A stretch of DNA of 59,417 bases, the filler included. It is 6 parts of 6 records of this genome, joined end to end, with 100 filler letters (N's around TTAATTAATTAA, not from the genome) between each part and the next. Parts side by side here need not be neighbours in the genome. Positions count along the whole stretch, not along the records: positions 1 to 8,498 come from SRR31147125_5746; 5 more parts are not named here. One strand, 5' to 3'. The position numbers and the translations under genes are program-made. The notes beneath the pieces are model-generated. The model was not told where the DNA came from. It made no database searches and worked only from the letters and a program-made list of their open reading frames with translations. This document shows positions 1 to 59,417 of this stretch, piece by piece (the first letter of the stretch is position 1; every line of letters begins with the position of its first letter).

Positions 1-48
1 AAGAAGAATAGACCATTTTCTAATCCATTTACTATAAACTAAAATTTG

Positions 49-76
49 AAGCCCCGGCCAGTAGGTCGGGGCTTTT
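49..76 (+). terminator. Intrinsic terminator of a truncated upstream + strand gene
   Basis: Hairpin AAGCCCCGGCC-agta-GGTCGGGGCTT followed by a T-rich tail; lies just after a TAA near 42 that ends the frame KKNRPFSNPFTIN*. Confidence 0.7.
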
Positions 77-263
77 ATTTTCAACCCGAAATATGCATTA
101 AAAAATCTATTCCGAGCCGAAAATGCCTCAAAACAAGACACTTCGTCAACTGATAAAACTTCTCCATAACAATACTATGTTTGTATTCTTCAAGCTCTTG
201 TTTTATTGCATTCCGCGCTCATTACAAAGTTCTAATGCATAATTCGAGTTTAAACAAAGGCAT

Positions 264-301
264 AAAAAAACAAGGAACCAAAACTACGGCTCCCTGCTTT
301 T
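264..301 (-). terminator. Intrinsic terminator downstream of the large T9SS cargo gene
   Basis: Minus strand GCAGGGAGCC-loop-GGTTCCTTGT then T7, about 27 nt after the stop at 328. Confidence 0.75.
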
Positions 302-327
302 CAATTATTATCAGTCCGAACTACGTT

Positions 328-3300
328 CTAATCTCTATCCAGAATTATTTTCTTGACAGCCATTACGTCTCCCGCCTTTACCATAACCAAATATGTACCG
401 GAAACATGATCTGACATATCCAGCTGAAGGTTTTCTCCTTTCATAAATGTTTTACGAATTACTTCTGCGCCGTGCATGTCGAACACAAGAACCTCGGATG
501 CTGCACTTATAACATTCTCAACGCCAATATTAATAAGGCCGCGTGTTGGATTTGGATGAACTGTTATATCTATTTTACCTGAATACAATTCATTAATACC
601 CACAATAATATTATCCACACATAGCTCAAACACATTGGAAGCTTTTTCTCCGGCAAGGTCGGAAGCTTGCAGAACAATATTATAACAACCGGTATCGGCC
701 AACATTGGAGCAAAATCAATAATAAATGTATCTGTTTCGCTGGTTGTGGTAATCCATTCCGGTAAACTGCCCTCTTCTAACTCAAGTTTATATTCCAGTT
801 CTGAATCATCGACATCTCCAAACCAGTCTCCCACGATTTTGCTTAGACTCAACCTAAGAGTTTCGGTAGCTTTTACATGTCGCTCTTCCACAGGTTGAAC
901 AACAAAAGGAGCATCGTTAACCGCATTCACCTTTAAAACGAACTGCTCTGAAACACTTACTCCCTGGTCATCTTCAACATAAACAGAAATAGTATCAACA
1001 CCACTTTCATTTGGATTCAACACGATATCAAGAGTCCCTGATATTTCGGGTGCAACATAATTTACTGCAAGTTCTGAAACCAGGCTATTATTAACATTTG
1101 TTGCTGTTACTAATACTTCCTGCGAGCCACAATCCTTGCCTCCTGATATACCTTCCAAAGCAACTGTCACCAAGCTGTCTTCATCAACAACAATATCCTG
1201 AATATCGTTAATTGTTGGCAATGCATTTTCGGAATACACACGAACCTTTACCTTGCATTCTGAAGAATTTCCTGCCTCATCAGTAACCGTAACTGTTATT
1301 TCCGGACGACCTACATCTTCACATTTAAATGCTGAAGGAACAATAATTACATCCAAATCATCAAATGCCGTAACGTTATCGATTGTTCCGCGAATAATGG
1401 AACTTCTGTCCGCCTCATCCAACACGTACCTTCTTCCTTCAATTAAATAAATACTAATTGGATTACAATCAACCTCCGGAGCGATATTATCAACAGCATC
1501 CGGGTCATCGCCATCAACTAAGCCATCGCAGTCATTGTCAATACCGTCGTAATATTCCGTGGCTCCCGGATATACCGAAGCACTAGTATCATCACAATCA
1601 ATGTCTGCACAATATCCATCACCATCTGCATCACCGGCAGCATCGTTACCCGAACACTGGTCACAAGAATCTCCAACATTGTCGCTGTCCGAGTCGGCCT
1701 GGTCTCCGTTTGGAGTCGCGGGGCAATTATCACAAACATCACCAACACCATCGGCATCGGCATCGGCTTGATCAGTGTTTGCAATGGTCGGGCAATTATC
1801 GCAAGCATCACCTACACCATCGCCATCAGCATCAGACTGATCATTAACAGTCACGGGGCAATTATCACAAGCATCCCCGATTCCATCACCATCAGCATCG
1901 GCTTGATCCGTATTCATAATACCAGTACAGTTATCACACGTATCACCAACTCCGTCGCCATCAGAATCGGCCTGGCCTCCATTTGAATCATAAAGGCAAT
2001 TATCACAGGCATCACCTACGCCGTCACCATCAGAATCCTCCTGACTTAAATTAGAATCAACAGAGCAATTATCACAATCATCAGGAACTCCATCTCCATC
2101 AGTATCTAATGTATCATCTCCTCCCGGACAAATATCATTACAATCAGCAACTCCATCTCCATCGTTATCTGTATCGGCAACTCCACAGCCACAAACTCCC
2201 GGGTCTGTTTTTCCAGGATCATTCGGACAATTATCGTTGCAATCGGCTGTGCCATCGCCGTCAGAATCGACATCAGCAACACCACAGCCACAAACACCTG
2301 GCTCAGTTTTATTTGGATCGTTCGGACAATTATCGTTACAGTCTGCTGTACCATCGCCATCTGAATCAGTATCGGCAACTCCACAACCACATATTCCAGG
2401 AGCAATTTTATTTGGGTCATTTAGGCAGGCATCGCAGCCGTCCGGTACTCCGTCGCCATCAGTATCAACGTTATCATCAGCACCCGGACAAATATCACAG
2501 GCATCGCCAACACCATCGCCATCTGAATCTGTCTGATCGTTAACCGTTGCCGGACAATTATCGCAAGCATCGCCTATTCCGTCGCCATCCGCATCTGCCT
2601 GGTCAGCATTACTAACACCAATACAATTATCTACATCGTCACAAACTCCATCACCATCCGAACCATCATTAGTAGGATCTAATGGACAAGGATCTCCTGA
2701 ATCACAATAACCATCACTATCGGAATCAACTCCATCATTAGCAGGAAGATTATCAGCCAACGGTCCAAAATCATCGGTTCCAACAGAACAATCATCACAT
2801 CCATCGCTATCAGCGTCTTGACAAACATCAGGATTCAGTGGTTCAGAATCATCAGCATCTGCAACACCATCATTGTCATCGTCCAAATCGCCTGCATCGC
2901 AAAGTCCATCTCCATCAGTATCAATTCCATCGTTAGCAGGGGCATTGTCCGGCAATGGTCCAAAATCATCGGTTCCGACAGAACAATCGTCGCAGCCATC
3001 ACCATCAGCATCCTGGCAGACATCTGGATTTAACGGCTCAGTATCAGAACCATCTGCTACGCCATCATTGTCATCGTCTGCATCGCCAGCATCGCAAATT
3101 CCATCCCCATCGGTATCAGGTCCGTCGTTATTAAAATCATTGTCTGGTAATGGTCCAAAATCATCTGTACCTACAGAACAATCGTCACATCCGTCACCAT
3201 CGGCATCCTGGCAGATATCGGGATTTAATGGCTCAGTATCTGAACCGTCTGCTACGCCATCATTGTCATCATCATCGTCGCATATATTATCAATTCCATC

Positions 3301-5187
3301 TCCGTCAGTATCTGTACCTGATGCATTAACGGTAACCAAAGAGGTGCAATTATCCACATTACCTGCAGCATCTTCAACATATAAAGTTACCGTCACAGGA
3401 GACCCAGCAATATCATCACAATCAACAGTGGCAGGAACAACATACATATTGCTTATCCCAATATTATCGCTTGAACCATTATCAATATCGGCAACAACAA
3501 GTGTATAAGAACCGGTTGCATCCAATTCAACAGTAACAGGCTGACAACTGGCTACCGGAGGAACATCATCAATTATAGTATACGTACAACTGACCTTTGC
3601 AGCCGGATTAAATTCGGTATTATCATTACCCGACCAGTAATCCACATTATTAATAAGTGCCGCCAATTCAGCAGGTCTTCCCTCTAACGTTGTACCCGGC
3701 GGAAGCAAGTCACAATCGAACTGCCAATTATCAACTTCTGTCTCAGGCGGACCTGAAGAATATAATCGAATAGCATTTACACCATTTGTCAACTGATCGG
3801 GCAGAGCAGACTCATCGTTAGTGGTATTTTGTCCATCCCAATCAGCATCATTGGTAAGAAGTTGAGTTACTGTGTATGCCGGCCAAAAATATCGGTGAAT
3901 CAGCAGTTCCTGGAATGCAAAAATCTGGTCTCCAATAGATGCCAATATACTTCCTGTAATAAAACTTCCGGGCAGGGTAATAATGTCGCCGGCACTCATG
4001 TCGCTACCGGCGTACCAGGTTGCAGTTCCTTCCGATTCTCCAATACATGAAATAGTATTGGGATTAGTAACACCGCAGTCTGTAAATTTTATATTGGTGC
4101 CTTCAATTACATCTCGCAATAAAATAAATGCAAACGAATCGTTTCCATCCAAATTAAAACCAACAAAAGCAATATCGCCGGCCATTAATGCCGTTGAAGG
4201 CGGCTCTTCAACTGTTAAAGTAAGGTTACAATTATCTGTATTTCCGGCCTCGTCGGTTGCAGTTAACACAATTGTATGCGTACCGACATTAACCAAAGAA
4301 CCTGCTTCAGGAGATTGTGTAATTGCGATATTACCAACTTCCGACACATCATCGGTTGCAGTAGTTGCAGAAACCAAATCGGGCACTGCTGCCAAGCCGT
4401 TTGTTTCGGCTACAATGGGGGCCGGTGTTGGGGCACATGTTATTTCGGGCGGTGTTACATCCGAAGCTCCTGTAATACTAAATGAACAAGGGAAAGGATT
4501 TATTGAAAAAGAAGTAATATTTGAAGCATCAATATCCCAGTTTGCCAGATTACAAATTGCAGTTCTAAGAGCGGCTGTTGTTCCTGAAGTTACAGAGCAA
4601 TTATACTTAAAATTGTCTTTCTCTGTGGGTCCGGATTGATAAACCCAAATTGCAGTTCCTCCGTTTGTTAATGCATTTGGAAGTGCAGATGTTTTATTCG
4701 AAACCGCCGAGCCGTCCCAATTACTACTGTTCGAACCGGTTTCCACATTCCAGTGGATTCCCGCAAGAAAAGTTGGACTTGCCTCGCTTCCCTGGTAGGC
4801 AAAAATTTGGTCTCCCAAATAACTAATTAAGATTTCGCCGGAAAGAGAGCCGGTCGAAGCAATTCTGTTTTCAGGAGCCAGAACTCCATTAATTGAAGTC
4901 TGAACATGAACAACTTCTCCTGCAGTTAGTGCACTTACTGCTGTCCATACCAAACCGTCATAATCTCCATCGGTTGCATAAAAGCTTCCGGGAGAGTCAT
5001 TCCAGCCCTTATCTGTAAAATTAATAGATGTTCCTGTTTCTACATCTTTCAATAGCAGAAACGCAAAATCATCGTTCCCATCGGAGTTAAGACCAACAAA
5101 AACAATGTCTCCGGCCGATAGGTTTGTTTGTGCATTCCCAATTAATAAGACAAAAAGAAAAGCTAAAAGCAAGGTTAACTTTTTCAT
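328..5187 (-). CDS. Large T9SS-secreted surface protein: signal peptide, duplicated N-terminal domain, HYR-like domains, thrombospondin type-3 repeats, MopE-like motif, cadherin/Ig-like domains, T9SS C-terminal sorting domain
   Basis: Sec signal MKKLTLLLAFLFVLLIGNA; many DxDGDGxGDACDNCP repeats; DVTPPEITC; DCDD...YPGATE...DGIDNDCDG; C-terminal HPNPTRG...SGTYLV...KKII. Confidence 0.9.
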   Translation of the reverse strand: MKKLTLLLAFLFVLLIGNAQTNLSAGDIVFVGLNSDGNDDFAFLLLKDVETGTSINFTDKGWNDSPGSFYATDGDYDGLVWTAVSALTAGEVVHVQTSINGVLAPENRIASTGSLSGEILISYLGDQIFAYQGSEASPTFLAGIHWNVETGSNSSNWDGSAVSNKTSALPNALTNGGTAIWVYQSGPTEKDNFKYNCSVTSGTTAALRTAICNLANWDIDASNITSFSINPFPCSFSITGASDVTPPEITCAPTPAPIVAETNGLAAVPDLVSATTATDDVSEVGNIAITQSPEAGSLVNVGTHTIVLTATDEAGNTDNCNLTLTVEEPPSTALMAGDIAFVGFNLDGNDSFAFILLRDVIEGTNIKFTDCGVTNPNTISCIGESEGTATWYAGSDMSAGDIITLPGSFITGSILASIGDQIFAFQELLIHRYFWPAYTVTQLLTNDADWDGQNTTNDESALPDQLTNGVNAIRLYSSGPPETEVDNWQFDCDLLPPGTTLEGRPAELAALINNVDYWSGNDNTEFNPAAKVSCTYTIIDDVPPVASCQPVTVELDATGSYTLVVADIDNGSSDNIGISNMYVVPATVDCDDIAGSPVTVTLYVEDAAGNVDNCTSLVTVNASGTDTDGDGIDNICDDDDDNDGVADGSDTEPLNPDICQDADGDGCDDCSVGTDDFGPLPDNDFNNDGPDTDGDGICDAGDADDDNDGVADGSDTEPLNPDVCQDADGDGCDDCSVGTDDFGPLPDNAPANDGIDTDGDGLCDAGDLDDDNDGVADADDSEPLNPDVCQDADSDGCDDCSVGTDDFGPLADNLPANDGVDSDSDGYCDSGDPCPLDPTNDGSDGDGVCDDVDNCIGVSNADQADADGDGIGDACDNCPATVNDQTDSDGDGVGDACDICPGADDNVDTDGDGVPDGCDACLNDPNKIAPGICGCGVADTDSDGDGTADCNDNCPNDPNKTEPGVCGCGVADVDSDGDGTADCNDNCPNDPGKTDPGVCGCGVADTDNDGDGVADCNDICPGGDDTLDTDGDGVPDDCDNCSVDSNLSQEDSDGDGVGDACDNCLYDSNGGQADSDGDGVGDTCDNCTGIMNTDQADADGDGIGDACDNCPVTVNDQSDADGDGVGDACDNCPTIANTDQADADADGVGDVCDNCPATPNGDQADSDSDNVGDSCDQCSGNDAAGDADGDGYCADIDCDDTSASVYPGATEYYDGIDNDCDGLVDGDDPDAVDNIAPEVDCNPISIYLIEGRRYVLDEADRSSIIRGTIDNVTAFDDLDVIIVPSAFKCEDVGRPEITVTVTDEAGNSSECKVKVRVYSENALPTINDIQDIVVDEDSLVTVALEGISGGKDCGSQEVLVTATNVNNSLVSELAVNYVAPEISGTLDIVLNPNESGVDTISVYVEDDQGVSVSEQFVLKVNAVNDAPFVVQPVEERHVKATETLRLSLSKIVGDWFGDVDDSELEYKLELEEGSLPEWITTTSETDTFIIDFAPMLADTGCYNIVLQASDLAGEKASNVFELCVDNIIVGINELYSGKIDITVHPNPTRGLINIGVENVISAASEVLVFDMHGAEVIRKTFMKGENLQLDMSDHVSGTYLVMVKAGDVMAVKKIILDRD
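2130..2430 (-). repeat. Three intragenic 99-bp (33-aa) Cys-rich tandem repeats
   Basis: Unit NDPNKTEPGVCGCGVADxDSDGDGTADCNDNCP; ccaca(g/a)ccaca recurs at 2183, 2282 and 2381. Confidence 0.85.
2730..3315 (-). repeat. Three intragenic 195-bp (65-aa) tandem repeats
   Basis: ggtccaaaatcatc recurs at 2762, 2957 and 3152; unit DTDGDG...EPLNPDVCQDADGDGCDDCSVGTDDFGPL. Confidence 0.9.
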
Positions 5188-5374
5188 TATGGTTTGTAGT
5201 TTAATTTATTTATTCTTGAGCCATTTTTATAATTTTCAGCATAGTTATACCTTTTACAGAAAGCATTCATAAAATTGAACCATGCCCAAAGAAGATTTCT
5301 TTCACATAATTTTAGCTCAGTATTAAAACCTGCCTTCCAGCTAATTTATGCTAAATACCAAAAATGAACAACGT

Positions 5375-5878
5375 CTAATTTCGTGAAGGATAAAGTCCTT
5401 CAAGAGCAATAATAAAATTCACACACTGATAAGGCGGCATGTTATTTACAGGCTGCCCACCTCCGGCACTTGATGCGGGCATTGTTGTTCCATCAGAACC
5501 GGTTGCAAATGAATTTGTTCCACTACCGGCAATATAGTTACCATCGGGAGAATCGGTATTCGCCTCTTCATTAGCATTAACGGGATGAGTATGCGCGGGC
5601 ATTTGACTTACAGTTAGGGTATTTGTCTCTGTTCCCCACTTTTCGCCTATACCTCTATAGCTCAATCCGGGGCCTTGACCCATGTGCATTGGAAAACGCC
5701 CTCTTAAATCGGGCACGCCAAAGGTAGTTCTTCCATCACCACCATAAGTTGTTCCTAAAAGTGAAAATAATGTTGAATACTGACTAATTGGCAATAGCTG
5801 CCCATTACAGAAAGCCCAACCTCTTGGGGCAAACGAGCCTCCAAACATTTTAATTTCTCCAATAAACGGTTCTGCCAT
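5375..5878 (-). CDS. Phage tail-collar domain protein (microcystin-dependent protein / MdpB-like)
   Basis: PFIGEIKMFGGSFAPRGWAFCNGQLL...LFSLLGTTYGGDGRTTFGVPDLRGR; HTH motif; C-terminal NMPPY...FIIALEGLYPSRN. Confidence 0.92.
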   Translation of the reverse strand: MAEPFIGEIKMFGGSFAPRGWAFCNGQLLPISQYSTLFSLLGTTYGGDGRTTFGVPDLRGRFPMHMGQGPGLSYRGIGEKWGTETNTLTVSQMPAHTHPVNANEEANTDSPDGNYIAGSGTNSFATGSDGTTMPASSAGGGQPVNNMPPYQCVNFIIALEGLYPSRN

Positions 5879-5897
5879 AACTTATCTATTTTAATGA

Positions 5898-6893
5898 TTA
5901 ATATTTTTGAATTGTTAAATTTCTTATTTCAACATTAATGTGCGCCGGATAATCAGGCACATAATTAAATACGAATTCTCCTCCAATGTAATTACTTAAT
6001 TCCATTAGCTTAATTGGCGTAGTTAAACCACTGTCTCCTTCTATTAAAAATATGTCTTTATATAATTTTATTGAGGTATAAAGTTTTAACTCATACAACA
6101 CATCTGTTATTTCAGGACAATTTAAAGTTGTCGTACTAAACACATCTTTTATTGTTTCCCTGTTTACTTTCAAAACTTCTCCAACATCAATTCTTTTTTC
6201 ATTTTCAACCTTAAGCTTCTCAGGATTCCAGTCTCCCCGGGTATTAAGCTTTGCTTCTATAATAATCTCTTCAGGAACAAAAATTGCATCCGGTTTCATT
6301 TGGCTATAAAGATTTTGCATTATTGTCACCTGCGGCTCACGGCGCAATGCAGCCTGCATTGTTTCCGAAACTATAATATCATAATCTTTATTAAACTCTT
6401 TCGTTGAAGCATCTTCGAGCAAAAATTCACCTACACTTTTTCTTAACCGCAATCCTGCTGTAATTTTCCGGGCAGAAAGAAGCGAAACTTCATTTATATC
6501 TAATAAGTCAACACTCAGTTCATCCTTACTATAGAGCGTTAATAAAGGAGTAATAAGAGTTGCATAAGGACCGCAACCGGCATACAATAGTTGAATACAA
6601 TTATCGTTTTCTGTTAATTTCTGTTGTATTGCAGCATTAATACCCCGAATAAATTTTGTGGTGCGTTTAAAATCGAATAAGCACTGGGCTGCCTCCGCCG
6701 GCGAAATTGCTTTTCCCGAAGCCAGAATTATTTCATCATCGTTTTGGTTAGATGTATTTACCGATGATAAGGAAGTGAAGACACTGTACATTTTATCAAC
6801 TGCCTGTTTCATTAGGCCAGGTTCTTCGCCACAGTTGAGCAATAACAGTGTTGCATCTTTTAATATTTCAAATTGAGTATTGCCTTTCATCAT
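5898..6893 (-). CDS. Class I SAM-dependent methyltransferase with PRMT-like motifs
   Basis: Motif I YAGCGP; acidic LDIN; DIIVSETMxxxLxxE; upstream DFKRT. Confidence 0.8.
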   Translation of the reverse strand: MMKGNTQFEILKDATLLLLNCGEEPGLMKQAVDKMYSVFTSLSSVNTSNQNDDEIILASGKAISPAEAAQCLFDFKRTTKFIRGINAAIQQKLTENDNCIQLLYAGCGPYATLITPLLTLYSKDELSVDLLDINEVSLLSARKITAGLRLRKSVGEFLLEDASTKEFNKDYDIIVSETMQAALRREPQVTIMQNLYSQMKPDAIFVPEEIIIEAKLNTRGDWNPEKLKVENEKRIDVGEVLKVNRETIKDVFSTTTLNCPEITDVLYELKLYTSIKLYKDIFLIEGDSGLTTPIKLMELSNYIGGEFVFNYVPDYPAHINVEIRNLTIQKY

Positions 6894-7726
6894 CAGGTCA
6901 TTTTCGGGAATGTTCTTTTTTTCAATTGTTCTGATTTATTATACTCTTCCTTAATCGTTTCGAAATAATCAGGTGTTGGAGGTGCAAAAGGTCCTCCAAA
7001 ATATATTCGGTCTTTCAAACTTTCGGCATTCAACCAGTGTTGCATTTGCACTTTGGGCATCTGAAAAGTTGCACCATAATAATGTGGCAATGCATACATA
7101 CCATAAACAATAACAAAACGTGTTCCCGGTGCTTTTCGTGGAATGCCCCTGTGCCAGGCCCGCTGATCTATCAATAAAACATCTTCCATTTTTAAATGAA
7201 TTGCAACTTCATTTTCACCCGTATTCGGCAACATTGAATTATTACGATGCGATCCGGGAATAATCTGTGTCGGACCATGTTCATCATCAATATCTTCAAA
7301 ATAAAACGCGAGAAAAACATCCATGGGGTAATGGTATTCATTACCGGGCATCCCGTCCGGCGACCTGTCTTTGTGCCAATCTGGTGCATATTCACCACGA
7401 GTACTTTCGGTTTCAATAACAATTATTGTAGTATGAATAACAGGCATTGGTTTTGCAACAGAATGCGAAAGCGCTGAAGGCAAAACCTGTCTTCCTCGCG
7501 GAGCAAGTGCAGCTGCTATGTATTGCGGCGAATCATCGGGTATAGTGTAACTAAAACCATTAAAAGTCATTACTTCTTCAAGCTCTTGTTTAAATAGCTT
7601 CACCGATTCACGTTCAAAAACATTTGGCAATACAGCGTAACCATCCCTCTGAAACTTTGATATAAATCCTTCTATTTCGCTATCAGTATATGGAACTGTA
7701 TTAAATTTTAAGGCTACCTTATTCAT
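6893..7726 (-). CDS. Phytanoyl-CoA dioxygenase (PhyH)-family 2OG-Fe(II) oxygenase
   Basis: FQRDGYAVLPNV, WHKD (HxD), GPTQIIPGSH, WHRG and downstream Arg; stop overlaps the next start (TGATG). Confidence 0.85.
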   Translation of the reverse strand: MNKVALKFNTVPYTDSEIEGFISKFQRDGYAVLPNVFERESVKLFKQELEEVMTFNGFSYTIPDDSPQYIAAALAPRGRQVLPSALSHSVAKPMPVIHTTIIVIETESTRGEYAPDWHKDRSPDGMPGNEYHYPMDVFLAFYFEDIDDEHGPTQIIPGSHRNNSMLPNTGENEVAIHLKMEDVLLIDQRAWHRGIPRKAPGTRFVIVYGMYALPHYYGATFQMPKVQMQHWLNAESLKDRIYFGGPFAPPTPDYFETIKEEYNKSEQLKKRTFPKMT

Positions 7727-7806
7727 AAAACAGAATTATACAAACACCCCTGAAGACCGTTTTTACAAAGGGTAAAGACGATAGAATTATCTCGTAAATA
7801 TTACTA

Positions 7807-8346
7807 CTAAACAGAAAGATTAAAGGACACCTCCGAATGATTTGCAAAATCCTTTTTCACAGGGAATAGTTTATCGCCCAGCTGCCTGTTTTTCTCCCAA
7901 TGTTTATCTGAGATATGTGCATCGAAATCGGTAATTACCAATTCTGAATTATAACTGTTCTCCTGCCCTGAAACAATGAAGTTTATCCGGGGCGCCTTTC
8001 CGGCTTGTCTTTCCGGACAGTCAGTCCAAAACTCGTATTCGCCGTTTTTGTCAGCTGTTAATTTTGTATTTTTGCAGTTTAGACTCGAACTTTTTACTGG
8101 GTTCAATATTTCTATTACGGCACCCGGTTGTGGATTTTCCCCTGTTCTATCGTATACAATCCCTCTTACCCGAATATGCTTATTTGTAAGCCCTGCTGTT
8201 CGCAGGTCTAACTTGCAATACATATTATTCCGGACACTCTTTGCTTTACTTTGTTTCAGAAAAAAAGTTGGAAATAGTAGGGTAATAACAGATGACTTTA
8301 TTACATTTTTTAGAAATACTCTTCTATGGTTCACATCACATTGCAT
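7807..8346 (-). CDS. Tat-signal protein with intradiol ring-cleavage dioxygenase-like fold, iron ligands apparently absent
   Basis: RRVFLK followed by a hydrophobic stretch; VRGIVYD..G.P.PGAVIEI; TADKNGEYEFWT..P; APRINF in place of PHIHF. Confidence 0.65.
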   Translation of the reverse strand: MQCDVNHRRVFLKNVIKSSVITLLFPTFFLKQSKAKSVRNNMYCKLDLRTAGLTNKHIRVRGIVYDRTGENPQPGAVIEILNPVKSSSLNCKNTKLTADKNGEYEFWTDCPERQAGKAPRINFIVSGQENSYNSELVITDFDAHISDKHWEKNRQLGDKLFPVKKDFANHSEVSFNLSV

Positions 8347-8498
8347 AATCAGTCAGTCTAACAGTTAAGGTTTGCAATATATAACAATTATGTTATATAT
8401 TGGAAGAAGTAGTTGTTACATATTATTATTGCAACCAATAAAAAAAGCAAGACTATTTAATCTCGCAATAGTGGTTTTCTATTTCCATATCAAAAAAA

Positions 8499-8598
8499 NN
8501 NNNNNNNNNNNNNNNNNNNNNNNNNNNNNNNNNNNNNNNNNNTTAATTAATTAANNNNNNNNNNNNNNNNNNNNNNNNNNNNNNNNNNNNNNNNNNNN
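8499..8598. other. Artificial contig linker
   Basis: N44-TTAATTAATTAA-N44, with stops in all six frames. Confidence 0.98.
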
Positions 8599-8739
8599 GC
8601 GGTCAATCCAACCGAGCTGGCCGGTGAGTATGCCTTGCAGAGTCCGGAGAAAAAACAGCAGCTTGCCAGGCGCCTTGATGCCTGGCTCAGACAAATACAG
8701 CAGGATGCGGAGAAATTAACACCCTTGGATGAACATTAA
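8599..8739 (+). CDS. 3' fragment of a gene, possibly a sulfatase C-terminus
   Basis: Open frame ...SPEKKQQLARRLDAWLRQIQQDAEKLTPLDEH*, resembling sulfatase C-terminal helices. Confidence 0.35.
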   Translation, partial: AVNPTELAGEYALQSPEKKQQLARRLDAWLRQIQQDAEKLTPLDEH

Positions 8740-8838
8740 TGGGAATGGATATGAAATACGGGACTGACAACTTTAAAATAGGTAAATCCCTTTTTATAAT
8801 TTGACTACAGTCATCAACTCAAAACAAAAATTATAACT

Positions 8839-10926
8839 ATGAAATTGAACAAACAAACAGTACTTTTAACGCTAACCATTGTCGTGTCGACCATGGCTTC
8901 TATGGGGCTTTTTACGCAAGAGCTCAATGCGAATAATTTTGTAGATCTGGCTACTAATCCGACCGAGGTGGCGAACGGGAGTTTTGATGGTGACCTTCGT
9001 GATTCATCAAAAGCGTTCTGCCGCTTTGTTCCTGAACGGTTGGACGATTTTGCCTGGGAGAATGATCGCGTTGCTTTTCGCATGTACGGCCCGAAGATGT
9101 GGAGTATTCCAAAGAAACGATGTGGCAGTGGTATTGATGTATGGGTGAAAAAGGTGCGCTATCCCATTATTAATAAGTGGATGAAAGATAGGCTTGGAGA
9201 CGGTAAAGGGCCCGACAGATACCATGAGGATGAGGGTGAAGGAGCCGACTTTTACTCGGTAGGCAAAACTCTCGGTTGTGGTGGACTCGGATTCTTGGTG
9301 GATGGAAAGCTCCACATCAACCGCCACTATGTAACCCAGAAGGTGATTCAGGGCGAAGGGGATCGCATCGAATTTGAATTGACCTACGCTCCGTTAGAGA
9401 TCGATGGCAAAACCATCACGGAAACCAAGCGAATTAGCATGGAGACGGGCAGTAACCTGTTTAAGGTACAGAATTCCTTTAAAATTTCCGGTGGTGGGTC
9501 GGTAACGGCAGCAATCGGCATCGTATTACGTGAGGGGGATGACGAGCTTCGTCACGGCAGTAACTGGATCGGTTACGCTGAACCGGTAATGCCAAAGAAT
9601 GGTCAGACCTATTGCGGAGTGGTTCTCGACAAACCGGCGGAATTTGAAAAATCTAACGGGCATGCTCTGATGTTGGTACCGGTTAAGGACGGCGAAACCT
9701 TGACGTATCGTGCCGGGGCGGCTTGGAGCAAAGGGCTTGATTTCAAGAATACGACCGAGTGGATGGCGTATCTGCAAAAACAGGCAGGATCAACCCCGCC
9801 GCCGAACTACTTTAGCAAAGTCGACCTTATTAAGGGTGAAACCTCCGAATATTTTAGCGATTGGCCTGCTGAAAAATCACCCGTTGAAATCGGTAAAAAA
9901 GTGTCGGAAAACTTCCATAATTCAGGTCATTATTCAATGCTTGTAAAGCGTGGAGACCAACCGGCTAGAGTTAAAACGTTTGATATAGTCATCTATCCTG
10001 AAATATGCGCTTGGTTTGGCGCAATCAAAGTCGCCCGGGAAACGGGGGATAATGAACTGGCAGAAAAAATGGTTCGCCGTTTTGATCCATATGTAGCGGA
10101 TCTTACCAAACTGGAAGACAGGTTTCATGTGGATTACAGCGTGTTCGGAGTCGTTCCGCTGGAGCTTTATCGACTTACACAGGATGAGCGCTATTTAGAA
10201 ATCGGCATGAAACGGGCTGATGAACAGTGGTCCAAAACAACGCCGGACGGTATCACGGAGCAAGCGCGATATTGGGTGGATGATGTTTATATGATTTCCG
10301 CCATACAGACAGCAGCGTATCGCGTAACGGGCGATTCAAAGTATCTTGAGCGCGCTGCGCTGACCACGGCGACCTATCTGAAAAAGCTCCAGAAAGAGGA
10401 TGGGCTTTTCTGGCATGCCGAAGATTCGCCGTTTGTTTGGGGGCGCGGTGTGGGCTGGTATGCCGCCGGTATGACCGAAATCTTGAAAGATTTATTGCCG
10501 GAGAATGAGCATTACGCACCGATTCTCGCGGGCTACAAAAAAATGATGGCAGCACTCGTTCCTCACCAGAGTGAGTCGGGGCTTTGGCGGCAGTTGGTCG
10601 ACAAACCCGATTCCTGGGAGGAAACATCCGGCAGTGCCATGTTTGCCTACGCCATGGTTACGGGCGTCAAGCGCGGTTGGCTGGACGAACAGCAATACGG
10701 CCCCGTCGCCCGCAAGGCGTGGCTTGCGCTAGTGGATAATCTCGATGAAGCGGGTAACCTGAAAAATGTCTGTGTGGGTACAAACAAAGGCGGACAGGTA
10801 GTGGGCCCAGATTTTGAGGAACAGTACCAGTTTTATCTGGCGCGTCCCCGGTTTACGGGAGACTACCACGGACAGGCTCCCCTTCTTTGGACTGCGGCGG
10901 CACTGCTGGAAGGCAAGGCGGAATAA
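8839..10926 (+). CDS. DUF4861 + GH105/GH88 unsaturated uronyl hydrolase fusion, exported
   Basis: FVPERLDDFAWENDRVAFRMYGP and GIDVWVK (DUF4861); YWVDDVYM, WGRGVGW, ETSGSAMF (GH105/88). Confidence 0.85.
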   Translation: MKLNKQTVLLTLTIVVSTMASMGLFTQELNANNFVDLATNPTEVANGSFDGDLRDSSKAFCRFVPERLDDFAWENDRVAFRMYGPKMWSIPKKRCGSGIDVWVKKVRYPIINKWMKDRLGDGKGPDRYHEDEGEGADFYSVGKTLGCGGLGFLVDGKLHINRHYVTQKVIQGEGDRIEFELTYAPLEIDGKTITETKRISMETGSNLFKVQNSFKISGGGSVTAAIGIVLREGDDELRHGSNWIGYAEPVMPKNGQTYCGVVLDKPAEFEKSNGHALMLVPVKDGETLTYRAGAAWSKGLDFKNTTEWMAYLQKQAGSTPPPNYFSKVDLIKGETSEYFSDWPAEKSPVEIGKKVSENFHNSGHYSMLVKRGDQPARVKTFDIVIYPEICAWFGAIKVARETGDNELAEKMVRRFDPYVADLTKLEDRFHVDYSVFGVVPLELYRLTQDERYLEIGMKRADEQWSKTTPDGITEQARYWVDDVYMISAIQTAAYRVTGDSKYLERAALTTATYLKKLQKEDGLFWHAEDSPFVWGRGVGWYAAGMTEILKDLLPENEHYAPILAGYKKMMAALVPHQSESGLWRQLVDKPDSWEETSGSAMFAYAMVTGVKRGWLDEQQYGPVARKAWLALVDNLDEAGNLKNVCVGTNKGGQVVGPDFEEQYQFYLARPRFTGDYHGQAPLLWTAAALLEGKAE

Positions 10927-11054
10927 CAAAAGAGTAGTAAATGTGAACAAATAACTTTTATCATATGCACATTCGGGGTGGACAGTGTTCCACCTCGTTA
11001 CCTACGTCGACAAAGCCGGCAGCGTGCAGTTGTAAACCTTAAAAAGAAATAAGT

Positions 11055-12890
11055 ATGAAAAAAATGAAACTGATGATAATTTGGCTATTGATCGCTGGCT
11101 ATGTGCTGGCGGAATCAAAGCCGAATGTGATAATAATCATGGCGGACGATCTCGGTTGGCGAGACCTTGCCTGCTATGGCAGCACGTTTTATGAGACACC
11201 GAACATAGACCGTTTTGCGAAAAGTGCGATGCGCTTCACTGAGGGGTATGCGGGGGCTCCATCCTGCTCGCCGACCCGCGCGAGCGTGATGACGGGGCAG
11301 TATCCCGCCCGCAACGGGTTATCCAGCGCAGCAGGGCACATTAAGGAAAAACTGGAGCAGAGGGAGATCTCAGTAGGTCCCGCATTTTGCCGTGGTTTGG
11401 GTCCAGAATCGGCGACGTATTTGGATACCTCTTATTACACACTGGGCGAGGCGATGCGGGATGCAGGCTACGCCACCTCATTTTTCGGTAAGTGGCACCA
11501 AGGTCACAAACCCTACATTCCCGAGAACCATGGCTTTGAAACAGTCTATGGTGGACGCTGGCATCACGGACCTCCGGGAAAAGTTAGGGATCGCAGGTTT
11601 TACCCACCGTGGAACGATTGTGAAACGCTCGATTCCAACCTGCCGGCCGATACCCATGTGGATGATTACATTACCGATATGGCGATCGACTATTTAGCTG
11701 AGCACAAAGACAAACCCTTCTTCATGTGCTTCTGGCCCTACAGCGTGCATGCGCCCTTCCAGAGTAAGCCGGAGTTGATTGAAAAATGGAAAAATAAAAT
11801 CGATCCGAACGATCCGCAACGCTCACCAACGATGGCGGCGATGATTGAGGTGCTGGATGAAAATGTCGGTCGATTAATGGCTACACTGGAGGAAACCGGC
11901 CTGTCCGACAACACGATCGTTCTGTTTCTCTCCGACAACGGGGGTAATATGTATGATGTGGTCGATGGCACTACACCGACCAACAACAAGCCGTTGCGCA
12001 GTGGCAAGTCGAACTCTTTGGAAGGTGGCGTGCGGGTTCCGTTTATGGTTCGCTGGCCCGGGGTCACACAGGCGGGCAGCATTAGCGATGCCATCGTTTC
12101 AACGGTCGATCTCTACGCTACGCTGCTGGATATGACTGGGCAGCCCTTACGCCCCGAAGATCATAAGGAAAGCGTCAGCTTTGTGCCGGCGCTGAAGGGG
12201 GATGCGTATGATCGCCCGCCCTTGCTCTGGGAACGGGCGCAGTTTATGAGCTTTGTGGGTAATCTGCCCAACTCGGTCGTGCGCGATGACAACTGGAAGC
12301 TGATCCGTTACTGGTTCGATGCGCCTGATGGAACACATCGCCACGCACTATATAATCTGGATCTGGATATCAGCGAAACGACGAATGTGGCCGATGCTCA
12401 TCCGGAAGTCACCGAGCGGCTCAAGACGGTGCTGGACCAATTCTTTGCAGAAGAGGGGATCAAGCAGTATCACCCCAACGAGAACTATGACGGTCTTAGG
12501 ATCAACGATTCGTGGGCGGCTCTCTCGCAAGACGGCGATGCTGCAATGCAGAACGGCGTGATGGCGATGAGCAGTAAACAGCCCGGCTTTGGCATCTATA
12601 CTCCGATGACTCCGAATATCTCGGATTACATTTTTCATTTTGAGGCGCGCTCAAAACAGAAGGATGAAATCAAGCTTCAGTGGACTTCTAGAGGGAAGAC
12701 TCAGCGTACAGAACAGGCGAGTCGAACGGTAACATCCGGCAAGGATTGGACCGTGTTCAGTCTGCCGGTTAAAACCACAGGAAATGCAAGTAAGATCTTC
12801 TTGACATTGCCCGAAGGCGGTAACGTTGAACTACGCAATATGCGTTTAGCTACTCCTGAAGGCACTGTAATGATGACGTATGACCGATGA
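11055..12890 (+). CDS. Family S1 formylglycine sulfatase with extra C-terminal domain
   Basis: ADDLG, CSPTR, GKWH, SDNGG and EGGVRVP motifs; signal peptide. Confidence 0.92.
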   Translation: MKKMKLMIIWLLIAGYVLAESKPNVIIIMADDLGWRDLACYGSTFYETPNIDRFAKSAMRFTEGYAGAPSCSPTRASVMTGQYPARNGLSSAAGHIKEKLEQREISVGPAFCRGLGPESATYLDTSYYTLGEAMRDAGYATSFFGKWHQGHKPYIPENHGFETVYGGRWHHGPPGKVRDRRFYPPWNDCETLDSNLPADTHVDDYITDMAIDYLAEHKDKPFFMCFWPYSVHAPFQSKPELIEKWKNKIDPNDPQRSPTMAAMIEVLDENVGRLMATLEETGLSDNTIVLFLSDNGGNMYDVVDGTTPTNNKPLRSGKSNSLEGGVRVPFMVRWPGVTQAGSISDAIVSTVDLYATLLDMTGQPLRPEDHKESVSFVPALKGDAYDRPPLLWERAQFMSFVGNLPNSVVRDDNWKLIRYWFDAPDGTHRHALYNLDLDISETTNVADAHPEVTERLKTVLDQFFAEEGIKQYHPNENYDGLRINDSWAALSQDGDAAMQNGVMAMSSKQPGFGIYTPMTPNISDYIFHFEARSKQKDEIKLQWTSRGKTQRTEQASRTVTSGKDWTVFSLPVKTTGNASKIFLTLPEGGNVELRNMRLATPEGTVMMTYDR

Positions 12891-13121
12891 ATATCTAAAA
12901 GAGAGTCCTTACGTCGTTATCGCGAACGCAATATCATATTAAACTGCTTATCTGCTTTAGACATGTGGAATTAATTATCTAGCTGAAATACTGATGTTTA
13001 TAGAGATGTTGAAATATAGGTCTATTATTTCTGTAATATTTTGAAATAATGTGTATTACACACAAGAGTCGTTTCTTTTACTTGAGCGAAGTAGATAAGC
13101 AGTTAAATTAAAATTATAACA

Positions 13122-14339
13122 ATGAACAAACAAACGGTCCTTTTATTGCTGACCATCGTCGTGTCGATCATGACTTCGACGGGGGCTTTTGCACAAGCAA
13201 TCAATGCGAAAGGTAAAAAGAACTCCACCATTTCTGACCAAAAAAGTTGGCCCGGCCAGTACTATTCTATCGCTATGGCTGAGACAACGTTGGATCGGTA
13301 TCCTGATGCATGGAACTACCCCTGGAAAAGATGGTGTTATCCGGAAGGCTATATATTAATGGGGATCGCCAAGGTTTGGGAGACCACAGGTGAACAGAAG
13401 TACTTCGACTATATTATGAATTGGGCGAATTATTATGTGAATCAAGACGGGAAACTCTCGCATTTTAGAGGGGAATCCATGGACGATATTCTGCCGGGGT
13501 GTGTGCTCTGTTGGGCTTATAAACATACAGGCGATGAACGTTTTAAAAAAGCAGCCACCAAGGTAAGGAGAGCTTTCGACAACTACCCCCGTACAGCTGA
13601 CGGACTGTTTGAGCATAATACCAAAAAGAATGGAGAGGTGTGGGTAGACGGCGTCTTTATGGGGCAGATGTTTTTGACCAAATATGGTGCCTATGTTGGC
13701 GACAGCGAGTATTGTTTTGATGAGGCTGCCAAGCAGCTTCTGCTTCATGAAAATAGACTGAAGAAAGGAGACACAGGCTTACTGCTTCATGCGTGGGACG
13801 AGGACAAGAATGCTTCATGGGCTGATCCGAAGACTGGACTATCTCCAGAGGTTTGGAGCGAAGGGCTTGGCTGGTATGCGCTTGTAATGGTAGAGACCCT
13901 GGATGTCTTTCCGGAAAACCACTCTCGCCGACCAGAGCTTATAAAAGTTGCCCAAAACCTGGCCGAAGGACTTAAAAATACTCAGGATCCTGTATCGGGG
14001 TGCTGGTATTGGATTGTGGATAAAGGCGATCAAGCCGGAAACTGGACAGATGTCTCCGGCAGCTCCATGTTCACCTATTTCATTCAGCGCATGATCGAGC
14101 TGGAGCTTATTGATAAGGAAATCTACGCCCCGGTGGTACAGAATGGCTATAAGGGTATTCTGACTAAAGTCCGTCCGAGTAAACATTATGGCTTGGTCGA
14201 TATTTACGACTCCGCAGACGGCGTTTGTGTGCAAAACAACTACGATGTGTATATCAATCAAACTAAAAGAGTGAACTCTAAAGAAGCCGTGCCGGGATTT
14301 CTATGGGCCACCTGGATTGTTGAAAAGCCGGGAAAATAA
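13122..14339 (+). CDS. GH105 unsaturated rhamnogalacturonyl/glucuronyl hydrolase (YteR-like)
   Basis: WVDGVFMGQMF, TGLLLHAWDE, SPEVWSEGLGW, DVSGSSMF. Confidence 0.88.
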   Translation: MNKQTVLLLLTIVVSIMTSTGAFAQAINAKGKKNSTISDQKSWPGQYYSIAMAETTLDRYPDAWNYPWKRWCYPEGYILMGIAKVWETTGEQKYFDYIMNWANYYVNQDGKLSHFRGESMDDILPGCVLCWAYKHTGDERFKKAATKVRRAFDNYPRTADGLFEHNTKKNGEVWVDGVFMGQMFLTKYGAYVGDSEYCFDEAAKQLLLHENRLKKGDTGLLLHAWDEDKNASWADPKTGLSPEVWSEGLGWYALVMVETLDVFPENHSRRPELIKVAQNLAEGLKNTQDPVSGCWYWIVDKGDQAGNWTDVSGSSMFTYFIQRMIELELIDKEIYAPVVQNGYKGILTKVRPSKHYGLVDIYDSADGVCVQNNYDVYINQTKRVNSKEAVPGFLWATWIVEKPGK

Positions 14340-14517
14340 CTCCCGTGAAGACTAACTGACTTTGAGCGGAGGGCTTACCTGAATGTCGCACAGTTGATTA
14401 GCGCGACAACCATTTTTAAGGAGCTGACTGCCAAAGACTGCATACGTTGATGAAATTATAAATTAAGGATTATTGCTCCGCCTATAGGCGGCGAGTGAGA
14501 TAGAAAAAAGTAATAAT

Positions 14518-16995
14518 ATGAAAGCAGTAAAAAAGTGGATTATAATGTGGATCGTGCTGTTTGCGGCGTTTGGCACCTGGGCAGCGGAGAAGAGCGTTAA
14601 TGTTCAGGACGACGGGGCGAGTTATAACCGTGCGGCGGATCCGCATAACTTCACCGTCTTTATGAAAGAGAGCGGCTACTGCTGGTTCGAAGATCCGCGC
14701 GTAATTGTGAACAACGGTAAACTGATCATCGGCGCGATACAGGGGAATGGATCCGGTGCGGCACATGTCGGCGTTTATGACCTCGACGCAAATAAGCCGC
14801 TCGGCACGGCGCTGATGCAGGATAACTTTGACCGCGATGACCATAACTCGCCAGTTTTTTATGCCCGTCCCGACAAACGCATTCTTTCGGTGTATGCAAA
14901 GCACCATAGGGATTCTGTGTTTTACTACCGCATTTCGAAGCGGAAAAAACCGCTAAAGTGGGGCAAGGAAAAGATATATAACACCAAGGCGAGGGCTACA
15001 TATTCCAATCTTTATGAGATGAAGAACGAGGGGAAGCTTTACAATTTCTTCCGAGGCATCGAATTCAATCCGACCTTTGTCACCTCTACCGATGGCGGAA
15101 AAACGTGGGGCGAAGAGACTCATTTTATCTCCAGCGAGCTGAGCGGAACGCACCGACCATATTGCCGGTATGCGGGAAACGGAACCAATACCGTCTATAT
15201 CAGTTTCACCGATGGACATCCGCGTAGGGTGAGTAACAGCATTTATTATGCAGAATTCCGCAATGGCAAGTTCTGGAAGGCGGACGGAACGTTGATCAAG
15301 GATTTGAAGGTTGATGGCCCGCTGCGTCCGAGCGAGGCGGAGCTTATCTATAAAGGCTCTGGAGCGACGAAGCAGAGAATTAAGGGAGCTCCGGACACTA
15401 GCGTTCCGGACGGCGCATGGACCAGCTCGATGGTGACGGATAAAAACGGCTTCCCGCATATCGGCTATTCGGTTCACAAAACAAAAGAAGATCACCGCTA
15501 TCGCATCGCTTCCTGGGATGGAAAACAATGGCACGACCGGGAAGTGGCATACGGCGGATCAGCGCTCTACGATGGCGAATCGAGTTATACGGGGCTGATC
15601 ACGCTCGATCCGGTTGATCCGACCTATGTCGTCATTTCAACGGATGTCGATCCCTTTAGAGGGGTCAAAAAAATTGCAAACCACGAAATCTACCGGGCAA
15701 AGATTGGATTGACAGATGCGAATACCAAGGCCAATCAACCACGAGTGATCAAATGGGAAGAGCTGACCTGGAATTCGCCCGTGCGCAACCTGCGCCCGAT
15801 CATTGTGCGCGACGGCGACCGTCGTATCATCCTTTGGAATCGTGGGGTTTTCAACTGCTACCGAGATTACCAGATGGATGCGGTCGGCTTTGTGGAAGCT
15901 GTTGAAGATAAGTGTCCAATTACCAAACCGTTCTCGCAGAAAGGCATGCTTGAAGCGATGGAGCTGGCGAAAGTTTTTCAAGAGCGGGGCGGAAAACTTA
16001 ACCCGAACTGGATTGACGGCACCTTCTATACAGGTGTGTTCGCTTGCTATGAAGCCACCGGAAACGAAGCGTTTTTGAATGCAGCGCGCAATTGGGTGAA
16101 ACCACCATTCAGCACGACGAAACCTGCCAATGCCGATGCCATCTGTGCGGCTCAAACATTTGTGGATGTCTATCGGGCCGTTCAAGATGAAGCGCTAATC
16201 GCGCCGATACATAAGATTTTTGAAACCGAATATTTCGGGGTCGATATGCTGAAACGTGAAAAGATTGGGCATGCCAAGTGGGAAGGGGATAGCATACCCT
16301 TTACCGGACGTAACATCTGGTCGTGGTGCGATGCGCTTTATATGGCGCCGCCAGTCATGGCACGAATGGGTGCCGCCACGGGCGATTCACGTTATTTTGA
16401 GCTGCTCCACAAGCTCTACTGGGATACGGTTGATTACCTTTATAGCCCCGAACACAAACTCTTCTACCGCGACAAAGATCGTTTCGACTGGAAAACACCG
16501 GACGGAGAGCCGGCCTTCTGGGGGCGCGGGAACGGCTGGGTAATTGGTGGACTGGTACGTACCATCGATTACATTCCGAAAAGCGATCCGATGCGAGAAA
16601 AGTACATTCAGCTCTTCCGCGATATGATGTCGCGCCTGATTACCTTGCAGGGAGAGGATGGGTTGTGGCGTTCATCCTTAAACGACCCCAACTGGTATTC
16701 GATGCCGGAAACGAGCGGGTCAGGGTTCTTTGTGTTTGCCATGGCGGCCGGAGTCAATCGAGGCTGGCTGGATCGCGAAACCTATCTGCTTGCAGCGAAA
16801 AAAGGATGGAAAGGCTTGGTCGATGTGTTGAACCTCGAAGGAAAAGTGCAATGGTCACAGCTGGTTGCCCTTGCGCCATACCCTGTCAAAAAAGAACATA
16901 CTCGCAGTTACACACAAGGTATCTTCCTGCTGGCCGCTTCGGAAATGTATAAACTCGAAGGCCATCGCAAAGTAACCCCCAAAAAGGCTCAATAA
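14518..16995 (+). CDS. BNR_4 beta-propeller + GH105 fusion
   Basis: DDHNSP and STDGGKTW Asp-box; C-terminal WSWCDALYMAPP, LFYRD, FWGRGNGW, ETSGSGFF. Confidence 0.82.
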   Translation: MKAVKKWIIMWIVLFAAFGTWAAEKSVNVQDDGASYNRAADPHNFTVFMKESGYCWFEDPRVIVNNGKLIIGAIQGNGSGAAHVGVYDLDANKPLGTALMQDNFDRDDHNSPVFYARPDKRILSVYAKHHRDSVFYYRISKRKKPLKWGKEKIYNTKARATYSNLYEMKNEGKLYNFFRGIEFNPTFVTSTDGGKTWGEETHFISSELSGTHRPYCRYAGNGTNTVYISFTDGHPRRVSNSIYYAEFRNGKFWKADGTLIKDLKVDGPLRPSEAELIYKGSGATKQRIKGAPDTSVPDGAWTSSMVTDKNGFPHIGYSVHKTKEDHRYRIASWDGKQWHDREVAYGGSALYDGESSYTGLITLDPVDPTYVVISTDVDPFRGVKKIANHEIYRAKIGLTDANTKANQPRVIKWEELTWNSPVRNLRPIIVRDGDRRIILWNRGVFNCYRDYQMDAVGFVEAVEDKCPITKPFSQKGMLEAMELAKVFQERGGKLNPNWIDGTFYTGVFACYEATGNEAFLNAARNWVKPPFSTTKPANADAICAAQTFVDVYRAVQDEALIAPIHKIFETEYFGVDMLKREKIGHAKWEGDSIPFTGRNIWSWCDALYMAPPVMARMGAATGDSRYFELLHKLYWDTVDYLYSPEHKLFYRDKDRFDWKTPDGEPAFWGRGNGWVIGGLVRTIDYIPKSDPMREKYIQLFRDMMSRLITLQGEDGLWRSSLNDPNWYSMPETSGSGFFVFAMAAGVNRGWLDRETYLLAAKKGWKGLVDVLNLEGKVQWSQLVALAPYPVKKEHTRSYTQGIFLLAASEMYKLEGHRKVTPKKAQ

Positions 16996-17109
16996 TGAAA
17001 TATTGGAAGATCAAGATATGGAGTGTTTTTGTAACCGCCCTGCTTGCAGGTCAGGATTGATAAGTAAGGTATCTATTTGTGAAATAATGTTGAAATATTT
17101 TTTAAATAA

Positions 17110-18146
17110 ATGATTATGATTAAGAATATTGCAGTACTTCTGTTTATGTGTTTGCTTATGGCCAGCACCAACAGCAACAAAGAATTTTATGTGGCAAACT
17201 ATGGGGAGGAAGGGATCGACAGCCTGACCATTGAGGACCCCGAACTCCCGACCCTCCAGATTCGTAACGTGAGACAGGAACATGCGATCCTGTGTGCCGG
17301 GCGTCCGGAGAGACTGCGCGCTTCCGTTCGCAATATTGGAGCGGAAACCGAGAATGTTGTCGTCCGCCTCGAACTTCCTCCCGGCGTGCGCAGCCTTGGC
17401 ACAACAGTTCATAGGCTAGGCGCTATGCCAATGGGAGCCGAGCAGGTTATCGAGTGGTTCGTGCAGGCCGATACGGCAACTATTGGAGTCGCCGATATTC
17501 GAATAACTTCGGTCCAAAGTTCGCCCGTGACGGAGCGACATTCACTGGTATTCTTCTCAAGCGAGGACGCCCCGCTGACTTCCGTCGTGGAAAGTTTTAC
17601 ACAGCCTCCTTCAGGTAAAAAGAAGGGCGTGACCTACTATGTTGACAACGTAGACGGAAGTAACGCCAACCTCGGCACTTCTCCCACTGCTGCCTGGAAG
17701 GACTTCTCGAACATCAACGGGCAAACTCTCGGACCCGGTCACCGCCTGCTCATCCGACGTGGAAGCATTATCAATCAGGAACTCATTGTCTCTGCCCGTG
17801 GCACCGTGGACCACTGGGCGCAAATCGGAGCCTATGGCAAGGGACCGCGTCCCATCATCCGCCGGAACTGGGACATTGACGATCGCTGTGTCTTGGTGCG
17901 GAATCCGGATTTCCTGCGCATAAGCAGTCTGGTTGTATGCCACGCCGCCAAGGGTTTGATTGTCACTTATTCGGAACCGGGTCATCAGGGGCTGGTGATC
18001 GAAGATTGTATAGCTCATCACATCGAGGGCCTTTATCGACCGAATGCCAATGGGATTCCTGAGTGGCGTGATCGCCAAGGGCCCACGGAAGACAGAGTTC
18101 GTATGTCCGCCGGATTCGCCATCGGTGGCACGACAGCCAAGAACCT
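17110..18146 (+). CDS. Exported Ig-like + right-handed beta-helix protein (3' truncated)
   Basis: VRNIG...VRLELPPG Ig-like segment; TYYVDNVDGSNANLGTSPTAAWK...LGPGHRLLIRRG typical of beta-helix N-termini. Confidence 0.65.
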
Positions 18147-18246
18147 NNNNNNNNNNNNNNNNNNNNNNNNNNNNNNNNNNNNNNNNNNNNTTAATTAATT
18201 AANNNNNNNNNNNNNNNNNNNNNNNNNNNNNNNNNNNNNNNNNNNN
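18147..18246. other. Artificial contig linker
   Basis: N44-TTAATTAATTAA-N44. Confidence 0.98.
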
Positions 18247-19938
18247 CCCCACGCCTCAAACTGATACCCGATTCCGATTTCACGGTTAAAACTTTTTTCC
18301 GGCAATAAATCAGGCTTTCCCTGCATGCGAAAATCCTGATAAAACAAATCAGCAAATGTTGGCACACGAAAAGAACGACTGGCATTTGATTTTACATAAA
18401 GTCGATTTTTATGACCTGTTGATAAAACGGATCCAATACCAGGACTCCATTGTTGTTCTGTTCGTTCAAAAACTCCATTACTCATGTCAATCTCATCATA
18501 ACGAATTACCGGAGTCACAAGAAAATGGGTGGACAGAGAAGGTGAAAAATAATTCCACTCCTGCTGCATATATATGCCATGAGAGACATCGTTAGCCTCT
18601 CCAATTGGAACACTCTTTTCGTTCAACAGGTTTTTATCGTCATAATCCAAAGATCGAAACTGATAGCCGACCTTGAGAAACCATCTGTCCATGGGTGCAA
18701 AATGTATGTGAGATTGAGCTGTCACTATTCCCACATTATTTTCGTATTGGTACCTGGGATAACGACGATCTCGTAAATCCGCGTCATTTAGCCACAAATT
18801 ACTATCTTTTGTGTTTGTGTGGCTGTTACGAACATGAGCTTCAATTCTCCAGGGTGCCTGATCAAAGGAATAATTCAGCCCAAGAATATTCTGTTCCCGG
18901 CTGCTTCTGGCATATGCGGTCCAATAATTAATTTTACCTGGTAATCCACGATCAGAATCCATTCGCTGTGCTTCAGCTCCGACCTGGTGATGTTCCCATT
19001 TATAATCGATTTTTGCGTAATAATTGTGCGATAAATGGTCTGAATTTTTCCTTTTTTCGCTTTGAATCCTGCCATCAGGAGTTTGATAGCTGTAATTAAA
19101 ATCTCCCTCGCCTTGCACTTGATTGTACGATATAAAATAGTTCAATTTCTCCAGTCGGCCAGATAAAAAGGACTCTAATTTGAATAATTGAAATGAGCCA
19201 TAGCTGCTCTTAATCTGTGCCTCATTTTCAACATCTTTAATTGTAATGATATCGATAACACCACCTATTGCACCACTACCAAATTGTGGCGATTGTCCTC
19301 CCTTGTATACTTTTATCTCCTTAATCATATTTAACGGTATAAGTGACAGATCAACATCGCCACCGCGCACATCGTTTAAGGGCACTCCATTCAGCAACAC
19401 CAAAACCTGATTACTCTGACTGCCCCGAATAGAGATCGTTTTTCGTGATCCGGTGCCGCCTGTATCCAGCACCTCTATACCGTTCACCCTTGTAAGCAGG
19501 TCGCCAACATCTTCTGCATGCGATCCTTTTATATCATCCACTAAAATGGTATTAACACTAATCGCCTCTAATTTTTCATATCTGCTTTCCGATATTTCTA
19601 TTGGTGGAAGGTTGATAACTGTTGGCTTTAATTGAAAAAAGAAAACTGGGTTGATCCATGCTGACTTTAACATCGGAAATGAGCTGTGTTTCATAACCCA
19701 TATAACGTGCACTTACGCTATAAATGCCGGCCAGCATATTTTCAATATAAAATGTGCCATGACTGTCAGTCGTAGCTCCAACAGCACTACCAGCGACGAC
19801 AATATTCGCACGGCTTAGAGGAAGTCCGGTGACAGCATCAGTAACGGAGCCGTATATCTTGATAGTTGATTGCGCGACACACAATACTGGCAAAATCAAC
19901 AGGTGCAGGTAAATTATTGCTGTTCGAAAATAAACCAT
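18247..19938 (-). CDS. btuB: TonB-dependent cobalamin receptor (BtuB-like), frameshifted near 19634-19650 and 3' truncated
   Basis: Signal peptide and CarboxypepD_reg-like domain in 19576-19938; plug ISIRGSQSNQVLVLLNGVPL and FGSGAIGGVI; RSFRVPTFADL; B12 riboswitch upstream. Confidence 0.75.
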
Positions 19939-20112
19939 ATATTTTGATTTTCATAAAATGGTTGTCTACAGGTAAACTTTTCAAAGCGTAAGGCTTGTTT
20001 ATTCCTGTAGTCTTTATGATAATAGCAAGGGTTCTTTGGATCTGGATTCGTGGCAGGGATAAATTAAATATGGATTTTATGCAACAAAAAGAAGGATGAG
20101 AGAAAAGGCAAT

Positions 20113-20144
20113 AAAAAACCCCAATCTTCATGTGTAAGTTGGGG
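20113..20144 (-). terminator. Intrinsic terminator, probable riboswitch expression platform
   Basis: Minus strand CCCCAA-CTT-loop-AAG-A-TTGGGG-T6, between the riboswitch and the receptor start. Confidence 0.65.
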
Positions 20145-20202
20145 AATAATGCTTTCAAAATGGCAATAGCTATACCTCACCCGCGAAGGTTGCTTAAAAA
20201 AA

Positions 20203-20368
20203 TCCCTGGTCGGTCTCCTGGCTTAGAGCTTCAAACCTACGGCCGCGCCTTCCCGGTCACCCAGTGGCACATTTTGCATCAGCAAGTGCGGCTTTCGTAG
20301 CTCATACAGTAGCGGGGCTGCGACGGATTCTCACCGTCTTCCCAATAAAAATTTCAATACCCAGAGTT
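20203..20368 (-). ncRNA. Cobalamin riboswitch
   Basis: Minus strand GGGAAGACGGTGAGAATCCGTCGCAGCCCCGCTACTGT...GCCACTGGG...GGGAAGGC...AAGCCAGGAGACC (B12 box). Confidence 0.92.
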
Positions 20369-20425
20369 ACTTTTCCAATGAACACTTTATAAATATAAAC
20401 GAATTTGACTTTAGAAGCAAGTCAT

Positions 20426-22300
20426 TTAATCTGTAAAATTCCACATAAATCCCCATCGAAATTGTGTTTTTGGCATTAGATAACCAGCCACAACACTGTA
20501 ATCAATGCTGAGCGGATTTTCAATGGAAACGAATACCGTGGCATCCTTTATTACAAAAATACCATGTACTGAAGGCACAAAAGTCGTACTCGAGTTGGTG
20601 TAGAGTGAAGAAAATTGAGCATAATAAACACCTGTAGAGGAAATATCCCCATATAATGCTCCGGTAATTCGAATTCTCGCGTCCAGATCTCCTTTAAAAT
20701 AACTTTTCGCAAATTGTATAAAACCCTTACCATAATAGCCGGGGGTATTAAGCAACTGCGTATCAGTATCTTTCATTTCAAAACCAAGATACCTCCCCTT
20801 CATACCGATTTGAAATAAATCCGACAGCTTATATTCAGCCGAGATATCAAATGCATATCTCGTCTGATTATTCACGTTTCGAAACATTGGTGTATCATCT
20901 TCACCAGGGATATACACAACTCCAATTTGATCTGAAATAGCCGTCATAGTACCCGCGGCGAATAGTTCAAGTTTTTGTAAAGACCGCTTGCAAGACAGAC
21001 CAATCTGGTTCATTTTTTCCTGCTTTAATGTTTCCAGACCCTGGACATATGGACCATTTGAATATCTCGCTTCAAGACCCGGCTGGTATACCATTCGATT
21101 GAACCACAAGCTGTAATTGGTTTCTTTTCCGGGTTTATATATAAAATTTATCTCAGGTTTGAGTGATATATCATATTCATTCTGCTTTTCAATATATCCA
21201 CCGGCTTGCCATAAAAACTTTTGATTGAATGCACCGGCAATGTGTGTCCAGCCACCTAATCGCCAATCATGATGTTCCCCCCAATCAGTGCTTTCCAGGC
21301 TCGTTATCCCCCAGTTCATTCCCGAATGAAACGAAACGCTTTTAATCTTGTGTTTATATCCAACTGTCCATAACAACTGTCCGGCTTCATGCAATTCGTT
21401 CAAAACAGATCGCTGATTGCCAATATATTCACGATAAAGATCGGTGTATTGCATATTCGTGTAAAAATGCTGATTTCGTGTGAATGACAACAGATGGTCA
21501 TATCGTACATCTTTCTGGTGTGGTTCCAGCCGGATACCCAGTCCCTGCACAGGCTGAGGCTCAGGTATATCAAGATCAAATTTATTGAGCAACAGGAGAT
21601 AAGCCAATTGCCAGTTTTCAGTGAGGCGTCTGTTGATCTTTAAATTTATTTTTTGACCCCGATATGTACTGTGATCCATGGTGCCACCATAATTTTTCAG
21701 GATCCCGCCGGCATTGATCAGCAAAACAGGTGAAGCTTTGATACCCAGACGCACATCTATATCATCAAATGCATTCTGTCCATTCCGATAACCCACTCGC
21801 GACTTGATGGGCAAATCAGCTAAATTTCTGGATCTAAAATGCAATCGTGGCCCTGGCTGTGTAAAGCCATATTGTCGATTCATGGATGCAAAAGGAATTT
21901 CAATTTCTCCTACATTTTCAGTAGGTACGAGATTAAGATCGCTGTACCCGGTCAAAGGATCATTCAATATCACACCATCATATCCAACAAGGGTTCGACC
22001 TTCGACACCGGAAAAAAGAGAAACAAGCGATAGCTGACCAATACTGCCACGATCAAAGTGATAGGTACCTGGCAGCCAATCTAAAACATCTCCAATGCAA
22101 CCATAACTGGATCCGGCAATAACAGTTGAATCAAAACTCAGTATAGACAAGGGAAAAACAGCAGGCTCACGTTGTTTAACCGGCTCTGTCTTTACCACCG
22201 AGTCAACAACAGTTGAATCTACAGGGGCTTCCTGACTCTGCACGACTGTACTGGAAAACAAAAAAAATAAACAAAAAATAACCAGGGTAATTCGTTTCAC
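20426..22300 (-). CDS. Outer-membrane beta-barrel with TonB-type plug domain (putative porin)
   Basis: Signal peptide; plug-like IGDVLDWLPG...YDGVILNDPLTG.SDLNLVPTENV; aromatic C-terminal strand FRWGFMWNF. Confidence 0.7.
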   Translation of the reverse strand: MKRITLVIFCLFFLFSSTVVQSQEAPVDSTVVDSVVKTEPVKQREPAVFPLSILSFDSTVIAGSSYGCIGDVLDWLPGTYHFDRGSIGQLSLVSLFSGVEGRTLVGYDGVILNDPLTGYSDLNLVPTENVGEIEIPFASMNRQYGFTQPGPRLHFRSRNLADLPIKSRVGYRNGQNAFDDIDVRLGIKASPVLLINAGGILKNYGGTMDHSTYRGQKINLKINRRLTENWQLAYLLLLNKFDLDIPEPQPVQGLGIRLEPHQKDVRYDHLLSFTRNQHFYTNMQYTDLYREYIGNQRSVLNELHEAGQLLWTVGYKHKIKSVSFHSGMNWGITSLESTDWGEHHDWRLGGWTHIAGAFNQKFLWQAGGYIEKQNEYDISLKPEINFIYKPGKETNYSLWFNRMVYQPGLEARYSNGPYVQGLETLKQEKMNQIGLSCKRSLQKLELFAAGTMTAISDQIGVVYIPGEDDTPMFRNVNNQTRYAFDISAEYKLSDLFQIGMKGRYLGFEMKDTDTQLLNTPGYYGKGFIQFAKSYFKGDLDARIRITGALYGDISSTGVYYAQFSSLYTNSSTTFVPSVHGIFVIKDATVFVSIENPLSIDYSVVAGYLMPKTQFRWGFMWNFTD

Positions 22301-22319
22301 TGTATACCTATGATCGTTT

Positions 22320-22892
22320 TCAAACAGCTATATGTGTTTTTAGCCTGACAAGGATTAATGGAACAAAAATGACAAAGATAAGAGTATTGACAACAAGATG
22401 AATACCATAAAAGGTCATGCCATAAAAAAAGCTGGATAATATTTTTTGTACATCAGTACCTGCCATAAAAATGGCAAAACTTAAGGTGGTCATCACATCG
22501 AATAGCAGAGTTAGCAGGAAACCGACAAATCCCAGGCTTATCATTTTCAGATAAACAGGTAGCTTGTACCAACCACTTTTCCCCAACAGACCACCAACAA
22601 AACCAACGAGAGCCATGCTGACCACTTGTGCCACCAGTAACAAGGGAATGGGTGCTCCGAGTGGATTAAACAATGAATATATCAGTTCAGCTAATAGCCC
22701 TACTGCCAGACCATAAACAGGACCAATAACATATCCGGAAATAAATATGGTTGCTGTGAGTAGCTCAACGTTTGGTATCGCAATAAAAGCATAACCCATC
22801 GTGACAGAAAGCGCGATAAGCATGGCTGATAAGATGTATCTATTATTTGTTGACTTCAATAAATGTCCATAATTCGAATTATCAAACCACAC
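22320..22892 (-). CDS. ECF transporter S component, CbrT-like (start may be TTG at 22859)
   Basis: About 6 hydrophobic helices; IPNVELLT...G...GP..G...G resembles the CbrT IPNVQPVT motif. Confidence 0.7.
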   Translation of the reverse strand: MWFDNSNYGHLLKSTNNRYILSAMLIALSVTMGYAFIAIPNVELLTATIFISGYVIGPVYGLAVGLLAELIYSLFNPLGAPIPLLLVAQVVSMALVGFVGGLLGKSGWYKLPVYLKMISLGFVGFLLTLLFDVMTTLSFAIFMAGTDVQKILSSFFYGMTFYGIHLVVNTLIFVIFVPLILVRLKTHIAV

Positions 22893-23145
22893 CGTAAAAT
22901 GTTAAAAATATAGAGAAAGGTAGTTCGAATGTCAAGTTGTTTTTACAAAGTTCATTTTAACCAGAAAATCAAAATCAAAACACAAGCTAAATTTTTATTT
23001 TTAGCAGCCTTAACTTATCAACAAACTAAAAGTCTGATTTTAATCTTTTGTCATTTTTTTCAAATCCGAATAATTTCCTTGTGTTATTTTTTGAAAATGA
23101 TTATAATAAGGTGTACTTTTTTACACTCTTTTTCGGACATTCCAC

Positions 23146-23403
23146 ATGATGACATTTGAAGAAATAAACGAAACAATTAAAGTAATCAGCTATTTTGACA
23201 TTAATCGAATGCGCCCGCTAAGGTTTCAGTGGCGCGACAGAACTTTCAGGATATCTCGTGTAAATGGTGTATGGACAGATATCAATGGACGCTCCAAAGA
23301 TTATCATTTTCACGTACACACAACAAATTCCGGTTCTTTTGAACTCATCTATAATGATACCAGCCTGAAATGGAAACTCGGACGAGTGTGTCTGGATGAC
23401 TAG
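23146..23403 (+). CDS. Small DUF6504-like protein
   Basis: P.RFQWRDR.F.I..V...W...HFHV...FELIYN...WKL pattern. Confidence 0.55.
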   Translation: MMTFEEINETIKVISYFDINRMRPLRFQWRDRTFRISRVNGVWTDINGRSKDYHFHVHTTNSGSFELIYNDTSLKWKLGRVCLDD

Positions 23404-23584
23404 TTTGCTTAAAACTATTGACAGATAATAAATAAATTATATTGTACCTATCCATTCGCACGAATATTTTTACTCAACTTACGAATTGCTAATTTAAAAC
23501 CAATCCTAATCCATCCCATATTAACGGTTGCAAGGAATTTCTTGCCATATCATTATTGTTACACCGGAAAAATGGAGATAGATT

Positions 23585-24148
23585 ATGAAACGCACTATTA
23601 CAATATTACTAGTAGGGCTATTTACACTTTTTATATTGTTGGGTAGTAAAGGTTTAATATCCACTGCTAAGGAAACAGATAAGAAAAAAGTCAGCAATCA
23701 ATCAAACAAGGAACGAGGTTCTGACATGCCTGCAAAAATCATAAAAACCGAACAAGAGTGGAAAAAGTTACTCACTCCGGAACAATTCAAGGTAACACGC
23801 AAGAAAGGCACAGAAAGAGCGTTCACCGGTGAATATTATAATACGACAGAAAAAGGAACTTATCAATGTGTGTGTTGTGAAAATGACTTGTTCAGCTCTG
23901 AAACAAAATATGATTCAGGCTCAGGATGGCCGAGTTTTTGGGCTCCTCTCGATAAAATAAATATTCGTGAAGAGCAGGACAACAGTCTGTTTACGCGCAG
24001 AGTAGAGGTCTTATGTGCCAGCTGTAATGCCCACCTTGGGCATGTTTTCACAGACGGGCCGCCGCCAACAAATCTGCGTTATTGCATCAACTCGGCAGCT
24101 CTCAATTTTAAAAAAGACGAGGACAAACAAAATAGGGATAACAAATGA
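23585..24148 (+). CDS. msrB: Peptide-methionine (R)-S-oxide reductase with N-terminal signal peptide
   Basis: [32 protein letters not shown]. Confidence 0.95.
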
Positions 24149-25068
24149 AAAACAGTTTGGGCTTATGGCATATTAACAATGTCCTTCTATTCTTAACACT
24201 AAATATGCTGACTTTACCGCACTTATCTCATTCAGCCACGGTTTCCAACGATGCCCGCAAGCCTGAATATTTTTTCATCCAACTTAACCTATCCCGCGCA
24301 ACATTCCTGCAAGATATGACATCAGCAGAGCAGGGAATTCTGGCAAAACATGCTTTTTATCTACAGGAAAAATCAGATGAGGGAAAACTCATTCTTGCCG
24401 GACCACGATTGCAGGGTAATCCGCCTCCTGGTATTGTCATTCTTGAAACAGATAATGAAAAAGAAGCTCGTGAGATCATTGCAAATGATCCGGCTGTCAA
24501 AGCAGGCATTTTCTCTTTTGACATTCACCCTTTCAAGGCATCCATTATGTCTAAAAACAAAGAATTATCAAACGAACCGATTTTACTCAAATCTGATCGT
24601 AAATTAAGTAAAGAGTTTATTATTAACGCACCTGTTGACAAGGTATGGAAAGCCTGGACAACCGTTACAGGCATTTCCACCTTTTTTGCCCCTGACGGAT
24701 TCATTGAGCTGGCCATTGGCGGTTCCTATGAACTCTATTTTGTGCCTGATGCGCCTATAGGTCAAAGAGGCTCGGAAGGAGCAAAGATATTGAGTTTTGT
24801 ACCGCAAAAAATGCTTTCGTTTACGTGGAACGCGCCACTCCAATTCGGAGAATTACGTGAAAAGAAAACATGGGTCGTTATTGATTTTGCCAGTCTTGCA
24901 AACAATAAAACCCATTTAACACTCACCCATTTAGGATGGCAAACGGGCGAAAACTGGGATAATCTTTATAATTACTTTCAAAAAGCCTGGGACAGGGTAC
25001 TCTCTCGACTACAATATCGCTTTGATTCCGGCCCTATAGATTGGAAGAATCCATATACACCGGAATAA
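24145..25068 (+). CDS. YciI-domain + SRPBCC/AHSA1-domain fusion
   Basis: H..YL....EGKLILAGP...DPAVKAG (YciI); [20 protein letters not shown] (SRPBCC). Confidence 0.75.
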
Positions 25069-25262
25069 ATAAATTAATAAAAAGGATATTTTTTAGACAT
25101 CACTAAAATAAATGAATTACATTAAGAAGATTTATATCGCTTTTCATCTTGATGAATAATAATATTTATTCTATCGTCTAAAATTAGCAAATAAATTGCT
25201 ATGCCCAAATTTGTGCATTTAGAGAAAGTGTCATTAATCTTATTTAAAATACTGATAAAAAG

Positions 25263-26363
25263 ATGAATATTGCTGCTTTAGCTTCTGGCGGGGTTGATAG
25301 CTCCATCGCCCTCACATTATTAAAGGAACAGGGCCTCGAACCGGTGGCCTTTTATCTCAAGGTATGGATGGAAGATGATATTGGATTTGGAGATTGCCCC
25401 TGGCAGGAAGATGTGGACTATGTCCGTAAAATAACAGATCAATTCGGTTTAAAATTAGAAATCATTCCCATGCAAAAACCCTATTGGGAGAAAGTTGTCA
25501 ATTATACTATTCGTGAAGTAAAAAAGGGGTTGACACCAAATCCGGATGTCATGTGTAATAAACTCGTTAAATTCGGAGCGTTTTACGATTACATTGGTCA
25601 TGATTTTGACAAAATTGCCACTGGTCATTACGCGAAAATTGAAATAGATAATCGTGGAAAGGCACATCTGCTGACATGTAAGGATTCGAATAAAGACCAG
25701 ACCTATTTTCTTTGCCAGATGAGTTACGGCCAAATATCCAGATCTCTTTTTCCCCTGGGCGATTACACAAAACCCGAGGTGAGAAATCTCGCATTACAAT
25801 TAAAATTACCAAACGCGACCAGAAAAGACAGTCAGGGAATTTGTTTTCTCGGTAAAATAAACTTTCGCGATTTTTTGACCAGGTATGTCGGACAGAAAAA
25901 GGGATCTATAATAGAAAAAGAAACCGGGAAAATACTGGGACAGCACAATGGCTTCTGGTTTTATACAATAGGCCAGAGAAACGGCCTGGGATTAGGTCAG
26001 GGGCCCTGGTATGTCGTGGAAAAAGAGACGTCTGAAAATATTATCTATGTTTCTCATGGTTCGGATCCAAACACCTTATACAAGGATAAAATAAGTCTAT
26101 CCCATATCAACTGGATAAATCACCCACATCCTTTCAAAAAAATCGTTCCCGATTCATTACCTGCTAATCCCAATGTAACTGATGAATTACCGATACAATT
26201 TAAAATACGCCATACACCTCTATTTAGTAATGGCACCCTCTGCAGACAAGAAGGCAATTCCTGGTCAATTATCCCTGAAAAAAGCATATCCGCCGTGGCC
26301 AGAGGTCAGTTCGCTGCTATTTATTACAATGGTGAATGTTTAGGTGGAGGAATCATCTGTTAA
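25263..26363 (+). CDS. mnmA: tRNA-specific 2-thiouridylase
   Basis: SGGVDSS, TPNPDVMCN, ATGHYA, KDQTYFL, DSQGICF. Confidence 0.95.
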   Translation: MNIAALASGGVDSSIALTLLKEQGLEPVAFYLKVWMEDDIGFGDCPWQEDVDYVRKITDQFGLKLEIIPMQKPYWEKVVNYTIREVKKGLTPNPDVMCNKLVKFGAFYDYIGHDFDKIATGHYAKIEIDNRGKAHLLTCKDSNKDQTYFLCQMSYGQISRSLFPLGDYTKPEVRNLALQLKLPNATRKDSQGICFLGKINFRDFLTRYVGQKKGSIIEKETGKILGQHNGFWFYTIGQRNGLGLGQGPWYVVEKETSENIIYVSHGSDPNTLYKDKISLSHINWINHPHPFKKIVPDSLPANPNVTDELPIQFKIRHTPLFSNGTLCRQEGNSWSIIPEKSISAVARGQFAAIYYNGECLGGGIIC

Positions 26364-26554
26364 AAAAAGTGTCGAAAAATAATTAAAGTAACAAAATGTT
26401 ACACCATTGATTTTTTAATTAAAGTCGACTTGTGCCCTTTATGTATTTATTTAATAATTACTTATCATTTTTTTAGAAGGTTGCTTTTTTTGGCCTGAAA
26501 TATGCACTAGCATTTTTCTTGTAAAAAATAAACATGGTAAAGTGTTAAGGAAAA

Positions 26555-26902
26555 ATGCTTATGTTTGCCAAAAAATTACCGCATACATTTACAGAACTTG
26601 TGAGTCATTCCGAGCTTCCGGTTCTGGTGGATTTTTGGGCTGAATGGTGTGTACCTTGCCACATGATATCTCCTTCTATCAAAAGGATCGCCGCCAAATA
26701 TGCCGATCGCATGATCACAGTTAAAATGAACGTGGATGAAAAACCACACATTGCAGCTGAATTTAATGTCGAATCAGTACCAACTGTTTTAATGTTTAAA
26801 AATGGCAAAGAAATAAAGCGCAATATCGGCGCCATGACTTTTGAAGCTTTGACAAAAGAAATTGATGAGTTATTATTACAGCCTGACGAAAATTTTGTTT
26901 AA
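26555..26902 (+). CDS. trxA: Thioredoxin
   Basis: VLVDFWAEWCVPC. Confidence 0.85.
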   Translation: MLMFAKKLPHTFTELVSHSELPVLVDFWAEWCVPCHMISPSIKRIAAKYADRMITVKMNVDEKPHIAAEFNVESVPTVLMFKNGKEIKRNIGAMTFEALTKEIDELLLQPDENFV

Positions 26903-27361
26903 ATTATTCAGTTAAAGCGGATCTTACGGTCGGTTCAAAAAACCTTTTTTGTTAAATCGGTTGCCTTTGGGAGCCAACTAAGCAAAGCTTATAATATCTA
27001 TTAAACATCAAAATGGTGATTTGCAGAATCAGCCATTTTTTAGCCGTATAGCTCCGAATTCCTCCCTGTATTATAACGACATCTAAATCCTCTCATCGTT
27101 TTACTGCTTTCAACTCTCAATATATTTCCCGGCCCTTTTCTGCCGGAAATACAATACGAATCATTCTACACATTAAAGCCTACTTTTTCTTTTCTCTTTC
27201 CGTTAATCCCGTATTTCATCAAAAAAACCATTTTTGAGAGAAATCGCTTTTCCTGACTGCCAACCAATTAAATTGAATTTTTTCTGAACCTTTTTTGCAA
27301 AAGCGTGTATTATTAATAGATAAATACATCCTTTCTCAAAATAACGCCATCATTCTAATGA

Positions 27362-28561
27362 ATGGAGGATATAATGAAACAAAAAGTGATTTCTTTATAT
27401 TGTATTTTGACCTTTTTCTTTTGCTGTTTCATCCCCTCTGCTAAAGGCCAAACAGTTAAAGCAAAACCGGAAAAAGTTTATAGCATTATCTATGTTCAAA
27501 AATCAAATGAATGGTATCAGCAACAGGCAGCATTGTGGAAAATAGAAATTAATAAAAATCCCACGAATCCTGAGGCCTGGCACAACTATTATAACGCAAA
27601 CCGATATGCACACTTTGGCACCAACTCGGATTTCACTAATGAAAAACAATCCCGCCTTGAAAAGATCATCAAGGATATGGGTGAACATATTCCCAATACG
27701 TTTGAATACAATTTCTTAAAATACAAAACAGACCATGGCAAAAACAATTTTCACCTTATCGAAAAAGCCTATCAACTGGCTCCGGAGCGTCCGGCCACAT
27801 ACTATGATTTTATAAGCCATTATGATATGCTGGGGGAAAAAGAAAAAGTCACAGAATTTTGCACAAAGCTTTACCACAGCACCGACATTGCACCCGGTCT
27901 GGTTAATTATAACTATAATGTTTTGATATCCACCAACGAAAATGCCATACTATTTACAAATGGCGACAACGATTCTTACCCGGCCTGGATGCTGCAGAAT
28001 ACATGTGATATAAGAAAGGATGTCACAATTTTAAATGTCCATATGATCAAAGGGGATCAGATCTACCTTGAAAGAAAATTAAAAGAAAAGGGCATAAAAC
28101 TTGATTTTAAAGAGTTACCGGATTTAAAACATGAAACGTTCATATCCAAACTTTGTCAAACAATATCAAAAAAGTACAGTCACATTCCGATCTATTTTGC
28201 GTTAACTGTTCACCAGAATTATATAAATTCATTCAAAGACCACCTTTATGTTGTCGGGCTTGCCTACATGTACAGTCAAAACAGGATTGATAACCTGGCA
28301 CTATTACAAAAAAATCTGGAAAAAAACTTTCGACTGGATTATCTGAAATACAATTGGTATGATGAAAAATATATGATTAAAGATTCCCTTAACAGGCTTC
28401 ATATGAATTATATTGTTCCAATGATCATGCTGGCAGAACATTATAAAACCAGTGAGATGAATGAGAAAGCAAATGATTGGAAATTTCTGGCCCTGGAGCT
28501 GGCACAAAAAGCCAATAAACAGGAAGAGATAGAGAAATATATCCAGAGCAAAGGATTATAA
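27362..28561 (+). CDS. Exported helical-repeat protein with a DUF2723 C-terminal-like motif
   Basis: Signal peptide; TPR-like helices; AILFTNGDNDSYPAWMLQ...RKDVTILN. Confidence 0.55.
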   Translation: MEDIMKQKVISLYCILTFFFCCFIPSAKGQTVKAKPEKVYSIIYVQKSNEWYQQQAALWKIEINKNPTNPEAWHNYYNANRYAHFGTNSDFTNEKQSRLEKIIKDMGEHIPNTFEYNFLKYKTDHGKNNFHLIEKAYQLAPERPATYYDFISHYDMLGEKEKVTEFCTKLYHSTDIAPGLVNYNYNVLISTNENAILFTNGDNDSYPAWMLQNTCDIRKDVTILNVHMIKGDQIYLERKLKEKGIKLDFKELPDLKHETFISKLCQTISKKYSHIPIYFALTVHQNYINSFKDHLYVVGLAYMYSQNRIDNLALLQKNLEKNFRLDYLKYNWYDEKYMIKDSLNRLHMNYIVPMIMLAEHYKTSEMNEKANDWKFLALELAQKANKQEEIEKYIQSKGL

Positions 28562-28640
28562 TCGATAACATTTCTAATATCATGAAACAAAAAACATTTA
28601 AACCAATCATCAACATTCAAGGACACCATACGACAGAATT

Positions 28641-29237
28641 TTGACAATCCTGAAAAAATATAAAAAACTCAGTGACGAACACCTGGTTGAATTATTACAA
28701 AAAGGTGACACATCCGCTTTTAATGAGCTGTATAAAAGATATAGTACACGTCTTTTATATTATTTTTTCCGGATGTTTGGCGGCCGGGAAGAGAAAGCCC
28801 AGGATTTCCTGCAGGAAACATTTTTAAAAATTGTACAAAAACCGCAACTCATTAATCCTGAAAAGCGATTTGCGAGCTGGATATTTACCGTTGCTCACAA
28901 CTTGTGTAAAAATGAATATCGCCGCCAATTCAGAGTTGAATATAAAAATGATGTGGAACTGGAAACCGAATCGTCACACATCAGCGAATCTACGCAAAAC
29001 CTGGAAGAAAACGTTGATCTTAAATTATTCGAGCATGCTGTTATTGTCGAATTAAACAAATTGGGTACAAATCATAAAAGCACCTTTTTACTAAGATACC
29101 AGGAGCATTTATCTATTAAAGAAATCAGTACGATTCTCAAATGTTCCCAGGGCACTGTTAAATCCAGACTTTTTTATACAAATCAAAAGCTGGCAAAAAG
29201 ATTAAAGGATTATAATCCACATAATATAGAGGTTTAA
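28641..29237 (+). CDS. ECF RNA polymerase sigma factor
   Basis: AFNELYKRY, AQDFLQETFLK, FASWIFTVAHNLC, GTVKSRL. Confidence 0.92.
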   Translation: MTILKKYKKLSDEHLVELLQKGDTSAFNELYKRYSTRLLYYFFRMFGGREEKAQDFLQETFLKIVQKPQLINPEKRFASWIFTVAHNLCKNEYRRQFRVEYKNDVELETESSHISESTQNLEENVDLKLFEHAVIVELNKLGTNHKSTFLLRYQEHLSIKEISTILKCSQGTVKSRLFYTNQKLAKRLKDYNPHNIEV

Positions 29238-29241
29238 TATC

Positions 29242-29772
29242 ATGAACAACTGCGATTTTATGCAGCCCTTAATAGTCAAAAAATATATGGACGTAGCAAC
29301 CGATGAAGAAAATATATCGGTAATGGAGCATCTGAAATCATGTAAGAAATGTCAACATTACGAATATACATTAAAAAAACTGCATAACACCATGCAAATA
29401 GGGCAACGTCAAAAACTTGTCCCAAACCCGGATATTCGGCAAGCTCTGCTGATGCAATTAAAACCGCATAAACCTGCCAGATTCAATATGCTCGAAAATA
29501 AATGGCAGAATATCACACACATTCTAGAATACCGGATCCCGGTCTATCAGGCTGTTCTCGGCCTCGCTTTTGCCTTTTTAACCTTCTTTACCATAAATCA
29601 TGTAAATCTACTCGATTCTCAGACTTTTTCCGGCAACATGAGTACAACAACCGTGGATTCCACAAACTTTATGAACCTGACAAAAACACTTGAAATGGCG
29701 GAACAACAGAAAATTGGCCGGAATATACACGAAGATTCTTTATTAACAAGGTTTATTGTAACGGATATGTAA
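29242..29772 (+). CDS. Zinc-finger (ZAS) anti-sigma factor, single transmembrane helix
   Basis: HLKSCKKC (HxxxCxxC), one TM segment, directly after the sigma gene. Confidence 0.75.
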   Translation: MNNCDFMQPLIVKKYMDVATDEENISVMEHLKSCKKCQHYEYTLKKLHNTMQIGQRQKLVPNPDIRQALLMQLKPHKPARFNMLENKWQNITHILEYRIPVYQAVLGLAFAFLTFFTINHVNLLDSQTFSGNMSTTTVDSTNFMNLTKTLEMAEQQKIGRNIHEDSLLTRFIVTDM

Positions 29773-29992
29773 CAGGGGGAAACTCTTACAGTAAAAACCT
29801 GCCCTCCATGCTTTTCCAACCCCAGGAGCATAATGAACCAGGGCTTTTACCACAACATGATTAAATTCAGCCTCTGGCACGCAGCTAAAGAATGACCTGA
29901 ATATGAAATATTGTTATTTAAAAAATTCGACGCTATGGGATTTGCCTGGCACAGATACCCGTGACGCGCGGAATGAACTATAACCAATATTT

Positions 29993-30895
29993 TTATTTTT
30001 TTAATAACCCCACTTGTTTGCACTGATCGCACTCAAATTGCAACACAATATGGCTAATACGAAATTTTTCCTTTAGAATCGATTCAATGTTTTTGCGCAG
30101 TTCATCACTCTGGCTGATGAGCATATCCTCTATATTGATATGTCCCTCCAGATGAATGTCATTTTCACCAACAGTCCACAAATGAATATGATGCAGATCC
30201 TTCACCTTGGGGATGGATTCCACTGCTTCTCTCACAGCTTCCAAAGAAACGTCCGATGGTGCGCCTTCCATTAACACATGTATGGCTTCCAACAATATTT
30301 TATAACTCTCTTTTAAAATATAAATGCCGAGAAGGATGGTTAGCACCGGATCCAGCCAATAGATTTTCCAAAAATAGATGGCCAGACCACCGAGAATCAC
30401 ACTCACTGAAGACAATACATCACCCAACAGATGCAAATAAGATGATTTAATGTTTAAACTGTGTTGAGCATCTCTTTTTAGCAGCAGTGTTCCGAGAATA
30501 TTGGCAACCAGACCTACAGTTGCCACAATGGTCATCAATCCCCCATGTATCTCTTGCGGCTGAAATAAGCGTATAACAGCGTGATAAAACAAATAAACAG
30601 ATATACCTAGCAATACAGTTGAATTGATAACAGCCGCTAATATTTCCGCCCGTTTTAGGCCAAAAGTATGCCGATAAGACCTTTTACGGGATTTTAATTT
30701 CAACGCCAGATAGCTGAGAATAACAGAAACACCATCACTAAAATTGTGCAAGGCATCGGAGATAAGAGAAAGACTTCCCGATATAATCCCGCCAATAATT
30801 TCAGCTATGGTAATGATGAAATTTAACACCATGGTGATGATGAGACGGGTACCTGTCGATTCCAATCCATGTGTGTGGTTATGCGTATGATTCAT
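29993..30895 (-). CDS. czcD: Cation diffusion facilitator (CzcD/ZitB-like)
   Basis: His-rich N-terminus, SDALHNFSD, HLLGD, DLHHIHLW. Confidence 0.85.
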   Translation of the reverse strand: MNHTHNHTHGLESTGTRLIITMVLNFIITIAEIIGGIISGSLSLISDALHNFSDGVSVILSYLALKLKSRKRSYRHTFGLKRAEILAAVINSTVLLGISVYLFYHAVIRLFQPQEIHGGLMTIVATVGLVANILGTLLLKRDAQHSLNIKSSYLHLLGDVLSSVSVILGGLAIYFWKIYWLDPVLTILLGIYILKESYKILLEAIHVLMEGAPSDVSLEAVREAVESIPKVKDLHHIHLWTVGENDIHLEGHINIEDMLISQSDELRKNIESILKEKFRISHIVLQFECDQCKQVGLLKK

Positions 30896-31041
30896 TATAT
30901 TCTTATTCCATTTGTTTTACAGTCGTTACTCTAAAACAGCATAACGAGTAAAAAGAGGAATGTATTTCCTATCACTATCAGATTAATCACTTTACGAACA
31001 AATTAATTATACTTCATTTTACGGCCATGAAGCGAAAACCT

Positions 31042-31733
31042 TCATTTAAGCAACAGATAAATACCGGCGACAAAAACCAGGAAACCGCAAACACGTTTAA
31101 TCCAGATGACCGCTTTATTTTCTTCTGTCCAGTGTAGATAGGATTGCACTTTTTGAGTCAATGTACCGGCTAAAATAATTACACCACAATGCCCGGCAGC
31201 AAAAGCACTTAAAAGTACAATGGAGCCCATATAATCATATTGAGCCCGGGTAAAAACAAGTCCTAATACTGGCGCAATAAAGGCAAAGGTGCACGGGCCG
31301 AGTGCGATCCCGAAAAGGATGCCAAGCAGTAATGCTGCCCACACTCCTTTTTTTGTGTGGTTTTTGATCCAAACGACCAGTTCAGGGGAATCAGATCCAT
31401 GAGATAGAGACCAAAAACAAAAAACACAACCGCGACCAGTCCATTACCAATCCGACCAAGATCTCCCATGAGACGACCAACTGAAGCCGTAATAAGTCCT
31501 ATCAACGCGATAGACACCAGAATTCCCATTGAAAAAACAAACGACAGCTGAAAAGCCCGTTTTACTGTTTTCTTTTCCTGGCTGGTTATAAATCCGATTA
31601 CCAGTGGAATACTGGAAAGATGACACGGGCTGAGAATGATACTTAAAATCCCCCAGGAAAAAGAACCGATCACGGCTATCCAGAATGATTCTGTCAAAGC
31701 TTTGCTTAGCGCTACAAATAATCCTTCAATCAT
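31042..31733 (-). CDS. ccdA: CcdA/DsbD-type transmembrane electron transporter, frameshifted at the T7 run 31348-31354
   Basis: LSPCHLSSIP in the 5' ORF and GPCTFAF in the 3' ORF; adding one A joins the frames (QKKGVWAA). Confidence 0.8.
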
Positions 31734-31748
31734 ATCTTTTCCATCGTT

Positions 31749-32189
31749 TTAGGATTTCTTTTTCAAACCTTTACCTATCAGCAATTTTTCTATTTCTTCC
31801 TGAGCATAAAATCCTTCATGTCGAAAAAATTCCTGACCGTTTTCATCCAAAAACACCTGGGTTGGAATGAGTTTGATATCGTATTTTTTTGCCGGAGCAT
31901 TGTCTTTCCAGACATCATAAAAGACAACTTTGATCTGATCGCCAAATTCCTTTTCAATGGCCTCCATCACCGGCTGCATGGCCTTGCACGGAATACACTT
32001 TACTGAACCCAGTTCAACAAAGGTGACTTTTGGTTTTGTCTTATTCTCTGCCTTTTGCGCGGCTGGCTCTTTTTTTGTTTGGTTCTCCTTCGCATCTGTC
32101 TGACAGCCATTAAAAACAAGAACCAGACTCAATAGGGATAAAAACAGTTTTGATTTCATTTTTTTCTCCATAAATAACGGTGTTTTCAT
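31749..32189 (-). CDS. Thioredoxin-family lipoprotein
   Basis: Lipobox VFNGC; ELGSVKCIPC; IPTQVF. Confidence 0.8.
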   Translation of the reverse strand: MKTPLFMEKKMKSKLFLSLLSLVLVFNGCQTDAKENQTKKEPAAQKAENKTKPKVTFVELGSVKCIPCKAMQPVMEAIEKEFGDQIKVVFYDVWKDNAPAKKYDIKLIPTQVFLDENGQEFFRHEGFYAQEEIEKLLIGKGLKKKS

Positions 32190-32293
32190 ATAAATAAATT
32201 GTCACTCTAATGATCTCTGCAAGCCACTATCGCTACATTCATTTATAGCATAAATGATTTCCGATAATTATTTATTACCACTCTTGCAAAACC

Positions 32294-32542
32294 CTATTGA
32301 ATCCAGGCTAAAATATCTTCTGCCTTTGGAAGTTTGCCGGCACTTTTCACGTCGCCATTCACAACCAGGCTGGGTGTCATCATGACGCCATAACTCATAA
32401 TTTGATCGATTTCTGTGACTTTTTCAACGTTGATTGCTATTTGATTATCTTCAGCCACGTTTTTAACACTTTCTGCCAGGGCCTGGCATTTCGGACAACC
32501 GGTGCCTAATACTTTGATATCCACTGTTTTATTCTGTTCCAT
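32294..32542 (-). CDS. Small redox-active disulfide protein (MTH895/ArsE, Thioredoxin_3)
   Basis: IKVLGTGCPKC...YGVMMTP. Confidence 0.88.
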   Translation of the reverse strand: MEQNKTVDIKVLGTGCPKCQALAESVKNVAEDNQIAINVEKVTEIDQIMSYGVMMTPSLVVNGDVKSAGKLPKAEDILAWIQ

Positions 32543-32627
32543 GTTACATCTCCTTATAAATAAACTTGTTAATCAAACCATATCAGTGGGATAGGATACC
32601 CACGAATTCATTTTCATTTTATCTTTT

Positions 32628-33122
32628 TTAGATTGGTATTTCACCAAGAACAAGTTCTCTTAGTTTCTTTTTATGTGGGACTTTGCCGGAGCATATCACC
32701 TTATCATTTAAAATCATCGCCGGAACAGCAACCAGGCCAAATTCGGCAATTTTATTAGGATCACGAACATGCTCAACATCAGCAGCGATATTCATTTCAG
32801 TGAGTATCTCAAGTAAATCCTTCATTAATCTATCACAGGAAGAGCAGCCAGGTCCCAAAACTCTAAAAACAAGGGATGAGTGTTCCTCCTTTCCTACATC
32901 GATTCCTGACCATTTTTGATATGCCCGCCACAGAGCTGCGCCATACTCTATTTCCGATTTTTGGACGATATAGTTTTGCTTTTTGACCTGACGCAAAATT
33001 TCCTGCTGACACTTTAGGTCATCTGAAAAATTTAATTGTTTTACACTTTTAAAAACATCCGCAAGTCCGATCAATCCGACGCTCTTTCCCAGGATGTCAA
33101 TTTTTGTAATTTCTGTGTTCAT
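32628..33122 (-). CDS. Thioredoxin_3 family protein with N-terminal extension
   Basis: VLGPGCSSC...FGLVAVPAMILN. Confidence 0.75.
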   Translation of the reverse strand: MNTEITKIDILGKSVGLIGLADVFKSVKQLNFSDDLKCQQEILRQVKKQNYIVQKSEIEYGAALWRAYQKWSGIDVGKEEHSSLVFRVLGPGCSSCDRLMKDLLEILTEMNIAADVEHVRDPNKIAEFGLVAVPAMILNDKVICSGKVPHKKKLRELVLGEIPI

Positions 33123-33195
33123 GTCATTAAATATTTTTCAAATTCGGTAAAAATATTTAAAATTATGGTAGCGTATAATTAACTGTTGCTATTTT

Positions 33196-33295
33196 NNNNN
33201 NNNNNNNNNNNNNNNNNNNNNNNNNNNNNNNNNNNNNNNTTAATTAATTAANNNNNNNNNNNNNNNNNNNNNNNNNNNNNNNNNNNNNNNNNNNN
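33196..33295. other. Artificial contig linker
   Basis: N44-TTAATTAATTAA-N44. Confidence 0.98.
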
Positions 33296-33711
33296 TTTTT
33301 ATCCCACTGTGCGTAATGTCGGTGGATAATAATAACATACAGCCTAATCTGAAAAAGCAAAATTGTCTCTTTATCTATAATATCATTATTTTTTATGATA
33401 TTTAATTTAACTTATTAGTTATCTTAAATCGGTGTAGTATCTAAATATGCTAAGCATAAAGAAAATATTGCATATCATTATAGTAGCTAATAATAAAAGT
33501 TATAATTTGAAGAAAGCACCTGTATTTTAATTATGGGTGTTTTCTTTATTTTTGTTAAAAAACCTGATACAATTTTATGAGTTTAACGCTTTGTATTTAG
33601 CCATACGTTGTTTAAGCATATTTTATGTAAAATTTATTTACAAAAACTGCTTTTTTTCATTGTTTCTCTGCACGATATATGTTATATTATATAGACTGCG
33701 ATTAAGATAAT

Positions 33712-33839
33712 ATATCCACAGCTGTGGATAAAGCTGTTGAAAAAATCAGTTTTGCTATTTTTTTCGCTAAATAGGGGTTTTTTAGTTTTTATTGTGGATA
33801 AATCACTCTATTTTGTAGGTTTTAAAATTTTTATCCACA
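33712..33839. promoter_or_regulatory. DnaA-box cluster upstream of dnaA (oriC part 1 / dnaA autoregulation)
   Basis: ATATCCACA 33712-33720, TGTGGATAA 33723-33731 and 33793-33801, TTATCCACA 33831-33839. Confidence 0.88.
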
Positions 33840-33857
33840 ATATATGGAGGGTAACTG

Positions 33858-35210
33858 GTGAATATTTTTTTGTTGTGGGAAAATGCTATTGATGAGCTTA
33901 AAATGAAGACGGAATTTTTAGGATATGACACTTGGATTAAAGAGATGAAACCTGTGAAATTTATTGATAATTCATTTTATTTTGAAACCGCAAGTGAGGT
34001 CCACAAAAAAATTATTACCGAACGTTATTTAAGCTTAATAAAAAATTGCTTGAGTAACTCTGCAAAAAACTTAAATTTTGATTTACGCGATAATTTTGAA
34101 GTTTTGGTTATGACTAATGATGAACTATCCATTTTAAGTGATAAACCAGAAAAAAAAGTAATAGCAAAAAATATAAAACTAAACTCTTATTATTCTTTTG
34201 AAAACTTTGTTGTAGGAAACAGTAATAAATTTGCTCACGCAGCCAGTGTAGCTGTTGCTGAAGCTCCAGGTCTTACATATAATCCACTTTTTATATATGG
34301 TGGCGTAGGTCTTGGAAAAACACACCTTATGCAGGCAACTGCTAATTATGTAAAAAACACAATTTCTGGTGCTAATATAGTTTACGTTACCAGTGAATCA
34401 TTTATGAACGAACTTATTTCATCTATCCAAACAAATAAAAATAACGAATTTAGAGACAAATACAGAAACGTCGATCTTTTATTAGTCGATGATATTCAAT
34501 TTATTGCTGGAAGAGAAAGTACTCAGGAAGAATTTTTCCATACTTTTAATGCTCTTTATGAATCTAACAAGCAGATTATTATTTCATCTGATAAACCACC
34601 TCAGGATATTCCTGATTTAGAAGAAAGACTTAGTTCAAGATTCCAATGGGGATTATTAGCAGACATTCAGCCACCAGATTATGAAACAAGACTTGCTATT
34701 TTACAAAAAAAATATAACAACTTAAGAACAAAAGATCATTTCAATTTAAACATAGATGAAGAAATTTTAAGTTTTATTGCTGAAAAATCCTTAACAAATA
34801 TAAGACAGCTTGAAGGCGCTCTTCAAAAGATATTAGCATATTCTAGACTTAATAAAACAACTATCGATATTGTTACTGCAGAAAAGGCTTTAAAAGATTT
34901 CTTTAAATCCGATGTTAAAATAATATATCCTAAAAATATCATCGATGTTGTCTGTAGTTATTATAATATTACCGTTGAACAAATTAAATCTAAAGGAAGA
35001 TCAAGAGACATCTCTTACCCAAGGCAAATTTCTATGTATATAATGCGAGAAATCACTGATTTATCTTTGCCAAAGATCGGTTCTGTTTTTGGTGGAAGAG
35101 ATCATACTACTGTTATTCATGCTTGTGATAAAATTGCTAAAGACATAGAAAAAGATTATGACTTTAAAAATACAGTAAATGATCTTATAAGCAGGATAAA
35201 GAACAATTGA
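33858..35210 (+). CDS. dnaA: Chromosomal replication initiator
   Basis: YNPLFIYGGVGLGKTHL, DDIQF, GGRDHTTV. Confidence 0.97.
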   Translation: MNIFLLWENAIDELKMKTEFLGYDTWIKEMKPVKFIDNSFYFETASEVHKKIITERYLSLIKNCLSNSAKNLNFDLRDNFEVLVMTNDELSILSDKPEKKVIAKNIKLNSYYSFENFVVGNSNKFAHAASVAVAEAPGLTYNPLFIYGGVGLGKTHLMQATANYVKNTISGANIVYVTSESFMNELISSIQTNKNNEFRDKYRNVDLLLVDDIQFIAGRESTQEEFFHTFNALYESNKQIIISSDKPPQDIPDLEERLSSRFQWGLLADIQPPDYETRLAILQKKYNNLRTKDHFNLNIDEEILSFIAEKSLTNIRQLEGALQKILAYSRLNKTTIDIVTAEKALKDFFKSDVKIIYPKNIIDVVCSYYNITVEQIKSKGRSRDISYPRQISMYIMREITDLSLPKIGSVFGGRDHTTVIHACDKIAKDIEKDYDFKNTVNDLISRIKNN

Positions 35211-35495
35211 TAAACTGTTGATAATGTATGTTTTTTTGTTAATAAACTATTTATAAGCTCTTTATAAACTTGGTATAACTTTAAAAGTTATTTTTACAAA
35301 AAAATATAAAATACGACTTATTAATATAATATAAACATGATATATATATATTCTGCATACAATATCAACATTTTTTATATCGATATTATGTTGTTATATA
35401 GGCGTAAAATGTGTTTTTCCACATTATCAACACCCCCTACTACTATTACTGCTACTTAAATAATATATATATTTATATAATTAAAGGAGAAACTT
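35211..35495. other. oriC: oriC unwinding region between dnaA and dnaN
   Basis: DnaA boxes TTTTCCACA 35415-35423 and TTATCAACA 35424-35432, C5 spacer, DnaA-trios TAC TAC TAT TAC TGC TAC 35438-35455, then an AT-only tract. Confidence 0.88.
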
Positions 35496-36599
35496 ATGGG
35501 ACTACATTTTAAATGTGAAAAAGACGAAATTTTAAAAGCACTTAGTATAGTTGATAAAGCAGTTGGCCAAAAAAATGTCAACCCTGTACTTGAAGGAATA
35601 TATATAGATGTAAAGTCTGATATTATTGAATTTAAAACTACTAATTTAACTTTGTCTATTCAAACTAGTATAAAAGGTGAAATAGTAGAAAAAGGAACTG
35701 TTGTTGTTACCTCAAGAGTTTTTCATGATATTATTTCAAAATATTCTGATGGTGTTGTAGATTTTAAAGCTGATGATGATAAAATAGAAATTTCTAATCA
35801 ATATTCTAAAACATTATTGAATACAATGAATCATTTGGATTTTCCTAAGTTACCTGTTGTAGAAGACAACAACGTTATACATATTGAGCAGAACCTTTTA
35901 AAAGATATTATTAGCACCACAATTTTTTCTGCTTCTACAAATGAATCTAGCGGAATATTAACAGGTATTCTTTTTGAAATTGAAAACAAGGTTTTAAATG
36001 TAGTTTCTTTAGATGCATATAGGCTTGCTTTTAGAAAGATTAAACTAGATAATGAAGTTAATGATTGTAGTGCTGTTATTCCTGCTTCTTCGCTTAAAGA
36101 GATACATAAGATATTAAAAGATAGCGATGAGATGGTTAAAATATATATATCAGAAAATATGTGTCATATAGATGCTGGACATTCTCAGATTTATACTAGG
36201 CTTTTGACAGGCAACTTTATAAAGTATAAATCTATATTCCCAGATAGTTATAGCACAAAGATAACATTAAATACTGATGATATCTTAAGCAGTGTTGAAA
36301 GAGCATCTATACTTGCAAGATCCGAGAATGAAAAAGTTGTTAAATTTAATATAGATGATAAAACACTTTTAATAACATCTGCAAGTGAAAATGGAAGAGC
36401 TAATGAAATTGTTGATATATATTTTCAGGGAAAGAATATTGATATAAATTTTAACTCAAGATATTTGATAGATGTTTTTAGAGTTTTAGATGAAAAAGAA
36501 ATTGTTATGGAGTTTAATACTAACGTTAATCCTTGTATTATTAAATCGGAAAGAGATGATAGTTTTTTATATCTTGTTCTTCCTGTTCATCCAGACTAA
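35496..36599 (+). CDS. dnaN: DNA polymerase III beta clamp
   Basis: Follows dnaA; LDAYRLA, FNSRYLID, YLVLPV. Confidence 0.95.
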   Translation: MGLHFKCEKDEILKALSIVDKAVGQKNVNPVLEGIYIDVKSDIIEFKTTNLTLSIQTSIKGEIVEKGTVVVTSRVFHDIISKYSDGVVDFKADDDKIEISNQYSKTLLNTMNHLDFPKLPVVEDNNVIHIEQNLLKDIISTTIFSASTNESSGILTGILFEIENKVLNVVSLDAYRLAFRKIKLDNEVNDCSAVIPASSLKEIHKILKDSDEMVKIYISENMCHIDAGHSQIYTRLLTGNFIKYKSIFPDSYSTKITLNTDDILSSVERASILARSENEKVVKFNIDDKTLLITSASENGRANEIVDIYFQGKNIDINFNSRYLIDVFRVLDEKEIVMEFNTNVNPCIIKSERDDSFLYLVLPVHPD

Positions 36600-36794
36600 A
36601 ATAAATAAGTATAGTTTATAAAAATAAGATATTCACATTTTTGTTTTAATGATGTGAATATTTTTATTTTTTATTGATTTTTATATGATAATAAGTTTAT
36701 TATATAAAGGTATTATTTTGTATAATATTTATATTAAGGAATTAAAAATTTAAAATATATATATGTATGGTTAAAAAGAAAGGGTGATAAAAAT

Positions 36795-37697
36795 ATGATT
36801 AAAGATACTATTAATAGCATTCAAGAGGATACAATGAGTTTTTATGAAATTTTTGTTGATAAGTTGGATGATATTGTTTTGGCTTTAATACAAATTGTTT
36901 TAATAATTATATTTGCTAAGATTATTATTGCTGTATTAAACAAAATTATTAAAAACGTTATTTTTAATAATAAAATAGCCAATAGTTTGGATAAAATAGA
37001 TAAAAAGAAGGTTGTAAAAAATCTATCAGCACAAAAAAAGAATTCTATTATATCTTTATTAAAAAGTGTTATAAGTTTTGTTGTTTGGTTTATAGCAATT
37101 GCTACGATACTAGAAAAATTAAACCTTGGTGTTTCTGTTAGCAGTATGCTTGCTACAGCCGGTGTTGGTGGTATTGCTATTGCTTTTGGAGCGCAAGACC
37201 TTGTAAAAGATGTTGTAGCTGGAGGATTTTTGTTTATAGAAAGCCAATATGAGATTGGTGAGTTTATAGAAATTGCTGGTGTTAAAGGTACAGTTGAAGC
37301 TATTAATATGAGAAACACAAATATTAGAGCTTATACAGGGGAATATATAACTGTTCCAAATGGTAGTATCGATACGGTTACTAATTTTTCTCGTGGATAT
37401 AATTTAGTTGTTCTTGATATTGGTATAGCATATGAGGAAGATATTGATGCTGCTGTGAAGTCTATTTTGGGTACTGCAAGCGAATACAAGAATAATAATG
37501 ATATCGTTACAGGTGATCCTGAATATGCTGGAGTCGTTAATTTAGGAGATAGTGATGTTGTTTTAAGAGTTACGATGAAGGTTAAAGCAGGCCATAGATG
37601 GAATGTAGAACGCGAATTAAGACAACTTGTTAAAACTAATTTTGATAATCAAGGAATCGAGATTCCTTACCCAAGAAGAGTGATAATTAATGGATAA
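36795..37697 (+). CDS. mscS: Small-conductance mechanosensitive channel
   Basis: AGVGGIAIAFGAQDLVKD, VPNGSI, GIEIPYP. Confidence 0.88.
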   Translation: MIKDTINSIQEDTMSFYEIFVDKLDDIVLALIQIVLIIIFAKIIIAVLNKIIKNVIFNNKIANSLDKIDKKKVVKNLSAQKKNSIISLLKSVISFVVWFIAIATILEKLNLGVSVSSMLATAGVGGIAIAFGAQDLVKDVVAGGFLFIESQYEIGEFIEIAGVKGTVEAINMRNTNIRAYTGEYITVPNGSIDTVTNFSRGYNLVVLDIGIAYEEDIDAAVKSILGTASEYKNNNDIVTGDPEYAGVVNLGDSDVVLRVTMKVKAGHRWNVERELRQLVKTNFDNQGIEIPYPRRVIING

Positions 37698-37878
37698 TAG
37701 GGTAAAATATGATATTGGTGACATTGTAGTAATGAAAAAAGCTCATCCCTGCGGTAGTAACAGATGGGAAATTATCCGTGTAGGTATGGATATAAAAATT
37801 AAATGCTTGGAGTGTAAAAGAATTGTTATGCTTCCTTATAGTAAATTTATAAAAGGTGTAAAGAGGATTGATAATTGA
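37690..37878 (+). CDS. DUF951 (YyzM-like) protein
   Basis: GDIVVMKKAHPCGSNRWEIIRVGMDIKIKC. Confidence 0.9.
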   Translation: MDNRVKYDIGDIVVMKKAHPCGSNRWEIIRVGMDIKIKCLECKRIVMLPYSKFIKGVKRIDN

Positions 37879-38474
37879 ATAAATCTAAAGGAAAATTTGT
37901 ACCACAAAAGATTTCTAGAAAAAATAATAAAAAAGAAACCAACGAATTTTTAAGTTGGGTTTTATCTCTTTTAATAGCAGTTACTATAGCTGTTTCGCTT
38001 AGAGTTTTTGTATTTGATTTTGTAATAGTCGAAGGGGATTCTATGAATCCTACTTTAATATCTGGTGAAATTATGTTTGTTGAAAAGATAAGCTACAGAT
38101 TTAAAGAGCCAGAAAAAGGCGATATAATTGTAACAAAGTATAGTAATTTAAATAGTTTTGAAGATCATTCTTTATTTGATAGTAAAATAAAAAACTATGT
38201 TAAGAGAGTTATTGCAAATTCATCTGATAGTATAAAAATTGAATCTGGTTTGGTTTATGTAAATAATAATCAATTAATTGAGCCATATATAAAAGAAGAG
38301 ATGACAGATAATATGGAAGAATTAACTATAGAAGAAAATCATGTTTTTGTTATGGGGGATAATAGAAACAACTCTATGGATTCTCGGAGTGTTGGTACGC
38401 TTGATTTGGATTTAGTTAGAGGAAAAGCTGTATTTAGAGTTTTGCCATTAAAAAAGTTTGGTAAACTTAATTAA
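37875..38474 (+). CDS. lepB: Signal peptidase I
   Basis: GDSMNPTL, YVKRVIA, GDNRNNSMDSR. Confidence 0.92.
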   Translation: MNKSKGKFVPQKISRKNNKKETNEFLSWVLSLLIAVTIAVSLRVFVFDFVIVEGDSMNPTLISGEIMFVEKISYRFKEPEKGDIIVTKYSNLNSFEDHSLFDSKIKNYVKRVIANSSDSIKIESGLVYVNNNQLIEPYIKEEMTDNMEELTIEENHVFVMGDNRNNSMDSRSVGTLDLDLVRGKAVFRVLPLKKFGKLN

Positions 38475-38506
38475 AAGATAGATATATATAAAGGGGTGAA
38501 AATGAT

Positions 38507-39439
38507 ATGAAAAGAAAAGTTATTTTATTACTGGTGATGTTTTGTTTTACTTTTACTGGTTGTAATAAATTAGTTAATTCTGCTATGTCATTAAAAGAAA
38601 AAGATCAGCAACAAGAGCAGACAGTTGTTGAAAAACAACAGCAAGAGGATTTGGAAAATCAAAACAATACAGATGAGCCAATCAGCAAAAATATGGAACA
38701 ACAAGAGGATTCGGAAGAGGATGTGATTCCAACACAGACACCTACGCCAGAGCCTGTAAAAAACAATAATCAAATTGTAACAGATAAAGATGATTTTGAA
38801 GTTAGTGTTGAAACATTTGATATTATCAAAAACACATTAGAAAATACAAATACTTTTTATGAAGCTATTGGGTTTGATAGTGATAATAATATAGTGATTA
38901 GATATGCAACAGCTGTTGTTTATTCGAATATGACAGATGAAAATTTGGATAATGATAGTATGAGAGTTACAATTGAAGCTTTTGACGTCGATGATAATCT
39001 TCTTTGGAAAGAGGATCAGGAATTTAATAATTTTGAGATCACTGAACTTGGAGATTTTTCTGTTTTAATGATTGATAAAAAAGGTAATTTAATCATCGAA
39101 AATATTTCATATAAAACAGGCAGTACTCTTAGATGTTTAAACTATAAAACTGGAAATGTAAATTGGGCAAATAGTGGATTTAGTGTTTCTATTGCTTGTG
39201 ATAACGACGGTAATTATTATTATGTAACTTATTACGGCAGTGAGATTATTTGTTTAGATAGCAATGGAAATGAAAAATGGACTGTTGATTATTTTAAAGG
39301 AAGCGAATATTTTTGGCCGTCAATTTCGATAAAAGATGACAAAATAATTATTGATTGTAGCGAACCTACAAACAATGGCGAAAAAAATGTTCAATTAGAA
39401 TATGATAAAGATGGTGCTTTCATTCAAAAATTGGACTAG
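38507..39439 (+). CDS. Lipoprotein with acidic linker and beta-propeller-like (PQQ-like) region
   Basis: Lipobox FTGC; Q/E-rich linker; LNYKTGNVNW and LDSNGNEKW repeats. Confidence 0.55.
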   Translation: MKRKVILLLVMFCFTFTGCNKLVNSAMSLKEKDQQQEQTVVEKQQQEDLENQNNTDEPISKNMEQQEDSEEDVIPTQTPTPEPVKNNNQIVTDKDDFEVSVETFDIIKNTLENTNTFYEAIGFDSDNNIVIRYATAVVYSNMTDENLDNDSMRVTIEAFDVDDNLLWKEDQEFNNFEITELGDFSVLMIDKKGNLIIENISYKTGSTLRCLNYKTGNVNWANSGFSVSIACDNDGNYYYVTYYGSEIICLDSNGNEKWTVDYFKGSEYFWPSISIKDDKIIIDCSEPTNNGEKNVQLEYDKDGAFIQKLD

Positions 39440-39578
39440 CTATTGAAACATTAAAAATACATATTTGAAACTTCATATTATAAACAAAATATAGTATGGA
39501 GTTTTTTATTAAAAATGGTAGACTAAAATTTGATTTTTGAAATATAATAGGTTTATCATAAGGTTATGAGGTAAATTT

Positions 39579-40252
39579 ATGGTTAATAAATTTAGTATTT
39601 TTGATGTAGTAGGTCCTGTTATGGTAGGTCCATCTAGCTCTCATACAGCAGGTGCTGTAAAAATTGCATATATTGCAAGGAGTATATTTGGACAAAAACC
39701 AGAAAAGGTTGTGTTTTATTTACATGGTTCTTTTGCAAAAACATATAAGGGTCATGGAACTGACAGGGCACTTGTTGGTGGAACTTTGTTATTTGCTCCT
39801 GATAGTGAAAAAATAAAAAATTCTTTTGAGATAGCAAAACAAAACAACATAGAATTTGAATTTATAAAATCCGATTTGGGTGATGTTCATCCAAATACTG
39901 TTATGATTGAGTTTTTTACAAAGAAAGAAAAAAACAAATTGTAGGTTGTTCTATAGGTGGCGGTAAAGTTATGATTACAAAAATAAATACCACCGAAGTA
40001 GAGCTTACTTGCGAATATGCAACATTAATAACTAAGCATAATGATAAACCTGGTGCTATTGCAAAGATATCTACTATTCTTTCTAAGCATGGAATAAATA
40101 TTGCTTTTATGAAAGTTTTTAGAAATGCAAAAGGGAAAAAAGCGATGCTTATTGTTGAGATTGATGGTTATTTTGATAAGCAGATTATGGATAAGATAAG
40201 ATCTTTAGAAATAATTGAAACGGCTGAATTTATTGATAGTTTAAAACTATAG
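39579..40252 (+). CDS. sdaAB: L-serine dehydratase beta subunit with ACT domain, frameshifted at the A7 run 39928-39934
   Basis: GPVMVGPSSSHTAGA; shifted frame continues KQIVGCSIGGG into ORF 39971 (HNDKPGAI). Confidence 0.88.
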
Positions 40253-40294
40253 TAATAAATAAGTTAGTTTTTAGAATATTTTTTAGAAGGGTTA

Positions 40295-41182
40295 ATGATT
40301 TTTATGGTAAATATGGATAGCTTGGATATAATAGAATCCTGCAAAAAAAATAAGATGACGCTTTTTGAATATGCTATAGATATAGAAGAGAAAAATAGCG
40401 AAATGAGTAGAAAAGATATTTATGAAAAGATGAGATCCAGCTTTTTACTTATGAAGAAAAGTGTAAATGAGGGATTAAAAGATACTGGAAATCATTTAAA
40501 ACCTAAAATGTTTGATGACGATGGAAAAAATCTTTTTGGATATGCAAAAAATCATAAACCAGTTAGTGGCGATATTATGGCAAAAGCAGTATCTTATGCT
40601 CTTTCTGTTATGGAAGTAAATTGCTCTATGGGTAAAATTGTTGCGTGTCCTACTGCTGGGTCATGTGGTGTTGTCCCTGCTGCTCTTTTAATTGTTCAAC
40701 AGCAAAGGGATTTTTCTGATGATAAAATAGTGGAAGGACTTTTTGTCATAGGACTCATTGGACAAATAATTGCAAAAAATGCATCGCTTTCTGGTGCTAG
40801 CGGAGGATGTCAGGCAGAGATAGGAAGTGCTGCTGCTATGGCTGCTGGGGCAGTTGCTTATTTATGTGGTGCTGATAATAAAATGGTTTTTGATGCGGCG
40901 GCTATTGCACTTAATAACCTTATGGGTTTGGTTTGTGATCCTGTTGCTGGGCTCGTAGAAGTCCCTTGTGCTAAGCGTAATGGTATTGGTGTTGCTAATG
41001 CTCTTATATGTGCTGATATGGTACTAGCTGGACTTACAAGCGTTATCCCTTTTGATGAAGTTGTTTGGGCTATGGATAAAGTAGGAAAGTATATGCATAC
41101 CGATTTAAAAGAAACAGCAGCAGGTGGTATTGCTGCTACACCTACTGCTAAGAAAATTAAATCTAAAATATATAATGAATAA
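40295..41182 (+). CDS. sdaAA: L-serine dehydratase alpha subunit (Fe-S)
   Basis: PTAGSCG, GGCQAEIG, GLVCDPVAGLVEVPC. Confidence 0.94.
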   Translation: MIFMVNMDSLDIIESCKKNKMTLFEYAIDIEEKNSEMSRKDIYEKMRSSFLLMKKSVNEGLKDTGNHLKPKMFDDDGKNLFGYAKNHKPVSGDIMAKAVSYALSVMEVNCSMGKIVACPTAGSCGVVPAALLIVQQQRDFSDDKIVEGLFVIGLIGQIIAKNASLSGASGGCQAEIGSAAAMAAGAVAYLCGADNKMVFDAAAIALNNLMGLVCDPVAGLVEVPCAKRNGIGVANALICADMVLAGLTSVIPFDEVVWAMDKVGKYMHTDLKETAAGGIAATPTAKKIKSKIYNE

Positions 41183-41232
41183 ATGTATGAATTTCTCTCT
41201 ACTTTATTCTTTCTAATAGTGTATCAAGAAAA

Positions 41233-41664
41233 CTACATTTTTTCTGGTGTTTGAACACCGATTAGATATAAACCCGTTTTTATTATGTTCTTTGCACTAT
41301 CTGCTACCATAAGTCTTGCTTTAGATTTTGCTCTGTCTTCGTCGATAATCTTGTGTTCAAAATAGAATTTATTAAAAGCTTTTGCAACATCTAAAACACT
41401 TCTTGTTACAAGGTGTGGTTCATTTTTATCCAATGCAGATTTAACCGCTTCTGGGAATTTACTTATCTCTTTCGAAACTTTAAAAGCTTCATCGTTATCC
41501 AGAGCAGAATAGTCTGCGGTTTCATCCATAATATCACCAGCTCTGTTTATGAGTGAATTACATCTTACATAAGTATATTGAGTATATGGTCCAGTTTCTC
41601 CTTCAAAGTTTAAAACTCTATCAAATGAAAAAGTTACATCTTTAATTCTTCCTTGAGAAAGAAC
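41233..41664 (-). CDS. argS: Arginyl-tRNA synthetase, C-terminal fragment
   Basis: LNFEGETGPYTQYTYVR, FNKFY, GVQTPEKM. Confidence 0.9.
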   Translation of the reverse strand, partial: VLSQGRIKDVTFSFDRVLNFEGETGPYTQYTYVRCNSLINRAGDIMDETADYSALDNDEAFKVSKEISKFPEAVKSALDKNEPHLVTRSVLDVAKAFNKFYFEHKIIDEDRAKSKARLMVADSAKNIIKTGLYLIGVQTPEKM

Positions 41665-41764
41665 NNNNNNNNNNNNNNNNNNNNNNNNNNNNNNNNNNNN
41701 NNNNNNNNTTAATTAATTAANNNNNNNNNNNNNNNNNNNNNNNNNNNNNNNNNNNNNNNNNNNN
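41665..41764. other. Artificial contig linker
   Basis: N44-TTAATTAATTAA-N44. Confidence 0.98.
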
Positions 41765-41765
41765 T

Positions 41766-42851
41766 ATGTTTACCGCCAACAGTATGAACTGCCTGACTGA
41801 AGTACTCGGTATGGGACTGCCCGGCAATGGCACCATCCCCGCAGTCTATGCGGCAAGGGACCGACTGGCAAAAGAGGCCGGTTTTGCGGTTATGGATATG
41901 CTGGAAAAAGATATCCAACCCAAGGATATCATGAATGACAAGGCTTTCAAAAACGCGTTGACGGTTGACATGGCCCTTGGCTGCAGTACTAACAGTATGC
42001 TGCATCTGCCGGCAATAGCCCATGAAGCAGGTGTTGCCCTCAATATAGAGATGGCCAATGCTGTCAGCGCTGTTACCCCGAACTTGTGTCACCTTTCACC
42101 AGCTGGGGAACACCACATCGAAGACCTCTATGCAGCCGGCGGTGTATCGGCGGTAATGAAAGAGCTCTCTAAACGGGATCTGCTTGAACTCGATCTGATG
42201 ACCGTCACCGGCAAAACTGTCGGTGAAAATATTTCCGCGTCAGTCAATCTTGATCCGGAAGTTATCAGACCGATAGAGTCTCCATATAGTGAAACAGGCG
42301 GAATTGCGGTCCTTAAGGGAAATCTTGCACCGGAAGGTTCCGTGGTGAAACGTTCGGCTGTTGCACCAGAGATGATGCAGCATCAGGGACCGGCGCGTGT
42401 TTTCAACTCTGAGGAAGAGGCTATTGAAGCTATCCTTGGCGGGGAGATCAAGAAGAAAGATGTCATCGTAATCAGGTACGAAGGGCCGAAAGGCGGACCT
42501 GGAATGAAGGAGATGCTCTCACCAACATCCGCAATAGCCGGAATGGGACTCGACAAGGATGTGGCCCTTATGACAGACGGGCGTTTCAGCGGAGCAACAC
42601 GCGGGGCATCAATTGGCCATATTTCACCCGAAGCAGCTGAAGGCGGTCCCATCGCATATGTGCAGGAAGGTGACACGATCACCATCGATATCCCTCAGGG
42701 ACTGCTGCAGGTAGAAATTTCCGAAGAAGATATGACGGCAAGAAAAGCCGGCTGGTCGGCACCTGAGCCGAAAATCAGCAGCGGCTATCTTGCAAGATAC
42801 GCAAAACTGGTTACTTCGGCATCAACCGGAGCGGTATTTAAAAAGGATTAA
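41766..42851 (+). CDS. ilvD: Dihydroxy-acid dehydratase (5' truncated)
   Basis: [30 protein letters not shown]. Confidence 0.95.
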
Positions 42852-42930
42852 CTTTTTTAAAAGATAAGTTTCCGTAATATACCAGGTGAGAAACAGCCGG
42901 GTAGATCGATATAAGGTAAAGGAGCAAATT

Positions 42931-44613
42931 ATGAAAATGAACGGTGCACAGATATTAATTGAATGTTTGAAAGAACAGAAAGTCGATACCGTTTTCGGGT
43001 TTCCCGGAGGCGCCGTACTCTATATTTACGACGAACTCTATAAACAGAGGGATAAGGTGAAACATATTTTGACCGCGCATGAACAGGGCGCTGCCCATGC
43101 CGCGGATGGGTACGCACGGGCAACCGGTAGAGTCGGTGTCTGTATTGCTACTTCCGGCCCTGGCGCAACAAATCTGGTCACAGGCATTGCCACAGCCTAT
43201 ATGGATTCATCACCAATGGTTGCCATAACCGGTAATGTGCCGGTACCTCTGCTTGGAAAGGACAGCTTTCAGGAAGTGGATATCGCGGGTGTTACCATGC
43301 CGATTACCAAACATAACTATATCGTCAAAGATATAAATAAACTGGCAGACACCATTCGTGAGGCTTTTTATATAGCTCAGGAAGGACGTCCGGGACCAGT
43401 GCTTATCGACATCCCCAAGGACCTGACGATTGCCGAGGCTGATTACGAACCGCAGAAGCCGGCTCCAATCTCACGCCATACCGAGCTGATCAGGCAGGAT
43501 GAAATTGACAAAGCAATCGAGATGATTGTTGATGCCAAGAAACCAGTTGTGTATGTCGGCGGTGGAGTAATTCGTTCAAAGGCTTCGGAAGAGTTGCGGG
43601 AATTCGTGGAAAAAATCCAGGCTCCGGTAGGGGTGTCACTGATGGGCAAGGGTGCATATCCTGCCGTGGGTGATCTCTATACCGGAATGATTGGCATGCA
43701 CGGTTCCAAGGTTTCCAATATGGCGGTATCGCAAAGTGATTTGCTTGTGGTTATCGGAGCACGTTTCAGTGATCGGGTAGTCAGCAGATCCGACCGGTTT
43801 GCCCAGAAAGCCAGGATCCTGCATATTGATATCGATCCGGCCGAAATTAATAAGAATATTCCGACATATCATCATGTTATTGGCGATGTGAAGGAAGTGC
43901 TCAAGGTGTTCAATTCCAGAATTAAAAAGAACATTGATCATGAAGAGTGGTTGACGAAGATAGCTGCCTGGAAGGTGAAATATCCGATTCGAGTGACTAT
44001 CGACAACAGACGGCCGAAAGAGATTATTACAGCAGTGCATGATGTAACCGACAGTAAGGCTATCGTGGTAACCGAAGTGGGGCAGCACCAGATGTGGGTT
44101 GCTCAATTCTATAAATTTTCGGAACCGGATACCTTCATTACATCCGGTGGTCTGGGAACCATGGGATTTGGAACAGGCGCTGCTATCGGGGCTCAGATAG
44201 GAATGCCCGATAAGAAGGTTGTCAGCATCGCGGGAGACGGCAGCTTCCAGATGAACTGCAGTGAAATCGCGACTGCCGCTAAGTATAATGTACCGATTGT
44301 AGTACTGATTATGAACAACCACACCCTGGGAATGGTTCGCCAGTGGCAGACTCTGTTTTATGATGGCCGCTATTCAGAAACAACCCTGGATCACAACATT
44401 GACTGGGTGAAGCTGGCAGAGGCCTTTGGAGCTACAGGAATGCGAATGACAATTGATGATGATGCCGAAGAAGTGATTAAAAAAGCTCTGGCCGTGGGAG
44501 GCCCGGTAGTTGTTGATTGTGAAATTCCGATTGATGATATCGCCCTGCCGATGGTAGCTCCGGGTCAGTCGATTGAGGAAGTAATCCTCAGCGTGGATCC
44601 GATAACCAACTAA
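42931..44613 (+). CDS. ilvB: Acetolactate synthase large subunit
   Basis: HEQGAAHAADGYAR, TSGPGATN, GDGSFQM; start placed after the AAGGAG RBS. Confidence 0.95.
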   Translation: MKMNGAQILIECLKEQKVDTVFGFPGGAVLYIYDELYKQRDKVKHILTAHEQGAAHAADGYARATGRVGVCIATSGPGATNLVTGIATAYMDSSPMVAITGNVPVPLLGKDSFQEVDIAGVTMPITKHNYIVKDINKLADTIREAFYIAQEGRPGPVLIDIPKDLTIAEADYEPQKPAPISRHTELIRQDEIDKAIEMIVDAKKPVVYVGGGVIRSKASEELREFVEKIQAPVGVSLMGKGAYPAVGDLYTGMIGMHGSKVSNMAVSQSDLLVVIGARFSDRVVSRSDRFAQKARILHIDIDPAEINKNIPTYHHVIGDVKEVLKVFNSRIKKNIDHEEWLTKIAAWKVKYPIRVTIDNRRPKEIITAVHDVTDSKAIVVTEVGQHQMWVAQFYKFSEPDTFITSGGLGTMGFGTGAAIGAQIGMPDKKVVSIAGDGSFQMNCSEIATAAKYNVPIVVLIMNNHTLGMVRQWQTLFYDGRYSETTLDHNIDWVKLAEAFGATGMRMTIDDDAEEVIKKALAVGGPVVVDCEIPIDDIALPMVAPGQSIEEVILSVDPITN

Positions 44614-44640
44614 ATAGATTTAACGAGTAAGATCAAGATT

Positions 44641-44667
44641 GGGACCGCTGCGGCGGTCCTTTTTTTA
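44641..44667 (+). terminator. Intrinsic terminator after ilvB
   Basis: GGGACCGC-tgcg-GCGGTCCT followed by a T run. Confidence 0.85.
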
Positions 44668-44711
44668 GTGATACACAGGTAATATTAGATCTTTTCAGGG
44701 TGAATTAACAG

Positions 44712-45050
44712 CTAACTGATTAATACAAGCAGCTTATCTTTCACTTGCGAAAGACACTCTTCTGAAGTTCCTTCAATAAATGATACTTTTCGCTGTCTCA
44801 AATCAAAATTTTTAATTTGGTCAGATAGAATGACACCCTTAATTTTGTTAGCATTGACAGCTACTTCAAAAGGATACCCCTTTACCTTGCTGGTAATTGG
44901 GCATGCAATCATGAGACCGGTTTTACTGTTATATTCTTTTGGGGAAAGAACAATAGCGGGTCTTTTACCAGCTTGTTCATGGCCGGATTGAGGTGTGAAA
45001 TTGACCCATACCAAATCACCTTTTTCAGGGATGTAATTTGTGGTTACCAA
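44712..45050 (-). CDS. mazF: Type II toxin, MazF/PemK endoribonuclease
   Basis: PEKGDLVWVNFTPQSGHEQAGKRPA...CPITS..KGYPFEV. Confidence 0.93.
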   Translation of the reverse strand: MVTTNYIPEKGDLVWVNFTPQSGHEQAGKRPAIVLSPKEYNSKTGLMIACPITSKVKGYPFEVAVNANKIKGVILSDQIKNFDLRQRKVSFIEGTSEECLSQVKDKLLVLIS

Positions 45051-45280
45051 ATTTCATCTCCTTCAGCAATACCCCAATCCGTCTCAGAATGAAGGTTATC
45101 TTCCGATATTTTGTTAAGTAGATCATGTAATTCGATTTTTCTTGAAGGTTGAATAATTATTTGATTATCAACTTCTTCGATTTCAACAATTGATCCGTTT
45201 TTTAGAGATAATTCTTTTAGCAAAGCCATTGGAATTCTAATGCCGAGACTATTACCCCATTTCTGTATTTTTGTTACCAT
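45044..45280 (-). CDS. mazE: MazE/AbrB-type antitoxin
   Basis: MVTKIQKWGNSLGIRIP; C-terminal DWG...G.EIW; overlaps mazF. Confidence 0.92.
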   Translation of the reverse strand: MVTKIQKWGNSLGIRIPMALLKELSLKNGSIVEIEEVDNQIIIQPSRKIELHDLLNKISEDNLHSETDWGIAEGDEIW

Positions 45281-45360
45281 AAAAAAAGTATATACTATGT
45301 TTAAACAATTATTCAAGAATTATGGCAAGAAAATATATGTCATTTGCATCCATTCACGAT

Positions 45361-45392
45361 AAAAAAAGAGCCGCCTTGCGGCAGCCCTTTTT
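45361..45392 (-). terminator. Intrinsic terminator after oppA
   Basis: Minus strand GGGCTGCC-gcaa-GGCGGCTC followed by T7. Confidence 0.85.
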
Positions 45393-45427
45393 GTAAATCA
45401 AGTACCCTTGTAAATCAAGTACCCTTG
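45391..45427. repeat. 17-bp direct tandem duplication
   Basis: TTGTAAATCAAGTACCC twice. Confidence 0.85.
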
Positions 45428-45432
45428 ATCAT

Positions 45433-47037
45433 TTACTTCAGATAGATGTTCTTAGTTGGGTGGTAGTCCATTACGTTAGGATACCAGCCGCCCCATACAT
45501 CGAGGTCGATCATGTTGTTGGATGTGTAGAAGTAGATGGGGATTACACCCATGTCTTCGCCGATGAAGAAATTTTCAGCTTCACGAAGAACATCATAACG
45601 TGCAGTTCCAGTTTCCATTCTAGCAGCTTTGTTGATAGCTACGTCGAAACCTTCATTGCTGTACTGACCATCGTTTCCACCACCACCGGTGATGAACATG
45701 TCCAGGAATGTGTTGGGGTCTGGATAGTCTCCGATCCATCCTGCACGTGAGATTACGAAGTCATGTTCACGTCTGGTCTTGAGGTAAGTTCCCCATTCCA
45801 TGTTTGTCAATGTAACATCGATTCCAAGGTTTTCTTTCCACTGCTGCTGAATGTATTCACCAATCTTTTTGTGAGCTTCAGAGGTGTTGTAAAGAATCTG
45901 GAGGTCTTCCGGCCAGCCCTGTCCATTAGGATATCCGGCTTCAGCAAGGAGTGCTTGTGCTTCTTCAACTGATTCGTCGAAGTATACACGTTCCGGGAAT
46001 CCAGCCATGCTGGGTACCATTGCGTAAGCAGGAACCTGTCCGCCCTTGGTAATCAGGTCTACGAGGTCCTGGCGGTTGATAGCCATTGCAAGAGCTTTTC
46101 TTACACGAACGTCATCTGTCGGAGGTGTAGTTGTCTCAAGCAGGTAGTAGTAGGTTCCAAGGTATGGAGTGTTGACGTAGTCGTCTCTCAACTTAACAGC
46201 ATCCATCTGATCCAGAGGTACTGTGTTGTTCCAGTCAGCTTCGCCGTTCAGGAACATGTTGTGAGCTGTGTTGTTGTCGTCGATCGGCAGGTAAACAACT
46301 CTGTCCAGGTTAACTGCACCAGCGTCCCAGTATTCAGCATTCGGTGTAACTGAAAGATATTCCTGAGGTTTCCATTCTTCCAGGAGGAAAGGTCCATTAC
46401 ATACGAAGTTCTCAGGCAGGGTCCATTCTTCGCCGTTCTCTGCAATTGCATGCAGGGGAACTACTGCGAAAGCGTAGTGTGGAAGTGCGTCGAGTACGTA
46501 TGGGAGTGGTCCGATCAGGTCGATCTGGAAAGTTGCTTCGTCAAGAGCTCGAATCTGTACTGCTTCAGGTCCTTCATCTCCACCGTTGTATGCAGCTGCA
46601 CCTTCAATAAACATTGAGGGGAACCATGCATAGGGTGAACCTGTTTCAGGATTCAGTCCTCTCAGCCATGAGTCTACAAACTGCTGTGCGGTGATCTTTA
46701 CACCGTCTGACCAGTAAGCTTCTCTCAGGTTGAAAGTATAGGTCATACCATCGTTGGTAATTTCCCATGATTCTGCCATTCCGGGAACAGCAAGAGCTGT
46801 CTCGGGATCGTAGGTGGTAAGACCTTCGAACAGTGACAGGTAAATTCTGTGCTCCGGTACACCTTCGATCAGGTGCGGATCCAGTGATTCCGGCTCAGCA
46901 CCGTTGTTGATGATAAATTCACCACCGGTTCGGCCGCTTTCCTCGACAACTGGTTCTGCTGTTTCTTCTGCACCCTGTGCAAAAACAAAACCGGTTGATA
47001 CGAGAAGACAGATAAGAACGATAAAAAGTTTTTTCAT
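45433..47037 (-). CDS. oppA: Oligopeptide ABC transporter substrate-binding protein
   Basis: EPESLDP, NGPF, RAGWIGDYPDP; start MKKLFIVL after an AAGGAG RBS; FAQGAEE spirochete-type leader. Confidence 0.92.
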   Translation of the reverse strand: MKKLFIVLICLLVSTGFVFAQGAEETAEPVVEESGRTGGEFIINNGAEPESLDPHLIEGVPEHRIYLSLFEGLTTYDPETALAVPGMAESWEITNDGMTYTFNLREAYWSDGVKITAQQFVDSWLRGLNPETGSPYAWFPSMFIEGAAAYNGGDEGPEAVQIRALDEATFQIDLIGPLPYVLDALPHYAFAVVPLHAIAENGEEWTLPENFVCNGPFLLEEWKPQEYLSVTPNAEYWDAGAVNLDRVVYLPIDDNNTAHNMFLNGEADWNNTVPLDQMDAVKLRDDYVNTPYLGTYYYLLETTTPPTDDVRVRKALAMAINRQDLVDLITKGGQVPAYAMVPSMAGFPERVYFDESVEEAQALLAEAGYPNGQGWPEDLQILYNTSEAHKKIGEYIQQQWKENLGIDVTLTNMEWGTYLKTRREHDFVISRAGWIGDYPDPNTFLDMFITGGGGNDGQYSNEGFDVAINKAARMETGTARYDVLREAENFFIGEDMGVIPIYFYTSNNMIDLDVWGGWYPNVMDYHPTKNIYLK

Positions 47038-47165
47038 GTGCTTCTCCTTATAACTTTTTTCATCATATAGAGTACGACTATTTATGTAATTTGACAAGTG
47101 GAAATGATCTAAAATAGGTGATAGAGTGGATATACAAGGTAAAATAAAAGCCATTCTGGTGGACT

Positions 47166-47786
47166 TTGAAAGTCAAAAATGCAATAAAATGGGATTGTGG
47201 AGTATCTGAAATGATGAAAATGCGATTATTTACAAGAAAAGATGGTGTCCTGGTCTATGGAACCGGATATCTCTATCGGATTATCATGTTCTTCTTTGCC
47301 GCCGCGCTTTTAATTGGAGCTTCCCGCTACAGCAGCGAGGATTGGTTTTCCTGGTTTTCATTTCCTGTTTTTCTGGCACTTTTTCTGATTGCCGCGGGAC
47401 TCTATACCGATTCATGGACCTTTGACAAGGTGAATGGTGTTATTATAAGTCGATTCGGGCTAATCGGTCTCAATCGTAAACGGATATTCAAAATGGAGAA
47501 TGTTTCGTCATTATCATTGACCCATTTTTCCAAGGGGTATCAGGAAGATAGGCTGGAAGGTAAACGCAGGCGTTTCAGTGAATTTCTGGTTTTCTCGCTG
47601 ATAACGGATGAAGGAATCCGCCGGGATATTGAAATTGTGCGCGAAGCCCGATCCGCGGGAACAACCGAAAGGGCGGCTCAGACCATAGCCGATTACTGCG
47701 GGTTGGAATTGGATAAGGATCGCGATCAGGATCCCAATCTCTCAACCAATTTTCTGGGGAATCGAAGCCGTAATCCTTTCAGGTAA
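47166..47786 (+). CDS. Hypothetical membrane protein with two TM helices (start may be 47211)
   Basis: Fills the gap between oppA and oppF on the opposite strand; two hydrophobic segments. Confidence 0.55.
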   Translation: MKVKNAIKWDCGVSEMMKMRLFTRKDGVLVYGTGYLYRIIMFFFAAALLIGASRYSSEDWFSWFSFPVFLALFLIAAGLYTDSWTFDKVNGVIISRFGLIGLNRKRIFKMENVSSLSLTHFSKGYQEDRLEGKRRRFSEFLVFSLITDEGIRRDIEIVREARSAGTTERAAQTIADYCGLELDKDRDQDPNLSTNFLGNRSRNPFR

Positions 47787-47809
47787 CAGCAGATTCAGGT
47801 AACAGCAGA
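47778..47809. repeat. 16-bp direct tandem duplication
   Basis: TTCAGGTAACAGCAGA twice, spanning the stop codon. Confidence 0.8.
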
Positions 47810-47871
47810 ATTTATGCAGTCGGTTCAACACGGCAATCTTCATGCATACGCATTCCATCAATCTGTAAACC

Positions 47872-47905
47872 AAAAAAAACCTCGAGGCACAAGCCCCGAG
47901 GGTAA
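47872..47905 (-). terminator. Intrinsic terminator after oppF
   Basis: Minus strand CCTCGGGGC-ttgt-GCCTCGAGG followed by T8. Confidence 0.8.
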
Positions 47906-47924
47906 AACAAAACAATAATAAAGT

Positions 47925-48926
47925 TTATTTCTGGTCTGAATAGAGCCAGCAGGCAACCTGGTGACCCTCTTCCTGCTGTTCCATGGGTGGAATATGCGAT
48001 TTGCAGTAATCCATGCGCTTGGGACAGCGGTCGTAGAAATAACAGCCGATACGCTCTTTATCCGGGGAAGGAACATCACCAGTCAGGATTATACGCTGAC
48101 GGTTCTTTTCAATCTTAGGATCGGGAATCGGGGCTGCCGAAAGCAGAGCCTGTGTGTATGGATGCATCGGTTTCTTGTAGAGAAGGACCGAGTCAGCAAC
48201 CTCCACCAGTTTACCGAGGTACATAACTGCCACACGGTCGCTGATATATTCTATTACTGCTAAATCATGGGCAATAAAAATATAGGTAAGACCAAACTCT
48301 TTCTGCAGATCCTTCAGCAAATTGAGTATCTGGGACTGAATCGATACGTCCAGGGCGCTTACCGGCTCATCCGCTAATATAATCTTGGGGTTCAGGGCTA
48401 AGGCACGGGCAATACCGATTCTCTGCCGCTGACCGCCTGAAAATTCATGCGGATAACGGTTTTTATAGAAGCGTGAGAGACCAACGGTTTCCATCAGATC
48501 TTCGACCCTGTTTTCGATCTCTTCCTGAGTCATCTCCAGCAGTCCGCGCTTCACATAAATATTAAGCGGCTCGGCAATAATGGTGCGAACCGTCATTCTC
48601 GGATTCAGGGAAGCGTAGGGGTCCTGGAATACCATCTGAATATTCTTTCTGGTGGCCAGCAAGTCACGCTTGCTCATCTGTGTCAGATCTTCACCTTCAA
48701 AATAGATATTTCCTTCGGTTACCGGGTGCAGCTGGGCAATAGCACGTGCTGTAGTAGATTTTCCGCAGCCTGATTCTCCAACGATCCCGAGAGTCTCCCC
48801 CTCCTGAACTTCAAAAGATATTCCGTCTATAGCACGAATCGCGCCGACTTTTCTTTTAAACAGTACGCCGTCCTCAATAGGGAAGTGCAGTTTTACATCT
48901 TTTACTTCAAGTAGATTCTTACTCAT
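47925..48926 (-). CDS. oppF: Oligopeptide ABC ATPase
   Basis: [26 protein letters not shown]. Confidence 0.92.
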   Translation of the reverse strand: MSKNLLEVKDVKLHFPIEDGVLFKRKVGAIRAIDGISFEVQEGETLGIVGESGCGKSTTARAIAQLHPVTEGNIYFEGEDLTQMSKRDLLATRKNIQMVFQDPYASLNPRMTVRTIIAEPLNIYVKRGLLEMTQEEIENRVEDLMETVGLSRFYKNRYPHEFSGGQRQRIGIARALALNPKIILADEPVSALDVSIQSQILNLLKDLQKEFGLTYIFIAHDLAVIEYISDRVAVMYLGKLVEVADSVLLYKKPMHPYTQALLSAAPIPDPKIEKNRQRIILTGDVPSPDKERIGCYFYDRCPKRMDYCKSHIPPMEQQEEGHQVACWLYSDQK

Positions 48927-49926
48927 TGTCAGTATCCTCCTTATCAAGGTAGAGCCAGCAGGCTACATGGCGGCCCTTTTCCACCTCGGTCAGCTCGGGA
49001 TACTTGCTGCGGCAGATATCCATTGCTTTTTCGCAGCGTGGATGAAATGGACAGCAGTCCGGCAGATCGATCAGGTTGGGCGGCTGCCCTTCGATTGAGA
49101 AGAGCTTGCCTTCATTGGCCTGATCCATTCTCGGAACAGAGCTGATCAGTCCCCGGGTATAGGGGTGCAGCGGTTTTTCGAATAATGGTCCGGTATCGGC
49201 TTTCTCTACCAGACGACCGGCATACATAACGCATACCATATCGCACATTCCCGCAACGACTCCCAGGTCGTGAGTTATCATGATTACCGCCGTATCCAGT
49301 TTCTGTGACAGATCCTTAATCAATTCCAGAATCTGAGCCTGAATGGTTACGTCGAGAGCCGTGGTCGGCTCATCCGCGATCAGCACATCGGCATTGCAGC
49401 TGAGTGCCATCGCGATCATTACACGCTGGCGCATACCGCCGGAGAACTGGTGCGGGTAGTCATCGACTCGTTTCTCAGGAGCCGGGATACCAACCAGAGT
49501 AAGCATCTCAATGGCTTTAGCTTTTGCCTCGGCTTTTGAGAGAGCCTGGTGCAGGACGATCGTCTCGATCATCTGAGTCGATATTCTCAAAAAAGGATTA
49601 AGACTGGTCATCGGATCCTGAAAAATCATGGAGATGCTGTTGCCTCGAATACTACGCATGTCGGCGTCGTTCAACTTCAGGATATCCTTATCTTTGAAAA
49701 TCACCTCGCCGCCCACGATTTTACCGGGAGGAGAGGGGATCAGGCGCATGATGGAAAGGTTGGTTACTGATTTTCCGCAGCCGGACTCACCAACGATTCC
49801 CAAAGTTTCGCCGCTATAGAGGTCGAAGGAGACTCCGTCAACCGCCTTAACTATACCGTCATCGGTTTTGAAATATGTCTGTAGGTTCTTAACTTGCAGA
49901 ACTGGTTTTTTAGTCGTATCAGCCAT
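48919..49926 (-). CDS. oppD: Oligopeptide ABC ATPase
   Basis: [25 protein letters not shown]. Confidence 0.93.
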
Positions 49927-49938
49927 TTACATTTCTCC

Positions 49939-51531
49939 TTACAACTGGTTCTTGCTCTGTGGATCGAATGCGTCACGCAGACCATCGCCAAGGAAGTTCA
50001 TGGCGAAGAGGAAAATCGACATTGCCAGAGCCGGGAAGAGCAGACGCCACGGGAAGAGGTTCATACCTTCCACGGCATCACCGATCAGCGATCCCCAGGA
50101 TGCGAACGGTGCCGAGATACCCAGACCAAGGAATGACAGGAACGATTCCAGCATGATAAAAGCCGGTACCCTCAGAGTTGAGAATACGATAATTACTCCC
50201 AGTGAGTTCGGCACAAGATGCTTGAAAACAATTCGCCAGGTTGATGCTCCCATAGACTGAGCAGCTTCAACAAATTCCGAGTTCTTCAGGGATATGATCT
50301 GGCCGCGCACAACTCGGGCTACGGTCAGCCAGCTTATGATCGCCAGCGCGAAGAACAGGTTCATGATGTTTCGGCCAAATACCGCCATCAGTATGATTAC
50401 CATCAGCATGTAGGGCAAGCCGTACAGGACATCGACGACACGCATGATCATGTAATCTGTCTTGCCTCCGATATATCCCGCAAGGGCTCCAAGGATGGTT
50501 CCTATCAGTACGCTGGTGATGGTTCCGATAAAACCAATTGCGATTGATATCTGCCCACCGTAGATGATTCTGGCAAGCATGTCGCGTCCGACATAGTCGG
50601 TACCGAATACGTAGATTCGATCATGTTTCTTCGATGCTTCGACCTTGAAAGAGAAATAATCCGCCATATCCAGAGTAGTACTGAAAGGGAATTCCGTATC
50701 TCCGGCCTGAACGACTTTATCCAGTTCATCCTGAGCGAAATCGATTGCAAACTGGATGATCTTCCCGTCGATATTATCTTTCACATAGCGATCGTATGCC
50801 GATTCCTTTATAGTGTTCATATGAGTTTCGAACAGCAGATCAAGTTCCTCGGATGTAATATTCTCATTTTCAATCTGAAGCTCTTTCCGGATCTGTTCAT
50901 CCACCTCGCTGTAGGTGCGGTCCAGAATAGCATCAACTGGAGTTTCTACCAGGATTGAATATGCTGCGGCAGATTCATAGGCATCCAGTTTTTTCAGAGC
51001 CTGCTGTTTTCCCGCGTCATCGATATAGTAGAGAGTTTCGACATCGAACAGCAGTTCTGTCTCGACTTTTTCCTGCATGGAGTCAAGACGACGCTGATCC
51101 GATGAACTCAGTTCGATTGTTCCCAGTTCCATAGCAAGATCGTAGTAGTAATCAAACTGCTGGTTCGGCTGCATCTTTTTAACGCGCGCCTTTTCTTCTG
51201 GATCCAATGTTACAGCCTGCTTGGTTGCAATGGCATAAACCTCTTTTTCGGTCTTCTCAAGCAGCAGTTCTCCGGCAGTTTTGGTAAAAGAGGGCCGCAG
51301 ATTCTGGTGTTCCAGAATGATCTTGGTATGAGAATGGATCGGAAGAATCGGTGCGAATATGGAAAGCAGTGCGTATATGGCAATGACCACGATACTGATA
51401 ACTGCCATTTTATTCTTTTTCAGTCGCTTCCAGGCATCCTGTGTCAGGCTGTTGCCCTTTATGGCCTGCTGAAATTCATTGGTCTGACTCTGGTCTACGG
51501 TCTCTTGTGTATTCTTTTTTATGTCACTCAT
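49939..51531 (-). CDS. oppC: Oligopeptide ABC permease with a large inserted domain
   Basis: DAWKRLKKNK, FGTDYVGRD, EFVEAA, GDGLRDAFDP. Confidence 0.9.
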   Translation of the reverse strand: MSDIKKNTQETVDQSQTNEFQQAIKGNSLTQDAWKRLKKNKMAVISIVVIAIYALLSIFAPILPIHSHTKIILEHQNLRPSFTKTAGELLLEKTEKEVYAIATKQAVTLDPEEKARVKKMQPNQQFDYYYDLAMELGTIELSSSDQRRLDSMQEKVETELLFDVETLYYIDDAGKQQALKKLDAYESAAAYSILVETPVDAILDRTYSEVDEQIRKELQIENENITSEELDLLFETHMNTIKESAYDRYVKDNIDGKIIQFAIDFAQDELDKVVQAGDTEFPFSTTLDMADYFSFKVEASKKHDRIYVFGTDYVGRDMLARIIYGGQISIAIGFIGTITSVLIGTILGALAGYIGGKTDYMIMRVVDVLYGLPYMLMVIILMAVFGRNIMNLFFALAIISWLTVARVVRGQIISLKNSEFVEAAQSMGASTWRIVFKHLVPNSLGVIIVFSTLRVPAFIMLESFLSFLGLGISAPFASWGSLIGDAVEGMNLFPWRLLFPALAMSIFLFAMNFLGDGLRDAFDPQSKNQL

Positions 51532-51540
51532 ATTCCGCTC

Positions 51541-52372
51541 CTACTTGTATGAAATTCTCGGGTCGAGGAAAGAGTAGATGATATCGACCACGAAATTCAT
51601 GACTATGAGGATGACCGAGTAGACGATTACAACGCCCATGATCAACGTGTAGTCACGGTTAAACGATGACTGGACGAAAAACTGTCCCAGTCCCGGAACC
51701 CGGAATATTTTCTCAACAACTACCGATCCGGTGATAATTCCCGCAAAGGCCGGTCCCAGATAGCTGACTACCGGAAGCAGCGCCCCTTTCAGGACATGTT
51801 TCACAATAATTACGGAGTTCTTCAGCCCCTTAGCCTTTGCCGTCCTGACATAATCACTGCGCAGGGTTTCCAGCATACTGGCTCTGGTGAGCCGCGCGAT
51901 ATTGGCAAAGTAGGGAAAGGAGAGTGTCACGGCCGGCATAATCATAGTCAGCCATCCATGCTCACCGGTTATCCATCCGGCTGTAGGCAGCCACCCCAGC
52001 CGCATCGCGAATACATACATCAATACCGGTCCTATGACAAACAGCGGTATCGAGATTCCCAGGACGGCCATCGACATGGCAAAATAATCGATGAATGAGT
52101 TCTGCTTTATGGCAGAAAACGTCCCGAACGTTATACCAAGTGTCAAGGCAATTGCAAGCGCGATGACCCCCAGAAGCATCGAATTGGGAAGACTCTGGAA
52201 GATGTAGAAATTTACATCACGATCCTGATATTTAAACGATGGTCCCAGATCGCCCCGTATTACATCAAACAGATACCTTCCGTACTGCTGAATAAGCGGT
52301 TCGTCAAGATGGTACTTGGCCTCAAGGTTTCTCAATATCTGCTCTGGAACGGCCCGCTCGGTATCGAATGGT
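51541..52372 (-). CDS. oppB: Oligopeptide ABC permease (5' truncated)
   Basis: GDLGPSF, DYVRTAKAKGL, LDPRI. Confidence 0.92.
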
Positions 52373-52472
52373 NNNNNNNNNNNNNNNNNNNNNNNNNNNN
52401 NNNNNNNNNNNNNNNNTTAATTAATTAANNNNNNNNNNNNNNNNNNNNNNNNNNNNNNNNNNNNNNNNNNNN
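52373..52472. other. Artificial contig linker
   Basis: N44-TTAATTAATTAA-N44. Confidence 0.98.
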
Positions 52473-53259
52473 CCAAAGCATTACAGACGCCCGGACGAGA
52501 TGTTTTTCCATCAATAAGTAAATCTACTGCCATTTCCAGATTTGCTTCTTTATCCACATACAAGTGACAAACACCTTTGTAATGTTTGATGACAGGAATA
52601 CGGCTGTTTTCGCTGACAAAACGAATCAAGCCTTCTCCACCTCGTGGAATGATCAGATCAATATAGTCATCCTGTATTAATAATTCCGACACAGCTTTAC
52701 GGTCACTCGTGGGTACAAGTGTGATCGCTTCAGGCGGAATTCCTTCTTGCTGTAAAGCAATATGAAGTGCTGCCGCGATGGCCTGGTTCGAGTGAAATGC
52801 TTCTGATCCTCCGCGTAATACAACGGCATTACCTGCTTTTAAGCAAAGGGCGGCAGCGTCAGAAGTGACATTGGGTCTGGATTCGTAGATCATGGCGATT
52901 ACACCCAGAGGTATACGCATCAAACCGACCTGGATTCCGTTGGGTCTTGTTTTGATAGAGGATATTTCTCCAACAGGATCTTCAAGGATGGCTATTTCGC
53001 GCAACGCATGTGCCATACCGGAGATTCTGTCGTGATTCAGGATAAGACGGTCTATCATTGCCTGTGAAAGATTATTTTCTTTTGCCTGCTCTATATCTAT
53101 TGAATTGGCTTTTATAATATCCGCTTCATTCTCTAATAACTGATCCGCCATAGCATGCAGTGCCTGGTTTTTTTTCTTACTATCCAGTTGTGCTACTGCA
53201 TAGGAAGCCTGACGGCATTTTTTGACCAATTCCACAATTTGTGAGTTTATATCTTTCAT
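52473..53259 (-). CDS. proA: Gamma-glutamyl phosphate reductase (3' truncated)
   Basis: IYESRPNVT, IPRGGEGLI, GVCHLY, PGVCNAL. Confidence 0.95.
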
Positions 53260-54443
53260 AGTGGCATCTCCTGTTTAGAGCTTTTTAATAATACCAGATC
53301 GTCTCGTTGAATAACCACATCTGAATGAAAGTAGGATAAAATAGTTTCAATTTCTTTACTTTTTCTACCTTTAATCAATGTCAGGTCATGCGATCCATAT
53401 TGTGTTATACCTTTTGCAATTTCTTTTGACCGGCCATTTTTTTTGACAACAACCTTGACAGCCTCACCCATAGTAAATTCCCCATCCACCTGGAGGATTC
53501 CGGATGGAAGAAGAGAAGCACCTTTAACACAAATTGCTTTTGCTGCTCCTTCATCTATGATAACACGACCGGACCCTTCCAAAGCATGAAGCATCCAGTG
53601 CTTTTTGGCTGCCATGGGAGTCTCTGTCTTTTGAAAAAATGTTCCGCATAATGAACCTTCCAGTATCTTTTGATAATTCTCGTGTATTTTCCCGTTGATA
53701 ATGATCGTGTTAATTCCTCTGGATGTGGCTTTTTCCGCAGCTTCGATTTTTGTAAACATACCTCCGGTGGCGATAGGATTTGTGGAATCACCAGCGAGTG
53801 AATATACAGATGGATCGATTTTTTTAACAGCAGGTATGAGTTCCGCGTCCGGGCATGTGGCAGGATTACCGTTGTAGAGGCCGTCAATATCGGTACAAAT
53901 TATAAGCAAATCCGCTTCCGCCAGCACAGCAACGTGAGCTGCCAGATTATCGTTATCTCCTAATTTAAGCTCGTCAACTGCGACTGTATCATTTTCATTG
54001 ATAATAGGCAATGTTTGAAGTTCCAGCAACTTGTTTAATGTATTTTTTGCATTTACAAATCGTTCTCTATTATGAATGTCATCATAAGTCAAAAGGAGTT
54101 GCGCACAGGGAAAATCAAAGAATCGGCTCCATGTACGCATTAATAATGTTTGTCCAATAGCTGCTAATGCCTGTTTTTCCGGGATCGTTCTCTGGTATTT
54201 CTTTCGCATGTGACGCTGAGTTGATAAACCAGCTGCAACTGCACCGGAAGATACGAGAATAATCTCTTTGTCCTTATTTAAACTTTCGATTATAAAATTG
54301 GCAATCGGTAGCACATGTTTTGTACTGCATTTTTTACCCTTTGGGGCTACAAGGGCACTACCAACCTTAATGACAGCACGTTTCCATTTCGGAATCTTGA
54401 CTTTATGCATGAAATTATCCTGTACTGGTAATACTTGTGACAT
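53256..54443 (-). CDS. proB: Glutamate 5-kinase with PUA domain
   Basis: VIKVGS, NENDTV, GDNDNL, TGGMFTK, SLLPSG. Confidence 0.95.
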   Translation of the reverse strand: MSQVLPVQDNFMHKVKIPKWKRAVIKVGSALVAPKGKKCSTKHVLPIANFIIESLNKDKEIILVSSGAVAAGLSTQRHMRKKYQRTIPEKQALAAIGQTLLMRTWSRFFDFPCAQLLLTYDDIHNRERFVNAKNTLNKLLELQTLPIINENDTVAVDELKLGDNDNLAAHVAVLAEADLLIICTDIDGLYNGNPATCPDAELIPAVKKIDPSVYSLAGDSTNPIATGGMFTKIEAAEKATSRGINTIIINGKIHENYQKILEGSLCGTFFQKTETPMAAKKHWMLHALEGSGRVIIDEGAAKAICVKGASLLPSGILQVDGEFTMGEAVKVVVKKNGRSKEIAKGITQYGSHDLTLIKGRKSKEIETILSYFHSDVVIQRDDLVLLKSSKQEMPL

Positions 54444-54992
54444 GGCCGTGTTGAAAAAGTGAACAGTTTATTTAATTTGTGAAAATAACACGATTATGCC
54501 GGATCGTTTGCTAAATGTTAATGTTTCTGTTTGGATAAATACTTTTTTACAGATAATGAATTATCACATTAAAAAATTATAATTTTAAAGTTAATACATA
54601 TTTTTAATAAAGTCAAATATATAAAAAAACTCATTTAATTAAATGATGTTAATTGTTTTACTAACCTTTTATGGCTATTCGTTTTTATTTAAAGTTTTGG
54701 TTGGTATGGCAAAATATGGGTGAAAAGGTACATGCTTGTCAACAGTGAAGAGGACGAAGCTGGGCTTTGTACAATGAATCTCTGGTGGGCCTGCATAAAA
54801 ACAGATCCTGTCCTGGAAGGGATGCCTTTATATTTGGTTGATTCATAATCAAAAGAAAAAATAATAATGTACCAGGATGATTTATAAAAAACTCGCGAGT
54901 GGGATTGTATGCTAATCTAGAGTTATCGTATGGACTTTATATTAAAACAACAATGTTTATTTATGGCAGGTTCATTGTTAAAATATAGACTG

Positions 54993-55135
54993 AAAAAGAA
55001 AAACCCCGACAAAAGGAACAGACGGGGTTTTTCATTTATCTGGGAGTCCAGTTTTAACTTGCACAACTGGAGGCTCCTATATTTTGACTGCTACTTATAG
55101 GATCACCTCCTCTCTCCAGGGCGTAAATCATCGCA
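54993..55135 (-). ncRNA. Candidate structured small RNA or small-ORF transcript
   Basis: AGGAGGTGATCC followed by two hairpins and a terminator; 25-aa ORF at 55054-55131. Confidence 0.4.
54998..55033. terminator. Bidirectional-type intrinsic terminator
   Basis: GAAAAACCCCG...CGGGGTTTTTC. Confidence 0.75.
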
Positions 55136-55391
55136 TTGAAAATTTCCCTGATAAATTCCCAATGCCCGGTGAATTAATATATTCAACACAAATGAATTGA
55201 AAATGTTCCAATTTTCTGAGATAATCTATTTTTTCGGTGAATTATTTTTTCACATAGAAATAGCTGATCTGTAACTAACGTTGTTTTTTACCGTATGTTT
55301 TAGTGTAATATCACTCAATATATTTGCGAGTTTGTAAGAGAGTCATGTTTGTCTTCAATTGTATTTATCTTTTTAAACGCAGGAGGATGGT

Positions 55392-55970
55392 ATGAAAATT
55401 TTCGCTACAGTATTTTGGTCTCTTTTTTTTATTTCCACAGTCTATGCTGATATCCATATACACGGATGTTGTTCAGATGATCATGAGGCTTGCCACAATG
55501 AATGGATGGAAAACATTTCTATTGATGTTGATGATGGATCTGTCATTATCAAAAATAACAGAGACAGGCATGATCGTGTTGAACTATCAGAAGATTATGA
55601 ATTATATGTGAATGGGAAATTTGTTCGTACTAATAGAGAGCAGAGAAGGTATATTGAAGATTATCATGATCTGACATGCCAAATTGAACATGACGCAAAA
55701 AAAATTGGCAAAGAGGGTGCGAAAATAGGCGCAAGAGGAGCTAAATTGGGTGTCACAGCTGTTTTTAACGTAATCAAATTACTCAGCTCGGATTACGATA
55801 GTGATGATCTTGAACGAGAAATGGAACGGGAATCTTCTAAAATTGAAGCTAAAGCGGAAAAATTGGAGAGAAAAGCTGAGAAACTGGAAGAAATGGTGGA
55901 TGAGCTGGAAGAGTTGCATTTCAAATTAAAGGAAAGCATTCCTGAATTAGACGAATTGGAATGGTTTTAA
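55392..55970 (+). CDS. Exported YggN/DUF2884-like protein
   Basis: Signal peptide; ELYVNG beta region, then coiled coil IEAKAEKLE...IPEL; AGGAGG RBS. Confidence 0.6.
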   Translation: MKIFATVFWSLFFISTVYADIHIHGCCSDDHEACHNEWMENISIDVDDGSVIIKNNRDRHDRVELSEDYELYVNGKFVRTNREQRRYIEDYHDLTCQIEHDAKKIGKEGAKIGARGAKLGVTAVFNVIKLLSSDYDSDDLEREMERESSKIEAKAEKLERKAEKLEEMVDELEELHFKLKESIPELDELEWF

Positions 55971-55993
55971 TTACAGGCTGTTATAATTCATGT

Positions 55994-56419
55994 CTAGTCA
56001 GTAATTGCTTGAACCGACCCTCTTGATTTTTTTAGTTGTCCACGACGACGTTTGGATTCCAGACGATGTTTTTTCGATGCAAGTGTAGGCGATGTTTTGT
56101 AACGATGTTTTGGGGGCTGAACAGCTGCCTGTAAAAGCTCAACGAGTCGATCCAGAGCGTCTTTACGGTTTTGTCGTTGTGTGCGAAATCTATTGGCTTT
56201 TATGATCAGAATTCCATCTGACGTCAGGCGATGTCCTGCCAGTTTCACGAGTCGATGTCGAATTTCATCGGTTATGGAGGCGGAAGTAAAAACATTGAAA
56301 CGCAGTTGCACAGCTGTTGCAACTTTATTTACATTCTGACCTCCGGGACCGGCTGCATGTATGAATTCTTCTTTGATTTCCTTCTCATCAATAGCAAGAG
56401 TGGGTGTGATCTGTATCAT
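55994..56419 (-). CDS. arfB: Alternative ribosome rescue peptidyl-tRNA hydrolase
   Basis: GPGGQNVNKV, RTQRQN, basic C-terminal tail. Confidence 0.93.
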   Translation of the reverse strand: MIQITPTLAIDEKEIKEEFIHAAGPGGQNVNKVATAVQLRFNVFTSASITDEIRHRLVKLAGHRLTSDGILIIKANRFRTQRQNRKDALDRLVELLQAAVQPPKHRYKTSPTLASKKHRLESKRRRGQLKKSRGSVQAITD

Positions 56420-56427
56420 TGTATTGA

Positions 56428-57738
56428 TTATATACCTTCAATGTTCTCGTTTGTCTGTGAATTTTCTTTTTCCATCTTTTGTTCTGCTTTTGTTATTCTC
56501 TTTTTTGCTTCTTCTGCTTTCTTGTGCGCTGGAAATTTATCAAGAACAAGCTGATAATATGAAATGGCCTTTGCGTAATCATCAAGTTTGTCTTCACATA
56601 ATGAACCTGCTTCAAGAAGATGCTCCGGCGATTTCTCATAGTCCGGATAGATATCTGCTATTTTGTAATATGTAGCTGCGGCCAACGTATAATCTTTGAT
56701 ATTTTTTTTATAGATATTTGCTATCTCTTCAAGTGCTTTAACACTTTTGGGATCTGTTCCATGATTTTCCACAATTTCATTAAATGTGGCAATCGCAGCC
56801 GGGTAGTCTTTGATTTTATTTTTGTTAATTAACGCTATTGCCCACAGAGCTTCTGGGGCATTTGGATTTTTCGGATAATCCTCCACTGTTTTACGGTAAT
56901 CTGCCAGAGCTGCCGTATAATTTTTTTCTTTTTTCTTTTATTTCACCCATAAGAAATAGTGCATCAGCCGCATAGGTACTTGATGGAAATTCGGTTACGA
57001 CCTGGTTAAGTATTTCCAAAGCCTGTTCCTGTTGTTTTAGTTTTTGATAAAGCAAATTACCTCTGTTATACAAGGCATTTGGCAAAAGTAAACTTGATGG
57101 ATGGAGAAGAGACAGCTTGTAATATGTAATATCTGCTTCCTTATTTTTATTGTTAGTCGCATAAATATCTGCGACCCATAATAGTAACTGATCATTGCGG
57201 CCATCCTGGGGAAACATACGGGTATAGTCATAGTAAGAATGTAAAATCCAGTCACTCAGTTTTGGCTGGTCAAGTTTTATCAATGTTTCCAGATAGTTAA
57301 AGTATCTGTTTGCTACAGAGCTGTCTGTAGATTCCTTGTTTAGAATATCCAGTATATAATCTTTTTTCTCAGCATACGACTTGTCTGTCAAAATTAGTTG
57401 ACGTATGGCATCTTTAGACAGGCTTATTTTATCGCTATTGGGGAAAAGGAAAAAAGTTTTAATAGAGTCGCCAAAGCGCCATGTTTATTTTTTTTGTTTT
57501 GATAGACATTTCCCAACATGTATAAAACCTGATCTGTAGGCTCATCTGATGGAAAAGTTTGAATAAAAAGATTTGCTTCGCTAATAAAGTAATCTCTCAG
57601 GTTTTTATCATTTTTATTTAAAGTTTCCTGTAAAAAGGTAAAAGCTTTATCCTTATCATATTGTGCAAAAACAAGTGAAAAAGAAGAAAAAATGATAAAA
57701 ACCATAATGAGCAATGGCATTCGATGTAAATATTTCAT
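56428..57738 (-). CDS. Exported TPR protein (BamD/CpoB-like repeats), split into three ORFs by two homopolymer frameshifts
   Basis: Signal peptide; repeated FP/YP...A..AL TPR units; frames join near 57450-57462 (FLFPNSDK) and 56921-56938 (NYTAALADYRK). Confidence 0.75.
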
Positions 57739-58319
57739 GATTCATCCTGTTTTTAATCTTGATAAACTGGTAGTTGGCACATTTTTCAAATAACGATACA
57801 AGCTACATTTACGTTACATTTTATTGTGAAATGTAAATATCAATTTATAATATAGTTAGTGCAAAACAAATGCTTTATAATGAAAACCATATATTTTTTT
57901 ACCTTATTTCAAGTTTAACGTAATAGATACAACCTTTTAAACGTATAAAGCCGAAAAAGTCTTCACAGATATTATATTTGATTAAAGTGACAAATGCCAG
58001 GAGCCAGAACAACCGTTTATCTATTCTGCTGATTATGAGATTAAAGCTTTTAAACCGTTATATAAATGACAATTTTCTTTACACAGGTATTGGTAAGTTA
58101 TAAAGAAAAATAAAATTGTCAAGTGTGTTGATTCAATAATTAATTTTTGGGTATTTAACGAGAAATATAAAGAATGGCTGAAATAAAAGAATCTAATTGA
58201 GTTTTTGCTGATTGTTCTGTAGGAGCGGGAATGATAAATCGAAGAAATTATAAATTTAAGTTATTATTTACTTGTATAAGACGATGTTAGCGGCACGATG
58301 GCCTCGAACAGGGTGATTT

Positions 58320-59108
58320 TTAAAGAACGAGATTGGCCGGATTTACTTTAAAATGACACGCCTCCAGTTTTTTTAATAATTCCATTTGCCACAGGCCGGA
58401 ATCGTCAAAAGGTATCCATTTAATACCAGTATAACCGGAAGGAAGTTCCAGTCTTTCATCAGGTTGGTAAAGGGCGAAAACGCGATCTTTGCCAAGTTTG
58501 CCGAGAAAAAAGCCGAATTCAAAAGTCACATCTTGTTGTGCCTGAAAGGTTGCATTTTCAGGATTATCCTTTTCAGGATAGTTGATATCATCCAGAGTGA
58601 ACAAAACAATTGCAAAAGATTCGTCTGAATAAACCGAGAAATTATTTATAATGGATCTTTTTTTATTCGGATGTTTGGAAAGGATGAGGGGATTTATGCG
58701 AAGTTCCTTTAGGGTTCTTGAAACAAGTTGTAGCATCATGTCATCCTGGCCATGAATGATGAACACCTGTTTTTTGGGTTCCTTTTGGCTTTTGGGGATT
58801 GTTGAATTAACGGTTGCGATTTCGAATAATTTTAAATCCTCTTGTATTGTTTTGAGCAAATCCAGCATTGTTGATGACCCTAAAAGCCATTTTTGTCGTT
58901 TTTCTATTTGATCCGCATTTTTATTTGAGGTTAAAAATTGAATATTCTGGAAATCCAATACGTAATCGTCATCCTGACCAAAAATACTGCCAATCATCAT
59001 TTCACCATTTTTGCGGAATTCCTCCAGTTTCGATTTATTACCATATTCCAGCTGATTTAACTCTTCAATAAGGCTCTGAATGAGAGCTAGTTCGTTCATA
59101 GATAACAC
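58320..59108 (-). CDS. TIR-like nucleotide-binding domain protein (Cap12/Pycsar TIR family, PF10137-like) with N-terminal helical domain
   Basis: VFIIHGQD, FAIVLFTLDD, VTFEFGFFLGKLGKDRV, LELPS. Confidence 0.8.
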   Translation of the reverse strand: MLSMNELALIQSLIEELNQLEYGNKSKLEEFRKNGEMMIGSIFGQDDDYVLDFQNIQFLTSNKNADQIEKRQKWLLGSSTMLDLLKTIQEDLKLFEIATVNSTIPKSQKEPKKQVFIIHGQDDMMLQLVSRTLKELRINPLILSKHPNKKRSIINNFSVYSDESFAIVLFTLDDINYPEKDNPENATFQAQQDVTFEFGFFLGKLGKDRVFALYQPDERLELPSGYTGIKWIPFDDSGLWQMELLKKLEACHFKVNPANLVL

Positions 59109-59417
59109 CCCTCGTCAAAGATGAGTTCCTTTATAACTCAATATCTTCTAGTCGGGCTAATTTCCCAATGGTGATCCAAAATAAAAAAGTTTGTTATTGA
59201 GAATAACATAATAAACGAAATAAGTCAATTCCATCACACAAGCCGGGGGGGGAGATAAAAAGTAAAACAATTTAATTATTTTAACAATTTGTTCTGCCAG
59301 TGTCACAATAAAATGATGCTTTTGTTATGTAATTATTGGCAGAAATCAAAAGCCATATTTTTTCATTTTATATCGTAAAGCAGCCTCAGATACCTGTAAC
59401 AGGTTGGCTGCTTTGCT

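Follow-up and report, generated by a model that had tools for sequence, protein, structure and literature searches.

What does a stand-alone tail-collar protein, resembling the tips of phage tail fibres, do in a bacterial gene unit that also encodes a PhyH-family dioxygenase, a methyltransferase, a twin-arginine-leader (Tat) protein and a giant T9SS cargo? The question is raised by a contig at positions 1–8498 of a window of 59,417 nucleotides, the whole stretch of DNA analysed, in which N/TTAATTAATTAA spacers separate six pieces; the locus lies on this first contig. A preliminary description presented it as a candidate undescribed system. That novelty is not borne out, since Iyer et al. 2010 had already predicted PhyH-methyltransferase/tail-collar operons, with the collar as proposed substrate (PMC2938197; statements attributed to papers given by PMC number refer to the parts of those papers available to us). 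A literature search returned no experimental study of these cassettes, part of it having yielded off-topic or T9SS-only papers, and PMC4237756 was rejected as a description of the cassette because it concerns, in the part available, a phage-cluster fibre.

We conclude that the locus is a Bacteroidota variant of a cassette that combines a non-phage tail-collar protein, tailoring enzymes and a large secreted protein. For its function, our leading reading, with a probability of roughly 0.4, is that the enzymes modify the collar in the cytoplasm and that the collar, for which the Tat protein may be the carrier, is afterwards added to the T9SS stalk.

A bounded five-gene unit

The 8.5-kb contig holds five ORFs only, all on the minus strand and bracketed by two terminator-like hairpins, and the preliminary description had their common orientation, order and positions right (Table 1). 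It was equally correct on the junctions, where the PhyH stop and the methyltransferase start share TGATG at 6893 and 19 nt separate the methyltransferase from the collar gene; the remaining gaps are 80 nt (Tat protein/PhyH) and 187 nt (collar/cargo). The intrinsic terminator claimed for the end of the unit was supported by a fold test of the hairpin at ~297–271 with its U7 tail at 270–264 (0/200 shuffles equally stable), and the consensus terminator scan did not list it. No Bacteroidota-type promoter motif precedes the first gene. Pfam matches were weak for two of the products, the methyltransferase and the Tat protein.

Baseplate, sheath, tube and capsid genes beside the fibre gene were not found on contig 1–8498, and the earlier statement that phage and contractile-injection genes are absent stands for this contig; it does not stand for the whole window of six joined pieces. 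Also absent from 1–8498 are beta-hydroxylase and sulfotransferase genes and, among ORFs of at least 80 aa, an NRPS, a precursor peptide, an RRE, a leader peptidase and a transporter.

Table 1. Features of the locus on contig 1–8498 (positions in the window)
Feature	Position	Strand	Basis or remark
Terminator-like hairpin + T run, upstream boundary	8447-8466	-	Listed by consensus scan; fold weak, z -1.77
Tat-signal pseudo-dioxygenase, 179 aa	7807-8346	-	Intradiol dioxygenase beta-sandwich without iron ligands
PhyH-family Fe(II)/2-oxoglutarate dioxygenase, 277 aa	6893-7726	-	PF05721 E 7e-11
PRMT-fold SAM-dependent methyltransferase (predicted), 331 aa	5898-6893	-	Structure model; E177/E186 invariant
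Stand-alone tail-collar protein, 167 aa	5375-5878	-	PF07484 E 1e-30
T9SS type A cargo, 1619 aa as assembled	328-5187	-	PF18962 + TIGR04183 over cut-off
Unnamed N-terminal beta-sandwich domain of cargo, copy 1 (residues 19-232)	4492-5133	-	Model pLDDT 85
Unnamed domain of cargo, copy 2	3604-4200	-	Follows HYR
Compensated frameshift in copy 2, ~20 codons	3850-3915	-	Alternative frame matches copy 1
TSP3-like repeat stalk of cargo, 610 aa	1483-3312	-	30% Asp, 51 Cys, 24 DxDxDG motifs; PF02412 E 1e-11
T9SS type A C-terminal sorting domain of cargo (residues 1543-1616)	340-561	-	PF18962 39.4 bits (cut-off 27); TIGR04183 37.2 (cut-off 23)
Intrinsic terminator-like hairpin, ~30 nt past cargo stop	264-297	-	-23.3 kcal/mol, z -3.19

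A predicted PRMT fold in the methyltransferase

The structure model of the methyltransferase (pLDDT 94) contains both a Rossmann fold and a beta-barrel, and PRMTs appear in every row among the Foldseek matches listed. In a structure comparison, ranks 1–15 were eukaryotic PRMTs, with PRMT7 at Z 20.4 (rmsd 3.5, 254 residues aligned) and the first non-PRMT at Z 12.1. The earlier label "PRMT-like" thus holds at the level of the modelled fold, and the model gives the enzyme a full PRMT fold. NCBIfam contains no family describing it, a PDB sequence search returned nothing better than E 0.12–0.36, and its identity to PRMTs is 11–17%.

Five residues (E177, E186, R77, T78 and D161) are kept in 60/60 methyltransferase sequences. 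E177 directly follows the model strand 173–176, and the nine-residue spacing of E177 and E186 is that of the PRMT double-E loop, to which the pair probably corresponds. In the barrel columns examined a conserved His-Trp (THW-type motif) was not seen, and DSSP of the model shows only a short hairpin at the presumed site of the PRMT dimerisation arm.

These features bear on whether the PRMT-fold enzyme could methylate another acceptor, for example a PhyH-made hydroxyl on the collar or on a metabolite. Its translational coupling to PhyH, the apparent lack of a THW-type motif, the low identity to PRMTs and the methylation of dioxygenase-made hydroxyls described in such clusters by Iyer et al. (PMC2938197) would agree with such a role. 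It is nevertheless quite improbable, as both glutamates are invariant, the PRMT double-E loop positions the guanidino group (PMC13689401), and an Fe/2OG dioxygenase lies near the methyltransferase in just 14/80 loci.

The Tat protein and the PhyH dioxygenase

The Tat protein matches a catechol 1,2-dioxygenase profile (E 3.5e-6), and Dioxygenase_C was detected in 13/41 of its homologues. Compared with two full-length homologues, it has R-I-N in place of HxH and is missing the Tyr-bearing insert, a loss of the Tyr/His iron ligands that justifies its designation as a pseudo-dioxygenase. R8, R9 and F11 of its leader are nearly invariant in the 41 homologues (RRxF; TAT_signal, PF10518, in 3/41), and by this twin-arginine leader it is a predicted Tat substrate. 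At its five closest orthologue loci it is followed immediately by a collar gene and the gene of a large secreted protein, the methyltransferase being divergent in 4/5, and at two loci a second, unrelated twin-arginine protein occupies its slot. The idea that the Tat protein is a passenger, given its occurrence at 0/80 methyltransferase loci, was rejected on the evidence of its own orthologue neighbourhoods.

In PhyH, H118, D120 and H192 of the HxD...H triad and R203, the 2OG-binding Arg, are invariant in 49 sequences. The catalytic residues of both enzymes, PhyH and the methyltransferase, are intact. The best solved relative of PhyH is a leucine hydroxylase (E 4e-9).

Linkage of the methyltransferase to collar genes

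Stand-alone collar genes are common, occurring in 56/401 genomes of the order (the comparison rate), 33/151 and 25/121 genomes sampled. A collar gene lies within ~10 kb at 52/80 methyltransferase loci, in 28 of these 52 within 600 bp, and for 25 of the 28 loci with no nearby collar, one is found elsewhere in the genome. In one family sample the methyltransferase was present in 10/33 collar genomes vs 0/118 collar-less ones (p 7e-8), and in a second, with the seed genome excluded, in 4/24 vs 0/96 (p 0.001), while the Bacteroidales subset with seeds removed gave 6/53 vs 0/20, which is not significant (p 0.18); all these co-occurrence counts ignore kinship and genome size. The collar-less genomes sampled yielded the methyltransferase in 0/234 in total, and linkage to the collar was found on all main branches of the methyltransferase tree, Acidobacteriota included. 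The methyltransferase is genomically dependent on a collar gene. Four Pseudoalteromonas replicons also match it, the sole annotated region having a 2OG-Fe(II) oxygenase and no collar gene, and a 280-genome gammaproteobacterial sample gave a match in the seed genome only. Homologue searches with the methyltransferase covered 182–580 and 722–2060 aa; the one for longer or fused forms, at 722–2060 aa, found none, so that fusions of ~660 aa may yet exist, and the family, Bacteroidales and gammaproteobacterial genome samples showed no fused frame.

The cassette enzymes are optional and swappable. All five genes together occurred at no other locus examined, and PhyH of this subfamily lay beside the methyltransferase at 1/80 loci. 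The 40 collar-picked loci contained the methyltransferase in 4, PhyH of this subfamily in 0 and the Tat protein in 0, although this set left out five Tat-linked genomes of that family, the fairer Tat figure being 5/33 collar genomes. Related loci carry a beta-hydroxylase (13/80), a sulfotransferase (7/80), APS kinase and GNAT, related cassettes swap in formyl-, acetyl-, carbamoyl- and sulfotransferases and Asn synthase, and a signal-less periplasmic-binding-protein fold is present at 29/80 methyltransferase loci. Lasso-type RRE, B2 and Asn-synthase genes in 4/40 collar-picked cassettes and, in one case, a Nif11 protein adjacent to a PhyH orthologue point to peptide or small-molecule chemistry in some cassettes. 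The linkage on which the preliminary description depended was supported in part: in other genomes, all four small genes are individually tied to collar or collar-cassette genes far above chance. A fixed five-gene system was not recovered.

The rarity of the complete set and of the PhyH–methyltransferase pair is what would be expected of unrelated genes that came together by chance or of the remains of a decayed prophage. Such an origin is highly improbable and largely refuted by the linkage counts: the cassette was recovered independently from each gene, 76 distant PhyH loci contained neither a collar nor the methyltransferase, 50,697 phage records held no match to the methyltransferase, and the catalytic residues are intact.

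Less easily dismissed, if still somewhat unlikely, is that the product of the enzymes is a small molecule derived from an amino acid or peptide (e.g., N-methyl-arginine, then hydroxylated) and that it is bound, sensed or presented by the collar and, where present, by the signal-less solute-binding protein. Operons for secondary metabolites that also encode peptide dioxygenases are reported to contain bacterial PRMT sister groups (PMC3417536), streptozotocin biosynthesis involves the arginine methyltransferase SznE (PMC12637814), and the solved structures nearest to PhyH belong to metabolite enzymes; the swapped-in transferases and Asn synthase, the periplasmic-binding-protein fold, the lasso-type genes and the Nif11 protein argue in the same direction. 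However, neither an NRPS nor a precursor peptide, an RRE or a transporter was detected on the contig, and across whole genomes the methyltransferase goes with the collar gene and with no single biosynthetic gene. It has also retained in full the beta-barrel that serves substrate recognition in PRMTs (PMC13689401).

The collar protein and the T9SS cargo

The collar protein contains one HxH motif (H96/H98), a C-terminal G-x-Y-P-S-R-N, and neither a signal peptide nor a T9SS tail; its PDB matches are phage tail fibres, T4 gp12 among them. The methyltransferase and PhyH likewise have no signal peptide or hydrophobic leader, so the three proteins are expected to share a compartment. Full-length collars end in the C-terminal P-x-R-x in 74/87 cases and keep HxH in 83/87. 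Mini-collars of ~80 aa, which have neither the needle nor the RGR motif, retain P-x-R-x and still lie beside the methyltransferase; they are a poor fit to a fibre-tip role. The RGR motif was set aside as a general methylation site because these mini-collars do not have it, and P-x-R-x also occurs where the methyltransferase is absent.

With its hydrophobic leader and sorting domain, the giant surface protein of the preliminary description is indeed a type A T9SS cargo, running from the signal peptide through an unnamed domain, HYR, a second copy of the unnamed domain, the TSP3-like stalk and Ig-like domains to the sorting domain. By analogy with the TSP_3 family, the stalk probably binds calcium. 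Pfam gave no match for the unnamed domain in 18 members, and its model has no clear counterpart among known folds (a DUF4876 protein came first with Z 7.3, and the lamin Ig fold scored 4.4). As a collar-specific docking domain it was rejected, with 5/21 matches adjoining a collar, though these are among the six best. The frameshift in copy 2 is probably an assembly error, because the contig from run X1, possibly the sample of origin, differs at ~3850–3915 by three extra bases and one further letter.

T9SS tails were found in 13/20 of the large downstream proteins scanned and in 15/40 collar-picked loci. Across loci, the cargoes have no single common domain able to be a shared target, and in several Bacteroidales cassettes with enzymes no large secreted protein was seen in the stretch retrieved. 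Both observations, together with the conservation of HxH in full-length collars, speak against a collar that stays in the cytoplasm or periplasm as a scaffold or chaperone, bringing the enzymes to the nascent giant cargo for modification of the cargo itself. We regard this arrangement as unlikely, although it would account for a collar with no signal peptide or T9SS tail, for triads with needle-less 80-aa collars, for the absence of the Tat protein from most collar loci and for the T9SS protein that is often directly next.

Proposed mechanism

In the leading reading, modification and display of the collar, the signal-less collar would fold as a trimer in the cytoplasm, where the PRMT-fold enzyme would use SAM to N-methylate a collar arginine, the best candidate being the penultimate Arg166 in the C-terminal G-x-[FY]-P-x-R-x motif of the collar family, and the translationally coupled PhyH would hydroxylate another collar residue. 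The metal-free Tat protein may then bind the folded collar and carry it across the inner membrane, after which the collar would associate with the stalk, itself exported by Sec/T9SS and stiffened by calcium, and would serve there as a tip for recognition or adhesion that varies between strains, its chemistry diversified by the swappable enzymes. Most collar loci are without the Tat protein, so a Tat carrier cannot be the general export route, and because the collar has no T9SS tail, crossing the outer membrane would need a second, putative piggyback. Folding and modification of the collar are better supported than its Tat carriage and display. The complete chain, in which a dedicated bacterial enzyme built like a true PRMT modifies a fibre tip domesticated from phage, a dead dioxygenase carries it folded via Tat and the T9SS stalk displays it, all with no export signal on the tip, is decidedly unlikely.

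A small, bounded locus with one collar makes the 2010 prediction testable on three cytoplasmic proteins. Were the collar Arg-methylated, a bacterial PRMT-fold enzyme would gain a named protein substrate, and this would bear on the bacterial origin proposed for eukaryotic PRMTs (PMC3417536). Carriage of the collar by the Tat protein, if it occurs, would account for the route of a signal-less fibre tip to the surface in a subset of Bacteroidota.

Comparison with known systems

Like the operons of Iyer et al. 2010, the locus has a collar gene of the T4-short-fibre type next to a coupled PhyH-family dioxygenase and methyltransferase, and related loci carry the beta-hydroxylase, sulfotransferase, APS kinase and GNAT of that paper. 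Unlike those operons, the locus encodes PhyH and the methyltransferase in two genes that overlap and not in a fused one, and the beta-hydroxylase and sulfotransferase are missing on this contig, which makes the locus a variant and not a full member. In the part of the 2010 text available, PRMT-likeness, a T9SS cargo, a Tat protein and a formyltransferase are not mentioned ("type IX" and "signal peptide" each occur 0 times).

The methyltransferase model shares with eukaryotic PRMT7, PRMT5 and PRMT9 a Rossmann fold and beta-barrel over ~250 residues (Z 18–20) and, beyond the fourth strand, a pair of invariant glutamates spaced by nine residues, but differs in its 11–17% identity, the apparent absence of a THW-type motif and a short hairpin at the presumed site of the arm. 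In contrast to the predicted bacterial PRMT sister groups (PMC3417536), it is a single-domain enzyme in a surface-protein cassette and not in an NRPS cluster. The collar has the collar domain and HxH motif of phage fibre tips (T4 gp12; PF07484, PF21939), yet it is a stand-alone protein of 167 aa without shaft, baseplate anchor or phage neighbours on the contig, and with a family-specific C-terminal P-x-R-x. The cargo resembles other T9SS type A cargo (PF18962, TIGR04183) in its signal peptide and over-cut-off sorting domain and is set apart by a duplicated unnamed domain at its N-terminal end, the length of its TSP3-like stalk and its linkage to collar-cassette genes. The beta-sandwich of the Tat protein, finally, is homologous to that of intradiol ring-cleavage dioxygenases (PF00775), from which it differs in being shorter, in the loss of the iron ligands, and in its twin-arginine leader and fixed place before the collar gene.

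Gene unit and its boundaries

Re-inspection of the sequence bore out the five open reading frames of the preliminary description, their order, the TGATG overlap, the 19-nt gap and the terminator-like structure after the last gene (a strong hairpin followed by a U7 tail; z −3.19). A weaker terminator-like site lies upstream of the first gene, and the hairpin near the left edge probably terminates a convergent gene that lies beyond that edge. The window consists of six pieces of differing GC content linked by five spacers, so that the five-gene finding comprises the entire contig 1–8498 and genes on either side of a spacer are not neighbours. Genes on the other pieces (12 scanned) encode glycoside hydrolases, a sulfatase, DnaA and transporters, and a polysaccharide-degradation cluster on a separate piece is unrelated to the collar cassette. 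Contigs of run X1, the run compared with contig 1–8498 and possibly its source sample, span 30 of its 30 bins. About 20 codons in the second N-terminal repeat of the T9SS cargo are out of frame; since a run X1 contig has three extra bases and one differing letter there, the slip is most likely an assembly error.

Coordinates of the features discussed (window positions; L numbers denote homologous loci fetched from other genomes)
Feature	Position	Strand	Remark
Tat-signal pseudo-dioxygenase	7807–8346	minus
PhyH dioxygenase	6893–7726	minus
Methyltransferase	5898–6893	minus
Tail-collar protein	5375–5878	minus	stand-alone
T9SS cargo	328–5187	minus	1619 aa
Left-edge hairpin	48–75	plus	strong, T run, z −4.06
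Polysaccharide-degradation cluster	8839–18198		DUF4861-GH88, sulfatase, BNR-GH88 genes
N/TTAATTAATTAA/N spacers	8499–8598, 18147–18246, 33196–33295, 41665–41764, 52373–52472
Second small twin-arginine protein	L021:11011–11469, L029:11008–11448		no Pfam match
Periplasmic-binding-protein family	L017:11839–12999		also at 28 other loci
PhyH orthologue locus	L083:2555–5792		with Nif11 protein, sulfotransferase, DUF6916, GNAT

The encoded proteins

Sequence libraries placed the methyltransferase in 'class I SAM' and nothing narrower. Its model (pLDDT 94, built from 60 of 241 homologues) returned protein arginine methyltransferases (PRMTs) in all rows among the Foldseek matches listed, and against 48,161 representative chains the best 15 were without exception eukaryotic PRMTs (top match Z 20.4, rmsd 3.5, 254 aligned), the best non-PRMT methyltransferase reaching Z 12.1 across 158 residues. 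The excerpted definition of the PRMT core comprises Rossmann fold, beta-barrel, double-E loop as well as THW loop (PMC13689401); the first three are present, but the THW motif is not recognisable. The earlier label 'PRMT-like' holds at fold level, with E177 and E186 invariant in 60 of 60 sequences. The closest relatives among named genomes are from Marinifilaceae (~50% identity).

The collar (PF07484) is akin to fibre tips, T4 gp12 among them, has one HxH and a C-terminal G-x-[FY]-P-x-R-x motif, and carries no leader. In PhyH, HxD...H and one Arg are invariant across 49 aligned sequences chosen from 85 homologues. The first gene encodes a protein with a twin-arginine leader that is homologous to intradiol dioxygenases; their iron-binding HxH and their Tyr-bearing insert are both missing from it, in keeping with the label pseudo-dioxygenase. 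The cargo comprises a signal peptide, two copies of an unnamed 210-residue domain flanking HYR, a TSP3-like, Asp/Cys-rich stalk of 610 residues, Ig-like domains and, finally, a tail of T9SS type A. None of 18 members of the unnamed domain has a Pfam match; its good predicted model (pLDDT 85) found no clear fold match in the structure search (best Z 7.3).

Linkage of the cassette genes

The METHYLTRANSFERASE linkage scan, with one genome per species, yielded 330 methyltransferase relatives. A collar gene lay in the fetched stretch at 52 of the best 80 of 330 loci, within 600 bp in 28 of those 52, and the neighbourhood search called for earlier supports the methyltransferase's linkage. Neighbours at the same best 80 included a signal-less periplasmic-binding-protein fold (29), formyltransferase (20), Asp/Asn hydroxylase (13), another PhyH subfamily (10), F5/8 protein (8), sulfotransferase (7), carbamoyltransferase and 2OG oxygenase (6 each), GNAT, APS kinase and Asn synthase (4 each), the window's PhyH subfamily (1) and the Tat protein (0). 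The periplasmic-binding proteins lack a signal peptide, and most end in a conserved W-x-N-x-Y-L-C-type motif. Among the 28 collar-less loci, 25 genomes carry a collar elsewhere (baseline 14–22%). In raw counts that ignore kinship, genome size and incompleteness, the methyltransferase occurred in 10/33 collar versus 0/118 collar-less genomes of one family sample (p 7e-8), 4/24 versus 0/96 of a second (p 0.001), and 6/53 versus 0/20 of a Bacteroidales subset (76 of 401 genomes, three seeds removed before counting; p 0.18). A quick tree of 86 full-length methyltransferases has the collar link on every main branch. In some cassettes (L007, L011, L015, L058, L233) there are two methyltransferase paralogues, of which the second is encoded on the opposite strand and belongs to a deep separate branch.

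Seen from the collar, 40 high-scoring loci (two samples with 20 loci each, omitting loci already fetched via other genes and long phage-type frames) contained formyltransferase and a cargo-type N-terminal domain in 9 each, a solute-binding protein in 7, the methyltransferase and a lasso-type gene set in 4 each, and neither the window's PhyH subfamily nor the Tat protein. A T9SS-tailed gene followed the collar in 15/40, several others being cut by an end. Given the low enzyme counts and these 15 loci, the collar forms the core of the cassette, in many cases together with a T9SS partner, and the enzymes are dispensable and can replace one another. On the cargo side, 13 of 20 downstream large proteins scanned carried a T9SS tail (E ≤ 1e-5). 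Four of the five genes co-occur at four examined loci, and all five at none besides the window's. Lasso-type sets beside collars (L044, L051, L077, L221, L223, L225, L231) comprise PqqD/RRE, transglutaminase-like B2, Asn synthase, a kinase-like protein and often sulfotransferase, mostly accompanied by formyltransferase.

Two genome searches (5/301 and 6/151 genomes, one common to both) gave ten Tat-protein loci. All five strongest have the order Tat protein, collar, large secreted protein, with a solute-binding protein between the last two in one and a divergent methyltransferase in four. A sixth lies inside a collar cassette; two weaker loci close to contig ends show no collar, and the remaining two encode genuine dioxygenases of 300 aa, again lacking a collar.

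For PhyH, collar genes occur at three of six close-orthologue loci (L011, reached via the methyltransferase search, L081 and L163); 0/76 distant PhyH loci had a collar or methyltransferase. Another of the six has formyltransferase and one is too short. The sixth, L083, with its Nif11 protein, sulfotransferase, DUF6916 and GNAT, ties the window's PhyH subfamily to the DUF6916/GNAT cassette type. In protein searches, five PhyH/methyltransferase pairs agree in size of longest contig (three of five repeated), an indirect sign that more such pairs exist.

Proposed mechanism

Dependence is one-way: the methyltransferase needs the collar, which does without the methyltransferase. This asymmetry, the common cytoplasmic location and the kept PRMT barrel make the collar the most likely substrate. 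Needle-less collars of ~80 aa adjoin the methyltransferase and retain nothing but the collar core and C-terminal P-x-R-x, so the penultimate Arg (Arg166) is the candidate site at which the methyltransferase would modify the collar. Such mini-collars (L003, L005, L008, L009, L016, L021, L028, L029, L036), the core fused straight onto the C-terminal motif, mostly stand in triads downstream of the methyltransferase and upstream of an F5/8 and cadherin-like protein; the second small twin-arginine protein lies between methyltransferase and mini-collars.

The cassette enzymes may instead make a small molecule. SznE-type chemistry (SznE being an arginine methyltransferase of streptozotocin biosynthesis; PMC12637814, in excerpt), the variety of acyl, sulfo and carbamoyl transferases in related cassettes, and the links of such cassettes to lasso and Nif11 genes make this a serious rival, which we rate somewhat less likely than modification of the collar. 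We put at roughly 40% the probability that the collar undergoes modification and works together with the cargo. The Tat protein's position suggests a candidate carrier for a folded, signal-less partner, a step that we regard as more doubtful than collar modification itself; the Tat protein occurs in a minority of cassettes. Passage of the collar across the outer membrane would require a second piggyback, on the cargo.

Comparison with known systems

The five-gene unit is a real, coherent module, a variant of a predicted kind of cassette. It had been called a candidate undescribed system; the kind was already predicted by Iyer et al. (2010), whose excerpted text describes operons with beta-hydroxylase, a PhyH-methyltransferase fusion, sulfotransferase, acetyltransferase and tail-collar protein, and puts forward the collar as substrate (PMC2938197). 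A 2012 review, in excerpt, locates the bacterial sister groups of PRMTs within operons for secondary metabolites that also encode dioxygenases (PMC3417536), and in Acaryochloris the expression of three collar genes shifts together with that of an acetyltransferase, according to the excerpted report (PMC11633204). Our literature search, with most subscription journals outside its coverage, turned up no experimental study of a cassette of this kind. New here are the methyltransferase's genome-wide dependence on a collar gene, the Tat pseudo-enzyme as a true cassette member, and the split PhyH/PRMT-fold pair: two genes in the window, in contrast to the single fusion in the operons of Iyer et al. 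as excerpted.
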